Below are positions 1 through 64,000 of a stretch of DNA of 64,000 nucleotides, in pieces (positions within the stretch are counted from its first letter, which is position 1; each line of letters opens with the position of its first letter). Both the position numbers and the translations under genes were made by a program. The notes below the pieces were generated by a model. That model saw only the letters and a program-made list of their open reading frames with translations. It had not been told where the DNA came from and made no database searches. The stretch is from NCBI GenBank assembly GCA_049999805.1, contig JBNGIO010006217.1:124543-188542 (forward strand). Direction: 5' to 3'. The stretch is from Folioceros fuciformis (lineage: Eukaryota).

Positions 1-1890
1 CACCGGCTCTGCTCACGGTACGAAGCCGTCCAGCGACAAGTGTAGCTGGAAACTTTACAGCTTCATATGCCTGCTGACCATTTTTTCGGTTTCGATGAGC
101 AAGACCTTTTTCGCGGACTCCTACTGAAGCTCCGAGCTCTTTGCCTCTAGCAAACTAACTTCCTGTGCAGGCAGAGGGGAAAGCTCTTAGCACAATCATA
201 TCCGTGATGGCAGGTATGTATGTGAATATGACGAACAAAATACATTTCAACTGACCTTGGATGTGAAGTAATAATGGTAATCGCTAACCCTCATGTCCGC
301 AACACCGAGAGCTCCCTGATGCCACCGCAAGACGAGACAAGCCGTGAATACGAGTGCAAAACCACAGAAAGGAAAGGGGAGTAAACTTCCGGGCCGACAG
401 GAAAATCTAACCTGCTTCACAAGCAATTACAGCGACTCGGGACAGCCCGCCCCGGACTCTTGCAAGGGCAGGCTGTCACCTAGGCAGTCTGCTCAAGTGC
501 AGAGGAGCCATGCAATAGTTGAAGTAGAGTTGCTACAGATAGTCCGTCTATCAATCCCTGATCTCAGACATGAGCAGCCTGCTAGAAAAGTTTCTCCCCA
601 GGTCTGCATGATGAATGATCACACCATCCACCCTTCTCAACTCCTCCACACGTTCTCTTCTGAGGACCTCGGGGCAAAACCTTGCCTTTCCCCCATCCGA
701 TTAGCGCATTCACCAGTCCTTGCAATCTCAAGGTCCTTCACCAGACCCTCTTGCTGGACAAGAGACGAGACACCAATCAAAAGAGCACCGCAAAATCCTA
801 ACGTGCTGCAGAGACAACACCCGATTCATTCAAACTCAAACCCTACCTCAGATCGTCATGCAAAACGGCAACACGGATTCTGTCCTTCGCCTCACCGGGC
901 TTCTACTTTCACATCACTCCCTGCGAACTCACATAGATACAGCACCATAGCCTCTGGAGCTCCTCAGAGTCAACAACACCTCGCTCTCGCCTGGAAAGGC
1001 ATAGTCCAGCAGCTCCGTTCTGGTCGCCATCGCCGACTATTGCTGCTGCTTCCCGTCTTCCTCGTCCCCCACTGCGTCTTCTGATCTGATTATTCCAGCC
1101 ACTCTCCATCAAGGCAAACTACATCATCTCGCAGGCAAGGAAAACCGCTACCAGCATAATTCACGATTGGAACGTCAGGCGTCAGGACACACGACTTCCC
1201 GGTGCCGGACACTGCACAGGCACCGACACTGGTAGAAGGGCCTGCTCCTTCGCTAGAGAGGGTGACATCCCCCGGCCGGGAAAATATAGTTGGGTCGCAT
1301 ATTTAAACAGCGACTGGGAATCTTCCCCGAAAGCTACCATTTGTCTCTGGGCGCCGTGGCGACCGCTTGGTCTAGCGTGGCGTACACCGGACGTTGCTGG
1401 GGCTGGTTTTAGGGGGAAGATACTAGCCGGTTGCCGCCAGGTGAGCAGCTTATGGTTGGTCCTGGTTGGAGTCGCTATAAAGAGGTTGCCGGCAGGGTAA
1501 AGTGTGGTGGCCATGGTCCAAGAAGGCGGACGAGCGTGGGGGAAAAAGGAAGGAACGAGAGAAGGAATTGATCGCTACAGCCCCACTGATTCCTGTCCTT
1601 GCGTGACGCACGCGCTGTGGTCCCGTGTTGTGATTTCCGGCTTTTACCCGTTTTGTTTGTGGGCTGGACTGGACTGGACTGGACTGCCTGAATTTCTTCC
1701 TCGGCCTGCTGGGTCGGACTTGTCTTCTTCAGTTGGTGAAGGGCAGGAGTTGGGCGGTGGATTTGAGTGGCATTGTGCGGGCATGGGGAGGAGGAAATTC
1801 GGAGATTCTAACGAAGAAGACGTGGCTTGATGCGGTGAGGGGGTGGGGGTGGGCGATTTTAGAACTTGGGACTCAGGATTGGCATTGGAG

Positions 1891-4212
1891 ATGGCGGAGG
1901 CCGCTCTGGTGCGTGGAGGGATTGCGGGAGGGAGAAAGTGCGCTCTCCTTCCGGCAATGATTGCGGCGTCGCGGCAGCGCAGGTTATCGCTGTATTTGGC
2001 TGCTTCGTCGTCGGTAGGAAGTGGGAGGCTGAGATCGAGTTTGTGCTCCTGCGTGGATAGGGATGGGGCGTTGGGTTCTGCATTTTCAACGCTTTTTGAT
2101 CCCTCGTGCTCTTCCTCGGTGGTAAGTGGAGCCCGTTTTGGGTCTCTGGGGCTGAGGGAAAGAAGGAATCTGGGGCCTCGTGTTGGGAGGAGTCGGTCGT
2201 ACGCGAGAGATGGAGCTGGGGACGCAGATGACCTTGTTGCAAACCTGTATACTGCTTTGGATGGGGATGAGCAGGAGAAGCCGAGGAATGTGTGGAGGGT
2301 TGGAGAGGTGGATGTGCCGAAACAGCTGCTGTTCACCATTCTAGCGGCTGGTCTGACCATTTCCTTCGCCGTGAGTAACAAGATTTTGTACAAGATGGCC
2401 TTGGTGCCCATGGCGAGATATCCGTTCTTTTTGGCACAGTTGACGACGTTCGGGTCAGTCAGTGGTTTCTTCAGTACTCTTCGCGTTGTCTTGGGGACAT
2501 GTTCTCCCCCTTGCAATGCAGAGCATAAATGTTTCATGTCCTGATGTACAGGTATGTCGCAGTTTACTTCTCAATTCTATATATCCGCTACCGCGCAGGA
2601 ATTGTGACAAAGGAGATGTTAGAGCTTCCTAAGAGTAGATTAGCTGCCATTGGTGGGTTGGAGGCTTTGGCCATAGCTTCGGGAATGGCATCTGCAGGTA
2701 ACTGAGGTTAGCCTCTTGGGCAAGGACCGTCTCGTCATAATTCTGTTGGGGCTTCATTTTTGAATGTGGGTGCATGGGTGGTTGATTCTGTGCAGCGGTT
2801 CTCCCGGGAGCTGCTATTCCTATCCTAGCTCAGGTAGTTGGCGCATAGCATGAGAGGGAAGCTCAGGTTGATTTGCTGATCTTTGAATTGGGTTTGTTCC
2901 TATGTTGCTGCGTTGTAGCTGATGTCCCTTCTTTCTCCGATGGATTTGGTGGCGTGCAGGTGTATTTGGTGTGGCAGCTGCTGCTCTCATATTCTTTTCT
3001 TGGGAAACGATACACTCTGGGCCAATTGGCCGGTTGTTGGCTCGTCATTATTGGAGTCGTGATTGTGGTTGCAAGGTACTTGACTGCAAAGCTTCTGGGG
3101 GCCCAGCTTTATCTCTTGTCACTGCCCGTAGAATGCGACTGGCGCTGATCCTCTTGCGGGCTGGTTGACTTGTTTGCAGTGGAAGTAAAGGGACTTTATC
3201 CCTTGAGCCTCAAATTCTCTGGTCCATTTTGATGATAGTGTCAACTGGTTTCTCTGCTGCTGCCAACATTCTGAAGGTCAGGCTTGTTTCCGTTTTTCAC
3301 ATCAGCCTCTTGCCCCTCTTGACTTCTTGTCCTTTCTGAATCTCCACTGGTGGAATGGAATCAGGAAGCTGTGTTTCAAGATGCCAGCAGGCGCATAAAG
3401 GTGTGTTATCTGTCTTGATTTCCTCCCATTTCATGCATACACAGCTACAACGCCGTGGGACCTTCTTCGTCTTATTTTTGATATGGATCCAGGGAGGTGT
3501 CGACATCTTCGTGGTGAACTCATTCGGATCAGGATTCCAGGTAGATTCCTGTCCACCGAAGAATGTAACTCTGGGTTGCATGCAGGATGACCCAAGGATT
3601 CTGACATCTTCGGTACCATGTTTACGTCCCCGATGCAGGCTCTATTTGTCCTGCTTTTACTCCCCTTTCTCTCGAATCTGAGAGGGATACCTTTTCTGGA
3701 GCTACCGATGTATTTCAGGGACGGAGCGGCCTGCTTTCTGAACACGGGTTCTTTAGTTGGGGGTATGGTCTATGTTTCAGACGTAATGTGCTCGCTGTGT
3801 TTCTGAGCTGTTTGTGCGGATTAGCAAGTTTTGAGGATCGTTGATTGGTTGTGCAGCTTGTGATGGAGCTCCTCTCGTTCCTCTGTTGTACATATTTGTG
3901 AATCTATCTTTCAACATCGCGGCCCTGACGCTTTTGAAAAGAACTTCGGCGATTGTAGCTTCCCTTGTCATGACGCTGGCTGGTGAGATTTCCACAACAA
4001 CATGCTTTGCCTTCTTGCATGATCTGATGACCCTTGGTCTAAAAGCTTTTCTCTGGCTTTCAACAGTGCCCCTAGGTGTGTGGAGCTTCACCCTGAACTT
4101 GCCATACCTAGGACCGCCTTCTCCTCTGCCTCCACGTCTTTGGTTTGGTGCCTTTGTTCTAGTGTCTGGCCTGGCGGCTTACAATTACGCTTCTCAGACT
4201 AGAAAAGGCTAA
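1891..4212 (+). CDS. CLT: Chloroquine-resistance-transporter-like plastid thiol transporter (CLT1/2/3 family), multi-exon
   Basis: Exon translations NKILYKMALVPMARYPFFLAQLTTFG / YVAVYFSILYIRYRAGIVTKEML / GGVDIFVVNSFGSGFQ / ALFVLLLLPFLSNLRGIPF / CDGAPLVPLLYIFVNLSFNI are CLT signatures. Ser/Arg-rich transit-like N-terminus from ATG 1891; TAA at 4210-4212; GT-AG introns. Confidence 0.9.
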
Positions 4213-4576
4213 GAAGTGTAAAACTCCTGCTTGGCAACTGGGGTAGGAAAATTGGTGCAGAACTTGGCATCTTCTCTGTACAAATCACACAAGAACATTT
4301 TTGCAGGCAGGACATGGTTGTCCATCTACCATCGAATGTATTATTTATTCCATGTCAACAGGCTACTTTGCCCAGTGACTGTTGCAGTGTGCGCAAAGTT
4401 ACAGCATCAATGTGCCGTTGCCTTATAGATCTGCAGGGTTTGGTCTCCTGTAGTTCCAACAGTTACAGTAATAGCCACGACGTCACTCATCAGACATAGC
4501 TACGTATCAAATTGGTCTATTGATCTGTAACCTGTGAAAGCGCATCCTTACTCTAAGGGGTCACGGACGGGAATCT

Positions 4577-6478
4577 CTATATCACACTCCAGACAGTACT
4601 TGCTATTCTGGACGATAGGTCACAAAACATGCACACTTTTCTGAATAAGACGTCTATAATGCTTCCTCTCTGTACATCCTTATCTCTACTTTGTTTGTTC
4701 CAAAGATGGATTGCGTAGGAAGCGCTCTCCAGCTGCTCGAGCTTCGCAAGTTGCCAGTCCATCTCCTCCTGTGTGCTTGGACTCCTGAAGAATTTTCCGA
4801 TCCTTGCCCAGTTGACAGGGTAAAACGCAGATGGAGAAGCTATGCAGAAGTTGTATCCCTCACGGCCAACCAAGTTTCGAGTGACGCGGGTAGCCAAGTA
4901 GGGCCCATTGTGACCCCATTTGTTGCCATTAAAAGTCGTGGCGAACTCCTGAATATATTTGTACAGAACAGGGCTCTTCTTGTCAAAGATCATCACCGCA
5001 TTGTTTAGCCGAGCCCATTCTCCTGTTGAGGCATATACGCTCTGGGCCCCGATGACGTTTCTCAGGCCCGAGAGATCCCTTAGCAACAGAACATCATTGT
5101 CTACGTAAATTCCACCATATTTGTACAAAGCAGCCATCCGCAAGATGTTGGACAAGTTTTGACTTAGCGATATCTCGCCTGGGTCTTGGTTCCCGCTCTT
5201 GAGAGCTTTGAACCAGTCAGCTGCAGGAGTGCCTCTAAAAAGAAAGGGGAGATCAGGAGAAACCGCTGTAACCCGCAGGCTTCTGTCTGCAAAGGGCTGC
5301 AGCATCTTTCTTCCCTCTGAAGTGTCAAAGGACCTGGAAAGTATGACGACACAGGCAGAAGGGTGCATGGTCAACACACTCTCCAGGCATATATGCTCCC
5401 GAGGACCAAAAGCTGAAAGGGGCGCTATCCAGGTTAGGAAAAACCGGAGCTTGCACTCCCCTGATTTGTTAGTAGCTTCACTGGAATGTACATAATTCCC
5501 ATCGTGCCCTTCACCCGATGGGCCTGGAGGTTTCCCAGGATCCCTGACATGCCCGGACCTGTCATCCACCCGCTCTGAGTCCAACAACGAGAACCTCTCC
5601 TGGGTCGTCTGCTCCGGACGCAACCCAGATTCATTCCTCGTTCCTTCACTTTCCTTCCTCACTAAATAATCAGGACTACTGAAAAAATCTTTCAAGCGCC
5701 TGGAAAACTGCTGAGAGACAGAGTCCACTCGTAGGATTTTGAAGTTTTCCCAATTGAGCTTCAGCCACTTTCGCCTTCCCTGAGACGTGAACTTCTGAAG
5801 ATATTGCCGCAGGTCCATCCCATCCAGTTCCCCTCTCCAGTTGAGCAACTCAGAAATTGAGACTGTTCCTCCTTCATCCTCTGCAAGAGGCTGGCTGGTT
5901 CTAACGGGCTTCTTTTTTTTCTCGGGCTTCAACGGAACTGCTAGTCCAGCAGGGTCAAGCCCTGGCCCGCTTACGCCAGAAACCTCCTTCCCCTCTTGGT
6001 CTGGTCCTGAAGTTCCTCTGCTCTCCTCAGCCAAAGTTGCCTTGCTCTGCAGGTAAGCTCCTGCGTGACTATTGTCTACAACGTTTCTATACAGAATGTG
6101 TATCACCTCCTTACCTTTGGTCCCCTCCCCCAGAATGCTCTTCCCGTCCACGACAAGAGTCTCATTTTCCCTGTAGGTAAGCTTGCCATATTCAGGCAGT
6201 CTCAGAGGCTGCACAGTGTAAGAGTCATTCACCGTGTTGGAGCGACTGCGCAGTGAAACATCAGAGCCTGGCCACACCGTCATAGACAGGGACGGCGATA
6301 TCGTATGGCGAGGTAGGAGTTCGCGCACGCATACGACAAGGAAAAGTACAAGCACAACGCCGGTCAGGGAAACTGACGGGAGCCACGGCAGAGGTCCCCT
6401 TCGAACACAAGCACGTTTTCCTCCAAGGTTCAAGTTTGACGGCATTTCTCGGAGCTTCCGCCTCTCAGTACTCAGCAT
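4577..6478 (-). CDS. Alpha-1,4-glycosyltransferase family protein (GT32, lactosylceramide 4-alpha-galactosyltransferase-like), single exon, type II membrane anchor
   Basis: Contains LSNILRMAALYKYGGIYVDNDV (DxD), NNAVMIF, WGHNGPYL, AFYPVNW and YAIHLWNKQS, plus an N-terminal hydrophobic segment (VVLVLFLVVCV). First ATG at 6478. Confidence 0.9.
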   Translation of the reverse strand: MLSTERRKLREMPSNLNLGGKRACVRRGPLPWLPSVSLTGVVLVLFLVVCVRELLPRHTISPSLSMTVWPGSDVSLRSRSNTVNDSYTVQPLRLPEYGKLTYRENETLVVDGKSILGEGTKGKEVIHILYRNVVDNSHAGAYLQSKATLAEESRGTSGPDQEGKEVSGVSGPGLDPAGLAVPLKPEKKKKPVRTSQPLAEDEGGTVSISELLNWRGELDGMDLRQYLQKFTSQGRRKWLKLNWENFKILRVDSVSQQFSRRLKDFFSSPDYLVRKESEGTRNESGLRPEQTTQERFSLLDSERVDDRSGHVRDPGKPPGPSGEGHDGNYVHSSEATNKSGECKLRFFLTWIAPLSAFGPREHICLESVLTMHPSACVVILSRSFDTSEGRKMLQPFADRSLRVTAVSPDLPFLFRGTPAADWFKALKSGNQDPGEISLSQNLSNILRMAALYKYGGIYVDNDVLLLRDLSGLRNVIGAQSVYASTGEWARLNNAVMIFDKKSPVLYKYIQEFATTFNGNKWGHNGPYLATRVTRNLVGREGYNFCIASPSAFYPVNWARIGKFFRSPSTQEEMDWQLAKLEQLESASYAIHLWNKQSRDKDVQRGSIIDVLFRKVCMFCDLSSRIASTVWSVI

Positions 6479-8912
6479 ACTCGACTTCCGTGGTGTCAAA
6501 TGGTGCGCTGATGACAGATGAGGGTGTCAAACACGCCGACTGCGGGAATACCTTCGCCACTGCAATTCCCGAACTAATCACCTCACTCCTGCCAAAATCA
6601 AACACAATCCCCCGGATCCCCACGCTACCGGGAGCTGCACATGCGTGCAAGCCTTGCACCTCCTTCACACCTGCAACAAATTGCGAGAAAGACGCAAAGG
6701 CTCTCAGCAAGCGAACCAAGAAACGAACAATGCGACAGCAAACCGTCACAAAGCACGCCGATCATCTACCTCACACAACCAAACCTTGATCCTCATAAAA
6801 CTGGAGGCATCGTTTGCCAATTGAACCTCACTCAACACCCACACACACCACGACGCAAAACAAGCACCTCGGCCGCCACGCAGTCAAGAAATCCTAAGAA
6901 AACCGGGAATCTTTCATCCTCCACAGCACACGCTTCACAAATCAAACAGAGCTCCAGCCGAATTCCAACCTCATCCATCCATCCAGCACCAAGCCTCGCT
7001 TGCTGCGATCCAGCTGCAGCTTCACAAATTCGAATGCCACCGAGAGCACCTCGGAGGACGCTACCCGGATGTGAGGCCGATGGCAAGGCAGGCTCAAATC
7101 GCACCAAGCCGTGGCTGCAAATCCAACATGGGCAGGCCCGGCACACCTGGCCTGCCCCGCAGCCGCTCATACATAGCAAGCGAGGATGCCACAGACCGGG
7201 AATTGCAATGCGACAGCCACACCCCGGCCTTGCCTGGGCCAGTCCATGCCACACGCAAAGCACCGGCAGGAGCCACAGCCAGGGCCAGGGCCAGCAGCAG
7301 CCGCAAGGAGACGTGCAGGCATTTGCGATCTTTACGCTCCGGCGCACTCACTCTTGTCCAGGGTCCATGCCTGCCCAAACTTTTTCTCATCATTTTTCTT
7401 TGTCTGCAATGCCGTCCCGATCCAGCCTCCTCACCCCAGTCTGGTCCTGCAATTCAAAAAAGTGCAGCCTTTCATTTTCAAAAATCCCAACGTTTTACCC
7501 GTCGGGGGGTGCGCATTCCCACAGGATATTTTTTGGGGTGTGTTCGACGTCAGGAAACATAGTGTGTCCCATCCTCATATTTACGTAGCCAGTTCCAATG
7601 CTTACCTTAGCATATATGTATACATTTTAAAAAACATATGTGCTAATAATATAAGTGTAGAAGAGTAGATATCCATGTGCCTAAAGAATGTACATACATA
7701 CGATGTAGATCGTGTGAGCGGCGGGCTTGCGCCGCTCGGGCTGATACGGTTTCGCCAGACAGCCGCTTCGGTGCCCTTCAATGAGAGCCTCCAACTTCCA
7801 TGAGTGGCAACGGTTTTGGTGCCCTCCGCCTTTAACGAGCGGCGCGAACGTGTGACCCACGCCATCTCATGATCCCCTTCCGTTACCTTTCCTTCCAGCC
7901 CCGTTCCGTTGATATGCGTTCCATTCCGTTAAGCCATGGATGGAGCCCGCTGCCCGCCCAGTCTCCGGCAGGGCACATGGCCGGTGTTGGGCGATATAGG
8001 CGGGTGGATATTCATGTGTTGAAATATCTGCGGCAACGAGACAGTAGCCAGGTAAGACGCCACCGACGTCCAGTGCACGCGGACAGGAGACCAGGAGGGC
8101 ACGAGGGAAACGAACCTTTGTCAGAGCGGAATCCAGGCCAGTCAGATGCCATCCAGGAGATGGCGGGCTCCAGAAGTTCGGGGCCGCACGACTCACGAGT
8201 CGACGTCGGGGGCCCTTCGCTCCTTCGACACGCGGAGAAACCTTAACGGACGCCGGCTGCCTGTCCTGCCACACAACCCAGCACTTCCTTTAGCAGGAGG
8301 AGCAAGCCATCCGTGTCCCTCCAATTCCACCTCCAATCCGACAAGCTCTGCTAAAATCGAGATGGGGAAACGGTGGAAGGAAGTCAACCTGCATCAGCTT
8401 TTCCGTCTCTGCATTAGCTTTTCCGTCTCTGCATTGGCCTGCCCAGAGCAGTGGAGAGAGGACAGTGAGAAGGGATAGTACATACAGCTCTGGCGACGTG
8501 GATCGTGATCCCGTGCAGCCCACCCTGGTGGAGAGCGACAAGGTGGAGAAGGCAGGTGGCTCATCACAATGGGCATGAAAATGGGGCGAAAGTGGGCATG
8601 ACAGTGGCATGCATACATACGACGAGAGAAGCAAAGAAAGCGTTGCAACTTTCCACCAGCAAAGAACTTGGTGCACATAATGGAGACAAAGGACGAAGCA
8701 TGCGTTGTGGTTTCACCGTACATATCAGTTACCCAATTGTCATATTGTATGTGCCATCGTGACCTGCTTGCCTGACAGCAGATGTGGCCACGTTAGATGC
8801 AGCCGAGCCTGAGCCATTTATGACAGTCTTGGAAAGACAATGAGAGCGGGAAAGCCCCAGCAGGAAGAAGCCGATGTGACGCGTAGCAAGCTGCTGTTGC
8901 CTTGACCGGATG

Positions 8913-11638
8913 CTAGTGCCGTGGAGCGGTGCTGAGAGCATTCAACAAATCTGAAATCAGGTCGTCCACGTCTTCTATGCCCACCTGCGAAGTGACACGG
9001 CCCAGAGGCACCCATCAACGTCGGTCCGGATGACGGGCATGAAAGGGATAGCTGAGAGGCATTCGATACATGTGAGATGACCTAGGAGGGCCTAAACAAG
9101 AGAGAGACTGGTTGATGGCACGTACTGAGAGACGGATCAAGTCCTCGAACAAGCCTCTCGCTTTCCGAACCTCTGCTGGAATGCTGGCGTGAGACATGAA
9201 GCAAGGTAAGCTGATTAACGACTTCACGCTACCTGCATCAGGATGTGTACGACAACAAAGAGTCACATCATTCCCATGTGCACAGCGAAGTGGAATCTAC
9301 ATCGGGACAGCACGTGCACAGCGAAGTGGGGACTACATCAGTAAAGGGATGTAGCGATCAGCTTACCAAAGCTTACAGTGATGCTGAAAAGCTTGGTCTG
9401 TTCAGCAATGTGCTTGGAGATCTCCAGGGACCCTGTCGTGAAGCTCAACACAGAACCTGCACCTTTGCACTGTTGTCCACAGCATATCAGCAACCTGAGA
9501 CTTCGGTGTAAGGTGTAAGGTTGTGCAACGGCTGGACGTGGGTCACCTGAGAAAAGTGGAGATCACGCCCAGGGTGGCCAGGCAGCCCCGCGTAGTTCAC
9601 TCGTTTGACAAGAGTGTGTCCTGCCAGGAATTCGGCGATCTTCTGTGCACTGGCCTGTTGAACTGGGAACATCTCAGCAGGTTTGACAAGGGAAAGAGTA
9701 CAGAACAAAGGCAAACAGACAAAGTGGATATCTGCATCTGAGCACCTGCTGCTTCTCTACCCTCAGGGCCATCGTCTTGATGCCCCGGAGGCACAACCAG
9801 CAGTCAAACGGTGCTAGACCTGTCCCCTCTGCATTCTGGAGGAAGTAGATATCTTTCGCCAAGCTGCAACGAGGGAAAATCAGCCCTCACCGTATAAGCC
9901 ACGATTCATGGTGAAGCAGCTACAGATACACACCTCTCCCCCTTCACAGCCAGGATCCCCGCCATCACATCACTGTGACCAGCAATGAATTTTGTGGCTG
10001 AGTGCATCACGATGTCTGCACAAGCACTGACATGAGAAGTTGAAGCCAACCAATTCAAAACCACTTAGCAACACACTAATTATTAAAGCACCTGCTCCGA
10101 GGGACAGTGGTTTGGAAAGAACGGGAGACATGATGCTGTTATCAACAATCACAATAGCTCCGTATTCGTGTGCCACTTTTGATATTGCCTGCCCACGGTC
10201 AGTTGCTAACCTGTTTTAGTGACGTTCCTACTGGTGAATCAAGAAAACAAGATAATTAAAGCCAGAGTGATCGGATGAGAAACCCGGATATCAGATATCT
10301 GCTGTCGTGGGTTAGTTGGACTTTCTAGCCAGACGAGCTTTGTCTTAGGCCCAATAGAAGCTTTTACTTCTTCCAGATTGCTTGTGTCTATTCTCCTACA
10401 CATAAAATCCACAGCAAATCAAAACAAAGATGATACCAGACAAATCAAAATGCAGTAAGTCAAAACAGTGAAAAAGAACTCCCCGCATGGAAAAAATTAT
10501 AGCTTACTTCACGATAACACCCGATTTCGGCACAACTCTCGATAGGAGCCTATCAGATCCCCCATATATGTCATCACCAGCCACAATCTCCTGCCCTGCA
10601 GACAAACACAATCCGTGATAGGAACGCTTAGATTTGTTCAGAAGGAAGACCAAACAAGCATACATTAGCCATGCCTCACCTGCTTGAACCAGATGTGTCA
10701 CTGTAGCCAAAGCAGCCATCCCAGTACTGAAGGAGAATGCTCGATCCGCACCCTCAAGCTGAGCGACCAATCTGATTGTCCACTGTCAACTCAAATTCTA
10801 TAATAAAAGCCTTAATTGTAACGAATGTCTGGAAGAGCAAATCCTGCCAGAAAATGACCTTACTCACTTCTCCAGGGCATCACGTGTCGGGTTGCCACTC
10901 CTTGTGTAGTCATACTGGCCATTCTCTGTGGCCGAGGGCTGGCATCAACAGAAAGGAAATGCAAGGAACACATGACTCAGCTTCTGGAAATCCAAGTGCC
11001 CCGTTCAGACATAATGTAGCAAGAGGATACCTGCTTGAAGGTCGCGGTCTGGTACAGGGGAGTGCTAAGAGCTTCATATGGATCAAACGAATTATCCAGT
11101 TGCAGCAGCTGCGTTGAGACGCTCAGCTCTCTTTTCTGTACAGCTGAGAGAGACCAAATTCTTATCATTGCGATGACCAGTCCAAGCCTCAGCAGCTTGG
11201 CACCACAGAGCGCTTCTCACTTCAGGTAAGAGAATACAAATGTCACAGCCGCAAATTACCAGCATCTGGCGCTTTCAACAACTCCAGAGCATCTCCCTTT
11301 TTCACCACAGTATCATCAACTACGGATTCCCCTGCGTGAGGTTCAGCACGACACCTCACCCCCACAGATATTGATTGCCATTTGGCATTCCCCAAAGCTC
11401 CGTTGTGGCATATCTGCAAGTAGACGGTAAAAAAAATATTTTGACTCTCACATTCCGAAGCAAGAGCAGTCCTCAGTCTCACCTTCAGACCCAGCCCTAC
11501 AAAGTGAGAGCCACATGCTCTGCGGGGAAGGCGAGAGCCTCTCAACGACGAGCTCCGGCTGACAGGAAACCGTGGAAGCTCTTCCACTACTGTACGTGCA
11601 TGGAAGGACGAGGCAGCCCTCTCCATGGCCACCGCCAT
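8913..11638 (-). CDS. CBL: Cystathionine beta-lyase, plastid, multi-exon
   Basis: Exons [78 protein letters not shown] (PLP lysine), [47 protein letters not shown]. Stop TAG at 8915-8913. Confidence 0.95.
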
Positions 11639-11834
11639 CGCCTTCCTGCGCTGAGCGTGGAATCGATTCCCAGCTATGGGAAAGGCGTTATACAATCACG
11701 TTGAAAACGGAGTCCGTTGCAGTAGTTGCACGTTCGGTTCACGGGTTAGGGATGCAGGTCGAACTTCTGCCCTTTTCCCGTTTTACAATTCAGATCAAAA
11801 TTGTGGAAGATAGAGCGACGACGCTGACACGGCG

Positions 11835-12440
11835 ATGGCTGGAGGGCAGGGGAAGGTAGCAGCAAAGGGAGGCCAGCAAAAGGGGAAGGCAGACTCTAAG
11901 CCCGTCAAGAAAAACACTGTACAAAGCAAGGCCCCAGCAGCGGGAGGAAAGAGCGTGGAAAATCCAGGCTCCGGGAGCAAGGGCAAGGCGAAGGAGGATG
12001 CGCCGAAGGCAAAGTTCTATGTCAAGGACGGGAAGAACTACAGCTACAAGGTGCTCAAATCGAGCTTTCTGCAAACAGTCGTCTTCGATTTCGACAGTCT
12101 GATTTTTTTGATCTGACACTTTCTGCCGATGCAGGTGCCGGGATCTGTAGAGGTGGGAAGCGTGCAGGAAGCGGAGGCTCTGATGAAAGTGCAAGAGGAA
12201 ACCATTCACGGTCTAGGGCCGGGTGGTAATGTTCATCTGAATGGGGAAGACTCCGAAGAGGAGACCTCTGAGGAAGAGGAACTTGAAGTTATTAACAACA
12301 CGATGCGAGGAGAAGCAAGTGTTGGTCGGGGAAGAGGTGCTGGCGGTCCGGGCAGAGGGAGGGGGCGTGCATATGACAAGCATCATCAGAAAGATCGTGC
12401 CTCCAGGAAACATTTCACCAGCCTAGGTGGTGGATATTAG
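11835..12440 (+). CDS. Small (~173 aa) two-exon protein resembling the C-terminal region of plant ASCC2/CUE-domain proteins, with no CUE domain
   Basis: Exon 1 11835-12050, GT-AG intron 12051-12134, exon 2 12135-12440. The spliced product reads KFYVKDGKNYSYK|VPGSVEV...EETIHGLGPGGNVHL...RGRGRAYDKHHQKDRASRKHFTSLGGGY. The family match is recalled from memory. Confidence 0.7.
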
Positions 12441-13728
12441 TCGTATGCCGACGTGAACGCTTTCCGTGGGGTCTGCATCGACGCATGGTTGTCGGAGGTG
12501 GGGCTCTTTGATTGTGCCAACAGATCTGGAATGGCTTTCTTTCAACATTGACAGGCATCTATCTTCATACTTCACCATGACTGGTAGTGTCGGAGTTGTT
12601 AACCATGTTCTTGGAACCTGAGTGGTAGAAACATCTATGCTGAGCAGATGGTTTGCAGGAGTAGAGTTTTTGAAATTGCTTTGGTTTACCGTCGACGTCC
12701 ATGTTTGTCCCGCTCCCTAACTCACAGTTTTGTGGAAGATGCAGATGGACCGTCCCTCGTCAGAATGCTCATCGACAGTCACATTCTTCCACATGTATTT
12801 CTGATCAGAATTTTCTCCAGCGTAGCAACTGGACAACGTCCTCTTCTGAATGGGACACATTTTGGATGGGCCACTGGTATACGCGAAAAACACCAAGGAA
12901 ATATTGTTCGTTGTTGGTTCCTTCTCTCGTTGTGTCTTCCTTTCGGTGATTAAATGTTACGGGCTGCATTCAATGCGCGGCTGTGCAAGATCTAACGGAT
13001 GTTACGTATGTACCTGTGTGACGAGAAGACTGTCCTCCCCCGGCAGCTCAAACCCGCCTACCTGTCCCGGTCGTATGTTTCTGTTCAAATTCGTTCATGC
13101 ACTTCAAAAGCTTGATCTTCCATCTATTAAAAAAATGCTTAATATCATTTGGATATGCAGAGATGCGAATCCTATCCCCGGGTGAACAGGGGCCCTAGAC
13201 TCTGAGACTAGGTCTTCAAAGCTACCTACCATTTATTCCTAAGAAACCTACTATCCTCTAGATCCCCTGCATTTTTAGCTGGAACAGGGAAGGTACGGAA
13301 TCTGAAAAAGGGAAGGTCCCACTAATCGTGAAAGCCGATTATTTATGGTTTGTGTTTTGCCACTATCCTTTCCATAAAAATTATTTATTCTCTATTTTAA
13401 CTAACTTGATAAGTTTTTTATTAAAAAAAGTAGATAAAAATATTTTTTATTTTTTATCTCATAGGTCGAGTAATTTGGCATGATATAAAATTATTTAATG
13501 AACTAAGTAGTTTCGCACTTTGGTAGGAGTTAACCATATCAATCTTCAAAGTAGTAGCTCCTTACTCTTTTGATGCAAAGCACAATGAAACCTATTGTGG
13601 CAATCAAGAAGAAGAAGTAAGTTCTACTTCTTTGTAACATTATTGATTGTTAATATTGAGGATAGAAAAGTTATTTGATGGGTAATTTTGTTGAGTGAAT
13701 CTTACTTTGTTTAACTCATTGGACTAGG

Positions 13729-16700
13729 CTACAAGAGCTTAATAGTAAACTCTTGGAGAAGGCTAACAATTTTTCCAAGCTTTCAGAAGTGCCCTTGAAT
13801 CTATCTCAAAGATCACAAGTACCCAACAATGTCATATGTGCAAATGAATGCACACCTACATTAGATGGTGATATAATAACACCACTTAATGGAAGTACAG
13901 GGAACAAAGAAGAAGCATTTAAGAAAGATGATGACTTGAGCATCAATACGTTTCATGGAAAATTAGAAGCAATTTCTCCACAAGATAACAAAATCATGTG
14001 TCCTTTGAAAACTACATCTACAACTAGCTCAGCTTATGATGCATCAAAAAGAGTTGATAGTCATGCAAAACAAGAATCGATTGCCAACATGAGTACTCTA
14101 AGTGATGGACAAAAAGTAGTAGAGGGCAAAAAATTAAAAAGTGCAGAAATAGATGAGTGGATCAAGAGCCAGTTTGAATTAGGAGAAGAAGAAGTAGCTG
14201 CCATGAATGCTGACATAGTAAAAGACTCAAGTGGGTTCCTCAATGTCCAATCAAGCAAAGACATTTCTAGTAGCACCAAGCAAGATGGAAAGAAAAGTAA
14301 ACATCATCTAAAGAAAGAACATGCAACTCCACAGAACATGGTAGACACTAGGAAAAAAATTAGGAATTGTTTGGAAGCAAAAGTTGCAAGCAAAAGTACT
14401 ACTCCAAGACGTAGTGGGCACTTAGGATGTCAAAGTTTATCAAACGTATACCATGAGAAACTAAGAACCACATCTCAAGTTGGACAAGAACAAGAAAATG
14501 TTGGCACTCCTAGAGGTACTTCAACAAGTGTTGCCCAAGTGAATGAGGAATCAATTCCTGCATTAAGTGAGGAAGAGGCCAAACACTTGTTCAAAAGTTC
14601 GGTGGCATCAATATGTAGCGATGACCATAGTGATTTGGAATCGGATTCTGTGGAAGCTGAGGAGGGTGTAGATCAAGCAAGTAAGCTTTCAATGCAAGAT
14701 GTACATATGGAACCAATGCAAGAAAGTGGTTCTCGAGGTACAACAGGTTTGGGAAAAGTCCATGACCCACAAGGTGTTCAAAATTTAAACCATGAAACAG
14801 CCAAGATTAGAGAATCCTTAGATGCCCCTATGCTCTTCAAATCAGCTGTTGCATCAATTTGTAGCGACATAAGTGATGATTTGGATGAAGATCCAAATGA
14901 GTTTGTAGAACCATTCGAAGTTCAATTAAATACCAGCAAAGTAAGCATCAATGAAGCCCTAAACACAAAGCTTTTACATGATGATGCTAATGAAAAAGGT
15001 GGCAGTGTATTGAATGTGAATGAAATTTTATCTACATCTTTGGGTGGAGAAATAAAATATTTGGAGAAAATAGATACTTTCGATAAAATTATTCACAGTT
15101 AGTAATAATTTGAACTCATTGGTGCTACTCTTTTTTTAAATTTTAGTGAGTTCCTTTCATGTTTGATATGTTAACATAACTAGTTGGACATCTAAATTGT
15201 CAGGTACTCAGATCCCAAAAGAATCGATAGAAGATATGCATTTTAGATCTATGGAGAAAGGCCGCGAGATTAGGGCTTCCTCGAGTTCAATTATTCTTGA
15301 TGACCATGAAAGCAATGAAGTTATGTCTTGTATTAGCCATGAAGAGAATCAAAACCATCGTTTTCAAAGTTATTCACATTCCTAAAATCTTCAACCTCGT
15401 ATGATAAAAACTATGTACGAAGAGTTATTATTATTATTATTTTTAAATCAGTACAATGATTTATGAATAAGTAGTGAACTACCTTACATGGTAGTTCATA
15501 ACCCAAATTTTAATTCCTTAACTCGATTTGTAAATATTTTGTCTTAACTTCTAGCTTAACTCAGGTGATACAAGAGAAGGAGAATTAGCTATATGCCAAA
15601 CACAAGCTCAAAAGATATGCAATGAGTCTTTAGAGAATGTAGATCATTCAAACGAAAACTGCATTCCGATAAATAACATGGTTTTGGATAATTTTGAGGG
15701 CATGGATGGGCCTATTCACAACTTCAAGCAAACAAATAGTATGTTTCAAGGTACTACACCACATGATCATGCACATGACATCTTGGAAAGTGAATCTCAT
15801 GAACCTGAACTTGATCTAGCTACAGCAAAGAAAATATTTTATGAATCAATGGAATCAATTTCTTCAAGCAATCTACAAGAGAAGAATCTTACAAATGTAG
15901 AAAACCATGAGAGAACTCAAACACTCTTTAGAAAGTCATTGTCTTCACTTTGTTCAAGTTTTGTTGTAGAGGGTCAAGAAACTTTGAGGAATGTACACAC
16001 AGTGTTGGAAGATTTAAGCTATGAAGATGAGTTATGTGCAGCTAGAAATGTTGACGAAGATTGTAATCACTTAGATCATCCTTACTCTAAAGATGCAGAT
16101 TTTGACGAACTAAATGCAAATCCAGATGGCTTATGGGCAGCAAAAGACATCGAAAATCATACAAGCTTTCAACATAGCTCATGTGATGAACTTGATTTCC
16201 ATGATTTGAACTTGGAACAAACCCAATCAGGGAACAATAGCTCACAATATGGAATCCAAAACAATGACTTTCATGCATTGAATTCAGAAGAAATGAAACT
16301 CTGGAAGAGTAGCCCACAACTTGGAAACAAGAATACAAGAGACTCTTTCCGTCAACCAAACATGTCTATGGGGCCGAATCAAGCTAGTTATCCTCCAAAG
16401 ACACCAAGGAGTAAGGACATAATGCACATAGACAATACAACTCTACTCAGTAATCTGGAAGCACCTAGAGAAGAAAATTTTTCATGTGATGAAAGTTATG
16501 TACAATTAAGAACCCAATTAAGTGTGGAACTAAATTTACCTAGTTTATCAAACAAGTGTGATTCCACACAAGCTTTCGAAAGCTATGAAGATATAGAAAG
16601 TGTTCCTATCTTATTTTCAAAGAGGAGTTCATGTCTGGAGTCAGTAAAAAGTGGTAGAGTTCAAGATGAAGAGGATGATGCTGATGTCGTATGTGATGAA

Positions 16701-18508
16701 TTTTGGCATGACATGAAGATGATCATCCATGAACGCTGTAGCATATCAACACCACAACTTAATCCTAAGCTTAGTACAAATGCAGAAGTTGATGAAGAAT
16801 CTACTGCACAAGATCCATGTCCTTCTAAACCACAAAATGCCTTACCTCTTGTAAGAACCCAACAAGAAAAATTTGAACCCCAATATGAGGTGGGTTTTTT
16901 TTTTTCAATAATTATTTCAGTCTAATTTATAATTATTTAAAATAATATTAATTATGTATCTCACTTAAATCTAGGACTACATGACATCAACGCCATCCAT
17001 AAAAATCACACCTAGGTGAACATGTACATTTTTACTAAGATTTATGTTATCCTTTATCGTCTAATAAATTCATTGTCATCCAATAAATTCATCAAATTTT
17101 TACAAGTGTTTATAGTGTCATTTATTTTGTTTATTTGCAGTGCACAAAAACCAGAGAAAAATGGACAAGAAGAAGAAATAGAAGGTCCTTGTCTTGATCT
17201 AGGATTTGGTATTTCAAGGCTTGTGAATAAAGATTTTAATCCTAATATTCTTAATTTTCTAAGGTGTATAAATCTTGGTTCTTATTCTGTTATAATATTA
17301 TTTATATTAGATAATATATTATTAAAATAATTTGTACATGACTATCGCAGAAGGGAGAGGCTATCGAGAAAACGGCAAGTTACTCTGAAACGAACCATAG
17401 ATAATCTGGATCATCCTGTGCCTCCACATAAAAGCAAAAGTGGATACATTTATCGAAATATTAAGTTAGGACCGAATGCCCGATATTTCACACTTTCTGT
17501 AAGTAGACGAACCAGTCTTCAGTTGTCCGGGACAGTGGAATCAGCATACGGGCTACAGAAGTGTGTCATTCTCTTTCGGGGTGGTTGGACTGGTCAGGAA
17601 GAGGAAGAAGCATTGGTGGACGAAATCTTGTCGCAACCAGATTTTGACGATGATACCAATGACGGTAGCAGCAGGGCCTCACAAGCCACGGTAATGTCAT
17701 GCCGCTCATCTTCCTTGTTCACCTTTGGCTCGTTACATGAAGAATGGCAGTGACAGATGTGTGAACGGTAGGCTTTCGAGGTGGAGGGGGAAGAGGCAGA
17801 ACGCCTGGCGGAAATTGATGTAAAGCTGGAGCAGTACCGGCAACAAAGTTTGTGGAAAGACGCAGGTTTTGTGAGGAAGCTCTTCTGAGCAGCCTGCATT
17901 GCTCGGGGGTGATTTTCTGATTGTTCGGATCGATTACTTGTGTGTAAACGTGCACACTGTTGACCTCTACAGAAAAGGAGAAGGGATGGAACAAGCTGGT
18001 GCAGGACGCAGAGAACAGCTCTTCTAACGGCAGCTCAAAGAACCACAACGCAGTTGCGAAGGCATCCTCTTTGGCGTCCATGAGATCTACCGTTGCAGAT
18101 TATTTGACTGAAAGTAGGGAACGGAGGGAGTACCAGGCTAAGGCAGAGGTGAGACGGGATTACCGACTGAGGCAAAGATGGATTTACAGCTTTGGCTCTT
18201 GGACTGCTCTCTCACCTTACCTCCCTGGCATGTGCAGGAAATTGATCGACGGATACGTGATATACATACATCCGCCTTGCCTCTGCCGATACCGGGGGAG
18301 GAGCTCGCTAAGCTTGTAATCAACCTCAATATGCTTGGAAGAATGCATAACTGCATCCAAGTTTGCTTGTGGAACTCGTGTTCACGTTCTACGCTTTTCC
18401 CTACTTGGATTGTGGTAACAGATCTCTGATTCAAGGAGGGAGCAACAGGTGGCGGTCAAGGAGCTTATTGAGAAACCAGAGCACCCGCCAGCCCAACCTA
18501 GCAGGTAG
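13729..18508 (+). CDS. Multi-exon FSIP1-like (fibrous sheath-interacting protein 1 family) gene with very long AT-rich, low-complexity exons; start and end uncertain
   Basis: Large ORFs 13753-15102 and 15678-16925. Short 3' exons splice to give YIYRNIKLGPNARYFTLS|EEEEALVDEIL...|AERLAEIDVKLEQY...|DYLTESRERREYQAKAE|EIDRRIRDI...EELAKL|ISDSRREQQ, matching the order of FSIP1 motifs as recalled (FIKRNIEL, LAEIDIKL, LREIDEKL). Confidence 0.55.
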
Positions 18509-19313
18509 CCAAGGTTTTGCAGAGAGGTTCGGTACACCTGGAAGAGCAAGGGACAGTCCTTCACGAACAGATGTGTGACATAAGGCACCGAGCAGCCATA
18601 GAGCCACAGGTATTCCGACCTTCGTTGAGTTTGGCAAATGAACCTGCCCATCCTCGATCACTACATTCTGCCTGAGAACCCTTCTTGCCTCTAAAGGTTC
18701 CAGAAGTCATTCTGCCCTTTCATGAAGACATTGGCTCCAACCTCCAGACAGAGACACTTTGTCTCCGCTGGAGAACAAGAAGTCAGAAAGCTTCCTGAAG
18801 CCGTTGAAACTATAACCTCTTGTCCAATAAAAAAACTCAACACCACAGCTCATCAGACTGTCTAAGAGGCCATCCATAGCTACGTCCTAGACTCGGGTCC
18901 CCATACCGCCCTCTGCAGAAAGAGAAACAAAACACTGCTTCACCATGTCCAATTTAATACCGTCTGTTCGTGATGTCAAACCACAAACGTCGATACACTT
19001 TCGAAGTAGAGTCCTTAGTTTGTTTCAGCGAATTCGAATTACTGTATGGTTGTAACACAATAACTTGCTTCCAATTCATTTCCTTCACTTCGCTTTGTAG
19101 CTCCCGATGGATGGATCAGACTGAACAAAAGGCCTTACTCATTCCTTCCCTCCTCTCCTGACTATGATACTTGTAACCTTTGCTTAGAGTCCTCAACCAT
19201 TCAATTGAGTAGTAATTAAGTCTGGTTCAAAAAATCTACAAACACATTACTTTAATTTGAATTACTGGACATTGTATGCAGATCATAAAAATGAAAATGT
19301 CGGGTTAGCTGGG

Positions 19314-19680
19314 CACCCACTATTCGAGAGGCAGGTTACTCTCTCGAAATCTGGATATGGTGAGCACCCACTATTCGAGAGGCAGGTTACTCTCTCGAAA
19401 TCTGGATATGGTGAGGACCCTCTATTCAAGAGGCAGGTTACTCTCTCGAAATCTGGATATGGTGAGGACCCACTANNNNNNNNNNAGAGGCAGGTTACTC
19501 TCTCGAAATCTGGATATGGTGAGGACCCACTATTCGAGAGGCAGGTTACTCTCTCGAAATCTGGATATGGTTAGCACCCACTATTCGAGAAGCAGATTAC
19601 TCTCTCGAAATCTGGATACGGTGACTACTCCCTCTTGATCTGGAAATGGTGACTACTCCCTAGTAATCTGGATAGGGTGC
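19314..19680. repeat. 51-bp tandem minisatellite (about 6 visible copies, interrupted by a 10-N gap) with an internal hairpin
   Basis: Unit CACCCACTATTCGAGAGGCAGGTTACTCTCTCGAAATCTGGATATGGTGAG repeats near-identically and decays into shorter units at 19620-19680. Confidence 0.95.
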
Positions 19681-20602
19681 CTGTATCTTAAGGTTTTTGG
19701 CTCTCACTAAGATGAGACAAATGGCGTGTGGTTGTTAGCCGAGTCTAGAGGACTGTATTAGGCAATTGCTGCGTAACATAATCCTCTTGGAGCAAAACAT
19801 CTTGCAAGACCTTACTTCCATGGCCATTTGCTTGTCTCTTGCTGTGCATTTTTTTTTTCCAATAAGATTGCATTATTTATTTGGGCCTACTTCCTCCGTG
19901 AGTATTTTGCAAGGATCTCAAAGTTGGTTAGCAAGAATTGCGCTCTTACTCAATAGTAGAAAGTTGAAAACATTTGCATAGTTTGCGCGGTTCATGTTGG
20001 CAATAATTCTAGAAGTTTATTGACTCATTTCGGTCCTACGTGTAATCCTCATTCTCAATCGTAGTGTTTTCCATTTTTGGATTATCATAGTTTAAGATAC
20101 CAATTTTGGCATTTTCTCTTAGGAAAAGGGTTGCTAATGTATTGTTATTCTCACAAGAACAAGGCTTACCACGATTTTGCGTAAGGCTATACACCATGAA
20201 CAAGATTGTCTTAGTCACTTATAAATATTGTAGTTTTAAATCAAGAAAAATATTTTAAATAGACTTATAATATAAAAGCAAGCACTTTATGTACTAAAAT
20301 TTAAATCCAAAATTTAGCAATTTTTTATTGATTTTATTTTACTTATATCCAATGATTGAGCCAAGTTCTTATTAAACCATGTATTACAATAATCCATTAT
20401 AGCTAAAACATGACACATTAAGACTTTTGGCTGTGAATTTGTAAAATAAATTATCTTAAAAAATAATATATTTATAAAAATAGCTATTTTCTATAAATAT
20501 AGAAAAAAATATCATGATACAAAATTTTAAACTTCATTAAATTGTTCAGTTCTCCTTCTACTCTTGCTTTGTGTAGTTGTGTAGTTTATAGTCAAAGTTC
20601 TC

Positions 20603-20678
20603 CAATGCACCTTGATGTAAAGTGGGATTGGATCCCTTATCAATGCACCTTGATGTAAACTGGGATTGGATCCCTTAT
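20603..20678. repeat. 38-bp tandem duplication
   Basis: CAATGCACCTTGATGTAAA(G/C)TGGGATTGGATCCCTTAT occurs twice in tandem. Confidence 0.9.
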
Positions 20679-21541
20679 TGATCATTCGCTCTCTTTGGAT
20701 TGTTCTACCCTAGGGTAGATGGGATTTTTCATGTCATGGTATTCAAACTTTCACTACAAGATTTGTTTGGTTTAGAGGGCAGAAAACATAGCACACCATA
20801 TACAATCGAAGCATGTAAGGGAGAGAACAACATAAGGCCATATTCCACAAAGCAACTGGTAACTGATACAAGGGCATCACTTCCCCCAAGCAGAAACGCT
20901 CCCCACAACCAACCGACATACCCACAACGAATGTAGGGACCAAGTCTCCCACTCAGGGCCAAGGATGAGGTTTCATGTGGGCTTAGAAACACTGTATCTT
21001 GCTTTTAGCAAAAGCTGAAGACTTTATTCGAGAATAATGACAAATTTCCTCTAATACAAAACTTACAGAAAGTGCGGTCTTCAGATGTACAGGAATCGCC
21101 AGTAAGCAAATAAGACATGACCTTTAACAATCACGGAAGCCGGTGCTTAACAACCACCCTTAACTTGGCCAACGACCTTTTGTTTCAAGGACGGCTCGGA
21201 GAACGTACTCAAAGCTCAGAGAATGAAGTTAATCGAAGTTCAGACGAGACATAACAGAGATTTGGGGAATGCTGTGAAAATCAAAGTACATAGAAGTAAC
21301 GGTCTTGATCCTTCAAAAAAGAACGTTAGCCAAGCCCGCCTTGCACGAGAGCTAGGCCAGCAGTTTCTCGACACATCTCAAAGCAACAACACGCCGAGCA
21401 CTGGGTGCATGGTTTCAGTAACCGGAAGCAGGCCACGGACAAGATCTGTCTTGTAAGGAGTCAGGAACACAGCACGTCAAGGCTGGATGCATAACCCAGC
21501 CGTCATATCGGAAATAGTGTCGCAATCCAACCAACCCAGAG

Positions 21542-23443
21542 TCACCTTTGAAAGGGCAACCACCATCTTGACCGGGAATGAGATCCACTAGCTCCCACGG
21601 CTTGCTCAAGATGAGTCTCCTGGAAGTAGCGAGGAGGCGCCTGGATGTCATGGGAGCCGTGAATGTCCAGGCTGCGACCCACGATATGACTTTTCAGGCA
21701 CAGCATTAACACAATGCCCATCAAACTCAGGACAGGTCCTGCACCAAGGGCGAGCCACGCTCTCGGGCCACCGCCACCAGTCTCCGAAGACGAGTCCGGT
21801 GTGGGTGTTGGGTCTGAGTCTGGAGCCATATCCTGTTCTGGGCCCAGGGCATCTGCATAGTCTGAAGGCTCGCTGTCAGTGCTTTCCCTGCTGCTGCTGC
21901 TGCTGGATTCCAGAGAGTCCACAGCCTCCATGTCTGCCTGCCCTCCGGATTGTTGAGAACCCCCAGTGGTCCCTGCAGCATTTCCAGAAAGACCAGCCGC
22001 GGAATTCACGGTCTGTGAGGACACCTGCCTCCCTTGCTTTTCCTGTTCATAGTCAGGGTCGTCGGTGGGCAGCTCGTAACGACACACTGGGCACGAATTT
22101 CTCGAGGTAAGCCAAGGCAGGATGCAATCGTAATGGTAGAGGTGGAAACAGGGGAGCTGTTTCACAGGCTCACCAAGAGCAACAACCTCCTTGCAGATTG
22201 CACACAATGCAGCTCCTTGATCGATGTGTTCCTGCTTGATCTTAACCGTGGGCAGAGCTTCCACTGCTGATTTCGAAGCAGGAGGGGCACCCCTCCTGGA
22301 ATTATCATTCTCAGCCATCTGCTGCAGCAGCTGCTCGAATCCCCTGGCATCCACGTAGTCTCCCGGATTGCCCACGTAGTCTCCCGTATTGCCCACATAG
22401 AAGGGATTCGCATATCGTGGGAGTTGCACACGGACCTCTATGTTCTCACCCATCAGATTTCGCAACAAATCTTGCAGATACTGGTGGAGGGTATTCTCAA
22501 TTCTCCTCGTCCTCATCTGCAAACTGTGAAGATCACGCGCCCTCGCACTCCCCCTTCCCCTCCCTCCCTGCACCGCCTGGGCCTGGGCTACTGCTTCCGG
22601 ACGAGACCTGCTGCCACCACCATCTTCAGGCTGCAGAGGTTCTGCCCCCGCATCATCCCCATCCTCATCCAGCTCCTCCCACTCCTCCTCATCCAACGAA
22701 TCCCACCCGTCGAGGTCCAGCCGCATCCCCTCCGCCTCCACTTCACTATCACTCCCTTCAGCAGCCATCCCCATAGCTGCAGCAAGCTCCTCCCCTTCCT
22801 CGTGCTCCCGATCCATTCCCCCCGCCTCATACCCAGCATGCGCAGGGAGACTCAACGCCGAAGGCTGTCCCTCATCCTCCACCGTCACATCCGGTGGTGC
22901 CTCATAGCCCAGCCCCATGGACAAGGCCATCCTCCTAAACGCCGCTCCCTCTCTGCCACCCACTGGGACTTCCTGGTCCTGCACCACCAAGCCATCAGCA
23001 TTTCCCTGCCCTTGCCCGGACGAGTCCACTACGACTGGAGATGGTGGTAACGTGGACGTGTGCGCTGTCTGCCCTAACAGCCTCAAGACCTGCATCAGCT
23101 GCTCCGGGTAAGCATGCTCAAGAGCCTCGGCCAAAGCAGCACGTCTTACACGATTCGTGCCCTGCGCTTGACCCTGAGCCCCCCCAGCCGCTCCCTGGTG
23201 CCGTCTCCGTCTCTGTGCTCGCCGCACATCAGGCACCGCTTGGGCCGTGGCCATCATCTCCACAAACCCACTTCCACACTCCACACAGCACATACCTTGC
23301 TCATCTGCCGCAGCCTCAACTGCCACCTCCTTGTTACACTGGTAGCACCAATGCAGCTGCGGGCCTCCCCCTCCTCCTCCTCCTGCCCCAGCCGTGGAAT
23401 GCCCTTCCCCGCCTCCCCGCTCCTCCCCGGCCTCCGCCTCCAT
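21542..23443 (-). CDS. RING-H2 E3 ubiquitin ligase with N-terminal zinc ribbon and C-terminal hydrophobic segment (BTL/RNF126-like architecture), single exon
   Basis: Zinc ribbon HWCYQCNKEV...CVECGSGFVE; GNPGDYVDARGFEQLL; RGAPPASKSAVEALP; RING-H2 CAICKE...LPCFHLYHYDCILPWLTSRNSCPVCRYELPTDD; hydrophobic LGAGPVLSLMGIVLMLCL. ATG at 23443, with a 400-N gap just upstream. Confidence 0.92.
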   Translation of the reverse strand: MEAEAGEERGGGEGHSTAGAGGGGGGGPQLHWCYQCNKEVAVEAAADEQGMCCVECGSGFVEMMATAQAVPDVRRAQRRRRHQGAAGGAQGQAQGTNRVRRAALAEALEHAYPEQLMQVLRLLGQTAHTSTLPPSPVVVDSSGQGQGNADGLVVQDQEVPVGGREGAAFRRMALSMGLGYEAPPDVTVEDEGQPSALSLPAHAGYEAGGMDREHEEGEELAAAMGMAAEGSDSEVEAEGMRLDLDGWDSLDEEEWEELDEDGDDAGAEPLQPEDGGGSRSRPEAVAQAQAVQGGRGRGSARARDLHSLQMRTRRIENTLHQYLQDLLRNLMGENIEVRVQLPRYANPFYVGNTGDYVGNPGDYVDARGFEQLLQQMAENDNSRRGAPPASKSAVEALPTVKIKQEHIDQGAALCAICKEVVALGEPVKQLPCFHLYHYDCILPWLTSRNSCPVCRYELPTDDPDYEQEKQGRQVSSQTVNSAAGLSGNAAGTTGGSQQSGGQADMEAVDSLESSSSSSRESTDSEPSDYADALGPEQDMAPDSDPTPTPDSSSETGGGGPRAWLALGAGPVLSLMGIVLMLCLKSHIVGRSLDIHGSHDIQAPPRYFQETHLEQAVGASGSHSRSRWWLPFQR

Positions 23444-23480
23444 CGGATACCTTCCCAACCTCCTCACACTCTCCACCCGC

Positions 23481-23880
23481 NNNNNNNNNNNNNNNNNNNN
23501 NNNNNNNNNNNNNNNNNNNNNNNNNNNNNNNNNNNNNNNNNNNNNNNNNNNNNNNNNNNNNNNNNNNNNNNNNNNNNNNNNNNNNNNNNNNNNNNNNNNN
23601 NNNNNNNNNNNNNNNNNNNNNNNNNNNNNNNNNNNNNNNNNNNNNNNNNNNNNNNNNNNNNNNNNNNNNNNNNNNNNNNNNNNNNNNNNNNNNNNNNNNN
23701 NNNNNNNNNNNNNNNNNNNNNNNNNNNNNNNNNNNNNNNNNNNNNNNNNNNNNNNNNNNNNNNNNNNNNNNNNNNNNNNNNNNNNNNNNNNNNNNNNNNN
23801 NNNNNNNNNNNNNNNNNNNNNNNNNNNNNNNNNNNNNNNNNNNNNNNNNNNNNNNNNNNNNNNNNNNNNNNNNNNNNNNN
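23481..23880. other. Assembly gap (400 N); other gaps at 19476-19485, 45529-45628, 49986-50085, 52184-52193 and 62972-63071
   Basis: Runs of N in the sequence. Confidence 1.
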
Positions 23881-24719
23881 AACCTCCACAAACACTGCAA
23901 TTCGCACCAGGCCAGGGGCCAGCAACGAAGGTGCAAAGCATGGGATCGAGAACAAAGAACCTGGCAAGACGCTGACTGAAGTTTCCCCTTCTGCTGCTGC
24001 TGCTGCTGTTGAGGATTAGATTGGCCTCAGTCCGACCACGAGATCGAACGACCCCTGCTGCGATCGGCGTCTGATCCTGGCCCCGGCCCTGCTTCTCGTG
24101 TGTCACAGTAACGAGCCTTTCAGGTCCCACCCACTCGTACCACCACCAGATGGCTGCCCCCGACCATCCCCCAAGGCGAGCATCACAAGCGGCTCTCCGC
24201 TCCCGATCACAAAGTGCGATCCCTCGGGTTATTCGCCGCCTTTTCACATTCCCTTGCCAAGCACACGCGTTCACACGCACTTCAGGGCTTTACAAATATG
24301 TGGTCCATGTGGAAACTCGAAAGCCTAGCTATCGAGGAGCCTTCCAGTTGTCATTGGAGAGGTCCAGTCCCAGGCCAACTCCTAGTCCCAGTCCCGGGTC
24401 TAGTTTCGCATGCCTCCCATGGAACGTTGAAGGCTCAGGTGGCGGCGTTCCGGATGGGTCACCCACGTACTGTTCAGTACTCGGTTGTGATGGAGTTTGG
24501 GTGATAGTGCACGAGTACATGTCATGCATCTTGGTTGCATGTGATGGGTTTAGCTCCTCTTCCCAACTTCTTGGATATCTAACAAGGATTGCTCCTCCAT
24601 GGCTCACGGTTTCAAGGGTGCAAGTGCTGCATCGCTGAGTGAGTGACATGAAGTGATCACCGAGTTGCTCTAAGGAAGAGGCACAGGGTGGGTGGGTGGG
24701 TGGGGTGGTTTTGCGAGCC

Positions 24720-26918
24720 ATGGCTGCTTGGTGTGGTGGGATTGAGTCATGCAAAAGGCAGCAGGATCTGTTGTTGTTGGGGTGGACGCAGCAGTTTGGT
24801 GGTGGGGGGGTGACGGGTATTGTAGGAAATGGGCCTGCTCGCCTGACTTCAAGGACCCTGCTGTCGTTGACAGGCCAGGAATGTGTAAAGTGGAGCACAT
24901 TCTCGACATGCACGGGGGCTGCCCGTGCAAGGTCATTCTTGATTGGAGATGGATCTACATTGAAGTGGGATAGCAGGCAAAGTAGGATCCAGGCTAGGGG
25001 CTTGTGGGGGGAGACCGTGAGCCAGCTTTGTGATGGGGGCCATGTCACTGAGGCTGTTGAGGCTCTGGGGGTTCTGGTGCAGACAGATGGAGAGATTCCC
25101 ACATCTCTGCTTTATAAAGTGGTGAGGAGGTGTGTGGTGGAGAAGAATCTTGTGCTGGGTCGCCGTGTGCATGCCTTCATAGTGAAGAAGGGATATGAGT
25201 CGGATACGTTTCTGGGCAATCACATCCTGCGGATGTATGCTTCTCACGGTAGGTTGCAAGAAGCGATGGATGTGTTCAGTGCGGTGGAGGAGGCAGATGC
25301 CTTCATGTGGTCTTCGGTCATCGCTGCACATGTTAGACAAGGGCAGGATAAGGAGGCCATACGATTGTATCGTAGGATGCGGGTGTCAAGAGTGAGGCCG
25401 GATGGGCATGTGTTTGTGGCAGCCCTTCAGGCTTGTGCAAGGGGATTGGACTTGGAGGCTGGGCAGGAAGTGCATGCTGATGTGTTGGCCGGTGGAGTGC
25501 AGCCGGATGTGTTTGTGTGTAACTGCTTGGTGGATATGTATGCCAAGTGCGGCAGCTTGGAGGATGCTGAGAGAGTGTTTCACGGGCTTGGTGAGAAGAC
25601 TGTGGTCACCTGGAATGCTATGATAGCAGGGTATTCGCAGAAGGGCATGGGGCAGAAAGCCCTTGATGTGTACAGGGCAATGCAGGGCGAAGGCTTGGTT
25701 GAGCCTGACTCTGTGACATTTGCCTGCCTCCTGCAGGCATGTGCAAGTGTGGGCACCCCAGCTTTGGAGAGGGGGAGGGAGCTCCATGCGCAGATCAGAG
25801 ATCAAGGGCATGAAGCTGATGTGTTTGTAGCCAGCAGTCTGGTGAACATGTATGCCAAGTGTGGCAGCGTGGGAGACGCACAGAGGGTGTTCGACAGACT
25901 TGGTCACAAGAACGTGGTGACGTGGACTACCATGATAGCAGGGTATTCCCAGCAGGGCATGGGGCAGGAAGCCCTCCGTTTATACGCTGCTATGCAAGAA
26001 GAAGGCATTGCTGTACCCGATGCTGTGACATTTGCCTGTCTCCTGCAGGCATGTGCAAATGTGGCAGCTCTGCATCTGGGAAGGCAGCTACATGCACAGA
26101 TCAAGGAGCGGAGGCTTCAAGCTGATGTGTTCATAGCCGGCAGTCTGATAAGCATGTACGGGAAGTCCGGCAGTATGGGCGATGCTCAGGAGGTGTTTGA
26201 TGCGATGCACGAACGCGATGTCATTGCCTGGAGTGCACTGATTGCAGGTTACACTTCTCAAGGCAACAGCGAGATGGTGTTTCACTTGTTCCACAGAATG
26301 GTTCAGGATGGTATACGTCCAACCGGCACCACATTCCTCAGTCTTCTGACAGTATGCAGCTATACAGGTCTAGTGAGCAAGGGGCAAGAGTACTTCCAGG
26401 CTATGAGCCCACAGCATGGCATCCGTCCTGGTGTGGAGCACTACACGTGCTTGGTTGATCTCCTGGGTCGTGCTGGCCGACTGGACGAAGCTCTAGTGTT
26501 GGTACGGTCCATGCCTGTACCCCCTGATGCTACAGTTTGGAGCACTCTGTTGGGTGCCTGTCAAAAGTGGAGCAACGTGGATGTAGGCCGCTATGCTTTC
26601 GATGAAGCAGTGAAGCTGGATAAGAAAGATCCGGCAGCATACGTGCTAATGCTGAACATATACGGGGGTGCCCAGATGTGGGAGCAGGCACAAGAAATGC
26701 AGACAAGGAGAGTAGGGACTGGGGCATGGAAGCAGCCAGGTCAGAGTTGCTGGACAGACATGGACGGCCTGGTGCACATCTTCCGGGCTGGGCACGAGAA
26801 GCATGAGCATCAACCTCCTGGGAGTGATACAAAATTGAAACAGCAGAGCTCCTCCCAAGATGAAGGAGCAGGGATCGTACTAACATCTCCAATGTCGACA
26901 TGTCTGATTGTGGGATGA
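24720..26918 (+). CDS. PLS-class PPR RNA-editing factor, E1-E2-E+ (WW-type PG box), DYW domain truncated
   Basis: P-L-S triplets (LVDMYAKCGS, VVTWNAMIAGY, VTFACLLQACA), HYTCLVDLLGRAG, E motifs, then WKQPGQSCWTDMDGLVHIF. No in-frame HxE or CxxC. Intronless. Confidence 0.93.
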   Translation: MAAWCGGIESCKRQQDLLLLGWTQQFGGGGVTGIVGNGPARLTSRTLLSLTGQECVKWSTFSTCTGAARARSFLIGDGSTLKWDSRQSRIQARGLWGETVSQLCDGGHVTEAVEALGVLVQTDGEIPTSLLYKVVRRCVVEKNLVLGRRVHAFIVKKGYESDTFLGNHILRMYASHGRLQEAMDVFSAVEEADAFMWSSVIAAHVRQGQDKEAIRLYRRMRVSRVRPDGHVFVAALQACARGLDLEAGQEVHADVLAGGVQPDVFVCNCLVDMYAKCGSLEDAERVFHGLGEKTVVTWNAMIAGYSQKGMGQKALDVYRAMQGEGLVEPDSVTFACLLQACASVGTPALERGRELHAQIRDQGHEADVFVASSLVNMYAKCGSVGDAQRVFDRLGHKNVVTWTTMIAGYSQQGMGQEALRLYAAMQEEGIAVPDAVTFACLLQACANVAALHLGRQLHAQIKERRLQADVFIAGSLISMYGKSGSMGDAQEVFDAMHERDVIAWSALIAGYTSQGNSEMVFHLFHRMVQDGIRPTGTTFLSLLTVCSYTGLVSKGQEYFQAMSPQHGIRPGVEHYTCLVDLLGRAGRLDEALVLVRSMPVPPDATVWSTLLGACQKWSNVDVGRYAFDEAVKLDKKDPAAYVLMLNIYGGAQMWEQAQEMQTRRVGTGAWKQPGQSCWTDMDGLVHIFRAGHEKHEHQPPGSDTKLKQQSSSQDEGAGIVLTSPMSTCLIVG

Positions 26919-27371
26919 AGGTAACTTCTTCTGTACGTCAAGCCCTCTGGGATGAAAGGCTGTGAGGCGAGTGACCTTCCTTCAACAAGGGTACACTGAA
27001 GAAACTGAATCTGGTACCGTGATCGTGGTTAGGAACCTGCACACACAGGATGCCACCCAAGGGTCGCAGCAAGGGAAGGGAAAACGGTCCTACAACGACC
27101 TGAGAAACTGAAGCCCAACCCAGCTCAGGTCTCACATGCTTAAACGTATCCAATCAAACCGTCCGAGAAGGTCGAAACCAATTTGAATTGGGTTCGTCAG
27201 AATCGATTCCAAGCTTCCAGACGCTGCGCCATCGCCTCTGGGCCGAGCTTTTGTGGGCTTCTATGGCGAGACCTAGAGAGACTAACTTAGGGGTCTTTGC
27301 GAATTCCACCTCCTGTTTGGCAGGCAGGGCGGACTTTAGGACTTGGACGAGGCGAGGGAAGGGAAGCGCTG

Positions 27372-29134
27372 ATGGACGTGGTGGTAAGCCAGGCGGGATC
27401 GGGTAAGGTGATTGACAAAGTGGTGGTGCATCCTCTAGTGCTGCTCAGCATCGTGGACAATTACAATCGGGTGGCCAAGGACACTCGCAAGCGCGTGCTG
27501 GGGGTTCTGCTGGGAGCGACTTTCCGCGGCCGCGTCGACGTCACCAACAGCTATGCCGGTGCCCGCTCGTTTCCCGCTCTCTGGCTCTAGTGGTTGTATC
27601 TGCGCACGTTCTCACTGGGACGTGGGGATATGTTGCCTCGCAGTGCCGTTTGAGGAGGACGACAAAGATACGAGTATCTGGTTTCTGGATCACAACTACC
27701 ACGAGCAGATGTTCGACATGTTCAAGAGGATAAACGGTATGAGGAAGGCGGACACTGCAGCTTGTGTTGTAGGTTTTTTCGGTGTTCAGTCTGCCGTCGG
27801 TTGGCTCATGGTTGGTGCCTGGTTGTGCGCAGCCAAGGAGCAGGTGGTAGGATGGTACAGCACTGGTCCCAGGCTGCGGGAGAATGATCTGGACATTCAT
27901 GAGCTGTTTCGGGAGTAGGTGTCGGTGCTTGTTTGTCAGCCTTTCGTTGATGTGTCCGGAGCCAAGGAGTGGTAGAATTGTGGTGACGGGGGAACGACGG
28001 AACGGTGGTTGCAGCTATGCTCCGAACCCGGTCTTGGTGATCATCGACGTGCAGCCGAGAGAGCTCGGAATTCCAACCAAGGCATACTACGCGGTTGAGG
28101 AAGTGAAGGAGGTATGTTACGACTGGCGTTATGCTGGTTTCAAACACGACACATGCTCACCTGCGATTGCCTGTGCAGGATGCAACGCAGAAGAGTCAAA
28201 AAGTCTTCGTTCACGTTCCTTCAGAAATTGGTGCTTATGAAGCTGAGGAGATCGGTATGCTTGAGTTTGGAATTTTCTTGACGGATTGTAGAGTTTGTCA
28301 TGTACAGTACAGTAAAAGGGATGCTTTGATTTCTTTTGTCTAGGAGTCGAACATCTCTTGAGGGATGTGAAAGATGCGACAGTCAGTACTCTAGCATCCG
28401 AGGTATCGTAGTTCCTCGGTTGTGGAAACTGCACTATTTTGGTTGCCCTCTCTTTTCTTTGAATCCATGTTTCTGTGTCTCCTGAAATCTGCTTCCTTGC
28501 TGCACAGGTAGGAGGGAAGATAGTTGCACTGAAGGGATTGAAAGGTCGACTCAACGAAATCCACTCGTACCTAGACCATGTTGTGGAAGGTCATCTTCCA
28601 CTTAGCCACGAGACATTGTACCACCTCCAGGTAGAAGCTTGCTACGTGCTGGTGTGCCTGACATGTTTCCGTGTTTTTGAAAACGTACTAAACCACGCTT
28701 CGCTTTCCTCTGCAGGACGTATTTAATCTTCTTCCTAACTTGAATATAGATGAATTGATTAAGGCTTTTGCAGGTATAGTCACGGCCCTCTTGGCATAAT
28801 CTATTCCCCATCAGGTTGTCTTTTCTCATTTGATGCTCTTTGAAAGAAAGATGCTCATCCGTTCTATGCTGGTTGACAGTGAAAACAAATGATATGATGC
28901 TTGTTATCTACCTTTCTGCACTGATCCGTAGCGTGGTTGCTCTTCACAATCTGATCAACAACAAGGTAGTACTTGGATGTTGATGCCTTGTTTCCTTATT
29001 TTCTTCTGCTATGTGAGTCCTTCTCAGTGATCAAAGCTCGTTTTGCTTCGTTGCAGCTGTTGAACAAGGAACACGAAAGACTGGCAGATGCAGCATCAGG
29101 AGAAATTGCCATTCCTGCCGGTTCCGGTAGTTAA
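27372..29134 (+). CDS. RPN8: 26S proteasome regulatory lid subunit RPN8 (PSMD7, MPN domain), multi-exon
   Basis: [107 protein letters not shown] at 29132-29134. Confidence 0.97.
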
Positions 29135-29492
29135 TTAGGTACCTGGGTCCTGTGACTGTGATTTTTAGTACCCGTGAGGGGATTGCGAGACATTTTTTCG
29201 TCCCAAACCGAAACCGTCCAATGATTCACTATATTCTCATGCTTCCGGTCACTCTTTCCCGCGCACATGCAGTCAGCTATGTAGACAATCCGGAAGATAT
29301 CGTCGCGTCCAAAAGGCACAGGGCTCCACGGCCCTTATGCACAGCCACACTCCCCATCTAGTTCACAGGATGGCCGAGTTCCTTGGCCTCCCAAACTCCC
29401 GTATGTATAATACAATAAATGTGATGATATACAACAGCTGTATAAAGCTCTACACAAGGCGTGTTTTACAAACATTGCTACGAGCAATGGCT

Positions 29493-30775
29493 TTACAAGA
29501 GCTGCACAGCGGCGATCATAGGAATTTTCTCCCGGAGCTTCTGTGTGACGGCGACACGAACTGTCATTACACCAGCCGCAGGCCCATCTATCTGTATTTT
29601 CACCACAGGACCGTCGATCTTAACCAGAGTCAGCGTGCCCCCCACGGTACCCGCCAAATAAGGCCTTATTTCCGAAAGCAACTATGACAGCAAACCGGCA
29701 ATTTCAGTAAGTAACAATGACAAGCATGAATACCTGACGGATACCATCGAAATCCGAGAGATCCTCCGAAAGGGAGTAAAGCGGCTCACCTTCTCAACGT
29801 TCTCTTCGTTCAGGGCCAGCCCTGTCTCCTCATCCATCACCTGCTCTACACCTACAATTTCTGGAATGGCCTCTACTAGCCGCCTCTCAATTCCCATCTT
29901 CATAGTCATGAGCGAGCTCGGACAGGATCCGCACGCACCCTGAAGCTTGAGCTTCACAACGAGTCCATCTATTTCGTGCAAGGCAACATTTCCCCCGTCC
30001 GACATGAGATAAGGCCGCACTTCATCCAGCACTTTCTCCACATTCTCCTCCGTCAGCTCTAACCCTGTCACAGGAGTCTGCGGAGTTGCCACCGCCTGAA
30101 AAACAACTGCACTGCATACAAGCTCGGCGTGAGTCACACAAACCTGCTCTACTCAAGCAGCAACCAGCTCGTTGCTCACCTTTCCTGTCTAACCGCTGAA
30201 TTGTGTCGATGTGAGAATTCAGCAGCAGGCCGTAGGGCTGTTTCTTCTGCACGTTAGGTCTCCATGCCCATCTGGTCCTGCGCATCATCAGCGAGAGTAA
30301 AGACTCCCGAATCCAAGGATCTGTCCTCAAAACCACCACAAGGGAGAGCTCGGGTGTTACTTGTTTCCGCCGTCCTCACTGACTCTGTGGCCGATGCGGA
30401 TGTGCCTGCCGGCGTAGAACCCTTGCCGGACCGCAATTTTCGTGGCCATATTATCGTCTCCTCACAAGGAGTCTGCTCGCGTCCAACCACGACGGCACGC
30501 AGGAAGCAGGTTCGTCGGGAACCGATGTCCACCTTGCGTTACATGCTCTCCAACCCTATCATGTGGGTTTAACGCGGGCCAGTCACGGTGTTGTGAAGCC
30601 CTGACAAAACGGCCGGAAAGACGAATTTTTCGTCCAGCCGTTTGTAAAAAATTCGCTGAACTAAGGATTTTAATGAATCTAAACGTGCAGGTCTTTCTGT
30701 GACGACGAGAGCAGAAAATGTGTTTTTATGGCTCTGATGGAGTCTGCGACCATGGAGTATGCATGGGGTGGCCAT
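29493..30775 (-). CDS. NFU: Plastid NifU-like Fe-S cluster carrier (NFU2/NFU3 type); 5' exons and start uncertain
   Basis: AVATP...[26 protein letters not shown]...[11 protein letters not shown] (CxxC), followed by a second degenerate NFU domain [14 protein letters not shown]...[22 protein letters not shown]. Confidence 0.9.
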
Positions 30776-31215
30776 GGCATGTTATGGCGTCCGGTAAGGT
30801 GGGTTGCAGGCCTTGCTGGCCTACGGAGATTGACAATAGTGCGCTGCAGATGCCTATTCGTAGTACATACGCGTGGAGACTGTAGATCTGCCTGCTTACA
30901 ATGCCTCGGACTTGATGCAATTGATAGCTTCACTCGCATGGATGGAAATGATATTGTTACGTCCTTGCCAATTGTTATCTCCTGCGAGCTGCACAAGAGG
31001 AGGAATGGGAGAGACATCACAGGCATTTGCTGTCTCCCAGGGTGAGATCCTGATTCTCCCCTCGTCCCCTTGTTTCACAGTGGCATGTACCTGTCAATCA
31101 AGTCTGCTCCTTGTCAGGTTGTTATGAAAAAACATAGTCTGATGCTTCAGGTTCTACCATTGGCAAACTTCAAGTTTGCTCCACCTTTAATCCATTCTGC
31201 GTTCTCCTGCGGGGC

Positions 31216-34200
31216 ATGGCTGTTTGGAGATTACCTGGCGTCCGAGGAAGAGGTCCCGCTCATCTTTCTCCAAGGAGCCAACTGATGGCAAACAACGGTG
31301 CCACGAGGTGCGGTGCCTTTGTAGCAAAAGGAAGTCTGGCTGGAGAGGCATCTTACAACTTCCATGTATGGCGGCGACAGTTTTATTCGGATCCCACGCT
31401 TTGGTGGGAAAGCAGACAGCAGGATAGTTGTGGTTCCCTGGATCCTCGGCTAAGGGAGCCTCAGGATATTCTTTTCTTTGACGAACTTAGCAAGTCAGCT
31501 CGTGGGGTGGCTGCTCTGGACGTGCACATGGGTGGTTGTGCTCCTCCATCCAACTCGATCGTTCCCCATGATTTTCACCCTCGCAGACCTGTAGGATACG
31601 AAATGGAGATCACAGCTGAAACCGTGAGCAAGTCATGTCACCAGGGACAGCTCGCTGAGGCCATTGAGGCTCTGGGAGTTCTTGTGCACACCCACGTCGA
31701 CATCTCCACATCTCTGTTTTACACAGTCCTAAAAGAATGTGTGGCTAAGAAGGATCTGGTTCTGGCTCGCCTTATTCATGCTCTCATGGTGAAGAAAGGA
31801 TATGAAACGAACACGTTCCTGTGCAACCACATCCTCCGAGTGTATGCTTCTCATGGCAGGTTGAAAGAAGCTATGGGCGTGTTCACTGTGGTGGAAAAAC
31901 CAGATGTCTTCACCTGGTGTGCCATAATCTCCGCCCATGTCAAACACGGACAGGACATACAGGCCATAGAGCTATATCAGCAGATGCGCCGGTCAAGTGT
32001 GAAACCAAATGGGCATGTGTTTGCAGCAGCCCTTCAGGCGTGTGCAATGGGGGGGAACATGAAATTAGGGCAGCAGGTGCATATTGATGTCTTGGCTAGT
32101 GGCATTCAGCCTGACTTGTTTGTGTGCAGCAGCTTGGTGGACATGTATGCCAAGTGCGGTAGCTTGGATGACGCTCGAAGGGTCTTTGACGGGCTACCTC
32201 AGAAGGATGTTGTGACTTGGAATGCCATGATTGGAGGATATTCCCAGCAGGGTATGGGACGAGAAGCCCTTCGTGTTTACAGTGCTATGCAAGCAAGTGG
32301 CGGGACTGCACCCAACTCTGTGACATACGTGTGCCTTCTGCAGGCATGTGCTAGTGTGCGTATCCCAGCTTTGGAGAGTGGTAGGCAGCTTCATGCACAG
32401 ATAGGAGAACGAGGACTTCAGGCTGATGTAGTGTTAGGTGGGAGCCTGGTGAACATGTACGCAAAGTGCGGTAGTCTGGAGGATGCTCGAGGCGTATTTG
32501 ATGGACTCGGGCGAAAGAATGTGGTGACGTGGAATGCCATGATATCAGGATATTGTCAGCACGGCATGGGCCAGCAAGCCCTTGGTCTTCGCAGAGTTAT
32601 GCAAGAAGATTGCGCAGTACCTGATCCTGTGACTTTGGTCTGCCTTTTGCAGGCATGTGCAAGTGTGGGCAGCTCAGCTTTGGAGGAGGGGAGGCAGATT
32701 CATTCACAAATCAGAGAAAGAGGACTTCAGGCTGATGTTGTTATTGCTAGCAGTTTGGTGGACATGTATGCAAAATGTGGCAGCATAGAGGAAGCTCGAG
32801 GCCTATTTGACAGACTTGTTCAAAAAAACGTGGTGACATGGAGTGCCATGATAGCTGGATACGCCCACCAGGACATGGGTCAGGAGTCCCTCCTTCTTTA
32901 CGACGCTATGCAAAAAGAAGGTATGACTTTACCCAATCTGGTGACATTTGTGTGCCTGTTGCAGGTATGTGCAAGTTTGGGTATCTCGGCTTTGGAGAAG
33001 GGAAGGCAGCTTCATGCGCAAATCATCAAACAAGGACTTGAGGGTGATATTTTACTGGCCAACGGCTTGGTGAGCATGTATATAAAGTGCGGCAGCCTGG
33101 AGGATGCTCAGGGCGTGTTTACTAGTATTAGTGTAAAGAATATTGTGACGTGGAATGCCATGATATCAGCATACTCCCAGCAGGGCATGGGGCAGGAAGC
33201 GCTTCTTCTCTACAGTGCTATGCAAAAAGAGGGCATTGTTTTACCCAATACTGTGACGTTCGTTTCTCTCCTGCAGGCATGTGCAGCTATGGGGACCCGG
33301 TCTCTGGAGCAGGGGAAGCAATTTCATGCTGAGATTGTAAAACGAGGGCTTGTGGCGGATGTAGTTGTGGGAGGGAGCCTGGTGAACATGTACGCAAAGT
33401 GTGGCAGCCTGGAGGATGCTCGGGCTGTATTTGAGGGACTTGGAAAAAAGAATGTGGTGACATGGAGTGCTCTCATAGCAGGATATTCCCAACAGGACAT
33501 GGGCCATGAGGCCCTAGATCTCTACAGCGCTATGCAAGAAGAAGCTGTCACTGTACCCGATTCTGTAACATTTGTATCCCTCCTGCAAGCATGTGCGAGT
33601 GTTGGCCTCGCAGGTCTAGAGAAGGGGAAGGAGCTTCATGCACAAATTAGAGAACAAGGACTACATGATGACGTTTCTGTTGCCAACAGCTTGGTAAACA
33701 TGTATGCAAAGTGTGGCAACCTAGAGGATGCACAGGGTGTGTTCGACGGACTTTGTCAAAGAAATGTGGTCACATGGAGTGCCTTGATAGCTGGTTATTC
33801 CCAGCAGGGCATGGGTGAGGAAGCCCTTCGCCTTTACAAAGCTATGCAAGAAGAAGGCATTGTTACGCCGAATTCCGTGACATTTGTGTGTCTCCTGCAG
33901 GCATATGTCAGTTTGGGCACCACTAGTTTGGACACTGGGAAGCAGCTTCATGAGCAGATTAGAGATCAAGGACTTGAGACTGATGTTGTTGTAGGTGGGA
34001 GCCTGGTCAACATGTACGCAAAGTGTGGTAGGCTGGAGGATGCTCTGTGTGTGTTCAAGAGACTCAGTCGAAAGACTGTAGTTACGTGGAATGCCATGAT
34101 TGGAGGATACTGTCAGAGAGGGATGGCACAGGAAGCTCTTGATCTCTACGCGGTCATGCAAATGGAAAATGCGATTGTACCTGATTCTGTGACATTCCTT

Positions 34201-35898
34201 TGTCTTCTTCAGTCGTGTGCAAGTTTAGGCACTCCAGCGTTGGAAAAAGGGAAGCAACTTCATGCAGCACTCAGAGAACAAGGACTCCAAGCTGACATGT
34301 TTGTCGCTAGCAGTTTGGTGGACATGTACGCAAAATGTGGCAGCCTGAAAGATGCTCGGGCCCTGTTTGATGGATTGGGGGAGAAGAATGTGGGGACATG
34401 GAATGCCATGATAGCGGGATATTCCCAGCAAGGCATGGGGATGGAAGCTCTCTGTCTTCATAAGGCTATGCAAGAGGAGGGCATCTCTAAACCCAACAGT
34501 GTGTCCTTTGTGTGCCTCCTGCAGTCATGTGCAAGTTTAGGCCCTCCAGCTTTGGAGCAGGGGAAACAACTCCATGCAGCTGTCACAGAACAAGGTCTCC
34601 AGGCTAATGTGGTTATAGCCAACAGCTTGGTGAACATGTATGCAAAATGCGGTAGCCTAGAAGATGCTAAGAAGATGTTCGCTGGCCTTCCTCAGAAAGA
34701 CGTGGTGACATGGAATTCCATGATAGCAGGGATTTCCCAGCAGGGCATGGGACTAGAAGCCCTTAATCTTGTCAATGATATGCCACATGAGAGCATGGCT
34801 GAACCAAGTGCTGTGACACTCGTGTGCCTACTCCAGGCTTGTGCCAGTGTGGGCCCCCTGGCATTGGAACAAGGGAGGCAGCTTGATGCACGAATTAGGG
34901 AACGAGGTCTTCAAGAGGATGTATTTCTGGCGAGCAGTCTAGTCAACATGTATGCAAAGTGTGGCAGCCTCGAGCATGCTCGCGCAGTGTTTGATGGACT
35001 CAGTGAAAAAAATGTGGTGACATGGAGTGCCATGATATCTGGATATTCCCAGCAGGGCATGGGGCAGGAAGCGCTTCGTCTCTACAGTGCTATGCAGCAA
35101 GAAGGCATTGTTGTACCGAATTCCGTGACATTCGTCTGTCTACTTCAAGCTTGTGCATCTGTGGCGGCTTTGGATTCTGGAAGGCAGATTCATGCACAGA
35201 TCAAAAAGCGAGGGCTGGAAACTGATTTGCTTGTAGCTGGCAGTCTGATGAGTATGTATGGAAAATGCGGCAGTGCCGTCGATGCTCAACAGCTTTTCGA
35301 GGCACTGGAGGAAAGAAACGTTGCCATCTGGAATGCACTGATTGCGGCATACTCCCGGCAGGGACACAGCGAAAAGGTTTTCGATTTGGTCGTCAGGATG
35401 AGTGAGGACGGCATCAAGCCAGACGGCGTTACATTCTTGAGTCTCCTGGCAGTATGCAGCCACGGAGGTCTAGTGAAGAGGGGACGAGATTACTTCGACA
35501 CGATGAGCAAAGACTACGGCATCGCCCCCACAGTGGACCATTACACATGCATGGTCGATCTCCTCGGTCGTGCCGGCCAACTGGACGACGCACTAGCTGT
35601 AGCAAGGACAATGCCTGTACTCCCTACCGCTGCAGTATGGCACACTCTACTAGGCGCTTGTCAAAAGTGGAGAAACGTGGAGATCGCATTTGATGCGTTC
35701 AGCGAAGCAGTCAAGCTAGACAAGAAGGACGCTGCATCCTACGTGTTGATGTCGAATATATACACAAGTGCTCAGATGTGGGAGCAGGCACAAGAAATGC
35801 ACGCGAGAAGAGTCCAAATGAAGGCATGGAAGCAGCCTGGCCTGACCTGGTGGACAGACATGGATGGACTGGTGCACAATTTCTCTGTGAGGAAGTGA
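31216..35898 (+). CDS. Very long (1560 aa) PLS-class PPR RNA-editing factor, about 12 PLS triplets, E1-E2-E+ (WW-type), DYW domain truncated
   Basis: Twelve S-type motifs at a ~312-nt period, then HYTCMVDLLGRAG and E motifs, ending WKQPGLTWWTDMDGLVHNFSVRK*. Intronless. Confidence 0.95.
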   Translation: MAVWRLPGVRGRGPAHLSPRSQLMANNGATRCGAFVAKGSLAGEASYNFHVWRRQFYSDPTLWWESRQQDSCGSLDPRLREPQDILFFDELSKSARGVAALDVHMGGCAPPSNSIVPHDFHPRRPVGYEMEITAETVSKSCHQGQLAEAIEALGVLVHTHVDISTSLFYTVLKECVAKKDLVLARLIHALMVKKGYETNTFLCNHILRVYASHGRLKEAMGVFTVVEKPDVFTWCAIISAHVKHGQDIQAIELYQQMRRSSVKPNGHVFAAALQACAMGGNMKLGQQVHIDVLASGIQPDLFVCSSLVDMYAKCGSLDDARRVFDGLPQKDVVTWNAMIGGYSQQGMGREALRVYSAMQASGGTAPNSVTYVCLLQACASVRIPALESGRQLHAQIGERGLQADVVLGGSLVNMYAKCGSLEDARGVFDGLGRKNVVTWNAMISGYCQHGMGQQALGLRRVMQEDCAVPDPVTLVCLLQACASVGSSALEEGRQIHSQIRERGLQADVVIASSLVDMYAKCGSIEEARGLFDRLVQKNVVTWSAMIAGYAHQDMGQESLLLYDAMQKEGMTLPNLVTFVCLLQVCASLGISALEKGRQLHAQIIKQGLEGDILLANGLVSMYIKCGSLEDAQGVFTSISVKNIVTWNAMISAYSQQGMGQEALLLYSAMQKEGIVLPNTVTFVSLLQACAAMGTRSLEQGKQFHAEIVKRGLVADVVVGGSLVNMYAKCGSLEDARAVFEGLGKKNVVTWSALIAGYSQQDMGHEALDLYSAMQEEAVTVPDSVTFVSLLQACASVGLAGLEKGKELHAQIREQGLHDDVSVANSLVNMYAKCGNLEDAQGVFDGLCQRNVVTWSALIAGYSQQGMGEEALRLYKAMQEEGIVTPNSVTFVCLLQAYVSLGTTSLDTGKQLHEQIRDQGLETDVVVGGSLVNMYAKCGRLEDALCVFKRLSRKTVVTWNAMIGGYCQRGMAQEALDLYAVMQMENAIVPDSVTFLCLLQSCASLGTPALEKGKQLHAALREQGLQADMFVASSLVDMYAKCGSLKDARALFDGLGEKNVGTWNAMIAGYSQQGMGMEALCLHKAMQEEGISKPNSVSFVCLLQSCASLGPPALEQGKQLHAAVTEQGLQANVVIANSLVNMYAKCGSLEDAKKMFAGLPQKDVVTWNSMIAGISQQGMGLEALNLVNDMPHESMAEPSAVTLVCLLQACASVGPLALEQGRQLDARIRERGLQEDVFLASSLVNMYAKCGSLEHARAVFDGLSEKNVVTWSAMISGYSQQGMGQEALRLYSAMQQEGIVVPNSVTFVCLLQACASVAALDSGRQIHAQIKKRGLETDLLVAGSLMSMYGKCGSAVDAQQLFEALEERNVAIWNALIAAYSRQGHSEKVFDLVVRMSEDGIKPDGVTFLSLLAVCSHGGLVKRGRDYFDTMSKDYGIAPTVDHYTCMVDLLGRAGQLDDALAVARTMPVLPTAAVWHTLLGACQKWRNVEIAFDAFSEAVKLDKKDAASYVLMSNIYTSAQMWEQAQEMHARRVQMKAWKQPGLTWWTDMDGLVHNFSVRK

Positions 35899-36061
35899 AG
35901 GAAGGTCGAACTAGCTGATCCCAAAGTGAAGGAGAAGAAGACCTAACCCTTGGCCGGCATCCTGTCCGCACTGTGCTTACGGCAGGACCATGCGTACACT
36001 GGAATTACGATCCAGCAGGACAGTGTGCGAAAGCTGCTTTGTTCACCAGCGCGGTTCCTCA

Positions 36062-36089
36062 CCTAAAACCCTATATCCTAAACCCTAAA
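36062..36089 (+). promoter_or_regulatory. Telo-box-like (AAACCCTA) cluster upstream of the PP2A A-subunit gene
   Basis: CCTAAAACCCTATATCCTAAACCCTAAA contains two AAACCCTA copies about 720 bp upstream of the ATG. Confidence 0.4.
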
Positions 36090-36805
36090 TTTGAATTTCG
36101 TTTTACATTTTACATTTTTATTTAGTTTTTAGAGTGTCGGAAATTTAAACGACACCTCCCTAAATGGGACCTCAAGGGTACAGTACTCCAAATCAGGCAG
36201 GGTCGACTGTATATTAGACACGGGTCCTGTCACCCTCTCTTTTCGTTTCTTTGGGATCCGGTAGTCCACACGTTACAATTACCGGCCACCGGTTCGCGTC
36301 GTTCACAGACGGTTTTAACCATGGTCGCCCGTCTTGAGAGGTGCTTGTCGGGGTTGCGAAGGTTTCTACGGGGTAAATTCGTTTGGGGTAGAAAGTACGA
36401 GGTGACGCGTATGCTCCGACACAGAGACCAAGGCACGCGATCGCGGTAATAAAACACTGGTTCCTCCGGTGTAGGGCTTTTTCCCACACCGGGTCCGTGC
36501 CGTCCTGCTGTCTGCTGTTCTGTGCATGCTTGTATTTTGAGAACTCGCCAATCCGCGAACTGCTGCCCTGCTTTGGCGGCTGCTGGCGTGCCAAGGCTTG
36601 TTCCATGTTTGAAAATTGTGGAGGCTGCTGAGAACGAGTTGACCCGGAGTGGAGGCAAGGGGAATTTGGGTTTGAGCAGCAGCAGTGGCAGCAGGATTGA
36701 AGGGGCAGTGGTAGCGGTAGCGTGTAGTGTACCTGGTAGCTGCGGACTGGATGTAGGGATAAGCAGCTGCGTTGTGCTGGATTGTGTGATACCGGTGCGC
36801 TCAGC

Positions 36806-39800
36806 ATGGCTGTGAATATGTCGATTGTGGATGAGCCGCTCTATCCCATCGCAATTCTGATCGACGAGCTCAAGAACGATGATATCCAGCTGAGGTTGAA
36901 CTCCATCCGCAGGTTGTCCACTATCGCTCGGGCGCTCGGGGTGGAGAGGACGAGGAAGGAGCTTATTCCCTTTCTCAGCGACAACAATGACGATGATGAC
37001 GAGGTTTTGCTGGCGATGGCAGACGAACTGGGGGCCTTTGTGCCCTACGTTGGAGGAGTGGAGTTTGCGCATGTGTTGCTGCCTCCTTTGGAGACGCTGT
37101 GCACGGTTGAGGAGACGGTTGTTAGGGACAAGGCTGTTGAGTCGTTGTGTAGGATTGGATCTCAGATGATGGAGAAAGATGTCATAGACTGGTTCATTCC
37201 CCTGGTGAAGGTGCGGTGCAGTTTGTGAGGCAGGGGTGGGTGGCGCAGGGGTGTTCGCCCTCGTCTGTTTGGTACTAATCAGGTCGAGGTGGTTATGGTC
37301 GTTTCAGAGATTGGGAGCTGGCGAGTGGTTCACCGCCCGTGTGTCGGCGTGCGGCCTCTTTCACATTGCGTACCCTAGTGCCCCCGATCTCCTGCGGGCG
37401 GAGCTTCGAACAGTGTACAATCAGCTCTGTCATGACGACATGCCTATGGTCAGAAGATCTGCTGCCCTAAATCTGGGGAAATTCGCTGCAACTGTTGAGC
37501 CTTCCTACCTGAAGACTGACATCATGACCTTCTTCAAAGATCTGACTTTAGATGGTATCGGCACTAAGTGGTGCTCCGTTTGCCTCGCACGGGATGCGTT
37601 TTGTAAATCATTCTGTTCTCACTTGCACCCAAAGTTCCAGCGTGACCCTTTGTGGAAATGAATTGCAGATCAGGACTCCGTCAGGCTTCTGGCTGTCGAA
37701 GGATGTGCTGCTCTGGGGAAACTTCTGGAATCAGGAGATTGTGTTGCTCATGTGCTACCTGTGATTGTCAACTTCTCACAGGTGAAGGTCGTTATGGGAT
37801 CGTGCTGGGTTTTTTAAGGAATGGTTTCAGGTTGGAGCAGCCAGTAAGACATGGCTTGAACTTGTGTCGTCAACTTGAATTAGGACAAGTCATGGAGAGT
37901 TCGCTACATGGTCGCCAACCAGCTGTATGAACTCTGTGACGCAGTTGGTCCGGAGGCCACAAGGTATGACAGGGCATGACACGGCTCTCTTGGTGCTATT
38001 ATCATTAGCTTTCTACGGTCTTGTATGATGCATTATTCTTCCACTTCTTTTTGGGGACTTCAAGGTCCCAGTGACTATTAAAACTTGTGTGCCGGCACTC
38101 TCACTCAAGTGACTGACCGTGTAATTATCATATACCAGAACTGAGCTGATTCCAGCATTTGTGCGCCTTCTACGTGACAACGAGGCAGAGGTTCGGATTG
38201 CAGCTGCAGGGAAAGTGACAAAGTTCTGTGCAATCATAACCCCACAAGCTGCTATTCAACATGTGCTTCCATGTGTGAAGGTGATTACCTGTTTTTTACG
38301 TATTCAGTGACTTATGGCCTTTTTGGACCTATTCTGGGTCTTGCTCAACTTTTTCTTTACAATACAGGAGTTGTCCACGGATGCCTCACAGCATGTTCGT
38401 TCTGCCTTGGCATCTGTTATAATGGGAATGGCTCCACTTCTTGGAAAGGTGCAATGCTAGGTGTAGATATTGTTCAACTGAGTTTGGTGATGTTTCCTCC
38501 AGAGGGTTTCTATTTGCATGTTCATTTCAGTTCAATCTAATGTATTTGCGACCTGCTCATTGGTATTGCCACTGTAATCCTGGTTCCAGGAGGCAACTAT
38601 TGAGCAACTACTGCCCATCTTTCTGTCGCTGTTGAAGGACGAGTTCCCGGAAGTGAGGCTCAATATTATCAGTAAACTTGACCAAGTTAACCAGGTATGC
38701 TAGTACCTGGCATCTGAAATGCAATTCTCAGGCTGTGGTTTTATCTGTCCGTGTTTTGACATTTTCCTTTGAAGTTTACCAGACCTTATCTGGAATGCTG
38801 CCATATCCTTTGCAGGTGATAGGAATTGACCTTCTGTCTCAGTCACTTTTGCCAGCTATTGTGGAGCTGGCTGAGGACAGACACTGGCGTGTGAGGCTTG
38901 CTATCATTGAATACATACCTCTGTTGGCAAGTCAGTTAGGGGTAGAGTTTTTTGATGACAAGCTTGGCAAACTATGCATGCAATGGCTGGGTGATCAGGT
39001 ACAGTCTCTTGTCATGTAATCATTGTGTAGTTCGTTCCTCCTCTCAACCTTCGGATGATGAGGCTTAACGTCTTGTGTGGTTACAGGTGTATTCAATTCG
39101 AGAGGCAGCTGCCAACAACCTTAAGCGCCTTGCTGAAGAATTCGGTTCACAATGGGCGCTGGAGCATATTATCCCTCAGGTTTTGCTGAACAGTTCCTGG
39201 CAATAGACTCACGGTCTTTGTGTGTTGCGGCTGAAGTATTGGATACTTACAGTTATGTTGGGCAGGTGCTGGAGATGATCAACAATCCCCATTATCTTTA
39301 CAGGATGACTGTATTGTTTGCAATTTCCATGCTAGCACCAGTGGTTGGTTCGGAGGTCACTTGTCAAAGAATGCTTCCTGTTGTCATCAATGCTGCCAAG
39401 GACAGGTACAGTCAATGCATAATTCCTATAGGCTTATATGGAAGTACTATGTGTGCTCCGCTTTCCAGTCGGTAACACAGGGGTTTTTGTTTCTCTAAGT
39501 TTAATTGAGCTGAATGTTTTTGCAGTATTTGACTTGCAGTCAACATGTTTTTCTTACAGGGTTCCTAATATCAAATTTAATGTGGCTAAGATGCTTCAGT
39601 CAATGATCCCAATTGTTGACTCTGGAGTGAGTTTTCCTTGGTCCGAGATCTTGTTCCATGATATGAGTTGTGGACTATTGAGTGACTCTTCCCCCACCCT
39701 AGCATCAATTGTTCTTTAATCTTTAACTCTCCTCGCTGTTGGAGCGGTCATGCAGGTTGTGGAGCAGACAATCAAACCGTGTCTGATGGAATTAAACGAA

Positions 39801-39872
39801 GATCCTGACGTGGATGTAAGATTTTTTGCGAATCAGGCGCTTCAAGCATGCGATCAAGTTATGTGTGCTTGA
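36806..39872 (+). CDS. PP2AA: Protein phosphatase 2A scaffold subunit A (HEAT repeats), multi-exon
   Basis: [109 protein letters not shown] at 39870-39872. Confidence 0.97.
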
Positions 39873-41529
39873 ACATGATCTGCAATATTTTGCATCAGTT
39901 GGGAACGAGAGACCAACCCTGTCTATGCCTGTGGACACGAATGGCCATGAGTCTCTAAGCAGGTTCCTGGAGAGGAGGTTTGGGCAGTCAGTGGACGAGA
40001 TTTGTGGGGAAACTCTGTGTAAACACGCACACAGGAATAGATTTGTCACAAAGGCAGTGGTTCCTTCATCTGCAGTGACAGCTCAATAAGGATCTGATCT
40101 CAAAGCTGTGAACAGCAGTATCCACGTTGGGTTCAACGTCAACAGCTTCTACAGACTGCAGAGTATCATTTGTTTGGACCTCACATCTGGACTTATGGGT
40201 GTCTCTCCCTGACCTCGGCAGTGGATGCCGCGTGCTCTGTGTCAAAGCTGCTCAGACCCTCTGGGCATCCCCTGGGGACTTTTTCCTCGAATAGGAAGCG
40301 GATTCGGCAGTTGGATCTAGGGTGGTTTTGGATCTCTTGTATTCACATGAGGACGAAGCTCTTTGTAGTTGCGTGTGCCCATTGCACTCGTTACTAGAAA
40401 CTAGGGTCTGCATCACGGTATTTGTGCAACAGTATCTAAAGGGGAATATGTTTGTCGTTTCAGGTAGATCAGTAGGTTGTTCTGTTTCTTGTGCCCCATC
40501 GGTGGTGCACGTCACGGAAATGTACGTCTTATGGCGTTGAAGGAAACGTGGAGGGTTTAGTGGCACGGGATATGTGCTGGTGCTGTTTTACTTGTTGAAG
40601 CTCAATCTTCTCTGGTCTACTGTGTTTCCCATCTCCTTTTTCTTCCTGGGGGCGATGCAATAGGTATCATGAGGCTCGACGTTGTGGGCACCGAGACGTT
40701 CGTGAGGCCCAGAACCATTGTTATGTGATGGCAATCTCTGCGTTGTAGATGCGGGTAGTCAACCCTGCCAGCAGGTACATCGGGGGAAGAGGGTAGGCAA
40801 GTCTTAGTGCCTCTGATATCATGTCTTGCGGATTGACCTGTTAGAATCCTTGTACTTGTTGTTGGCTGTTGCTTGCATGTAGCGGTCTTGTCCAGAGTCC
40901 CAGAGTAGTGGTGATATGGAATGGCATCCGTGTCGAGTCCTAACGGCGCTGTCCGGGGACGTGGGTCCGCAATAAGGGATCAGAAGAAGAGGTACAGACT
41001 GGAATTTAGGGCCAATGCGAGTGGCATGTGGGTTGTTGGTCTCAGCTGGTACTGGCATTTATGCTACACTGTATCCTCTCTTCATGATCGAGGGGCTCGA
41101 AACCACCACGGTCTCCAGTGGGCGATGGTCGTGCCACGGACTGTCATCAATCACGTCCTGCTTGCTGGTGATGACTTATCCACGCCAGAACAGCTCATTG
41201 GAATAGGAGCTGGTTGTCCTGAACGCCAACCGGCTAACCAATCCAAGTGCCACGGATCACGTATGTCCGTGGATCCTGATTGGTGAGTCCGTTCTAAAAG
41301 GCTGGTTGGTAGTACAAATTTCCAGCTTTGTGATAGACATGTGATCTTCTGGCTTTGGGTGCAAGTTGTGATGAGAGACTTCTGGGACATGGCCCCTACG
41401 AATATGTAGGCTGTTTGAGCAAGTACGAGTTTCTCGAAACAGATGGGGTGCAGGGATATTCACAGTCACGCATCCCTACTGGCCCCATGGGTTGGATTAG
41501 TCGTCACTCAACTTCTAGAAAGCAGACGA

Positions 41530-43532
41530 TCAGCAGCCAGTCATCTTCTTGGCCTGCTTTCCATCATCTGGCACAAGTCCATCATTGCCGGCTAGAATCC
41601 TGTATTTGTCCCTTCGCGTCAAGTTGGTGCACTCGAATCCTAACGAGGCAGCCAATGACCTTTGAATATAGTTGGCAACTTCATGGCTGGATTTACCCCC
41701 AGCACAGGTCATCTCCAACGGCAGTTGCTCCAGGAATGTGACTTCGTAGAGGGGTGATGGGTTCATGAAAAAGAAGAAGGGATCCATTCCCTTCATGCCC
41801 CTCGCAGAAGTGCCATGAAACATTGAGATGTGGCAACGCATAGTAACAGGCACGATGCAATCCGCTAGTTCCGCAAACAGCGAGGAGAACCGAAGGAGAA
41901 ACGGCTCCCTGCAAGTTGTCCCTTCTGGGCAAACCACAAGGTCTCCTTCTTCCAGCAGAGTTTGCATCATCTTGGCATCCTTGTCCCGGCAACGGGTCAA
42001 GCGCACCGTCTTGATTGGGGACAGAACCTGCACACAGACAGGAGGAGTCGGCAATCCAGAGCTGGCGAAGCAGCGCAAGAGGGGGAACAAGTTGGGCATC
42101 CTTACCTCGGATACTCGGCTTATGGAGTAGGTGACGGCCGTGACATTCCTCCTCAAGGCGATGGAAAGGAAAATGGGATCCAGCAGCGTGCGATGTGAGC
42201 AGACAAACAGGACCCCACTTCTTCCCTCTGCCACTCCTGAGGTAGGAGGCGTACCTTTGATAACTACTCTCACTCCCAGCATAGTCTCCACAGGGAGAGC
42301 CCACCACATGGGGATGCTGATGCCGATGGACATGCGCACTACTGCCAACAGCAGGCCCAAGGGAGCCCACAGGAAGATCAAGAGTGACATCAAGGGAGTG
42401 GGTCTCTGCACGAGCCTCCCATCATGAAACACCAACGGCTTCAAGTACTCGTGGCGAGGCACTGGATCTACCTTCTTGTTGCGGGGTACGAGGTAGGCTT
42501 CCTGCAAAGATGGATGCAGAGACGGGCGTGTCAAACCAGATACGTGTAGCCAAATGCCCAGCAGCGTGGCCAGCTTGGCCGACTTCACGTTGATGCGGAG
42601 GTCCGGATTCCTGGCCTGAAGTCGGGGAGTCTGTTGGGACTGCCGAGGTAAAACTTTGCTCAGGGAGGGATTATAGTTACCTTGCAGAGGGTGAGGAATG
42701 GCAAGTCAGATGCTCTGTCTCCCAAGCCAACGTCAGGCGCAACGCCATGGAACTTGTGCTGGACTGCATCGCGCTTCTTCGAGCCCACTAAAACCCCCGG
42801 ACCGGATACCAATCCTGTCGCATGGCCTCCCGCAGTGACTTGGATCTCTGTGCCCATTACCCCGTCCACCTCCAGGTACTCCTTCAGAAACGGCTCCACC
42901 ATGATCCGTGGGTTGGCAGTGACCACGTACCTGGGAGTCACATGTTGCATAACACAACCATCCATCATGAATCGCTTAACTGAGATCAAACTTTCTCCAG
43001 CAAGCCATCAATCCTACCACGGCCACTCGGCAGAAGTAGCCATCGCTCACCTCTTGCCGCAGGCGATGAAGATTCTATAGGCCTCGGGATGCATGTCTTC
43101 CAGGTAGAACTTGCAGAGAACAGCTCTGGACGCAGACTCTATCTCCGACACCTTCAAGCCTGCGTAACTGAAGAAGATGAGGATCTTGATACCTGCCGCC
43201 TCCGACACAAAATGGTACAGAACCCAAGCCAGTGGTGCCAGCAGCAGCAGCAATACGGCCCGCAATGGGCTCCCTGCCTCAAAAGCCACCAGCATGAAGT
43301 AGGGGAAGCTGCTGCTGGATCGGAGGAGAGTGCCGTCCAAGTCCGACACTACAGTGTGCTGCTCCCGGCCCAGGAGCCCACATCTGTCCACAAACGGCAG
43401 CGTTGCGCTCTGCGTCTGGTAGCATTCTGTCCTGCTGCATCCCCACGGTTTCCGATCAGGTGACAGCGCGGTGACTGTCCTCTCCTTTCTGCCATCTCCT
43501 GCCCGAGAAGCAAAACCGCCCATCCCTCCCAT
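41530..43532 (-). CDS. GPAT: sn-2 glycerol-3-phosphate acyltransferase (GPAT4/6/8-like, HAD phosphatase plus PlsC domains), four exons
   Basis: HAD motifs [10 protein letters not shown] and [21 protein letters not shown]; acyltransferase motifs CSHRTLLDP and [17 protein letters not shown]-terminal [15 protein letters not shown]. Confidence 0.95.
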
Positions 43533-45628
43533 CGACTCCCGTCTGCGAGAAAATGGATACAGTCTGCTGAAGCTCTGCCTGCTGCAATATTATCCCGGCC
43601 CAAATGTGGATTGCCAGGGCAGTGCGAAGTCGCACTCAGAACATCAGCAAAGCAAGCTCTATGATCACGTTTCCTGGAGTAGCGTGACCTGCGGGTAACA
43701 CCAGCCTAGCATGTCCCGATCTCCCGATCATCTCAACTGCAGCCAAACTCAGTGGACAGAAAGACACAAGCCTAGGCCAGGAAAGACATCCAGGACGGAA
43801 GAGAAATGTGCAAAATGCTGCTGTGTGGAGGCGGCCCAGAAATGCGAAATAGACATCTTATCTACCTGTGGGCAGAGCTGGGCCGTCGGGACGAAGGGCT
43901 GGTAGCAGTCGGTCAGTGTGGCCAGCTGACGAGTCAAGCAGGTACCACATGGAAGACGCTGTCCGTGCGCAGGCTGCAGACTGAGATTGCAGGCGGGTAG
44001 CTGGTCTCAACTCACTGTTCCGACGCTTATCAACGCTTTGCTCATAACTACTAGTACATGCCTACACGGCGGGCAGTCCGAGCTGGCGCTGGAGTAGCTA
44101 CCCATGCTCTTCATTGCCACTGTAGCATTGATTGCGCAAAGAAGACGAGGTCGACAGCACAGCCTTGGTCGACGAACTATCCAGAACCTGACTGGGCGTC
44201 CATGGATACATACATATCTTTGTATCTAGCTACACGCTTCACAGCTTCAAGTTCCAGCGGTGGGACATACATCAGTTTGTGGCAGCAGCAGCTTTGCAGC
44301 CTGTCAAACTTGCAAACTTGCAGTGATGACAGGAGCAGCCACCTGTGCAAACTGCTGTACGCTGCTGCGTTCTGTACATCTGCAAGCTCGGAGTGTGTAC
44401 GCTGCGTGCTGTACATCTTCGAGCTCGGAGTGTGCCAGTACTTACTGCCGCTGCTGCAGTTTGAGATCGTGTCCAAATGGGGCAAGAGATGCACGAGACG
44501 CGGGAAGTCCGTACTGTGATTCACGTGACAGACTTGTAAGCTGGGCGCTGGCTCTGTTGCAGGAGTTGGTGGCTTGGCTGGCTGGGATTGTACACGGTAG
44601 GGAGGGTGTTGCTCCTGGAGCTGCGCCGGGCTGAAAATGATTTTGGGCAAATCATCGGCAAATGGCCTATAATTTTGTGTACCTGCCTGTTTTGCACGAA
44701 GTCTGGTCAATGACATTTCGAAATTCTCATCTCGGATTGAGATGCACTCCTCAGAGTCACGACTCAAACGTCAGACTGAGAGGTTAATGCGAGAAGTCGC
44801 CCGGGCAGGGCACTAAGACCTTTCAAAGTTTCCTTTGCGCTTGCTACCTCTCTTCACCGAGCCTGGGAAGTTGCGAGGGGCTGGTCTATCGAGGCCTGGG
44901 GTATCGCGTGGCACTGGCAAGATGGCCATTACATCATAAGGTACGAGTGGTGACTATCCCCGAGCTGGTTGCATTAGATAGTTATCCACGCAATACACCC
45001 TCCTTTGGTGGTTGCGATCCGATTTCTTCTCGGCCTTCCTCAAGCAGGTTACCGCGGATGTTCACGTCAAAAGGCCTTGATGAAGCACTCCCAAGATGCA
45101 AACAAGACGCCTTTAACTTACACCTGGCTACGTTTCACTAGCCATTCCACTTTGGTAAAGCCACTGTTAAATGTAATACCTTCCACTCTAAACTGAATAC
45201 AACAGCCTTAGTTTTTCCTCTCGTTTGCTCTCAAATCGTGTGATCCTAGTCTTACAATTCTTTTATCGAATCTCATCTGCGAAAGGCATATAGAAGCTTT
45301 GGCATACGGCTATGGGTCTTGCTAGTATTGTATGTATCTCTTGCATGATATTAATTATATTTATTTCTTTACTGACTTTGCTTTCAAAAAGCTTTGACAT
45401 GAGACTATTATGGGTCCTGATGGTATCATATGCATATATCTTTTTTTAGATTAATTTTAATTATTTCTTCACTCACTTTGCTTTCGAAGTGAGTGATAGT
45501 ATGCTCGAGCTGCTCGGGCTCTCCATACNNNNNNNNNNNNNNNNNNNNNNNNNNNNNNNNNNNNNNNNNNNNNNNNNNNNNNNNNNNNNNNNNNNNNNNN
45601 NNNNNNNNNNNNNNNNNNNNNNNNNNNN

Positions 45629-45800
45629 ACTTCCGAGGCAGCCATTATGGCTTTAAGTGGCCTTCATCCAACTTCCGAGGCAGCCATTATGGCTTTAAGT
45701 GGCCTTCATCCAACTTCCGAGGCAGCCATTATGGCTTTAAGTGGCCTTCATCCAACTTCCGAGGCAGCCATTATGGCTTTAAGTGGCCTTCATCCAACTT
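45629..45800. repeat. 42-bp tandem array, 4 identical copies, abutting a 100-N gap
   Basis: ACTTCCGAGGCAGCCATTATGGCTTTAAGTGGCCTTCATCCA repeated four times. Confidence 0.9.
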
Positions 45801-46140
45801 GGGATCCCCTATTTCACAAGAGGTCTTGGAATTTTGTTGCAAAGGAGCCTTTTTGTTTAGATAGGGCTATATTCGGGCGGGCCCTCATATCTACCCCACA
45901 TCTTTCTTCTGGGGATTTGTTAGGGACAGTCTATGCCCATCATCATGACTACCTTTCTCACGAGGATCTCTCTTATCGTTTTCTAGAGCTATTTCTTTTG
46001 GCTGGTGCGGATGCAAGAGGGGAAGTTTTCCCTCAAGTTTCACAGGTTTTAGGGGCACGTAGGTTGCTGGCCATAGAGAAGGCCACTCTTGGGGTGCGTC
46101 TCATCGTTGTCGGAGAGGTTTTCTTGCATCTCATTGGTCG
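45629..46140 (+). mobile_element. CRE-like non-LTR retrotransposon fragment (region leading into the reverse transcriptase), cut by the Copia LTR
   Basis: VLGARRLLAIEKATLGVRLIVVGEVFLHLIGR resembles the CRE-clade RT start (RLxALxK..GVRPIAVGE...RL). The match ends exactly where TGTTAGAAAT begins. Confidence 0.65.
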
Positions 46141-49100
46141 TGTTAGAAATGAGTGGCTTAGGACAACACATCGAAAGCGTACTTATTCTAAATTAACAAC
46201 TAAATATTTATGTCATATTAAAGAGTGGTAGAAGAACTTTGCTTATAGTCTAAGCAGGGTTGTTACTATAGAATAAATAGTGTCTAGGACAGTATCGTGG
46301 TGACCCTCAAGTAAACATGGGGCCATGGCCATGCTCTATAGTGTAGTGGTGATGAGATAAGCATCAATGTTTGAGCTATTAGAGCTCTCACATGATTTTC
46401 ACCCTCCGTGTCTTATATAGTATTTCCTCTTAATAATGGCTAGATCCATATATTTCTAACATGGTATTATCAGAGCCGAGTTCTATAGCCTAGGCTCTAT
46501 AGCCTAGTAGTTTTCTCTTGGTTAGTATAGTTGCGTACTCACATCAACATCTTTTGCATAGTTCTTAGTAGAGTGCAAGGTACAAACACTTAGCCTTGTG
46601 CTTGTGAGAATTTACAAATAATTACATAGATTTTAGCTTAGGGCTTGTGGGAGCTTATGTGTAGTTGTAAAGGTATTGATAGTATTCATTCTATAACAAG
46701 AGGTTGAAAGTTAAGAGGAGTGACATATGGTTAACTAGTACTGAGACGTATTTTGGAGAAGTTTACAAGCACAAACTTACCCTTATGGAAGTTGAAGTTA
46801 CAGATGATTCTGATGGAAAAAGAAATATGGCAATATATTGACCTAGGCCTTGAAGATCTACCCATAGATAGGGATTGAATTTTAGATCGTAAAGCCTTGG
46901 CCACAATCCCTCTTAGTGTATCTGATAGTGTGCTTTTATAATTGCATTCATGTACAACAGCAAAGGCGGCATGGAACATGCTCTGCCATACTTATGAAAA
47001 GAGAAGTCTAGTTAACGAGATATTGTTGGAACAACAACTATCTAACTTTAAAATGGTTGAAGGCAGTCCATACAAGAACATGTGAACAAGTTAAAATTTT
47101 TGATAGATCACATGTAGGTGTCAGATATTAAACCATCTTGAGCAAAAATTATTACTCTGTTGCATATTATTCAGCCGCGCGGATTGGGAGGTCTTGGGGT
47201 GGTGGACCCGGTTGCCAAGATGAAAGTTTTGCATGCGCAGTGGGTTGTTAGGGCAGCTGATCCGGCATACTATCCTTGGAAGAGCCTTCTAACACAGCAC
47301 TTGGATTGCACCCAAGATGTCCCCAGGGTAGGAGGCATATGGACAACATTCTAGCCGACAAACCGCTATTGGATACTACAGATTGCTCCCCGCTTTTTAA
47401 GTCTATTTGGAGTAGTTATCTTGAGGTCAAACATTATGTTCTTCCGGGCAACTTCTCCCATGTGGATGATGTTCTTGGTATCCCTTTGCAGGGTTTCTCG
47501 AGATTATGGGTACAAGACTTTAGGTCCAGGGTATATCGGTCACAAATCTTCGGGCTGGCTTGTCAGAAAGGCGTTATCCGGCTTGGACATTTATGAAACA
47601 GAGTTGAGTCCCGCTGGAAAGAAGTAGCGGAGGTCAAAGGGGAGTTTGGAATTGGGGCCCGGCAAGTCAGGTTCATTTTTTCATGGTTGCACAAGGGATT
47701 AGAGGAAAAGGTGCAATAGCTCTTAAGGCAGAAACCTACCATGGGAGAGGAAGGGTGGTACGCTTACTCCATGGATAGTAGGGGAAGCGAGTCAGAGGAG
47801 GAGGATGAGCATGACGAAGCAATGGATCTGGAAAGGGCAATTTTGTTTGCGAGAGCTGATGGCAAAGAGATGCTGGAGTCGTTCCAGGTCGTGGCTCCTG
47901 ACGGTTCTCTGGAAGTGCAGGGTAGGGACGATGGGGAAAGCCGAGGGGGAGAGCTGCGGGCTATCACTGTCCTCTATAAATCCGCTCAGGCAGGGCGATG
48001 GTACATGGCAGGCGAACACCCAATTGAGTCACGTACCTCCGATAAAACAAAGGTTCAGTGTTGGTTCCGATTAGGTGAGAACTGGGCTCTGACCTTTAGA
48101 CTAGATCTTTACAGGTGGCCCAAGCGTCCGGGGTGCAAGAAGGATACTTCTCGATCTTTCTTCAACTTCCCAACGGCGGATCTGTTCCTCTAGTTGGTGC
48201 GAGCGCAGAAAGTCAAGCAAAGACAACCAATTGCGCCCCAACTGCAGCTAGCTAGACGACGACAAAGGGAAGCCATCAAGCTCCTATGGAAGTCCATAGG
48301 AGTCCCACCCAAGGTCAGGTTTATGATTTGGTGTTTCTTTCAAGCGTGTTTGCCTAATGCGGATCGCTGGTATGGGCTATTAGCTCCAGTGGGTGAGGAT
48401 GTGTGTCGACAGTGCACCGAGGGGGCTCCGAACAAGAGCCAACACATATTCTTTCACTGCAGTTTTGCTCAAGAGATGTGGAGGGAGCTGGGCAGGTGGC
48501 TTTGATTGATCTTTCCTAGTGCTAACCTCAGGATCATGAGTCAATCATCCCTATTCGGGTTGGACGCAGCCTCGGGCAAGCCTCTCCTGAAAACCCAATG
48601 GTGGGGCTTACTGTGGTCTTCGTGTCTCTTTCACCTTTGGGCCAACTAGTCCGAGGTGGTTTATGGTGGACAAAAGTCGGCCTCGCCGAAAGCTTTGCTC
48701 TTGCGCATATGGGAGCATTTAGTGATAGCAGCAGAAGCCCTGGAGCAATCCCGACGGAATCAGTTCAAGAGGAAAGACTGGAGGACGGCGGGTCTCCTAT
48801 TGCATGGGAAAGATCGTTGGAATCACTCGTGCCCCTGAGTATTTAGGGTCTGTGAGAGGCTTGGAGGTGGACGTATCAGAGGCTTTGGCAGTATGCGGGT
48901 GACATCGGATTGGGGAGCGCTTGTAGAGCGCCTTGTCTTGAGTTTTGGGCTCTAGGCCAGTTCCCCCCCCCCTCCCTCTTTTTGGCACTCGACTTATGTA
49001 CATACGCTAGCAAGGTTTTCCTTTGTATTGTAAGTGGGAGGAGCCTATCCACTCATAATCAGAGTTATTTTCTTTGCGAAAAAAAAAATTATTACTCTGT

Positions 49101-49719
49101 TGTTGGGTAATCTTCCTTCAATTTAGACTCCTTTTGTTGTAGCTTTCAGGACAAGTGTTGCAATGCATCCTAGTGATAAACTGGCCACTTTGGATGAGGT
49201 AGTTGGTTTGCTCTTGCAGGAAGAGCTGGCCTATTTTTCAAAAAAGGCACATTCTCAGGATTTAGTATTGTATTCTAAAAAGGGCAAACAAAGGACATAC
49301 ATTGCGAATGTCCTTGAGGGCTTTGGAATGCAAAATTGCAAGCTAGTGAAGATACCAATGGTGTTGAATGAAAAGCTGTCGAAGGAAATGAGTCCTATGA
49401 CTGAGGAAGAAAAGGCAAAGGTAGATAAAACTCTCTACCAATGTATGGTTGGCTGCCTTACATATTTGTCTATAGGCACAAGGCCTGGCATTGCAGAGGT
49501 AGTGGGAGTAGCTAGCTAATTTTTTATCAATCTTGATCAACAACATTTTCAAGCCGTGAAAAGGATCATGAGGTATTTGAGTCTTGATCGTTGGTATCAT
49601 GGGTATGCACACATCGATGTGTACTAGCTCTAAGAGCCCCAATCTTAGGGAATCAAGAGCAGTGAAGCTTCCTCATGATACAACATTGATAGGAGTGATT
49701 ATCACCTGTGTCTCTAACA
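46141..49719 (+). mobile_element. Degenerate Ty1/Copia LTR retrotransposon (5' LTR 46141-46461, PBS, gag, RT C-terminal part), interrupted by an L1
   Basis: LTR bounded by inverted TGTTAGAAAT...ATTTCTAACA; tRNA-iMet-type PBS TGGTAT(TAT)CAGAGC at 46462-46477. gag LEKFTSTNLPLWKLKLQMILMEKEIWQY and TAKAAWNML; RT tail YQCMVGCLTYLSIGTRPGI and AVKRIMRYL. Multiple stops and a large internal deletion. Confidence 0.85.
47163..49083 (+). mobile_element. 5'-truncated L1-type LINE with poly(A) and 19-bp target-site duplication
   Basis: TSD AAAAATTATTACTCTGTTG at 47144-47162 and 49084-49102; A-run at 49079-49088. ORF2 motifs PRGLGGLGVVD...HAQWVVR and zf-RVT VPPKVRFMIW...CRQC...QHIFFHCSFAQEMW, with frameshifts and stops. 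Confidence 0.9.
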
Positions 49720-49759
49720 TTCAAACTTAAACTCTCAACCAAATTCTGGGACTGCATCA

Positions 49760-51170
49760 ATTTAAGAGTATTAATGTTAGTATGGCCCAGACGTTGATGC
49801 CAAAGACTTAAAGACATTCAAGCTGTTATTGGAGCGCCTTGCTTCGGACCCTCATGACGAGTCAACATGGACATTGTTTCTCTTTCTTCCCAGGTGGTGC
49901 CTTCGTCGTTCCAAGGGTGGCCTTTCTGGTCACAAGGAAGTGGCCTCCCGCCTTCATCGGTTCCGGGCGCAGGATTGGGAGGCTTNNNNNNNNNNNNNNN
50001 NNNNNNNNNNNNNNNNNNNNNNNNNNNNNNNNNNNNNNNNNNNNNNNNNNNNNNNNNNNNNNNNNNNNNNNNNNNNNNNNNNNNNAGTGGCCTCCCGCCT
50101 TCATCGGTTCCGGGCGCAGGATTGGGAGGCTTTATAGGTGGAGGCCGGTTGTGCCACGAGATCAAGGTTGGAATCCGCCAAGTTGCACCAGGTCCATCAG
50201 GCAAAGGCACGTCTCAAGAGGTGTCTTTTACTTGGTCGGGCGGGGGAGTTTGCAAGAGCCGCCGAGGCCCTTCGGCCAGAGCCAATGGTGTCGCTCTTGG
50301 AGGAGTCCATCACCGCCCTCTGTGCTTTGCATCTAGGCTTTCCGAATTGCACTAGCTTCTTTCTCTACCGCGATGAGGTTCTGCCTTGGTTTGGTCCAGC
50401 TGTTGGCGTGGTCTCTCTCTTCTTGTAGCTATGGGGTCCCCCTCGATGACCCCGGGAGCCACCTGACACGTTGCCCTATCGGCGGGCAATGCATCGCCAC
50501 CTATAATGTAGTGAGGGACGTTATGTTTTCTTTGGCCGAGGAGGGTGGCTTCTTCCCCTACAAGGAGCACCCATATACCTTGCTAAATGGCATCTCCCTC
50601 ATTGTAGACCTTTTCCTGACCAAGGGGGACCAGGTTTCTATAATGGATGTGGTGGTCGCAGATTCTACTTGGACAACCATCAGTAAGCACGTCGTTATCA
50701 ACCCCCTGGGTTGGGCAACAGAAGGAAGCGCGACAAGGAAGACTTGAACGTACACGCCCGTACAGCAGGGTCACTTGTTCATCCCCCTTGCTATTAAAAC
50801 ACATGGGGCTATGGGTAAGGATTTTTCCAGGTTTTTGAAAACATGCGCGAAGGCTCATCACGTCAGTAGGAGCGGCATAGGGCTTCCCCTATCCAGCGTG
50901 GTGGCATTTTTCCAGCAACGGGTTTTGATTGCGCTACAAAAGGTAATAGCAAATGCAATTTTTCGGACAACATCGAGCATGGCAAATGCAGCGTCAGCGG
51001 TCCCGATGGTAAGTAGGCCATACCTTATACCTGAATGTGAAATCTTAGGGGCGATAGGGAGTTACAGGCTACGCAGATGAGGGGATTAGGACCCCCATTC
51101 TTGGCTTTTCCGCATTGTGGGTTGTTCCCCTTGTCACAGGGTAGATGGAATTTTCATCTCTTTTTTTCTA
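49760..51170 (+). mobile_element. CRE-like (restriction-like endonuclease) non-LTR retrotransposon remnant with internal RT deletion and 3' end
   Basis: N-terminal WTLFLFLPRWCL...RLHRFRAQDWEAL and GEFARAAEAL; Cys/His knuckle CSYG..DDPGSHLTRC..GG...YNVVRD; REL C-terminus FIPLAIKTHGAMG...FFQQRVLIALQK..ANAI; T-rich 3' end. Confidence 0.75.
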
Positions 51171-51499
51171 TAAAGTCTCCACGTTTCATATGGAGAGGAA
51201 TAAGAAGATGAAGTGGAGATGCTTGGATGTTATGTAGGAGTAAAGAAAATTCAAAACATAAACAAGGCTATGTATGAAACTAGAACGCAAAAGAATATTT
51301 GGCTAGTTTATTTGGAGGAAACAAATTTAGAGTCTTGCGATGATGAACTGTGATGAGTATTTAATTTGCTTATGTTTCTCAAGATGACCTAATCTAGGTA
51401 CTGTTCTGTAGCTCTTCTTAAGGTCCATATTTTGTGGTTTGTTTTTCATATATATAGTTCATATGGTGTCAAGTAGAACACGGGAAAGTTATAGCCATA

Positions 51500-51870
51500 C
51501 AAGATGGTATTTTTAAGTTTTATAAAATGTTCGTATAGAAGTTGCTACTAATTGGCAAAGGTGCAACCAAGCTTAGTTTTACGAAATTGGCTCTTACCCT
51601 TTGACTTGCATTCAATCATATCTAGGAAATCCAAAAAGCACATTTCAACATCATTTTGGAGAGTTGCTCAAGCTCTACATCATGGTTTTTTTTGTTTTGA
51701 TAGAATGTTTATATGGATCTAGTTATGAATAGGGAAAAGTGTAGCCTAACTTAGTTTTATCCAATTATATCTTGCCCTTTACTAGCATTCAGTCCAAGCC
51801 TTGAAATCAAAGAAGCACGTACCATACCCCATTGTGTAGATATGCTCAAGCTCTATATAATGGTGTTCAA
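51500..51870. repeat. Diverged ~178-bp tandem repeat (about 2 copies)
   Basis: Collinear blocks CTTAGTTTTA...GCATTCA...GAAATC..AGCAC...TGCTCAAGCTCTA...ATGGT recur at about 51572 and 51750. Confidence 0.6.
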
Positions 51871-53314
51871 TTGTGGACGTCAAGTGAGCACAACCGGGTG
51901 TTTTTTCTACACAATGTGCTCATAACAATGAGTAAGATCTGATAAAGTTGTAATCAACTTAAGGTTGATTCTTCAGTCCTATGGAAAGAGCAGCCATGTC
52001 TCTAATAATGTCACTTTCATTTTCCTCTTAGGCTTCTAATTTTTGAGACATGGAACTCAAGAGATTAATAGTATCAAATGCATTATCTTGACCGATCATC
52101 CTCTTTTTGGACATGACTTTATTGTTGACTCCACTTGTCAAAGAACTCTCCACACTCACCCTTTATGTGCAATGTATGAGCCTNNNNNNNNNNGAACTCT
52201 CCACACTCACCCTTTATGTGCAATGTATGAGCCTCACACACAACATGAGCACGATTATGCATGTCAAGGTCAAAAAAGTTAGATTATACACATGTTTCAT
52301 ATTTATTGTCAACTGGTATGGCATTGTGAACCTCGTCCATAATTTCAATTTCCACTTCTACATATAGGGCTCTGAATTCTTACCATAAGGCAACTTGCAA
52401 ATGTTGTTCTTGGCACTACATAAGGCAATGAGAAGTTAGTGGCAAATAAAAAACCATTCACTTGTAAGGTTTACAACAAGTGGCTTATTTTATTCACTTG
52501 AAAGCCTTGTGACAACTTGTAAACCTTAAAACAAGTGACTTATTTGCAAGCTCCCGTTAAGCTGCTCTCTTGCTCAATACTAAACCCATCACATTCATCG
52601 TCACTACTAAAATCACTACCACTTATGTACCAAAATCTACTTTTCTTGTACATGCCCTATTCACAAAGGTGATGTAAAAATGTATCCATGTCAAATAAAG
52701 GAATGGTTGCTAAATAATGTACACAACATATGGACGACTAGAAATGAGATGCGCAGATAAGGTGATCGAACTGTGATAGCGTAAATAACAAAGTCCTCAA
52801 CAATTCCAAGTTTTTGTATGACATAACCCGACCTCGTCGATCGCTTCGCCAGGAAACTATAAGTGGAATAACTTGTCATATAAAAGTATGCAGGCATCAC
52901 CCAATCCCCGACTCTCCAATTTTCCATGTCAACGGAGCCTCCTTCCATTACTGGTCCCCAGGTAGGCACAGGAAGGAGCATTTGACACTCCGATCCCATT
53001 CTCAAAATCAATTTTAGAAGAAAAAAGAAAGAATGACAGAAACTATGAAGGCGACGTCATCCGAAAAATCGGTGGCGATGCTCACCCACGACCCTAGGGA
53101 ACCTGACGATGGCGACGGTCAGGAGTTCCCACCACAGTTGTGAGATGGGATGGGGTGGGCTAGTTGGTTGTCAAGACAAACACTGAAGAAATGGAATCTT
53201 CGCACGCCTCCCCGATCGGCAACAAGTCTCCCTGCTAGGAGTTTGAAACTAGGCGGCGGTTGGCCTGGACGAGTAGTACGTGTTAGGCCAATCCTTGCGC
53301 GAGGCAATCGTGAA

Positions 53315-56010
53315 TCATGCAACTCCGGCTGGAGCCGTCAAGCTGGAAATCTCGTTGACGACCTGTGCCTTGTCTTGTTCAAATTGCTCATCCTCTGCGT
53401 ACACCATGAGACGAAGGCTAAGCAATCAACTAAGGGCGGTACTAAACACTGCCTATCGCCTCTATCATATCTGGAGGTACCTTTTTCCGTCTTGAAGGTA
53501 CTGAAGAACCGAAGCAGCTTGGTGCGGTTGCCGACAAGGATGCTCACAACGTCAGCAGGCTTACTGGCATTTGCAACAAACACCTGAAGCCTTGAAGCAT
53601 GAACGTAAGTTAAGCCACCAAACAAGAACATGTTTCCGATGAACGAAACAGAAAAGTGAAACTGGACTTTGACGCTAAACCTTGAATACATGGAAAGCTT
53701 CAACTTGAATGTTTTTGCTTGGATCCTGTAGTTGCAATCAACCCAATAAAGCTTAAATATGGATACGATAACAGAACGTACAGCAAACAGCACACGACAC
53801 AACTGCGACAGCATGCGGGACACTGTTAACCCAAAAGCAGAGCTACCACCCACCTTCAAAAGAGTCATGAGGATAATGAGATTCTCTTTTGAGCTGACAT
53901 ATCGCATCATCACAGAGACATTTGCTCGATCCAGTAGAATGTCTCCAAGTAGCTACTTCCATCCACACTTTGTGTCAGACTTTCCATCAGAAAAGAAACA
54001 GCACCACAATTTCAGATCATGATAGAGAGTACGGTGGAGCAAGAAAGCACTAGAGACATTTTCCACCAGAAAGGACGATGTCGTACGAGAAAGTCAAGTC
54101 ACATGCACTTACAAACCTTCACTGCCTGTCGCCTTGTGATATATTTTTCTGACTCCAATAATTTAGTGTTGAAATTGGTGAAGAACTGCAGACGGAGAAC
54201 CCGGATTCAACATCGAATCCTAACTCCAGGACGGGAAAGAATTCAAAACATAAATACTCACCCATTCATAATTTTTGTTCAGGTACTCTGCGACAGTCGA
54301 CTTGTGTCTCGTCAAAAGCTCCTGATTACCGAATAATAAGACAATGCACCAAAAACGCAATTAGGGCAGGAAAAGGGCAAAGTTAGGGCGGTTCAGTCCC
54401 CTAGTTCGCAGTCTAAGCAAGAGTTCAACGCACAGCATCAGGGTACAAGAACCCGAGAAAGAAGAGAAAAGCTAATTCGAGAATATGCTTCCCACTCAAA
54501 CCCCTGTGGGAGCGATTCAGAAACCACTGTTCATTTTGCAGGTGAAAGACAAGCAAGCGCGTCTTGTAATAAGGGCCTCTTGCGGGTGTGACGCACAACT
54601 GACAGTTTGTGACGCAGCTCGTTACCGTTCACAGTATCTACAATATTGTGAACAGCAAGGAGTAAAGCTGACCTTAAAAGTTGCTGCAGCATCAGATGCC
54701 ACATCAAAATTGGGAAGCTCAATATACCCAAATATTTTTGCCATGTTTTCTGACTCCAGAACATACCTGACCATGTAACATTGGTAGCTATCAGCAGGTA
54801 TGCTAGCCGGAAAGAAACATACCAACGATCAAAACTGAAAGCCCAACATACAGAAACACTACAGGACGGTGGCAGGCTTAGGTGAGCAACGTCGGAGATG
54901 ACAAAATATCATGCCTTGGCAAACTTTACACAGCAACTTCTAACACTACAAGAGGCCGAGCTTAGCAGAACGATAAGATGCCAGCGACACCTTACCGGGT
55001 AATGCTTTGATGTCGAATACACTCTCGAAGCATGGAACCATAATGCAAAGCCACCTCGGGATTCTCATATCTGCAAAGGGAGCAAGCTAGATTACGCAGA
55101 ATACCACCAAGACGAAGTTCAACACTAGTGCCGATGACTTTTGGACAGTATTTTATCACCGACTGGTGAGAGGGAAAGGGGCTTCATGATGTTAGACCCG
55201 CAAACAGCCTCCTGACAAGGAGAATCAAACAGAAACAGTCTCGCGACAGTACCCCTTCTATGATTCAGGCCAAGGATAAGGACGCAAGAACGGGCCCTCC
55301 CCCTACTGGATGGGCCGGTTTAGGGCAACAAGAAGGCGCGACCAGGACGGATAGTCAGGTACGTTGATGCCTCGAAGATGCGTATACCCGCACCAAGAAG
55401 AAACCTCCTTCAACCCTGGCCGGGCTAGATCGCGTACTCACCCTGCAATAAGCCGATCCAGCAAATCCTTGTTCGCCTCCAAGTAGTCACAGGCAACAAG
55501 GCGGGATTGCACCTGCTGCCGCTGCAAGTTGGCAACCACTTGCGTGATATCCTTACGTGCCTACACGACGCCATCGACGCATATCAGACAGCTGCTCCAG
55601 AAGCAAAGAAGGGAACATGGAAAACTAATATCAGCCTGCCACCTCCAGTTCGAGCTTGGGAAGCACTAGGATAAGAAGCCTCAACGTGTTCTCCCGAAAC
55701 ACCTCCTGCGTCAATTGCGCTTGCACCTCCGGCACAGGCTCGCACTCGCTGTTCCCGTATAGAGCGATCTTCAGTTCCCGAATGTCCTTCACCAATTCGG
55801 CAATCTGCCATAGGCGCAGCCGCAACAAGATAAGAGATCCGCACTGGTGGCGGCATTGCCCGCTGCTTGGCAAGCAAGCAGACACCGCACCTTCTCCTCC
55901 CTCTTAGGGTCGCGCAATGGCAGCTGATCCACAGTAAGCAGAAGGTCCCTGGTCGCCCGGACAAGCTCTTGAGCCGTCCGGGGCTTGGTCTTGAACAAAC
56001 CCTTGGGCAT
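53315..56010 (-). CDS. MO25: MO25 / CAB39 family scaffold protein, multi-exon
   Basis: [125 protein letters not shown] at 53317-53315. Confidence 0.96.
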
Positions 56011-56500
56011 GGCTCCTGCCTAGCCTGCTCCCCACTCTTCCTTCAAATTACGGTGCACTGCACACGCGCAGCTGTGCTCGCCTTCATCGGCGGTGCTGTG
56101 CACCTTGCTGGCCCCAAATTCGGCTCCCACCTGCAGCGGCTCCCGGGAGCTGAGGGATTCACAGATAGCACCAGCAGAGTCCCTCGACCGTCACACCGCT
56201 AGCCCCAGCATCGAGCAGGAACAAGCCGGAGAGATCGAGCGTGCCAACAATATCGTCCACACATGCTCTTCCTCCGCTGATCCTCCACATCTTCCCAGCC
56301 TCCGCTGCGCAGGCACAATCACCATGCGCTTCCTTGCACCTCCCCGAAGCAATGAGCAATGCCTGGCCCCAGCCGCTTCCAATGCTCGGCTAAAGTAAGA
56401 ATAATGGGATCATAGCGATCGTCACCAATCACTCAACTGCTTTCACCACACTTGGATCGATGCGGACCCATGTGCACATATCTCTCTGTACTCTCATGCA

Positions 56501-56536
56501 CATATATATATATATATATATATACATATATATATA
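56501..56536. repeat. (TA)n microsatellite
   Basis: Dinucleotide TA run with one CA interruption. Confidence 0.95.
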
Positions 56537-56787
56537 CGTCTTTTATCACATAACACATTCTATATATTAGACTTGGAGAACTTTCATCTCGCAAACAGGT
56601 TTTCGAATAAGATCTCATTATTATAAGCTATATTATTTCTTTTCCTAATATTTTATTCGAAAACATGTTCTACTGTATGTTGCATATATTCTTCCTAGAG
56701 AGAGATGTGATATCTTCCCCTGGTTGTGCAGATCTTGTCAAACTTTTCTCTTGGTACACCAAACTTCGTTCCTCCTTTTTATGTGCC

Positions 56788-56925
56788 GGACACCTAGATT
56801 GTGTGCTAGGGACACTAGGGACACCCAGATTGTGTGCTAGGGACACTAGGGACACCCAAATTGTGTGCTAGGGACACCGAGATTATGTGCTAGGGACACT
56901 AGGGACACCCAGATTGTGTGCTAGG
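56788..56925. repeat. ~31-bp minisatellite with internal sub-repeat (GGGACACTA/GGGACACCCAGATTGTGTGCTA), about 4-5 copies
   Basis: Direct repeats are visible; one copy lacks the GGGACACTA sub-unit. Confidence 0.9.
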
Positions 56926-57022
56926 GTTTAGGGTTGCCTCAAACACACAACTTCTTTCTCCAAGGCTTACACTGGTTATCACCTCTATGATTCTCAATCG
57001 AGTCAACAAGACTACAAAGAAC

Positions 57023-57240
57023 AACCACAAGCTATCGAGGACCTTGGGGATCAAAAGGCAAGGATAGGAAAGATAGGGAGTGACCACAAGCTACCGAGGA
57101 CCTTGGGGATCAAAAGGCAAGGATAGAAAAGATAGGGAGTGACCACAAGCTAATGAGGACCTTGTGGATAGAAAAAGTAGGGAGCGACCACAAGCTACCG
57201 AGGACCTTGGGGATCAAAAGGCAGTGATAGAAAAGGTAGG
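57023..57240. repeat. ~59-bp tandem repeat, about 4 copies (one shortened)
   Basis: ACCACAAGCTA(C/T)CGAGGACCTTGGGGATCAAAAGGCAAGGATAG(G/A)AAAGATAGGGAGTG repeats. Confidence 0.9.
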
Positions 57241-58329
57241 AAGCCAGCATGATTTAGCTTGGCTGTAGCAATCCACATCTATTTACAAGATGTTGCTTTG
57301 GTTTTCAAGTTGTTCAAAACATGTCATGGTACAAGATGCTAGTCTAGCTTTCAAGTTGTACAAAACACCCTAACCTTGAGTCAAGCCTTCTTCACAAGGG
57401 AAGCACCACAAGACAAAACAAGGAGAGTCCAAACCAAAATCACACCTACAGCGTTGAAGTGTTGAAAGCAACCCAATGCCAAAACAAAGACTATTCAAAA
57501 TCGTTTATACAAGTAATGAAATCCCTTCCCAAGTGATTAAGTGCATGGGAGAGGCATCCATTCAATAGCATTCCCAAGACACATCCATACAATAGCATTC
57601 TAGAAGAGGACTGATTACAGGAATAGGTGTAGCAACCTTAATATGACTAGTGGTGAAGACAATGATGGACATGAGTTGGATGTTATTGGGTGGTCAAGGT
57701 GTGGCGGCCTCTAGCTCATACAATATGCAAATTGTAGCATTGGAGATGACTCCATTTAGAGGATCAAGCTCTTCATCAAGGGGTGAGAAGTTATGGACCA
57801 TGAGGTAGATTCTTCATGTGTTGTAGACATGAATTAAGTTTTGTGATGGCAGCATTGCAAATTGCAAGATGGAGGATGAGGTCCCCACACCTTTGGTAGG
57901 TTAAAGCTATTTGTCTTCTTTGGATTAAGTTTTCCTTCCCATACTTGGTGTTTGTGCCGATCTATAAACTTTGATACCCTTCATTGTGGAACAAAGAGAA
58001 GTGCCCCATAAGGTGAGAAGGCATGTAGGGTGAGAAGGCAAGCTCCTTTTGCAGATGTCTAAAATAACAAAGAAAAGCCTCTCCCCTACTAGGTGGAGGA
58101 CATATGGTTTTTTCATTATAGATATCTAAACTCACAAGTCCATTACTTGAAAGAACCCCTAACTCTAGAGCCAAGGAAAAGAAAACCTTGCATCACATAC
58201 CCTTGTACCAAAACTTTTATAACATCAAAGTTGATGTTGTCTATATTTGATAGAATGGAAGAATGTGATATACTAAAAATAGAATATCGTTCTCGCCTAC
58301 CTTGCAAGTGTAATTATATTATTAAAAAA

Positions 58330-58600
58330 AGATTAAAAAAAAAATCCATCTACCCCAAAGAAGAGGAGAACAACTTGAAGGGTTACTACCTCCAATATCT
58401 ATGAACTAATCCTAAAAAACTCCTCCTTGAGTGCTTTATTTATTTTAGAAGAACGAGATGAAAAAACCTATCTACCCTTAGAGATAAACCATGAAAGGTA
58501 CACAAGGTGCTAACTCCCTCAAGCCTAAAGATTATTGATTAGCACCTAAAACATGATTTGGGAAGAGAAAGGGTCTAGGGTTGGTAACACTTCCTCTCTT
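58330..58600 (-). mobile_element. Two adjacent, decayed 3'-end fragments of the CRE-like family
   Basis: The minus strand reads RPFLFPNHVLGA (compare RPYLIPECEILGA at ~51015) and carries two copies of the terminal GGGTAGAT(A/G)G..TTTT motif. Confidence 0.45.
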
Positions 58601-59153
58601 ACCACATGGTCATCCTTATATGGTATTAGAAAAGACCTAAAAAACCTTAAAAAAAAAAAGACAAACCTAGAACACCTAAAAAAATAAGAAAAGACAACCT
58701 AGAACAGAGAATCCACTCTATCTAGTATGGATTTATGGGCAGAGATGTTTTAAATAATAAAAGAATTTATTGAAAGATAAATAATAAATAATATTAATGC
58801 TATAAAGTAAAAAATTGGAAGTAGAGAAGACAAGAAAATTAATATAATAGTTGGTCTTGGGAAGATCACCTGTTGATAGACAACTCATGGATGGTGGAGT
58901 TTGGATGAATCATTGCTTTCAAGAAAAGCACACCATCATGGAGAAGGTAGCTTCTCCAAAGCTGCCGGGGTTGAAGCTGAGTTTACAGCATCACGTTTCT
59001 GTGCTGTCTTGCACGAAGGTGTAGCAATCAGTGTTCTAGATTTGATATGGGGTCCATAGATTTCATGAGCATCACTAGCCATTCTGCCACAGCGTAACTA
59101 CAGATGTGTTTAAGTATGTCGTAGGCCTATTGTCCGAGAGCAGGGCCCGGAAG

Positions 59154-62066
59154 ATGGCCACAGCATGGCAACTGGATTTGTCTTACATCCAACAAATTGT
59201 TGGGGGTACAGGAATTATCAGAGGAACTCCAGCTCATGTCACCTCAGGGAGTCGTCCGCTGGGATACAACCAAGCCTCCAGGTGCAGGACCGTGAGGAGC
59301 CCGGCTCTTCCATTGCCGGGAAAATGTGCAGGTGGATGCTCGAGGGATGGAGCCAGCCAGGGGCAGGAGCGGTTGTGGAGGCAATTATTTTTGGGTTCTG
59401 CCTTGTGGTGGGATGACAGGCGAGGTACGAAGAGGTTTCGTGCCCCTGACTTCCGACGTGAATGGTCTAGCCAGGTCTTGCTGGTAAACAACACAGCCGA
59501 GCCAACGCCAGCTTGGGCGGATGAGGAGCTCGTTTGCTTGGATTTGCGGATGGGTCGTGGTTCCTCTTGGTGGAAGAGGAAGCCTGTGGAGAAGAATGAG
59601 CCTGGCAGGCGTGGGGGGTCGGGAATGGGCGTCGTCACCGGTGTAACCGTGGGCACGCTGTGTCAGCAGGGGAAGCTTAATGAGGCTGTTGGAGCTTTGG
59701 AATATCTTGCCAAGGCGGAGGGTGCGATTTCTGAGTCTTTGTTTTATTCTGTGCTGAAACTGTGCGCGGCTAAGAGGGATCTGGTTTTGGGGCGACGGGT
59801 TCATGATCTCACCGTCAAACTTGGGTACGAGTCGAATTCGTACTTGGGGAACCATATCTTGCGCATGTATGCATCTGGAGGTCGGCTACAAGAGGCCATG
59901 GATGTGTTCACCAGGGTGGGAAAACCAAATGCTTTCATGTGGTTTTCCATCATCTCCGCTCATGTGAAACATGGGAAGCCTAATGAGGCTATACAGCGGT
60001 ACCATGCAATGCGTGGCTCAGGTGTGACGGCAGATGCGCACGTCTTTGTAGCTGCTCTTCAAGCTTGTGCACTTGCCATGGACTTGGAATCTGGCAGGGG
60101 AGTACACTGTGATGTGTTGAACAGTCGCATGGCTCCTAACTTGTATGTTGGCAACAGCCTGGTTGACATGTATGCAAAATGTGGCGCACTGAAAGATGCA
60201 CGCCAGGTTTTTGACAGCTTGACCGCTAAGGATGTGGTGACATGGAATTCCCTAATTGCTGGGTATGCACAGCAAGGGCTCGGTCAGGAGGCGCTTGGTC
60301 TGTATGGACAAATGGAGGAAGAGGGCCTGATTTTGGCTAACCAAGTTACTTTCTCTTGCATTCTGAAGGCCTGTGCAAGCGCTGGTGCTTTGCAGAAGGG
60401 CAGGGAGGTGCACTCACAGATTGTTCAAAGAGGACTGCTGGACAACATGCTCGTGAGCACCTGCCTGTTGGACATGTATGCAAAGTGTGGTGCATTGAAA
60501 GATGCACGTCTAGTTTTTGATAGCTTGGCCACTAAGGATGTGGTGACATGGAATGCCTTGATTGCTGGGTATGCCAATCAAGGGCTCTGCCAAGAGGCGC
60601 TCGTTCTGTATGGCCAAATGGAGCAGGAGGGCATAGTTGTGCCTGACCATGTTACTTTTGCAGGCCTTCTGAAGGCCTGTGCAAGCGTTGGTGCCTTAAA
60701 GAAGGGCAGGCAGCTGCACACTCAGATTGTGAAAAGAGGATTGATAGATGACATAGTGCTGGGCAACGCTCTGGTGGACATGTATGCAAAATGCGGAGAA
60801 ATGAGGGATGCACAAGGGGTTTTTGACAGCTTGGCCTCAAAAAATGTGGTGACATGGACGGCCCTGATAGCTGGGTATGCACAGCAAGGGCTTGGCGAAG
60901 AGGCGCTTGTTGTGTATGGACAAATGGAGCAAGAGGGCTTGATTTTGGCTAACCATGTTACTTTTGCTTGCCTTTTGAAGGTTTGCGCGAGCACCGGTGC
61001 CTTGCAGAAAGGCAGGGAGCTGCACTCACAGATTGTGGAAAGTGGACTGTTAGATAACATACTGGTAGGCAGTTGCCTGATAGACATGTATGCGAAGTGT
61101 GGCGAACTGGAAGACGCACGAAGGGTTTTCGACAGCTTGGCCACAAAAAGTGTGGTGACATGGACGGCCCTGATATCTGGCTGTGGGGCTTGTGATGAAG
61201 GCCACTCCGCAGTAGCTTGTTTTGAGGCGATGTTGGATGCCAGTGTTCAGCCGGATGAAGCTACTTTTACTTGTCTTTTAGCAGCATGCAGTCATGAGGG
61301 ACTCGTGCATGAGGGACGCAAGCACTTCGATTCCATGGCTGAACAGCACGGCATCAATCCTACTATTGAGCATTACAATTGCATGATTGACCTTCTTGGG
61401 CGTGCAGGTCACTTAGACGAGGCAGAGAGCATGTTAGTATCATGTGGGAGCCAAAGCAATGCTGTGGGGTTGACATCTTTGCTTAGTTCCTGCAAGAGTT
61501 ACGGGGATGTAGAGAGGGCGATACGGTGTTTTGAAAGCCTCGTTACGCTGGAGCCTCAGGGTGCATCGGCGTATGTGCTCATGGCCACTGCCTATGCAGA
61601 CGCTGGGAGATGGGCGGATGTGGACAGGATTGAAAAACGGAGAATGATGGCAGGAGCTAACAAGAAGCCTGCAATGGCAACCATTGAGGTGGAGAAGCAG
61701 GTACACACATTTGTGGTTGGAGAAAACAGAGAAGATATTGCTCTCAAGGTGGGGAGCATGAACAAACGTCTGCAGCAGGAAGGGGGCCACGTGCCACTCA
61801 CAGAGTTGGTGCTGAAGCCACTGCACGAGAAGGAAAAGGAGGATCAGCTTTGCGGGCATGCTGAGAAGCTAGCTCTGGCGTATGGTCTCTTGAATACCTC
61901 GGATGGCACCCCTCTGCTGGTAACGAAGAATCTACGCATGTGCAGTGACTGCCACAGTTCCACGGAGGTCATGTCAAGGGTTGAAAAGAGAGACATTGTT
62001 GTCAGGGATGGGTATCGTGTGCATCGATTCGCAGCTGGTGGATGCAGTTGTCGGGGTCGACCGTGA
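59154..62066 (+). CDS. PLS-class PPR protein with complete DYW:KP domain, GRP subtype (candidate U-to-C organellar RNA-editing enzyme)
   Basis: PLS triplets at a 306-nt period, E1/E2, then KKPAMATIEV in place of the PG box, LCGHAEKLALAYGLL, KNLRMCSDCH, RDGYRVHRF and terminal CSCRGRP*. Intronless; ATG at 59154. Confidence 0.93.
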   Translation: MATAWQLDLSYIQQIVGGTGIIRGTPAHVTSGSRPLGYNQASRCRTVRSPALPLPGKCAGGCSRDGASQGQERLWRQLFLGSALWWDDRRGTKRFRAPDFRREWSSQVLLVNNTAEPTPAWADEELVCLDLRMGRGSSWWKRKPVEKNEPGRRGGSGMGVVTGVTVGTLCQQGKLNEAVGALEYLAKAEGAISESLFYSVLKLCAAKRDLVLGRRVHDLTVKLGYESNSYLGNHILRMYASGGRLQEAMDVFTRVGKPNAFMWFSIISAHVKHGKPNEAIQRYHAMRGSGVTADAHVFVAALQACALAMDLESGRGVHCDVLNSRMAPNLYVGNSLVDMYAKCGALKDARQVFDSLTAKDVVTWNSLIAGYAQQGLGQEALGLYGQMEEEGLILANQVTFSCILKACASAGALQKGREVHSQIVQRGLLDNMLVSTCLLDMYAKCGALKDARLVFDSLATKDVVTWNALIAGYANQGLCQEALVLYGQMEQEGIVVPDHVTFAGLLKACASVGALKKGRQLHTQIVKRGLIDDIVLGNALVDMYAKCGEMRDAQGVFDSLASKNVVTWTALIAGYAQQGLGEEALVVYGQMEQEGLILANHVTFACLLKVCASTGALQKGRELHSQIVESGLLDNILVGSCLIDMYAKCGELEDARRVFDSLATKSVVTWTALISGCGACDEGHSAVACFEAMLDASVQPDEATFTCLLAACSHEGLVHEGRKHFDSMAEQHGINPTIEHYNCMIDLLGRAGHLDEAESMLVSCGSQSNAVGLTSLLSSCKSYGDVERAIRCFESLVTLEPQGASAYVLMATAYADAGRWADVDRIEKRRMMAGANKKPAMATIEVEKQVHTFVVGENREDIALKVGSMNKRLQQEGGHVPLTELVLKPLHEKEKEDQLCGHAEKLALAYGLLNTSDGTPLLVTKNLRMCSDCHSSTEVMSRVEKRDIVVRDGYRVHRFAAGGCSCRGRP

Positions 62067-63081
62067 GAATGATGATGAACTAGGCAGTCAGTGATTCCGA
62101 GCAGGGGATGGGTCTGGAAGCCCTTGTCCTTTCCCGGTGCGGTGATGGGTCATTTGGAGGCGGTTTCCCGTTGGCTTCAGTATTACCCACACTGAGGCCA
62201 AGCTCCAACTGCTGTCTGGATCTTGTGCTCTGCCGGGCTTGACTTTGTCAAAACGGAGACTTCCCAGGTCTGCGCTGCGGAACGAACATATCCGTGAGTG
62301 GGTTTGTCCTCTGCCAACTGCTTTGGCCTACACAGCAGCTGGCCAGAAGGACAGAAAACCCTTTATCCTATTCTAGACCTCGTACTCGAATCTGAGCACG
62401 AAACAGCTTCCCAGTCTGCATGTGTGGAGGAACGCATTCAATACAACAGTGCATTCCTATCTCTGATCCGCCTAGGCTGGACCCCGAAGAGTCCAGTACC
62501 ACAACCTTCTCTTCAGCGAGCACAGTGGAGTGGACGAGACCCCACCGACAATGACATGCGAGCAGCAAAGCTGAAGGCGGTCCACTTGGACACTAAACTG
62601 TCCAGACCAATCTTTCGACAGGCACTCGGCCAGAAGATTTTGTTCGTGTATTGTGCATGCCGCGATTTGTGCTTGGCTGGTCAATAAAGATCGGAGCACT
62701 CAAGGTGTTCTTGAAACCCGTGGTCTTCAAAGTTCCTGGAGTTGGGCAGTGGATCCGTTTGTCCTCGCAGTTGCAGGAGGTGGACAGTGAGTCCGTTTTC
62801 CTCGCAGTTGCAGGAGGTGGGCCGTGTTATACATCGGTGTTAGCAGCTCACTCCGTTGCATGTTATGGCTTGAGCTTTATCAAGTTTCCGCGAAGCTTTT
62901 CTCTGGCTTCGATCCTTTCTGATCGAATAGGTTGTGTGCTACCCGTGTGGAATTAGGAGATCAGACCTGATNNNNNNNNNNNNNNNNNNNNNNNNNNNNN
63001 NNNNNNNNNNNNNNNNNNNNNNNNNNNNNNNNNNNNNNNNNNNNNNNNNNNNNNNNNNNNNNNNNNNNNNNGAGGAGGAGG

Positions 63082-64000
63082 ATGGAGGCTGCTGGCCCGG
63101 CGGAAGAAGCGGCAGCGGCAGGAAAGAAGAGGTGCCTTGTGCGTTTGACAAGGTCTGTGACGGCAGCAGCGCGACGGTATGATGAAAGGGAAAGGAATGA
63201 GGGAGAGCTGGAGCCTGCTGGAGGCGGCGAGGCTGCTTCCAGCCAGGAAGCAGAGCCAGCTGCTGAAGAGAATCAGGCCAGGGCTAAGAATGGCGGGACA
63301 AAGAAACGGAAGAGGATGGACACGCGGGAGGTCTTGAAGCAGATGGAGGCGGAAGGTGTGGACCCGCTGAAGATGAAAATGAGCGACCTGATATGGCGTG
63401 CACAAGCGCTGGAGAGACTCAAGGCCAAGGACGACCCTGCGAAAAAGGCGCCTGCGCAGAGGCGGGTGGTGCAAGAAGCCAGGAATGGGGACGCGCAGCG
63501 AGTGGAACCTGTGGCTGTGGCGGCTCCGCAGGTGCAGGTGGTTGATGGAAGAATTGTGATCAACGAGGAGAGCCTGGTGATATCGTCTCACGCCACCGAG
63601 GCACGGAACGGGGAAGGGTATACCAGGGTGGAGGAGAACGTGTCCAAGCTGAATTACCACAGCTACAGCAACCGCGAGAAGGTGGACCGGTGGAAGCCTG
63701 AGGAGACTGATAGGTTCTACAAGGCGTTGGAGCAGTTCGGGACCGATTTCGGGTTGATCGAGCACCTGTTCCCGGGTCGGACACGGCGGCAGGTGAAGGC
63801 CAAGTACAAGATTGAGGAGAGGCTGAACCCTCGCCGCCTGGATGACGCTTTGAATTGCATGTCCCGGGGACCTGTGTATCACCAGGAATTGGTTGAGATG
63901 TTGATGCCCCAGCCCCAGCCCCAGCCCGCAGATGAAGTGGAGGATGTGCTTGATGGAGGTGGTGCAACGATGAAGCCGGGTAACGTGCCCGTGGAGGATG
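63082..64000 (+). CDS. BDP1: BDP1 / TFIIIB B'' subunit-like SANT-domain protein (partial; 5' end abuts an N gap, ORF runs off the window)
   Basis: Open frame not listed in the ORF track: APQVQVVDGRIVINEESLVI...KLNYHSYSNREKVDRWKPEETDRFYKALEQFGTDFGLIEHLFPGRTRRQVKAKYKIEERLNPRRLDDAL. Confidence 0.85.
   Translation, partial: MEAAGPAEEAAAAGKKRCLVRLTRSVTAAARRYDERERNEGELEPAGGGEAASSQEAEPAAEENQARAKNGGTKKRKRMDTREVLKQMEAEGVDPLKMKMSDLIWRAQALERLKAKDDPAKKAPAQRRVVQEARNGDAQRVEPVAVAAPQVQVVDGRIVINEESLVISSHATEARNGEGYTRVEENVSKLNYHSYSNREKVDRWKPEETDRFYKALEQFGTDFGLIEHLFPGRTRRQVKAKYKIEERLNPRRLDDALNCMSRGPVYHQELVEMLMPQPQPQPADEVEDVLDGGGATMKPGNVPVED

Follow-up and report, generated by a model that had tools for sequence, protein, structure and literature searches.

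In the usual description, a PLS-class PPR editing factor consists of a transit peptide, a PPR array and E/DYW domains, and surveys of extra domains in such proteins rely on Pfam-type models. [quoted passage not shown] In the accessible text of the OSB literature, an SSB/OB-like domain is followed by C-terminal PDF units (PMC6963530), single-stranded DNA (ssDNA) binding is reported for OSB1 and OSB2 (PMC6963530, PMC4166229), both of which prefer ssDNA over RNA (PMC4166229), and the PDF motif is held responsible for this binding and is sufficient for it in OSB1 (PMC6963530, PMC6451138, PMC4166229). Small single-strand-binding modules placed N-terminal to PPRs have also been described, as in maize PPR4 with its N-terminal RRM (PMC9459714) and in other RRM-PPR fusions (PMC13386178), and neither paper, in its available portion, counts PDF among the extra domains of PPR proteins. 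Finally, the hornwort DYW:KP variant named GRP, which comprises candidate and designer U-to-C editors, is presented, in the part of the source at hand, as a PLS array plus C-terminal domains, with no PDF/OSB-like module and with an artificial N-terminal tag in the designer proteins (PMC9478123).

The locus described here lies in a 64,000-nt stretch of the Folioceros fuciformis contig JBNGIO010006217.1 (hereafter, the window). An intronless ORF of 970 aa occupies positions 59154–62066 of the forward strand, from its first ATG at 59154 to a stop codon at 62064–62066. The translation from that ATG begins with a presequence-like stretch (residues 1–73; 59154–59372, +) that contains 8 K+R, 3 D+E and 12 S+T residues and that may direct the protein to an organelle. 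A divergent PDF unit, delimited with a profile made from OSB-type proteins, follows at residues 74–126 (59373–59531, +), with the P-D-F triad at residues 98–100. The next 37 residues form a linker (residues 127–163; 59532–59642, +) that has no family match and includes two in-frame methionines, Met133 and Met157. A PLS-type PPR array extends over residues 164 to 782 approximately (59643–61499, +; Pfam PPR E 1.3e-79, with PPR_2, PPR_1 and PPR_3 matches), its boundaries being set at the first PPR-like helix and at the start of the E motif (residues 783–845; 61500–61688, +; Pfam E_motif E 6.3e-12). At the end of the E motif, a K-P-A-x-A box (residues 838–842) replaces the PG box, and we take the sequence K-K-P-A-M-A at residues 837–842 to be the one called 'KPAxA'. 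The DYW-type deaminase domain (residues 878–968; Pfam DYW_deaminase E 1.3e-31) contains H-A-E and C-S-D-C-H, and the interval 61785–62066 (+) takes in this domain, the C-terminal G-R-P and the stop codon.

The host protein is thus a PLS-class PPR-DYW protein by its PPR array, its E motif and a deaminase domain in which the H-x-E and C-x-x-C-H zinc ligands are present. It falls into the GRP subgroup of DYW:KP proteins because K-P-A-x-A stands in for the PG box and the terminal residues are GRP and not DYW. The PLS array, E motif, K-P-A box, H-x-E, C-x-D-C-H and C-terminal GRP are all shared with the hornwort proteins as they appear in the consulted text of PMC9478123. What sets it apart, as the first-pass annotation had proposed, is an extra module outside the PLS-E-DYW architecture, which follows the presequence-like N-terminus and precedes the first PPR motif. 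Pfam identifies no family in residues 1–189 of the 970-aa ORF, nor do Pfam and NCBIfam in the PDF segment itself.

The motif had initially been placed at 59373–59543, and the 57 residues then quoted are identical to the translation of that interval on the forward strand, corresponding to residues 74–130 of the uninterrupted ORF. The start of the interval stands, whereas the unit stops earlier, at 59531; the last four residues quoted, VCLD, fall on an L..LD tail seen in relatives. Sequence comparison confirms that residues 74–126 are a real, divergent homologue of the OSB PDF motif, in agreement with the original proposal. The OSB-only profile, which comprises 50 positions and draws on 166 PDF units taken from 51 non-PPR proteins, aligns to these residues over its full length, from position 1 to position 50 (27.8 bits, i-E 1.2e-8 with 125 targets), and when applied to all 873 stop-to-stop frames of the window, in six frames, it found this unit as the sole match below E 0.01 (E 4.9e-8). 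A phmmer search with a 95-aa segment of the window against 1.84 billion proteins also led back to OSB3-like proteins: it gave 55 matches at E≤1e-3, 11 of them at E≤1e-10, the best down to 2e-21. The top matches are multi-PDF proteins, named 'protein OSB3, chloroplastic/mitochondrial-like' by NCBI, with an SSB domain (PF00436) upstream of the PDF units; PF00436 was present in four of the five OSB-like matches above cut-off, and PPR proteins accounted for 4 of the 55. Could a W/R-rich stretch resemble the PDF consensus merely by chance? Apart from the shortness of the motif nothing speaks for it, and the chance that this is so is practically nil, because the profile E-values were obtained without any PPR protein in the profile, the reciprocal phmmer matches reach E-values far beyond those of a fortuitous likeness and the closest relatives carry better-conserved units at the same position; together, the phmmer, OSB-only profile and six-frame results refute it. 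Word-indexed searches with the N-terminal regions of P0001 and P0024 found nothing except P0024 itself, which is due to the lack of shared 5-residue words and not to an absence of relatives.

The window protein shares with OSB1–OSB4 the PDF unit with its P-D-F triad and conserved W/D/R/F/P positions, as well as an organelle-type N-terminus. Nevertheless, it is not an OSB and has only the PDF module in common with that family, because Pfam detects no SSB/OB-fold-like domain N-terminal to the PDF unit within residues 1–189. Instead of an OB domain and C-terminal PDF units, it has a single N-terminal PDF unit, much more divergent than those of OSB proteins, followed by the PPR array and the deaminase domain. 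The resemblance to RRM-PPR proteins is one of layout, since those are P-class splicing factors with an RRM, whereas the PDF hosts are PLS-class proteins and the module is of a different fold and family.

An AF2 model of the unit, calculated with an alignment of 35 units (alignment A2), shows a helix-strand-strand-helix layout with a mean pLDDT of 79.9 and a core pLDDT of 86–92 over most blocks, a confidence that leans on the better units in the alignment. A Foldseek search with this model gave no match at E≤0.001, and in VIA-align wide no match reached Z≥5, the best one standing at Z 4.0 (rmsd 3.3, 64 residues aligned); this lack of a fold match does not make the fold new. A PDB sequence search with the OSB-like protein P0132 returned 0 matches at E≤1.

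What could a PDF unit do in an editing factor? We consider it probable that the unit is a divergent but genuine PDF motif belonging to a widespread PDF-PPR architecture, that it possibly confers single-strand affinity or a nucleoid tether, and that it is weakened in this copy. On its RNA target a PPR array is oriented with the N-terminus facing the 5′ end, and so a PDF unit that shares an exon with a PLS-E-DYW:KP (GRP) PPR and follows the presequence-like leader would lie on the strand immediately upstream of the array's sequence-specific footprint. Provided that translation starts at the first ATG and that the unit is retained after import, it may have one of two effects: i) its conserved aromatic and basic residues may lend the factor a non-specific affinity for single strands or, alternatively, ii) it may anchor the factor to single-stranded nucleoid DNA. 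Nucleic-acid binding by this unit would be expected by analogy with the OSB proteins, and a role on RNA cannot be taken for granted because OSB1 and OSB2 prefer ssDNA. The unit might instead mediate protein-protein contacts, serving for oligomerisation or partner recruitment and not for nucleic-acid binding, as the tetramer reported for OSB2 in the available text of PMC6963530 and the lack of a PDB sequence relative or fold match would allow. This seems quite improbable to us, given that the same partially accessible literature ascribes ssDNA binding to the motif itself (PMC6963530, PMC6451138, PMC4166229) and that the conserved positions of alignment A2 are mostly aromatic and basic.

The PDF module was not acquired by this gene alone, and the architecture, in which a PLS PPR array comes after one to three N-terminal PDF units, is widespread: hornwort-like, moss, liverwort, lycophyte and fern proteins show it, whatever their C-terminal class. 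Among the 120 best PPR relatives, 15 carry one to three N-terminal PDF units (OSB-only profile, i-E<1e-5), with Diphasiastrum complanatum, Ceratodon purpureus, Sphagnum jensenii, Calypogeia fissa and Adiantum capillus-veneris as the named sources. A DYW domain was found in six of these 15 when scored by Pfam, a regex typing of the C-termini having been rough enough to miss the DYW of P0097. On a tree of 174 units, PPR-borne units cluster together, with 7 label changes compared with 23.7 after shuffling and 0 of 500 shuffles as low. Hosts of the module also include canonical DYW proteins from mosses and from a liverwort, as well as E-only PPRs of a lycophyte, and a special link of the fusion to U-to-C editing, the setting in which the first-pass annotation had described it, is not supported; the module is absent from all 14 seed-plant or 'Gb_' relatives sampled. 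That annotation was also unaware of any functional description of the fusion, and the PDF-PPR architecture is apparently undescribed: none was found in the searchable literature, a search to which supplements, Zaegel et al. 2006 and Gutmann et al. 2020 did not belong. A bolder proposal is that PDF-PPR represents an old functional architecture of early land plants, in which an ssDNA/ssRNA-binding PDF module on the 5′ side of the PPR footprint couples editing to nucleoid ssDNA during transcription, or supplies a helper affinity for which seed plants use separate accessory proteins, and which has been overlooked because Pfam lacks a model for the motif. We regard this proposal as unlikely. If editing factors of five early land-plant lineages indeed bear an N-terminal single-strand-binding module, the 'simple' editosome of non-seed plants would gain a component, and a connection of editing with nucleoid DNA would become open to testing. 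The module could also matter for the engineering of U-to-C editors, a field in which GRP designs work poorly, with about 22–26% U-to-C editing in E. coli according to the portion of PMC9478123 at hand.

In another scenario, translation would begin at Met133 or Met157, leaving the PDF-like frame in a 5′ leader that is open by chance. Besides these two in-frame methionines, several short upstream ATGs within 58940–59153 mean that the leader is not clean, and the relative P0044 begins directly at the PPR array. Nevertheless, we judge this scenario very unlikely. The closest relatives, P0024 (58% identity) and P0112, both ending in GRP, and the fragment P0167 each encode the PDF unit at the corresponding position of one ORF, in frame and preceded by 63–86 residues counted from the first Met, and an open frame of about 130 codons with a full-length profile match would hardly be expected of an untranslated sequence. 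Contigs of run X3 cover 58940–59828 exactly, without differences, and DNA run X1 reaches further upstream; since X3 is merely guessed to be RNA, this hints at transcription at most weakly. From runs X6 and X11, of other organisms, came only short fragments resembling paralogues, which match the PPR and DYW parts and are uninformative on the PDF unit.

With the unit taken as part of the protein, its condition deserves attention. Among 178 full-length units it is the lowest-scoring, with 27.8 bits, where the median is 69.4 and none of the other 177 falls below 38.3, and its end branch on the 174-unit tree is 1.44 long compared with a median of 0.33. Relative to alignment A2, it has a 2-residue insertion and has lost three of the seven nearly invariant residues (the P, the K and the second W, that of the L-W pair), keeping four. 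Because its PDF copy is the most worn seen, this gene taken alone is of lower value for the questions raised above.

A related process is visible 28 kb upstream, where the paralogous PPR ORF at 31216–35895 bears an eroded PDF relic at its N-terminus (31363–31536, +). The N-termini of the two proteins align by BLASTP (E 4e-5) and hhalign matches alignment A2 to that of the paralogue over 57 columns (probability 60.7%, E 8.2e-5), whereas the OSB-only profile alone gives a non-significant 1.0 bit. A third PPR ORF of the window, at 24657–26915, has no PDF signal (-3 bits), and the GRP relatives P0034 and P0044 have no PDF unit by the OSB-only profile. The relic in the paralogue and the lack of the unit in P0034 and P0044 indicate that the module is dispensable in this clade, and the weakest score of 178 together with that relic suggests that the window module may be weakened or decaying. 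Read to the full, these data would make the unit a decaying relic, inherited from an ancestral PDF-PPR, that binds nothing and whose present role is limited to spacing or to lengthening the presequence: the low score, the long branch and the lost residues would fit, the paralogue would be a later stage of the same erosion, and there are GRP relatives that lack the unit. We see this as possible but doubtful, since the frame ahead of the PPR array is still open over about 130 codons, the profile matches end to end and not partially, and all six invariant columns (W, D, R, D, F and P) survive, P-D-F included. Our preferred reading of a genuine PDF motif accommodates the same observations, as the module in this gene has probably evolved fast and become weakened. 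In favour of that reading, the unit holds 8 aromatic residues, compared with a median of 7; against it, its net charge is 0, compared with a median of +2.

The segment encoded by 59373-59543 (+), whose 57 residues had been quoted exactly as the genome translates them (residues 74-130), was described in the first-pass annotation as an OSB-type PDF motif, and a profile search now establishes this homology at the sequence level for residues 74-126 (59373-59531). A phmmer search of 1.84 billion representative proteins with the surrounding 95-aa segment (59319-59603) returned 55 matches at E≤1e-3; 11 of these reach E≤1e-10, and none reaches E≤1e-30. The best of them carry the motif in tandem repeats. 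Those that have a name in their source, from Chenopodium quinoa and Lupinus angustifolius, are listed as 'protein OSB3, chloroplastic/mitochondrial-like', and a Ceratopteris cluster includes one protein called 'Single-stranded DNA-binding protein'. All five OSB-like matches scanned with Pfam have an SSB domain (PF00436) upstream of the PDF repeats, which passes the curated cut-off in four, and the repeats themselves are covered by no Pfam family. After setting aside the four matches that contain PPR repeats, we built an OSB profile from 166 units of the remaining 51 proteins; its 50 match positions equal the motif length stated in the accessible text of two papers (PMC6963530, PMC4166229). Positions 1-50 align to residues 74-126 with 27.8 bits (i-E 1.2e-8 among 125 targets), and this unit is the sole match below E 0.01 (E 4.9e-8) among the 873 stop-to-stop frames of the 64-kb window, which excludes a chance resemblance. 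A 95-codon frame on the opposite strand (19286-19570, -), with E 0.026 over its full length, matches only part of the profile (positions 21-29), weakly and at five periodically spaced places, and is probably a low-complexity repeat, not a PDF unit.

The host gene is a single uninterrupted ORF of 970 codons (59154-62066, +) encoding a long PPR array (Pfam PPR 1.3e-79, PPR_2 7.1e-79). An E motif lies at residues 783-845 and a DYW-type deaminase domain (E 1.3e-31) at residues 878-968, and Pfam has no match in residues 1-189. At the place of the PG box of canonical factors it reads K-K-P-A-M-A, it retains H-A-E and C-S-D-C-H, and its last residues are G-R-P. The consulted text of PMC9478123 describes two hornwort DYW:KP variants whose names, DRH and GRP, are their final three residues, and reports U-to-C editing of about 22-26% in E. 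coli by designer GRP proteins. Because its domains, K-P box and G-R-P end fit these variants, the protein is, as first proposed, a GRP-type candidate U-to-C editor.

Does the PDF segment belong to the translated protein? Contigs of one run from the same organism, whose unrecorded type we guess to be RNA, match 58940-59828 without difference, and further upstream the coverage comes from a DNA run; this hints at transcription of the region, but weakly at best. A better argument for coding comes from the closest relatives, three assembly-derived proteins: P0024 (58% identity, GRP end), P0112 (GRP end) and the fragment P0167. In all three a PDF unit occupies the same place, within the ORF that encodes the PPR array, 63-86 residues after the first Met, and scores 63.4, 38.3 and 64.9 bits, respectively, against the OSB profile, much better preserved than the window copy. 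The first ATG at 59154 is a putative start, and 58940-59153 contains several short upstream ATGs; that translation begins at a downstream Met instead is very improbable, since the unit sits in a similar place in these relatives.

Two other GRP proteins, P0034 and P0044, are without a PDF unit, and in a wider scan of the best 120 PPR relatives N-terminal units (i-E<1e-5) were found in 15. The lycophyte Diphasiastrum complanatum accounts for seven, carrying at most three units each. Two mosses, Ceratodon purpureus and Sphagnum jensenii, contribute one protein apiece, the liverwort Calypogeia fissa two and the fern Adiantum capillus-veneris one; the rest are a JGI protein near that of Sphagnum, P0024 and P0112. 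A second Adiantum protein gives a marginal match (E 2.8e-4). Pfam detects a DYW domain in six of the 15, canonical ...DYW, ...DSW and ...DYYW ends among them, and the remaining nine stop after the E motifs or earlier. Judging from these sequences, the PDF-PPR fusion extends beyond this gene and beyond U-to-C editors, and a special link of the module to such editors is not upheld, since canonical DYW and E-type relatives carry it too. Within the same best 120, the motif was not found in five named seed-plant proteins (four Cryptomeria, one Typha) or nine 'Gb_' entries, 14 sequences being too few to claim absence. In a poorly resolved tree of 174 distinct PDF units (51 columns), PPR-borne units require 7 label changes (shuffles: 23.7; none of 500 reached so low a value) and sort mostly into a hornwort-like group and a group of mosses, liverworts and lycophytes. 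This supports few origins of the PPR-borne units, a single origin being neither shown nor excluded; the short 'non-PPR' rows P0158, P0160 and P0175 inside the PPR groups may be N-terminal pieces of PPR proteins.

The window copy is worn. Its 27.8 bits lie under all 177 full-length units of the retrieved proteins (38.3 to 81.7 bits, median 69.4), its end branch in the tree measures 1.44 against a median of 0.33, and it carries a net charge of 0 where the median is +2. The P ahead of the W-W pair, an aligned K and the tryptophan of the L-W pair are gone, and two residues have been inserted ahead of the P-x-W element. That it is a functionless relic is a reading of some weight, though an unlikely one: an alignment of 35 units (A2) has six invariant columns (W, D, R, D, F, P), all matched by the window copy, and seven nearly invariant ones, of which it matches four, and its aromatic residues number eight against a median of seven. 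AlphaFold2 with A2 predicts two helices with two to three short strands between them (mean pLDDT 79.9, pTM 0.65, a confidence that leans on the better-conserved A2 rows), so the unit may still fold; the model matched no known fold, and no solved structure of a PDF relative was found. A paralogous PPR ORF (31216-35895, +) has an N-terminus homologous to that of our protein (BLASTP E 4e-5) with a more eroded PDF relic (hhalign against A2: probability 60.7%, E 8.2e-5), not significant against the OSB profile alone (1.0 bit). Evidently, as far as the sequences tell, this lineage is losing or remodelling the module. The paralogue is a large PLS PPR ORF of about 1560 aa from its first Met, with a PG-type box followed by an early stop (end ...KQPGLTWW...FSVRK) and without a full DYW domain. 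A third PPR-like open frame (24657-26915, +; 753 codons between stops; phmmer E 4.7e-184 against the PPR part of our protein) shows no PDF signal; just upstream of it lies the 400-base run 23481-23880, one of six N runs (assembly gaps) with 19476-19485, 45529-45628, 49986-50085, 52184-52193 and 62972-63071.

What might such a unit do in an editing factor? In the accessible text of three papers, single-stranded DNA binding by OSB proteins is ascribed to the PDF motif, which suffices in OSB1, and OSB1 and OSB2 prefer single-stranded DNA over double-stranded DNA or RNA (PMC6963530, PMC6451138, PMC4166229); a protein-contact role for the unit is, beside this, improbable. The conserved PDF positions in A2 are mostly aromatic and basic and could provide stacking and electrostatic contacts to a single strand. 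Since a PPR array lies on RNA with its N-terminal repeat toward the 5′ end, the N-terminal PDF unit would cover the strand immediately 5′ to the recognition footprint. By analogy, the best reading of the window unit is an accessory single-strand binder, weakened in this copy; acting independently of sequence, it would raise RNA affinity or anchor the factor on nucleoid single-stranded DNA.

In agreement with the first-pass annotation, no paper describing this fusion was found in the searchable literature (which lacks Zaegel et al. 2006, Gutmann et al. 2020 and supplements). PDF and OSB do not occur in the main text of a 2026 survey of domain fusions in editing factors across the kingdom, a 2022 overview lists RRM, LAGLIDADG, SMR, NYN, CBS and SAP as extra domains of moss PPR proteins, and a 2026 OSB family study, in which both OB and PDF domains are required, never mentions PPR. 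The PDF module and PLS PPR proteins are each known and the sequences already public; what is new is the combination and its recognition, and the architecture as a whole matters more than this worn copy.

Two further observations concern the motif itself. P0125 and its cluster are proteins of the dinoflagellate Effrenium voratum with at least seven tandem PDF-like units and no SSB domain in Pfam; because reviews, in their accessible text, confine the motif to green plants, these repeats reflect either a wider distribution or transfer. P0133, an angiosperm protein (Kingdonia uniflora, 1160 aa), has 10 matched PDF stretches, whereas the accessible text of OSB papers gives one to five units per protein. 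Elsewhere in the window, whose G+C is 0.486, an open frame that runs past its end (63082-64000, +) contains a SANT/Myb-like stretch, WKPEETDRFYKALEQFG...RTRRQVKAKYK, identified by eye only.

Follow-up and report, generated by a model that had tools for sequence, protein, structure and literature searches.

Conversion of U to C in RNA is, to our knowledge, the only pyrimidine transition without a characterised native enzyme. Designer DYW:KP proteins are under development as programmable U-to-C editors, and they stall as protein-RNA crosslinks. The gene analyzed here lies in a 64,000-nucleotide stretch of DNA (the window), and it raises the question of whether a natural protein with a DYW:KP domain of the GRP subtype could be such an enzyme, as the initial annotation had proposed. 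We consider it fairly probable (about 0.7) that the product is an organelle-targeted PLS-class editor whose GRP domain would convert U to C at one organellar site.

The open reading frame is complete and intronless (Table 1). It is open from position 59106, its first ATG lies at 59154, and there are zero internal stops across 2.9 kb. Within the 970 codons, Pfam matches were found to the PPR, E_motif and DYW_deaminase families, with E-values of 1e-50 to 1e-79 for PPR, PPR_2 and PPR_1, 6.3e-12 for E_motif (residues 783-845) and 1.3e-31 for DYW_deaminase (PF14432, 108.7 bits, the cut-off being 24). Because the DYW match reaches this value and the PPR families about 1e-79, the DYW domain is not a chance similarity. 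Motif lengths of 35, 35 and 31 residues (36 in three P1 motifs) fit the tract without remainder, and residues 159-836 are fully accounted for by the 18 PPR motifs, E1 and E2. With six P-L-S triplets, E1 and E2 in series, the protein belongs to the PLS class.

The amino-terminal 70 residues contain 2 acidic versus 7 basic residues, 12 S+T and 18 A+G. They are not conserved with the closest relative, P0002, whose alignment begins at residue 71. This segment is a candidate presequence, and the protein may thus be imported into an organelle.

Table 1. Positions of the gene and its parts in the window
Feature	Position	Strand	Basis or comment
Complete intronless ORF, 970 codons + TGA	59154..62066	+	PLS-class PPR protein ending in DYW:KP (GRP) domain
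Possible organellar targeting presequence, residues 1-70	59154..59363	+	Composition
Conserved N-terminal region, residues 71-158	59364..59627	+	Alignment with P0002
18 PPR motifs: five P1-L1-S1 triplets, then P2-L2-S2	59628..61460	+	Segmentation, Pfam
306-bp tandem repeat, 3.3 copies, 79% matches, no indels	60150..61174	+	Central S-P-L units of PPR tract
E1 motif	61461-61562	+	Segmentation
E2 motif	61563-61661	+	Segmentation
DYW:KP domain, GRP subtype, 134 aa as segmented (133 in published numbering)	61662..62063	+	Pfam PF14432
H65-A66-E67: catalytic zinc ligand, KP-type alanine, catalytic glutamate	61857..61865	+	Aligned with H892/E894 of OTP86
K88-N-L-R-M92-C93-S-D-C96-H97: Lys88, KP-type Met92, zinc-1 cysteines, zinc-2 His97	61926..61955	+	
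K88 codon	61926-61928	+	
M92 codon	61938-61940	+	
C93-S-D-C96-H97	61941-61955	+	
E101, in place of conserved PG-type lysine K103	61965..61967	+	E opposite K in alignment
H120 ... C127-S-C129-R-G131-R132-P133-stop: remaining zinc-2 ligands and GRP tail	62022..62066	+	
H120 codon	62022-62024	+	
C127 and C129	62043-62051	+	
G131-R132-P133	62055-62063	+	

For the end domain, the coordinates, the KKPAMATIEV, HAEKLA and CSDCH motifs and the GRP end given by the initial annotation proved exact to the base: the codon for the leading K of KKPAMATIEV starts at 61662, and the stop codon TGA occupies 62064-62066. Residues are numbered here by the published 133-residue DYW:KP scheme, with the second K of this box as K1 and the last residue as P133. 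In the alignment to OTP86 (zinc ligands listed in PMC7611903), K88, C93, C96 and H97 correspond to K915, C920, C923 and H924, and H120, C127 and C129 to H947, C954 and C956. All zinc ligands are kept (H65, C93 and C96 for zinc 1; H97, H120, C127 and C129 for zinc 2), as is the catalytic E67 in the same alignment. The HxE(x)nCxxC catalytic zinc site of PF14432 and the second, structural zinc site (two His and the C-terminal CxC) are both present.

Several residues assign the domain to a class. KKPAMATIEV stands opposite KEPGCSWIEV of 9kfx, the KP(A) box replacing PG(xSW), and in both DYW alignments a 4-residue gap lies opposite the PG-type SHPx, as in the DYW:KP hallmark of a 3-4 residue deletion that removes xHP and leaves a domain of 132-133 residues. 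Compared with PG-type domains, HSE is replaced by HAE, V by M and K by E. Alanine in the HxE motif is the DYW:KP state, and G-R-P directly before the stop is the GRP-variant ending. Lys88 is also present and is invariant across a 36-row alignment (K122 of A1), but it does not discriminate KP from PG, because C-to-U DYW:PG domains also conserve this residue (K915 in OTP86). Position 101 is E, E, E, T and Q in the five GRP rows and K in 9/9 DRH rows; position 6 is Thr in the present protein, Gly in the other four GRP rows and Cys in DRH; and G64 is common to all 16 GRP, DRH and related rows listed. Judged by these residues, the catalytic domain shows no apparent departure from the published GRP pattern. 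The names GRP and DRH reportedly originate from Gerke et al. 2020.

Structure and phylogeny place the domain in the same family. Sequence matches in the PDB were the synthetic PPR-DYW protein 9kfx (1.3e-48), the OTP86 DYW domain 7o4e (1.5e-27) and DYW1 7w86 (4.3e-27). An AlphaFold (AF2) model of the domain had a pLDDT of 93.9 and a pTM of 0.86, and Foldseek with this model retrieved 9kfx (E = 1.2e-17, TMq 0.88), 7o4e_B (TMt 0.87) and 7w86 (TMt 0.86). The domain is thus confidently modelled with the DYW deaminase fold, including its gating insertion. In a quick IQ-TREE phylogeny (81 DYW-domain rows, 137 columns), 5/5 GRP rows, including the present protein, fell on one side of a branch with an SH-aLRT of 98. 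This GRP clade is nested in a DRH-rich clade (support 95), and the fern and lycophyte DYW:KP sequences form separate clades.

Hornwort DRH-type DYW:KP proteins are the nearest neighbours in the tree. They share the KP box, HAE, Lys88, Met92 and G64 with the present protein, are 57-63% identical to it across the last 271 residues, and differ by Cys6, Lys101, Asp131 and the DRH end. Fern and lycophyte DYW:KP proteins (KP4-KP6 type) are more distant: they have HAE or HCE, a KP-like box and the deletion, but identity is 44-51%, their C-terminal triplets differ (e.g. DMF), and KP6 is bidirectional. DYW:PG C-to-U factors (OTP86 7o4e/7o4f, DYW1 7w86, 9kfx) share the fold (TMt 0.78-0.87), both sets of zinc ligands, the catalytic glutamate, the KNLR lysine and the PLS-E1-E2-DYW architecture; they differ in having a PG box with SHP, HSE, Val for Met92, Lys103, a D-Y-W tail and hydrolytic C-to-U activity. 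The initial annotation had DYW:KP/GRP variants in hornworts, ferns and some lycophytes. This distribution holds for the DYW:KP subclass, which is described as confined to hornworts, lycophytes and ferns; it does not hold for GRP, which together with DRH is a hornwort variant according to PMC9478123, where ferns and lycophytes have other clades.

Two E+-type PLS genes also lie within the same window. The E+ subgroup is reported as enriched in hornworts alone (PMC13386178), and a hornwort origin of the present gene would be consistent with these two genes and with its GRP- and DRH-ending nearest relatives. We rejected the reading of a PPR gene cluster: in one Anthoceros species, ~7.9% of all predicted protein-coding genes are PPR genes (PMC7027989), and we therefore judged that three PLS genes per 64 kb would not clearly exceed background.

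The expected direction of editing follows from designed proteins. KP2 and KP3, whose design follows a hornwort GRP consensus (Ichinose et al. 2022), performed U-to-C editing in E. coli (26% and 22%, respectively) and in HEK293T cells, with C-to-U undetected (PMC9478123), which bears out the earlier statement that designer DYW:KP proteins catalyse U-to-C. HAA and AxxA mutants of the GRP designs were dead (PMC9478123). Lys88 is described as essential for U-to-C in KP2, KP3 and KP6, and K88A in KP2 and KP3 abolished U-to-C and brought about C-to-U (PMC11845758). By its described hallmarks, the present protein resembles KP2 and KP3 in the KP box, the 133 residues without xHP, HAE, Lys88, Met92, a Glu for K103 and the GRP end, this likeness being one of description only. 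Whereas these designs have a synthetic tract of 9 motifs directed at Arabidopsis rpoA, the present protein is a natural gene product and has a PLS tract of 18 motifs, a candidate presequence and an N-terminal region of its own. The KP/GRP sequence features, the GRP clade and the activity of KP2 and KP3 thus support the proposed candidate role of this GRP-type protein in U-to-C editing, all of this being support from family membership.

Other data weigh in the opposite direction. The activity of natural KP proteins is stated as unknown in the Introduction of PMC11845758, and all activity data for DYW:KP stem from consensus designs whose PLS tract is of angiosperm style, which counts against the U-to-C reading. 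The present protein also carries G64 and V113, and in fern-type KP6 both E64G and L113V shifted activity toward C-to-U (PMC11845758); these two residues count against U-to-C because they favour C-to-U in the KP6 background. The protein could then be a C-to-U or two-way editor that works by canonical zinc/glutamate hydrolytic deamination despite its KP features. Every residue needed for deamination is present, single substitutions flip the editing direction (PMC11845758), and designer KP6, which works in both directions (PMC9478123), does C-to-U in human cells and in vitro (PMC9478123, PMC11332814). However, the GRP designs are reported without C-to-U in E. coli or HEK293T unless Lys88 is removed; in the present protein, a member of the GRP clade, Lys88, Ala66 and Met92 are all retained, and the mutation effects, seen in fern-type KP6, may not carry over. 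Hence we regard C-to-U or two-way editing as distinctly improbable, and native U-to-C activity as the probable function of the GRP protein.

Which site the protein would edit can be approached through its PPR code. The code pairs listed by the initial annotation were right (P motifs N/N, N/D, T/N and T/D; S motifs N/N, N/D, T/D and N/N), and S1 motif 15 (S/S), S2 motif 18 (N/N) and the atypical P1 motif 4 (F/D) are to be added. Canonical pairs occupy 9/12 P/S motifs and give a predicted target of -19 Y, -16 U, -15 Y, -13 G, -12 U, -10 Y, -9 A, -6 G and -4 Y, with U at 0. This code holds ~14 bits, so that perfect matches by chance are expected at ~0.06 per 1000 sites, or ~10 per 700 kb of raw sequence. 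The 306-bp units of the tandem repeat share 78-81% DNA identity, with a dN/dS of 0.26-0.33 between units. Code positions vary between units in 6/6 cases, versus 42/102 positions overall (p = 0.0039). It looks as if the units are under purifying selection while their specificity positions differ.

Read depth, joints and variant letters on the repeat region were rejected as signs of editing or splicing. Among four runs compared, X1 and X3 contained exact pieces of the locus, X3 being RNA by guess only. Thousands of contigs that carry PPR paralogues of related organisms map onto the repeat region at 88% likeness, and the depth, joints and other letters are therefore paralogue noise.

An orthologue with conserved code was not found, and the best relative was P0002. 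The two proteins are collinear, with 58% identity across residues 71-970, but only 2/12 P/S code pairs are common to both; P0002 was therefore treated as paralogue-like and not as support for a conserved target. This leads to a further explanation, in which the massive PLS expansion recently gave rise to an intact but redundant, silent or target-less paralogue that at present edits nothing. PPR genes are very numerous in hornwort genomes, with >1400 PPR proteins given in PMC10030945 and 1,583 to 2,308 PPR genes for four hornworts in PMC13386178. Transcriptomes point the same way, as GRP variants are described as under-represented in them (PMC9478123), which likewise counts against the U-to-C reading, and so does the missing same-code orthologue. 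On the other hand, the frame is free of stops, all catalytic and zinc residues are intact, and both the dN/dS between repeat units and the predominance of canonical code pairs argue against such a paralogue. We consider this explanation unlikely.

Between the presequence and the PPR tract, the GRP protein and P0002 have in common a module of ~60 residues (LWR..F....WWD[DN]R....K....PDFR....N....P.AW.DE.L..LD), with the conserved signature W85-W-D-D-R89 ... P98-D-F100 at 59406-59453. The WWDxR...PDF motif occurs in 2/266 DYW proteins compared, namely these two. No Pfam family matched the module at E<=10, the ESM Atlas gave no usable match, and a profile search of a 5.8-billion-protein set (longer proteins) gave P0002 alone among 110 candidates. 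The module may resemble the 50-residue 'PDF motif' of plant organellar OSB proteins, which binds single-stranded DNA. That motif is described without a printed sequence in PMC6963530. It is doubtful that the module is an extra single-strand nucleic-acid-binding domain on GRP editing factors; if it were, it might aid target capture or resolution of the Lys88-RNA conjugate.

Together, the above observations suggest the following course for U-to-C editing by the GRP protein. The gene, nuclear, free of introns and most likely from a hornwort, would encode an organelle-targeted PLS-class PPR protein. Its 18 PPR motifs, E1 and E2 would bind ~20 nt of one plastid or mitochondrial transcript with the last S motif over nucleotide -4, and the C-terminal DYW:KP (GRP) domain would turn the uridine at position 0 into cytidine. 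After the model for designer KP proteins, Lys88 would attack C4 of the bound uridine beside the zinc/Glu67 centre, and the attack would yield a Schiff-base protein-RNA conjugate that is then resolved to cytidine. The chemistry of U-to-C conversion is therefore less obscure than the initial annotation had it, as a Lys88 Schiff-base/crosslink model exists (PMC11332814, PMC11845758).

Completion of this reaction may need further factors, because the designer proteins stall as crosslinked conjugates in bacteria (PMC11332814). KP2, KP3 and KP6 stay crosslinked to RNA there and are possibly suicide reactants in the authors' view (PMC11332814), and the natural protein could by analogy be mainly a site-specific RNA binder or covalent crosslinker (e.g. 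for stabilisation or translational control) that releases no edited cytidine. Yet U-to-C-edited RNAs of the fern Ceratopteris richardii are described in PMC11332814 as not protein-crosslinked, and in hornwort plastids the completed U-to-C events on record number in the hundreds, with 433 in Anthoceros angustus (PMC6082510). A crosslinker or binder without product release is thus very improbable.

The GRP gene is one ordinary member of a large family that has already been surveyed genome-wide (PMC13386178). As one of very many such hornwort genes, its value is practical and not conceptual. As a native, intact GRP gene whose PPR code can be read, it offers a way to test whether natural proteins finish the reaction, and it is also useful for pairing factors with sites and for comparing natural with consensus residues.

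As the initial annotation had proposed, an intact DYW:KP domain of the GRP subtype is present at 61662-62066 (+), and the claimed features were borne out there. These are the 134 final codons, followed by a TGA stop, of a 970-codon ORF whose first ATG lies at 59154 in a frame open from 59106. Pfam recognizes PPR repeats (PF01535, E = 1.3e-79; PF13041, E = 7.1e-79), an E motif at residues 783-845 (E = 6.3e-12) and, at residues 878-968, a DYW_deaminase domain (E = 1.3e-31). Residues 159-836 are tiled without remainder by motif lengths of 35/35/31, with 36 in three P1 motifs.

Positions of PLS-class ORFs in the window and of the parts of the GRP protein and its gene
Feature	Window position	Strand	Residues	Remarks
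PLS PPR ORF, 740 codons, E+-type	24696-26918	+		ends after KQPGQSCWTDMDGLVHIF, then non-DYW tail
Very long PLS-class PPR ORF, 1560 codons, E+-type	31216-35898	+		stop shortly after PG-type box, KQPGLTWWTDMDGLVHNFSVRK-stop
Conserved WWDDR...PDFR region	59364-59627 (motif 59406-59453)		71-158	between putative presequence and PPR tract
PPR tract				five P1-L1-S1 triplets, then P2-L2-S2, from motif tiling
306-bp tandem repeat, central PPR tract	60150-61174			3.3 copies, 79% matches, no indels
E1			770-803	motif tiling
E2			804-836	motif tiling
DYW domain			837-970	directly after E2

PDB sequence matches of the C-terminal 188 residues included a synthetic PPR-DYW protein (9kfx, 1.3e-48), the OTP86 DYW domain (7o4e/7o4f, 1.5e-27) and DYW1 (7w86, 4.3e-27). 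Among the 12 matches, three were DYW entries, with HSE in all three alignments, and none was a DYW:KP structure. The motifs first read by eye hold in these alignments: KKPAMATIEV replaces the PG box (opposite KEPGCSWIEV), HAE is aligned to HSE, CSDCH is intact (opposite CGDCH), and the protein ends in GRP. The alignments also place a 4-residue gap opposite the 'SHPx' of PG-type domains, LRMC opposite LRVC, and a glutamate opposite the conserved lysine four residues past the CxDCH histidine.

Using the published numbering scheme (133 residues, the second K being K1), we obtained H65, A66, E67, K88, M92, C93, C96, H97 and E101, and toward the C-terminus H120, C127, C129, G131, R132 and P133. The register is confirmed because Lys88 and Met92 fall on their published numbers (PMC11845758, PMC9478123). 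The ligands of OTP86 are H892, C920 and C923 for zinc 1 and H924, H947, C954 and C956 for zinc 2, and its catalytic residue is E894 (PMC7611903); in the PDB-match alignment, equivalents of all eight residues are present in the GRP domain. From a 36-row alignment, AlphaFold2 modelled E2 together with the DYW domain at a mean pLDDT of 93.9 and a pTM of 0.86, and Foldseek matched the model to 9kfx (TMq 0.88), 7o4e_B (TMt 0.87) and 7w86 (TMt 0.86). The conserved Asp of DYW is missing only in the GRP group, where its partner K103 is Glu; GRP proteins are also under-represented in transcriptomes (PMC9478123). The catalytic domain does not depart from the published GRP pattern.

Hornwort DYW:KP proteins come in two variants, DRH and GRP, named after the last three residues, and two GRP-based consensus designs, KP2 and KP3, have been assayed (PMC9478123). 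U-to-C editing reached about 26% and 22%, respectively, in E. coli; the corresponding figures for HEK293T cells were about 11% and 22%. C-to-U editing was detected for neither design, and HAA and AxxA mutants had no activity (PMC9478123). U-to-C conversion needs Lys88, and with the K88A substitution KP2 and KP3 edit C to U instead (about 81% and 76%; PMC11845758). C-to-U or dual activity of the GRP protein, which carries lysine at position 88, is distinctly unlikely. The designs KP2, KP3 and KP6 crosslink to their own RNA and are possibly suicide reactants, and native edited RNAs of a fern carry no crosslink (PMC11332814). That the native protein is a non-releasing binder or crosslinker is very improbable. 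In the titles and abstract openings of the literature, no native DYW:KP protein is reported as assayed or knocked out. For organellar genomes, 433 U-to-C sites are given for the A. angustus plastome, and none in the plastome and 19-20 in the mitogenome of Leiosporoceros (PMC6082510).

A word-seeded protein search with the C-terminal 271 residues gave 355 proteins at E <= 1e-3 among 2240 candidates. The best match was the closest homologue, P0002 (71% identical); ferns and a lycophyte were the first species-named matches (43-49% identity), ranked after the top 27. When the 134-aa domain was searched exhaustively against a library clustered at 50%, 2359 proteins matched at E <= 1e-3, only 10 of them at E <= 1e-30. 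Of 266 proteins collected, 248 with a full-length domain were kept and 18 partial matches dropped; five of those kept, this protein included, end in GRP and nine in DRH. A quick IQ-TREE phylogeny (81 domains, 137 columns) was built from all 63 domains with a non-Ser middle residue in HxE and a random 18 of the 185 HSE domains. The five GRP rows fell on one side of a branch (SH-aLRT 98), nested in a 22-row clade (support 95) that contains all nine DRH rows, with fern-type KP and PG domains outside.

The P/S code pairs (fifth and last residue of each P and S motif), from N to C, are G/S, N/N, F/D, N/D, N/N, T/D, N/D, N/N, T/N, S/S, T/D and N/N; compared with this motif segmentation, the pairs previously listed by eye are correct, but the list was incomplete. 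In the PPR code T/D stands for G, T/N for A, N/D for U and N/N for C or U, and by convention S2 faces nucleotide -4. Applied to the P/S pairs, the code predicts, upstream of the edited U, Y at -19, U at -16, Y at -15, G at -13, U at -12, Y at -10, A at -9, G at -6 and Y at -4.

The three full S-P-L units of the tandem repeat have 78-81% DNA identity, dS of 0.50-0.59 and dN/dS of 0.26-0.33. All six specificity positions vary between them, versus 42/102 positions overall (hypergeometric p = 0.0039). This pattern is that of a working RNA-reading scaffold rather than of a copy in decay. It is unlikely that the gene is a paralogue that is silent or lacks a target. Because 3.3 copies of a 306-bp DNA repeat persist at such identity, the tract suggests growth by duplication of whole S-P-L units. 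P0002 is collinear with the GRP protein across residues 71-970 (58% identity) and has only 2/12 P/S pairs in common with it, so it presumably reads another site.

Residues 1-70 (2 acidic, 7 basic) are not conserved in P0002 and are compatible with a putative organellar presequence. Residues 71-158 are conserved with P0002, the only other carrier of the WWDDR...PDFR motif among 266 DYW-domain relatives collected (2/266). This region had no Pfam family and no Atlas match, and two profile searches found no homologue beyond P0002. The region may resemble the OSB 'PDF motif'. It is the protein's only unexplained feature.

The two other PLS ORFs have an E motif without a DYW_deaminase match (Pfam) and their stop follows closely on a PG-type box, KQPGQSCW... 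in one and KQPGLTWW... in the other, hence the E+-type assignment. Given these two genes and the GRP/DRH affinities, a hornwort nuclear origin of the GRP gene is most likely. At 88% likeness, thousands of contigs of two other organisms stack exclusively on the PPR and DYW portions, which points to PLS gene families in related organisms that are very large and whose members are closely alike. Downstream, past a 100-N assembly gap (62972-63071), an ORF running off the window (63082-63999, +) encodes Myb_DNA-bind_7 and Myb DNA-binding domains (E = 1.1e-27). By Pfam, minus-strand ORFs encode a glycosyltransferase (4577-6499; Gb3_synth / Gly_transf_sug), a RING-finger/Zn_ribbon_19 protein broken by a 400-N gap (21542-24280) and an acyltransferase (41530-42588). 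The stretch 12001-20000 is low in GC (0.39-0.42 versus about 0.5 elsewhere in the window) and may be a mobile element; its ORFs 13753-15102 (449 codons) and 15678-16925 (415 codons) matched no Pfam family at E<=1e-5.

The GRP family is already catalogued, and an earlier survey covers 22 hornwort genomes (PMC13386178). The subtype classification stands: this is a native, intact PLS gene with the hallmarks in PDB alignments and a place in the GRP clade. Most likely, with a probability of about 0.7, its protein serves to edit U to C at a specific site of one organellar transcript, in a manner that depends on Lys88.
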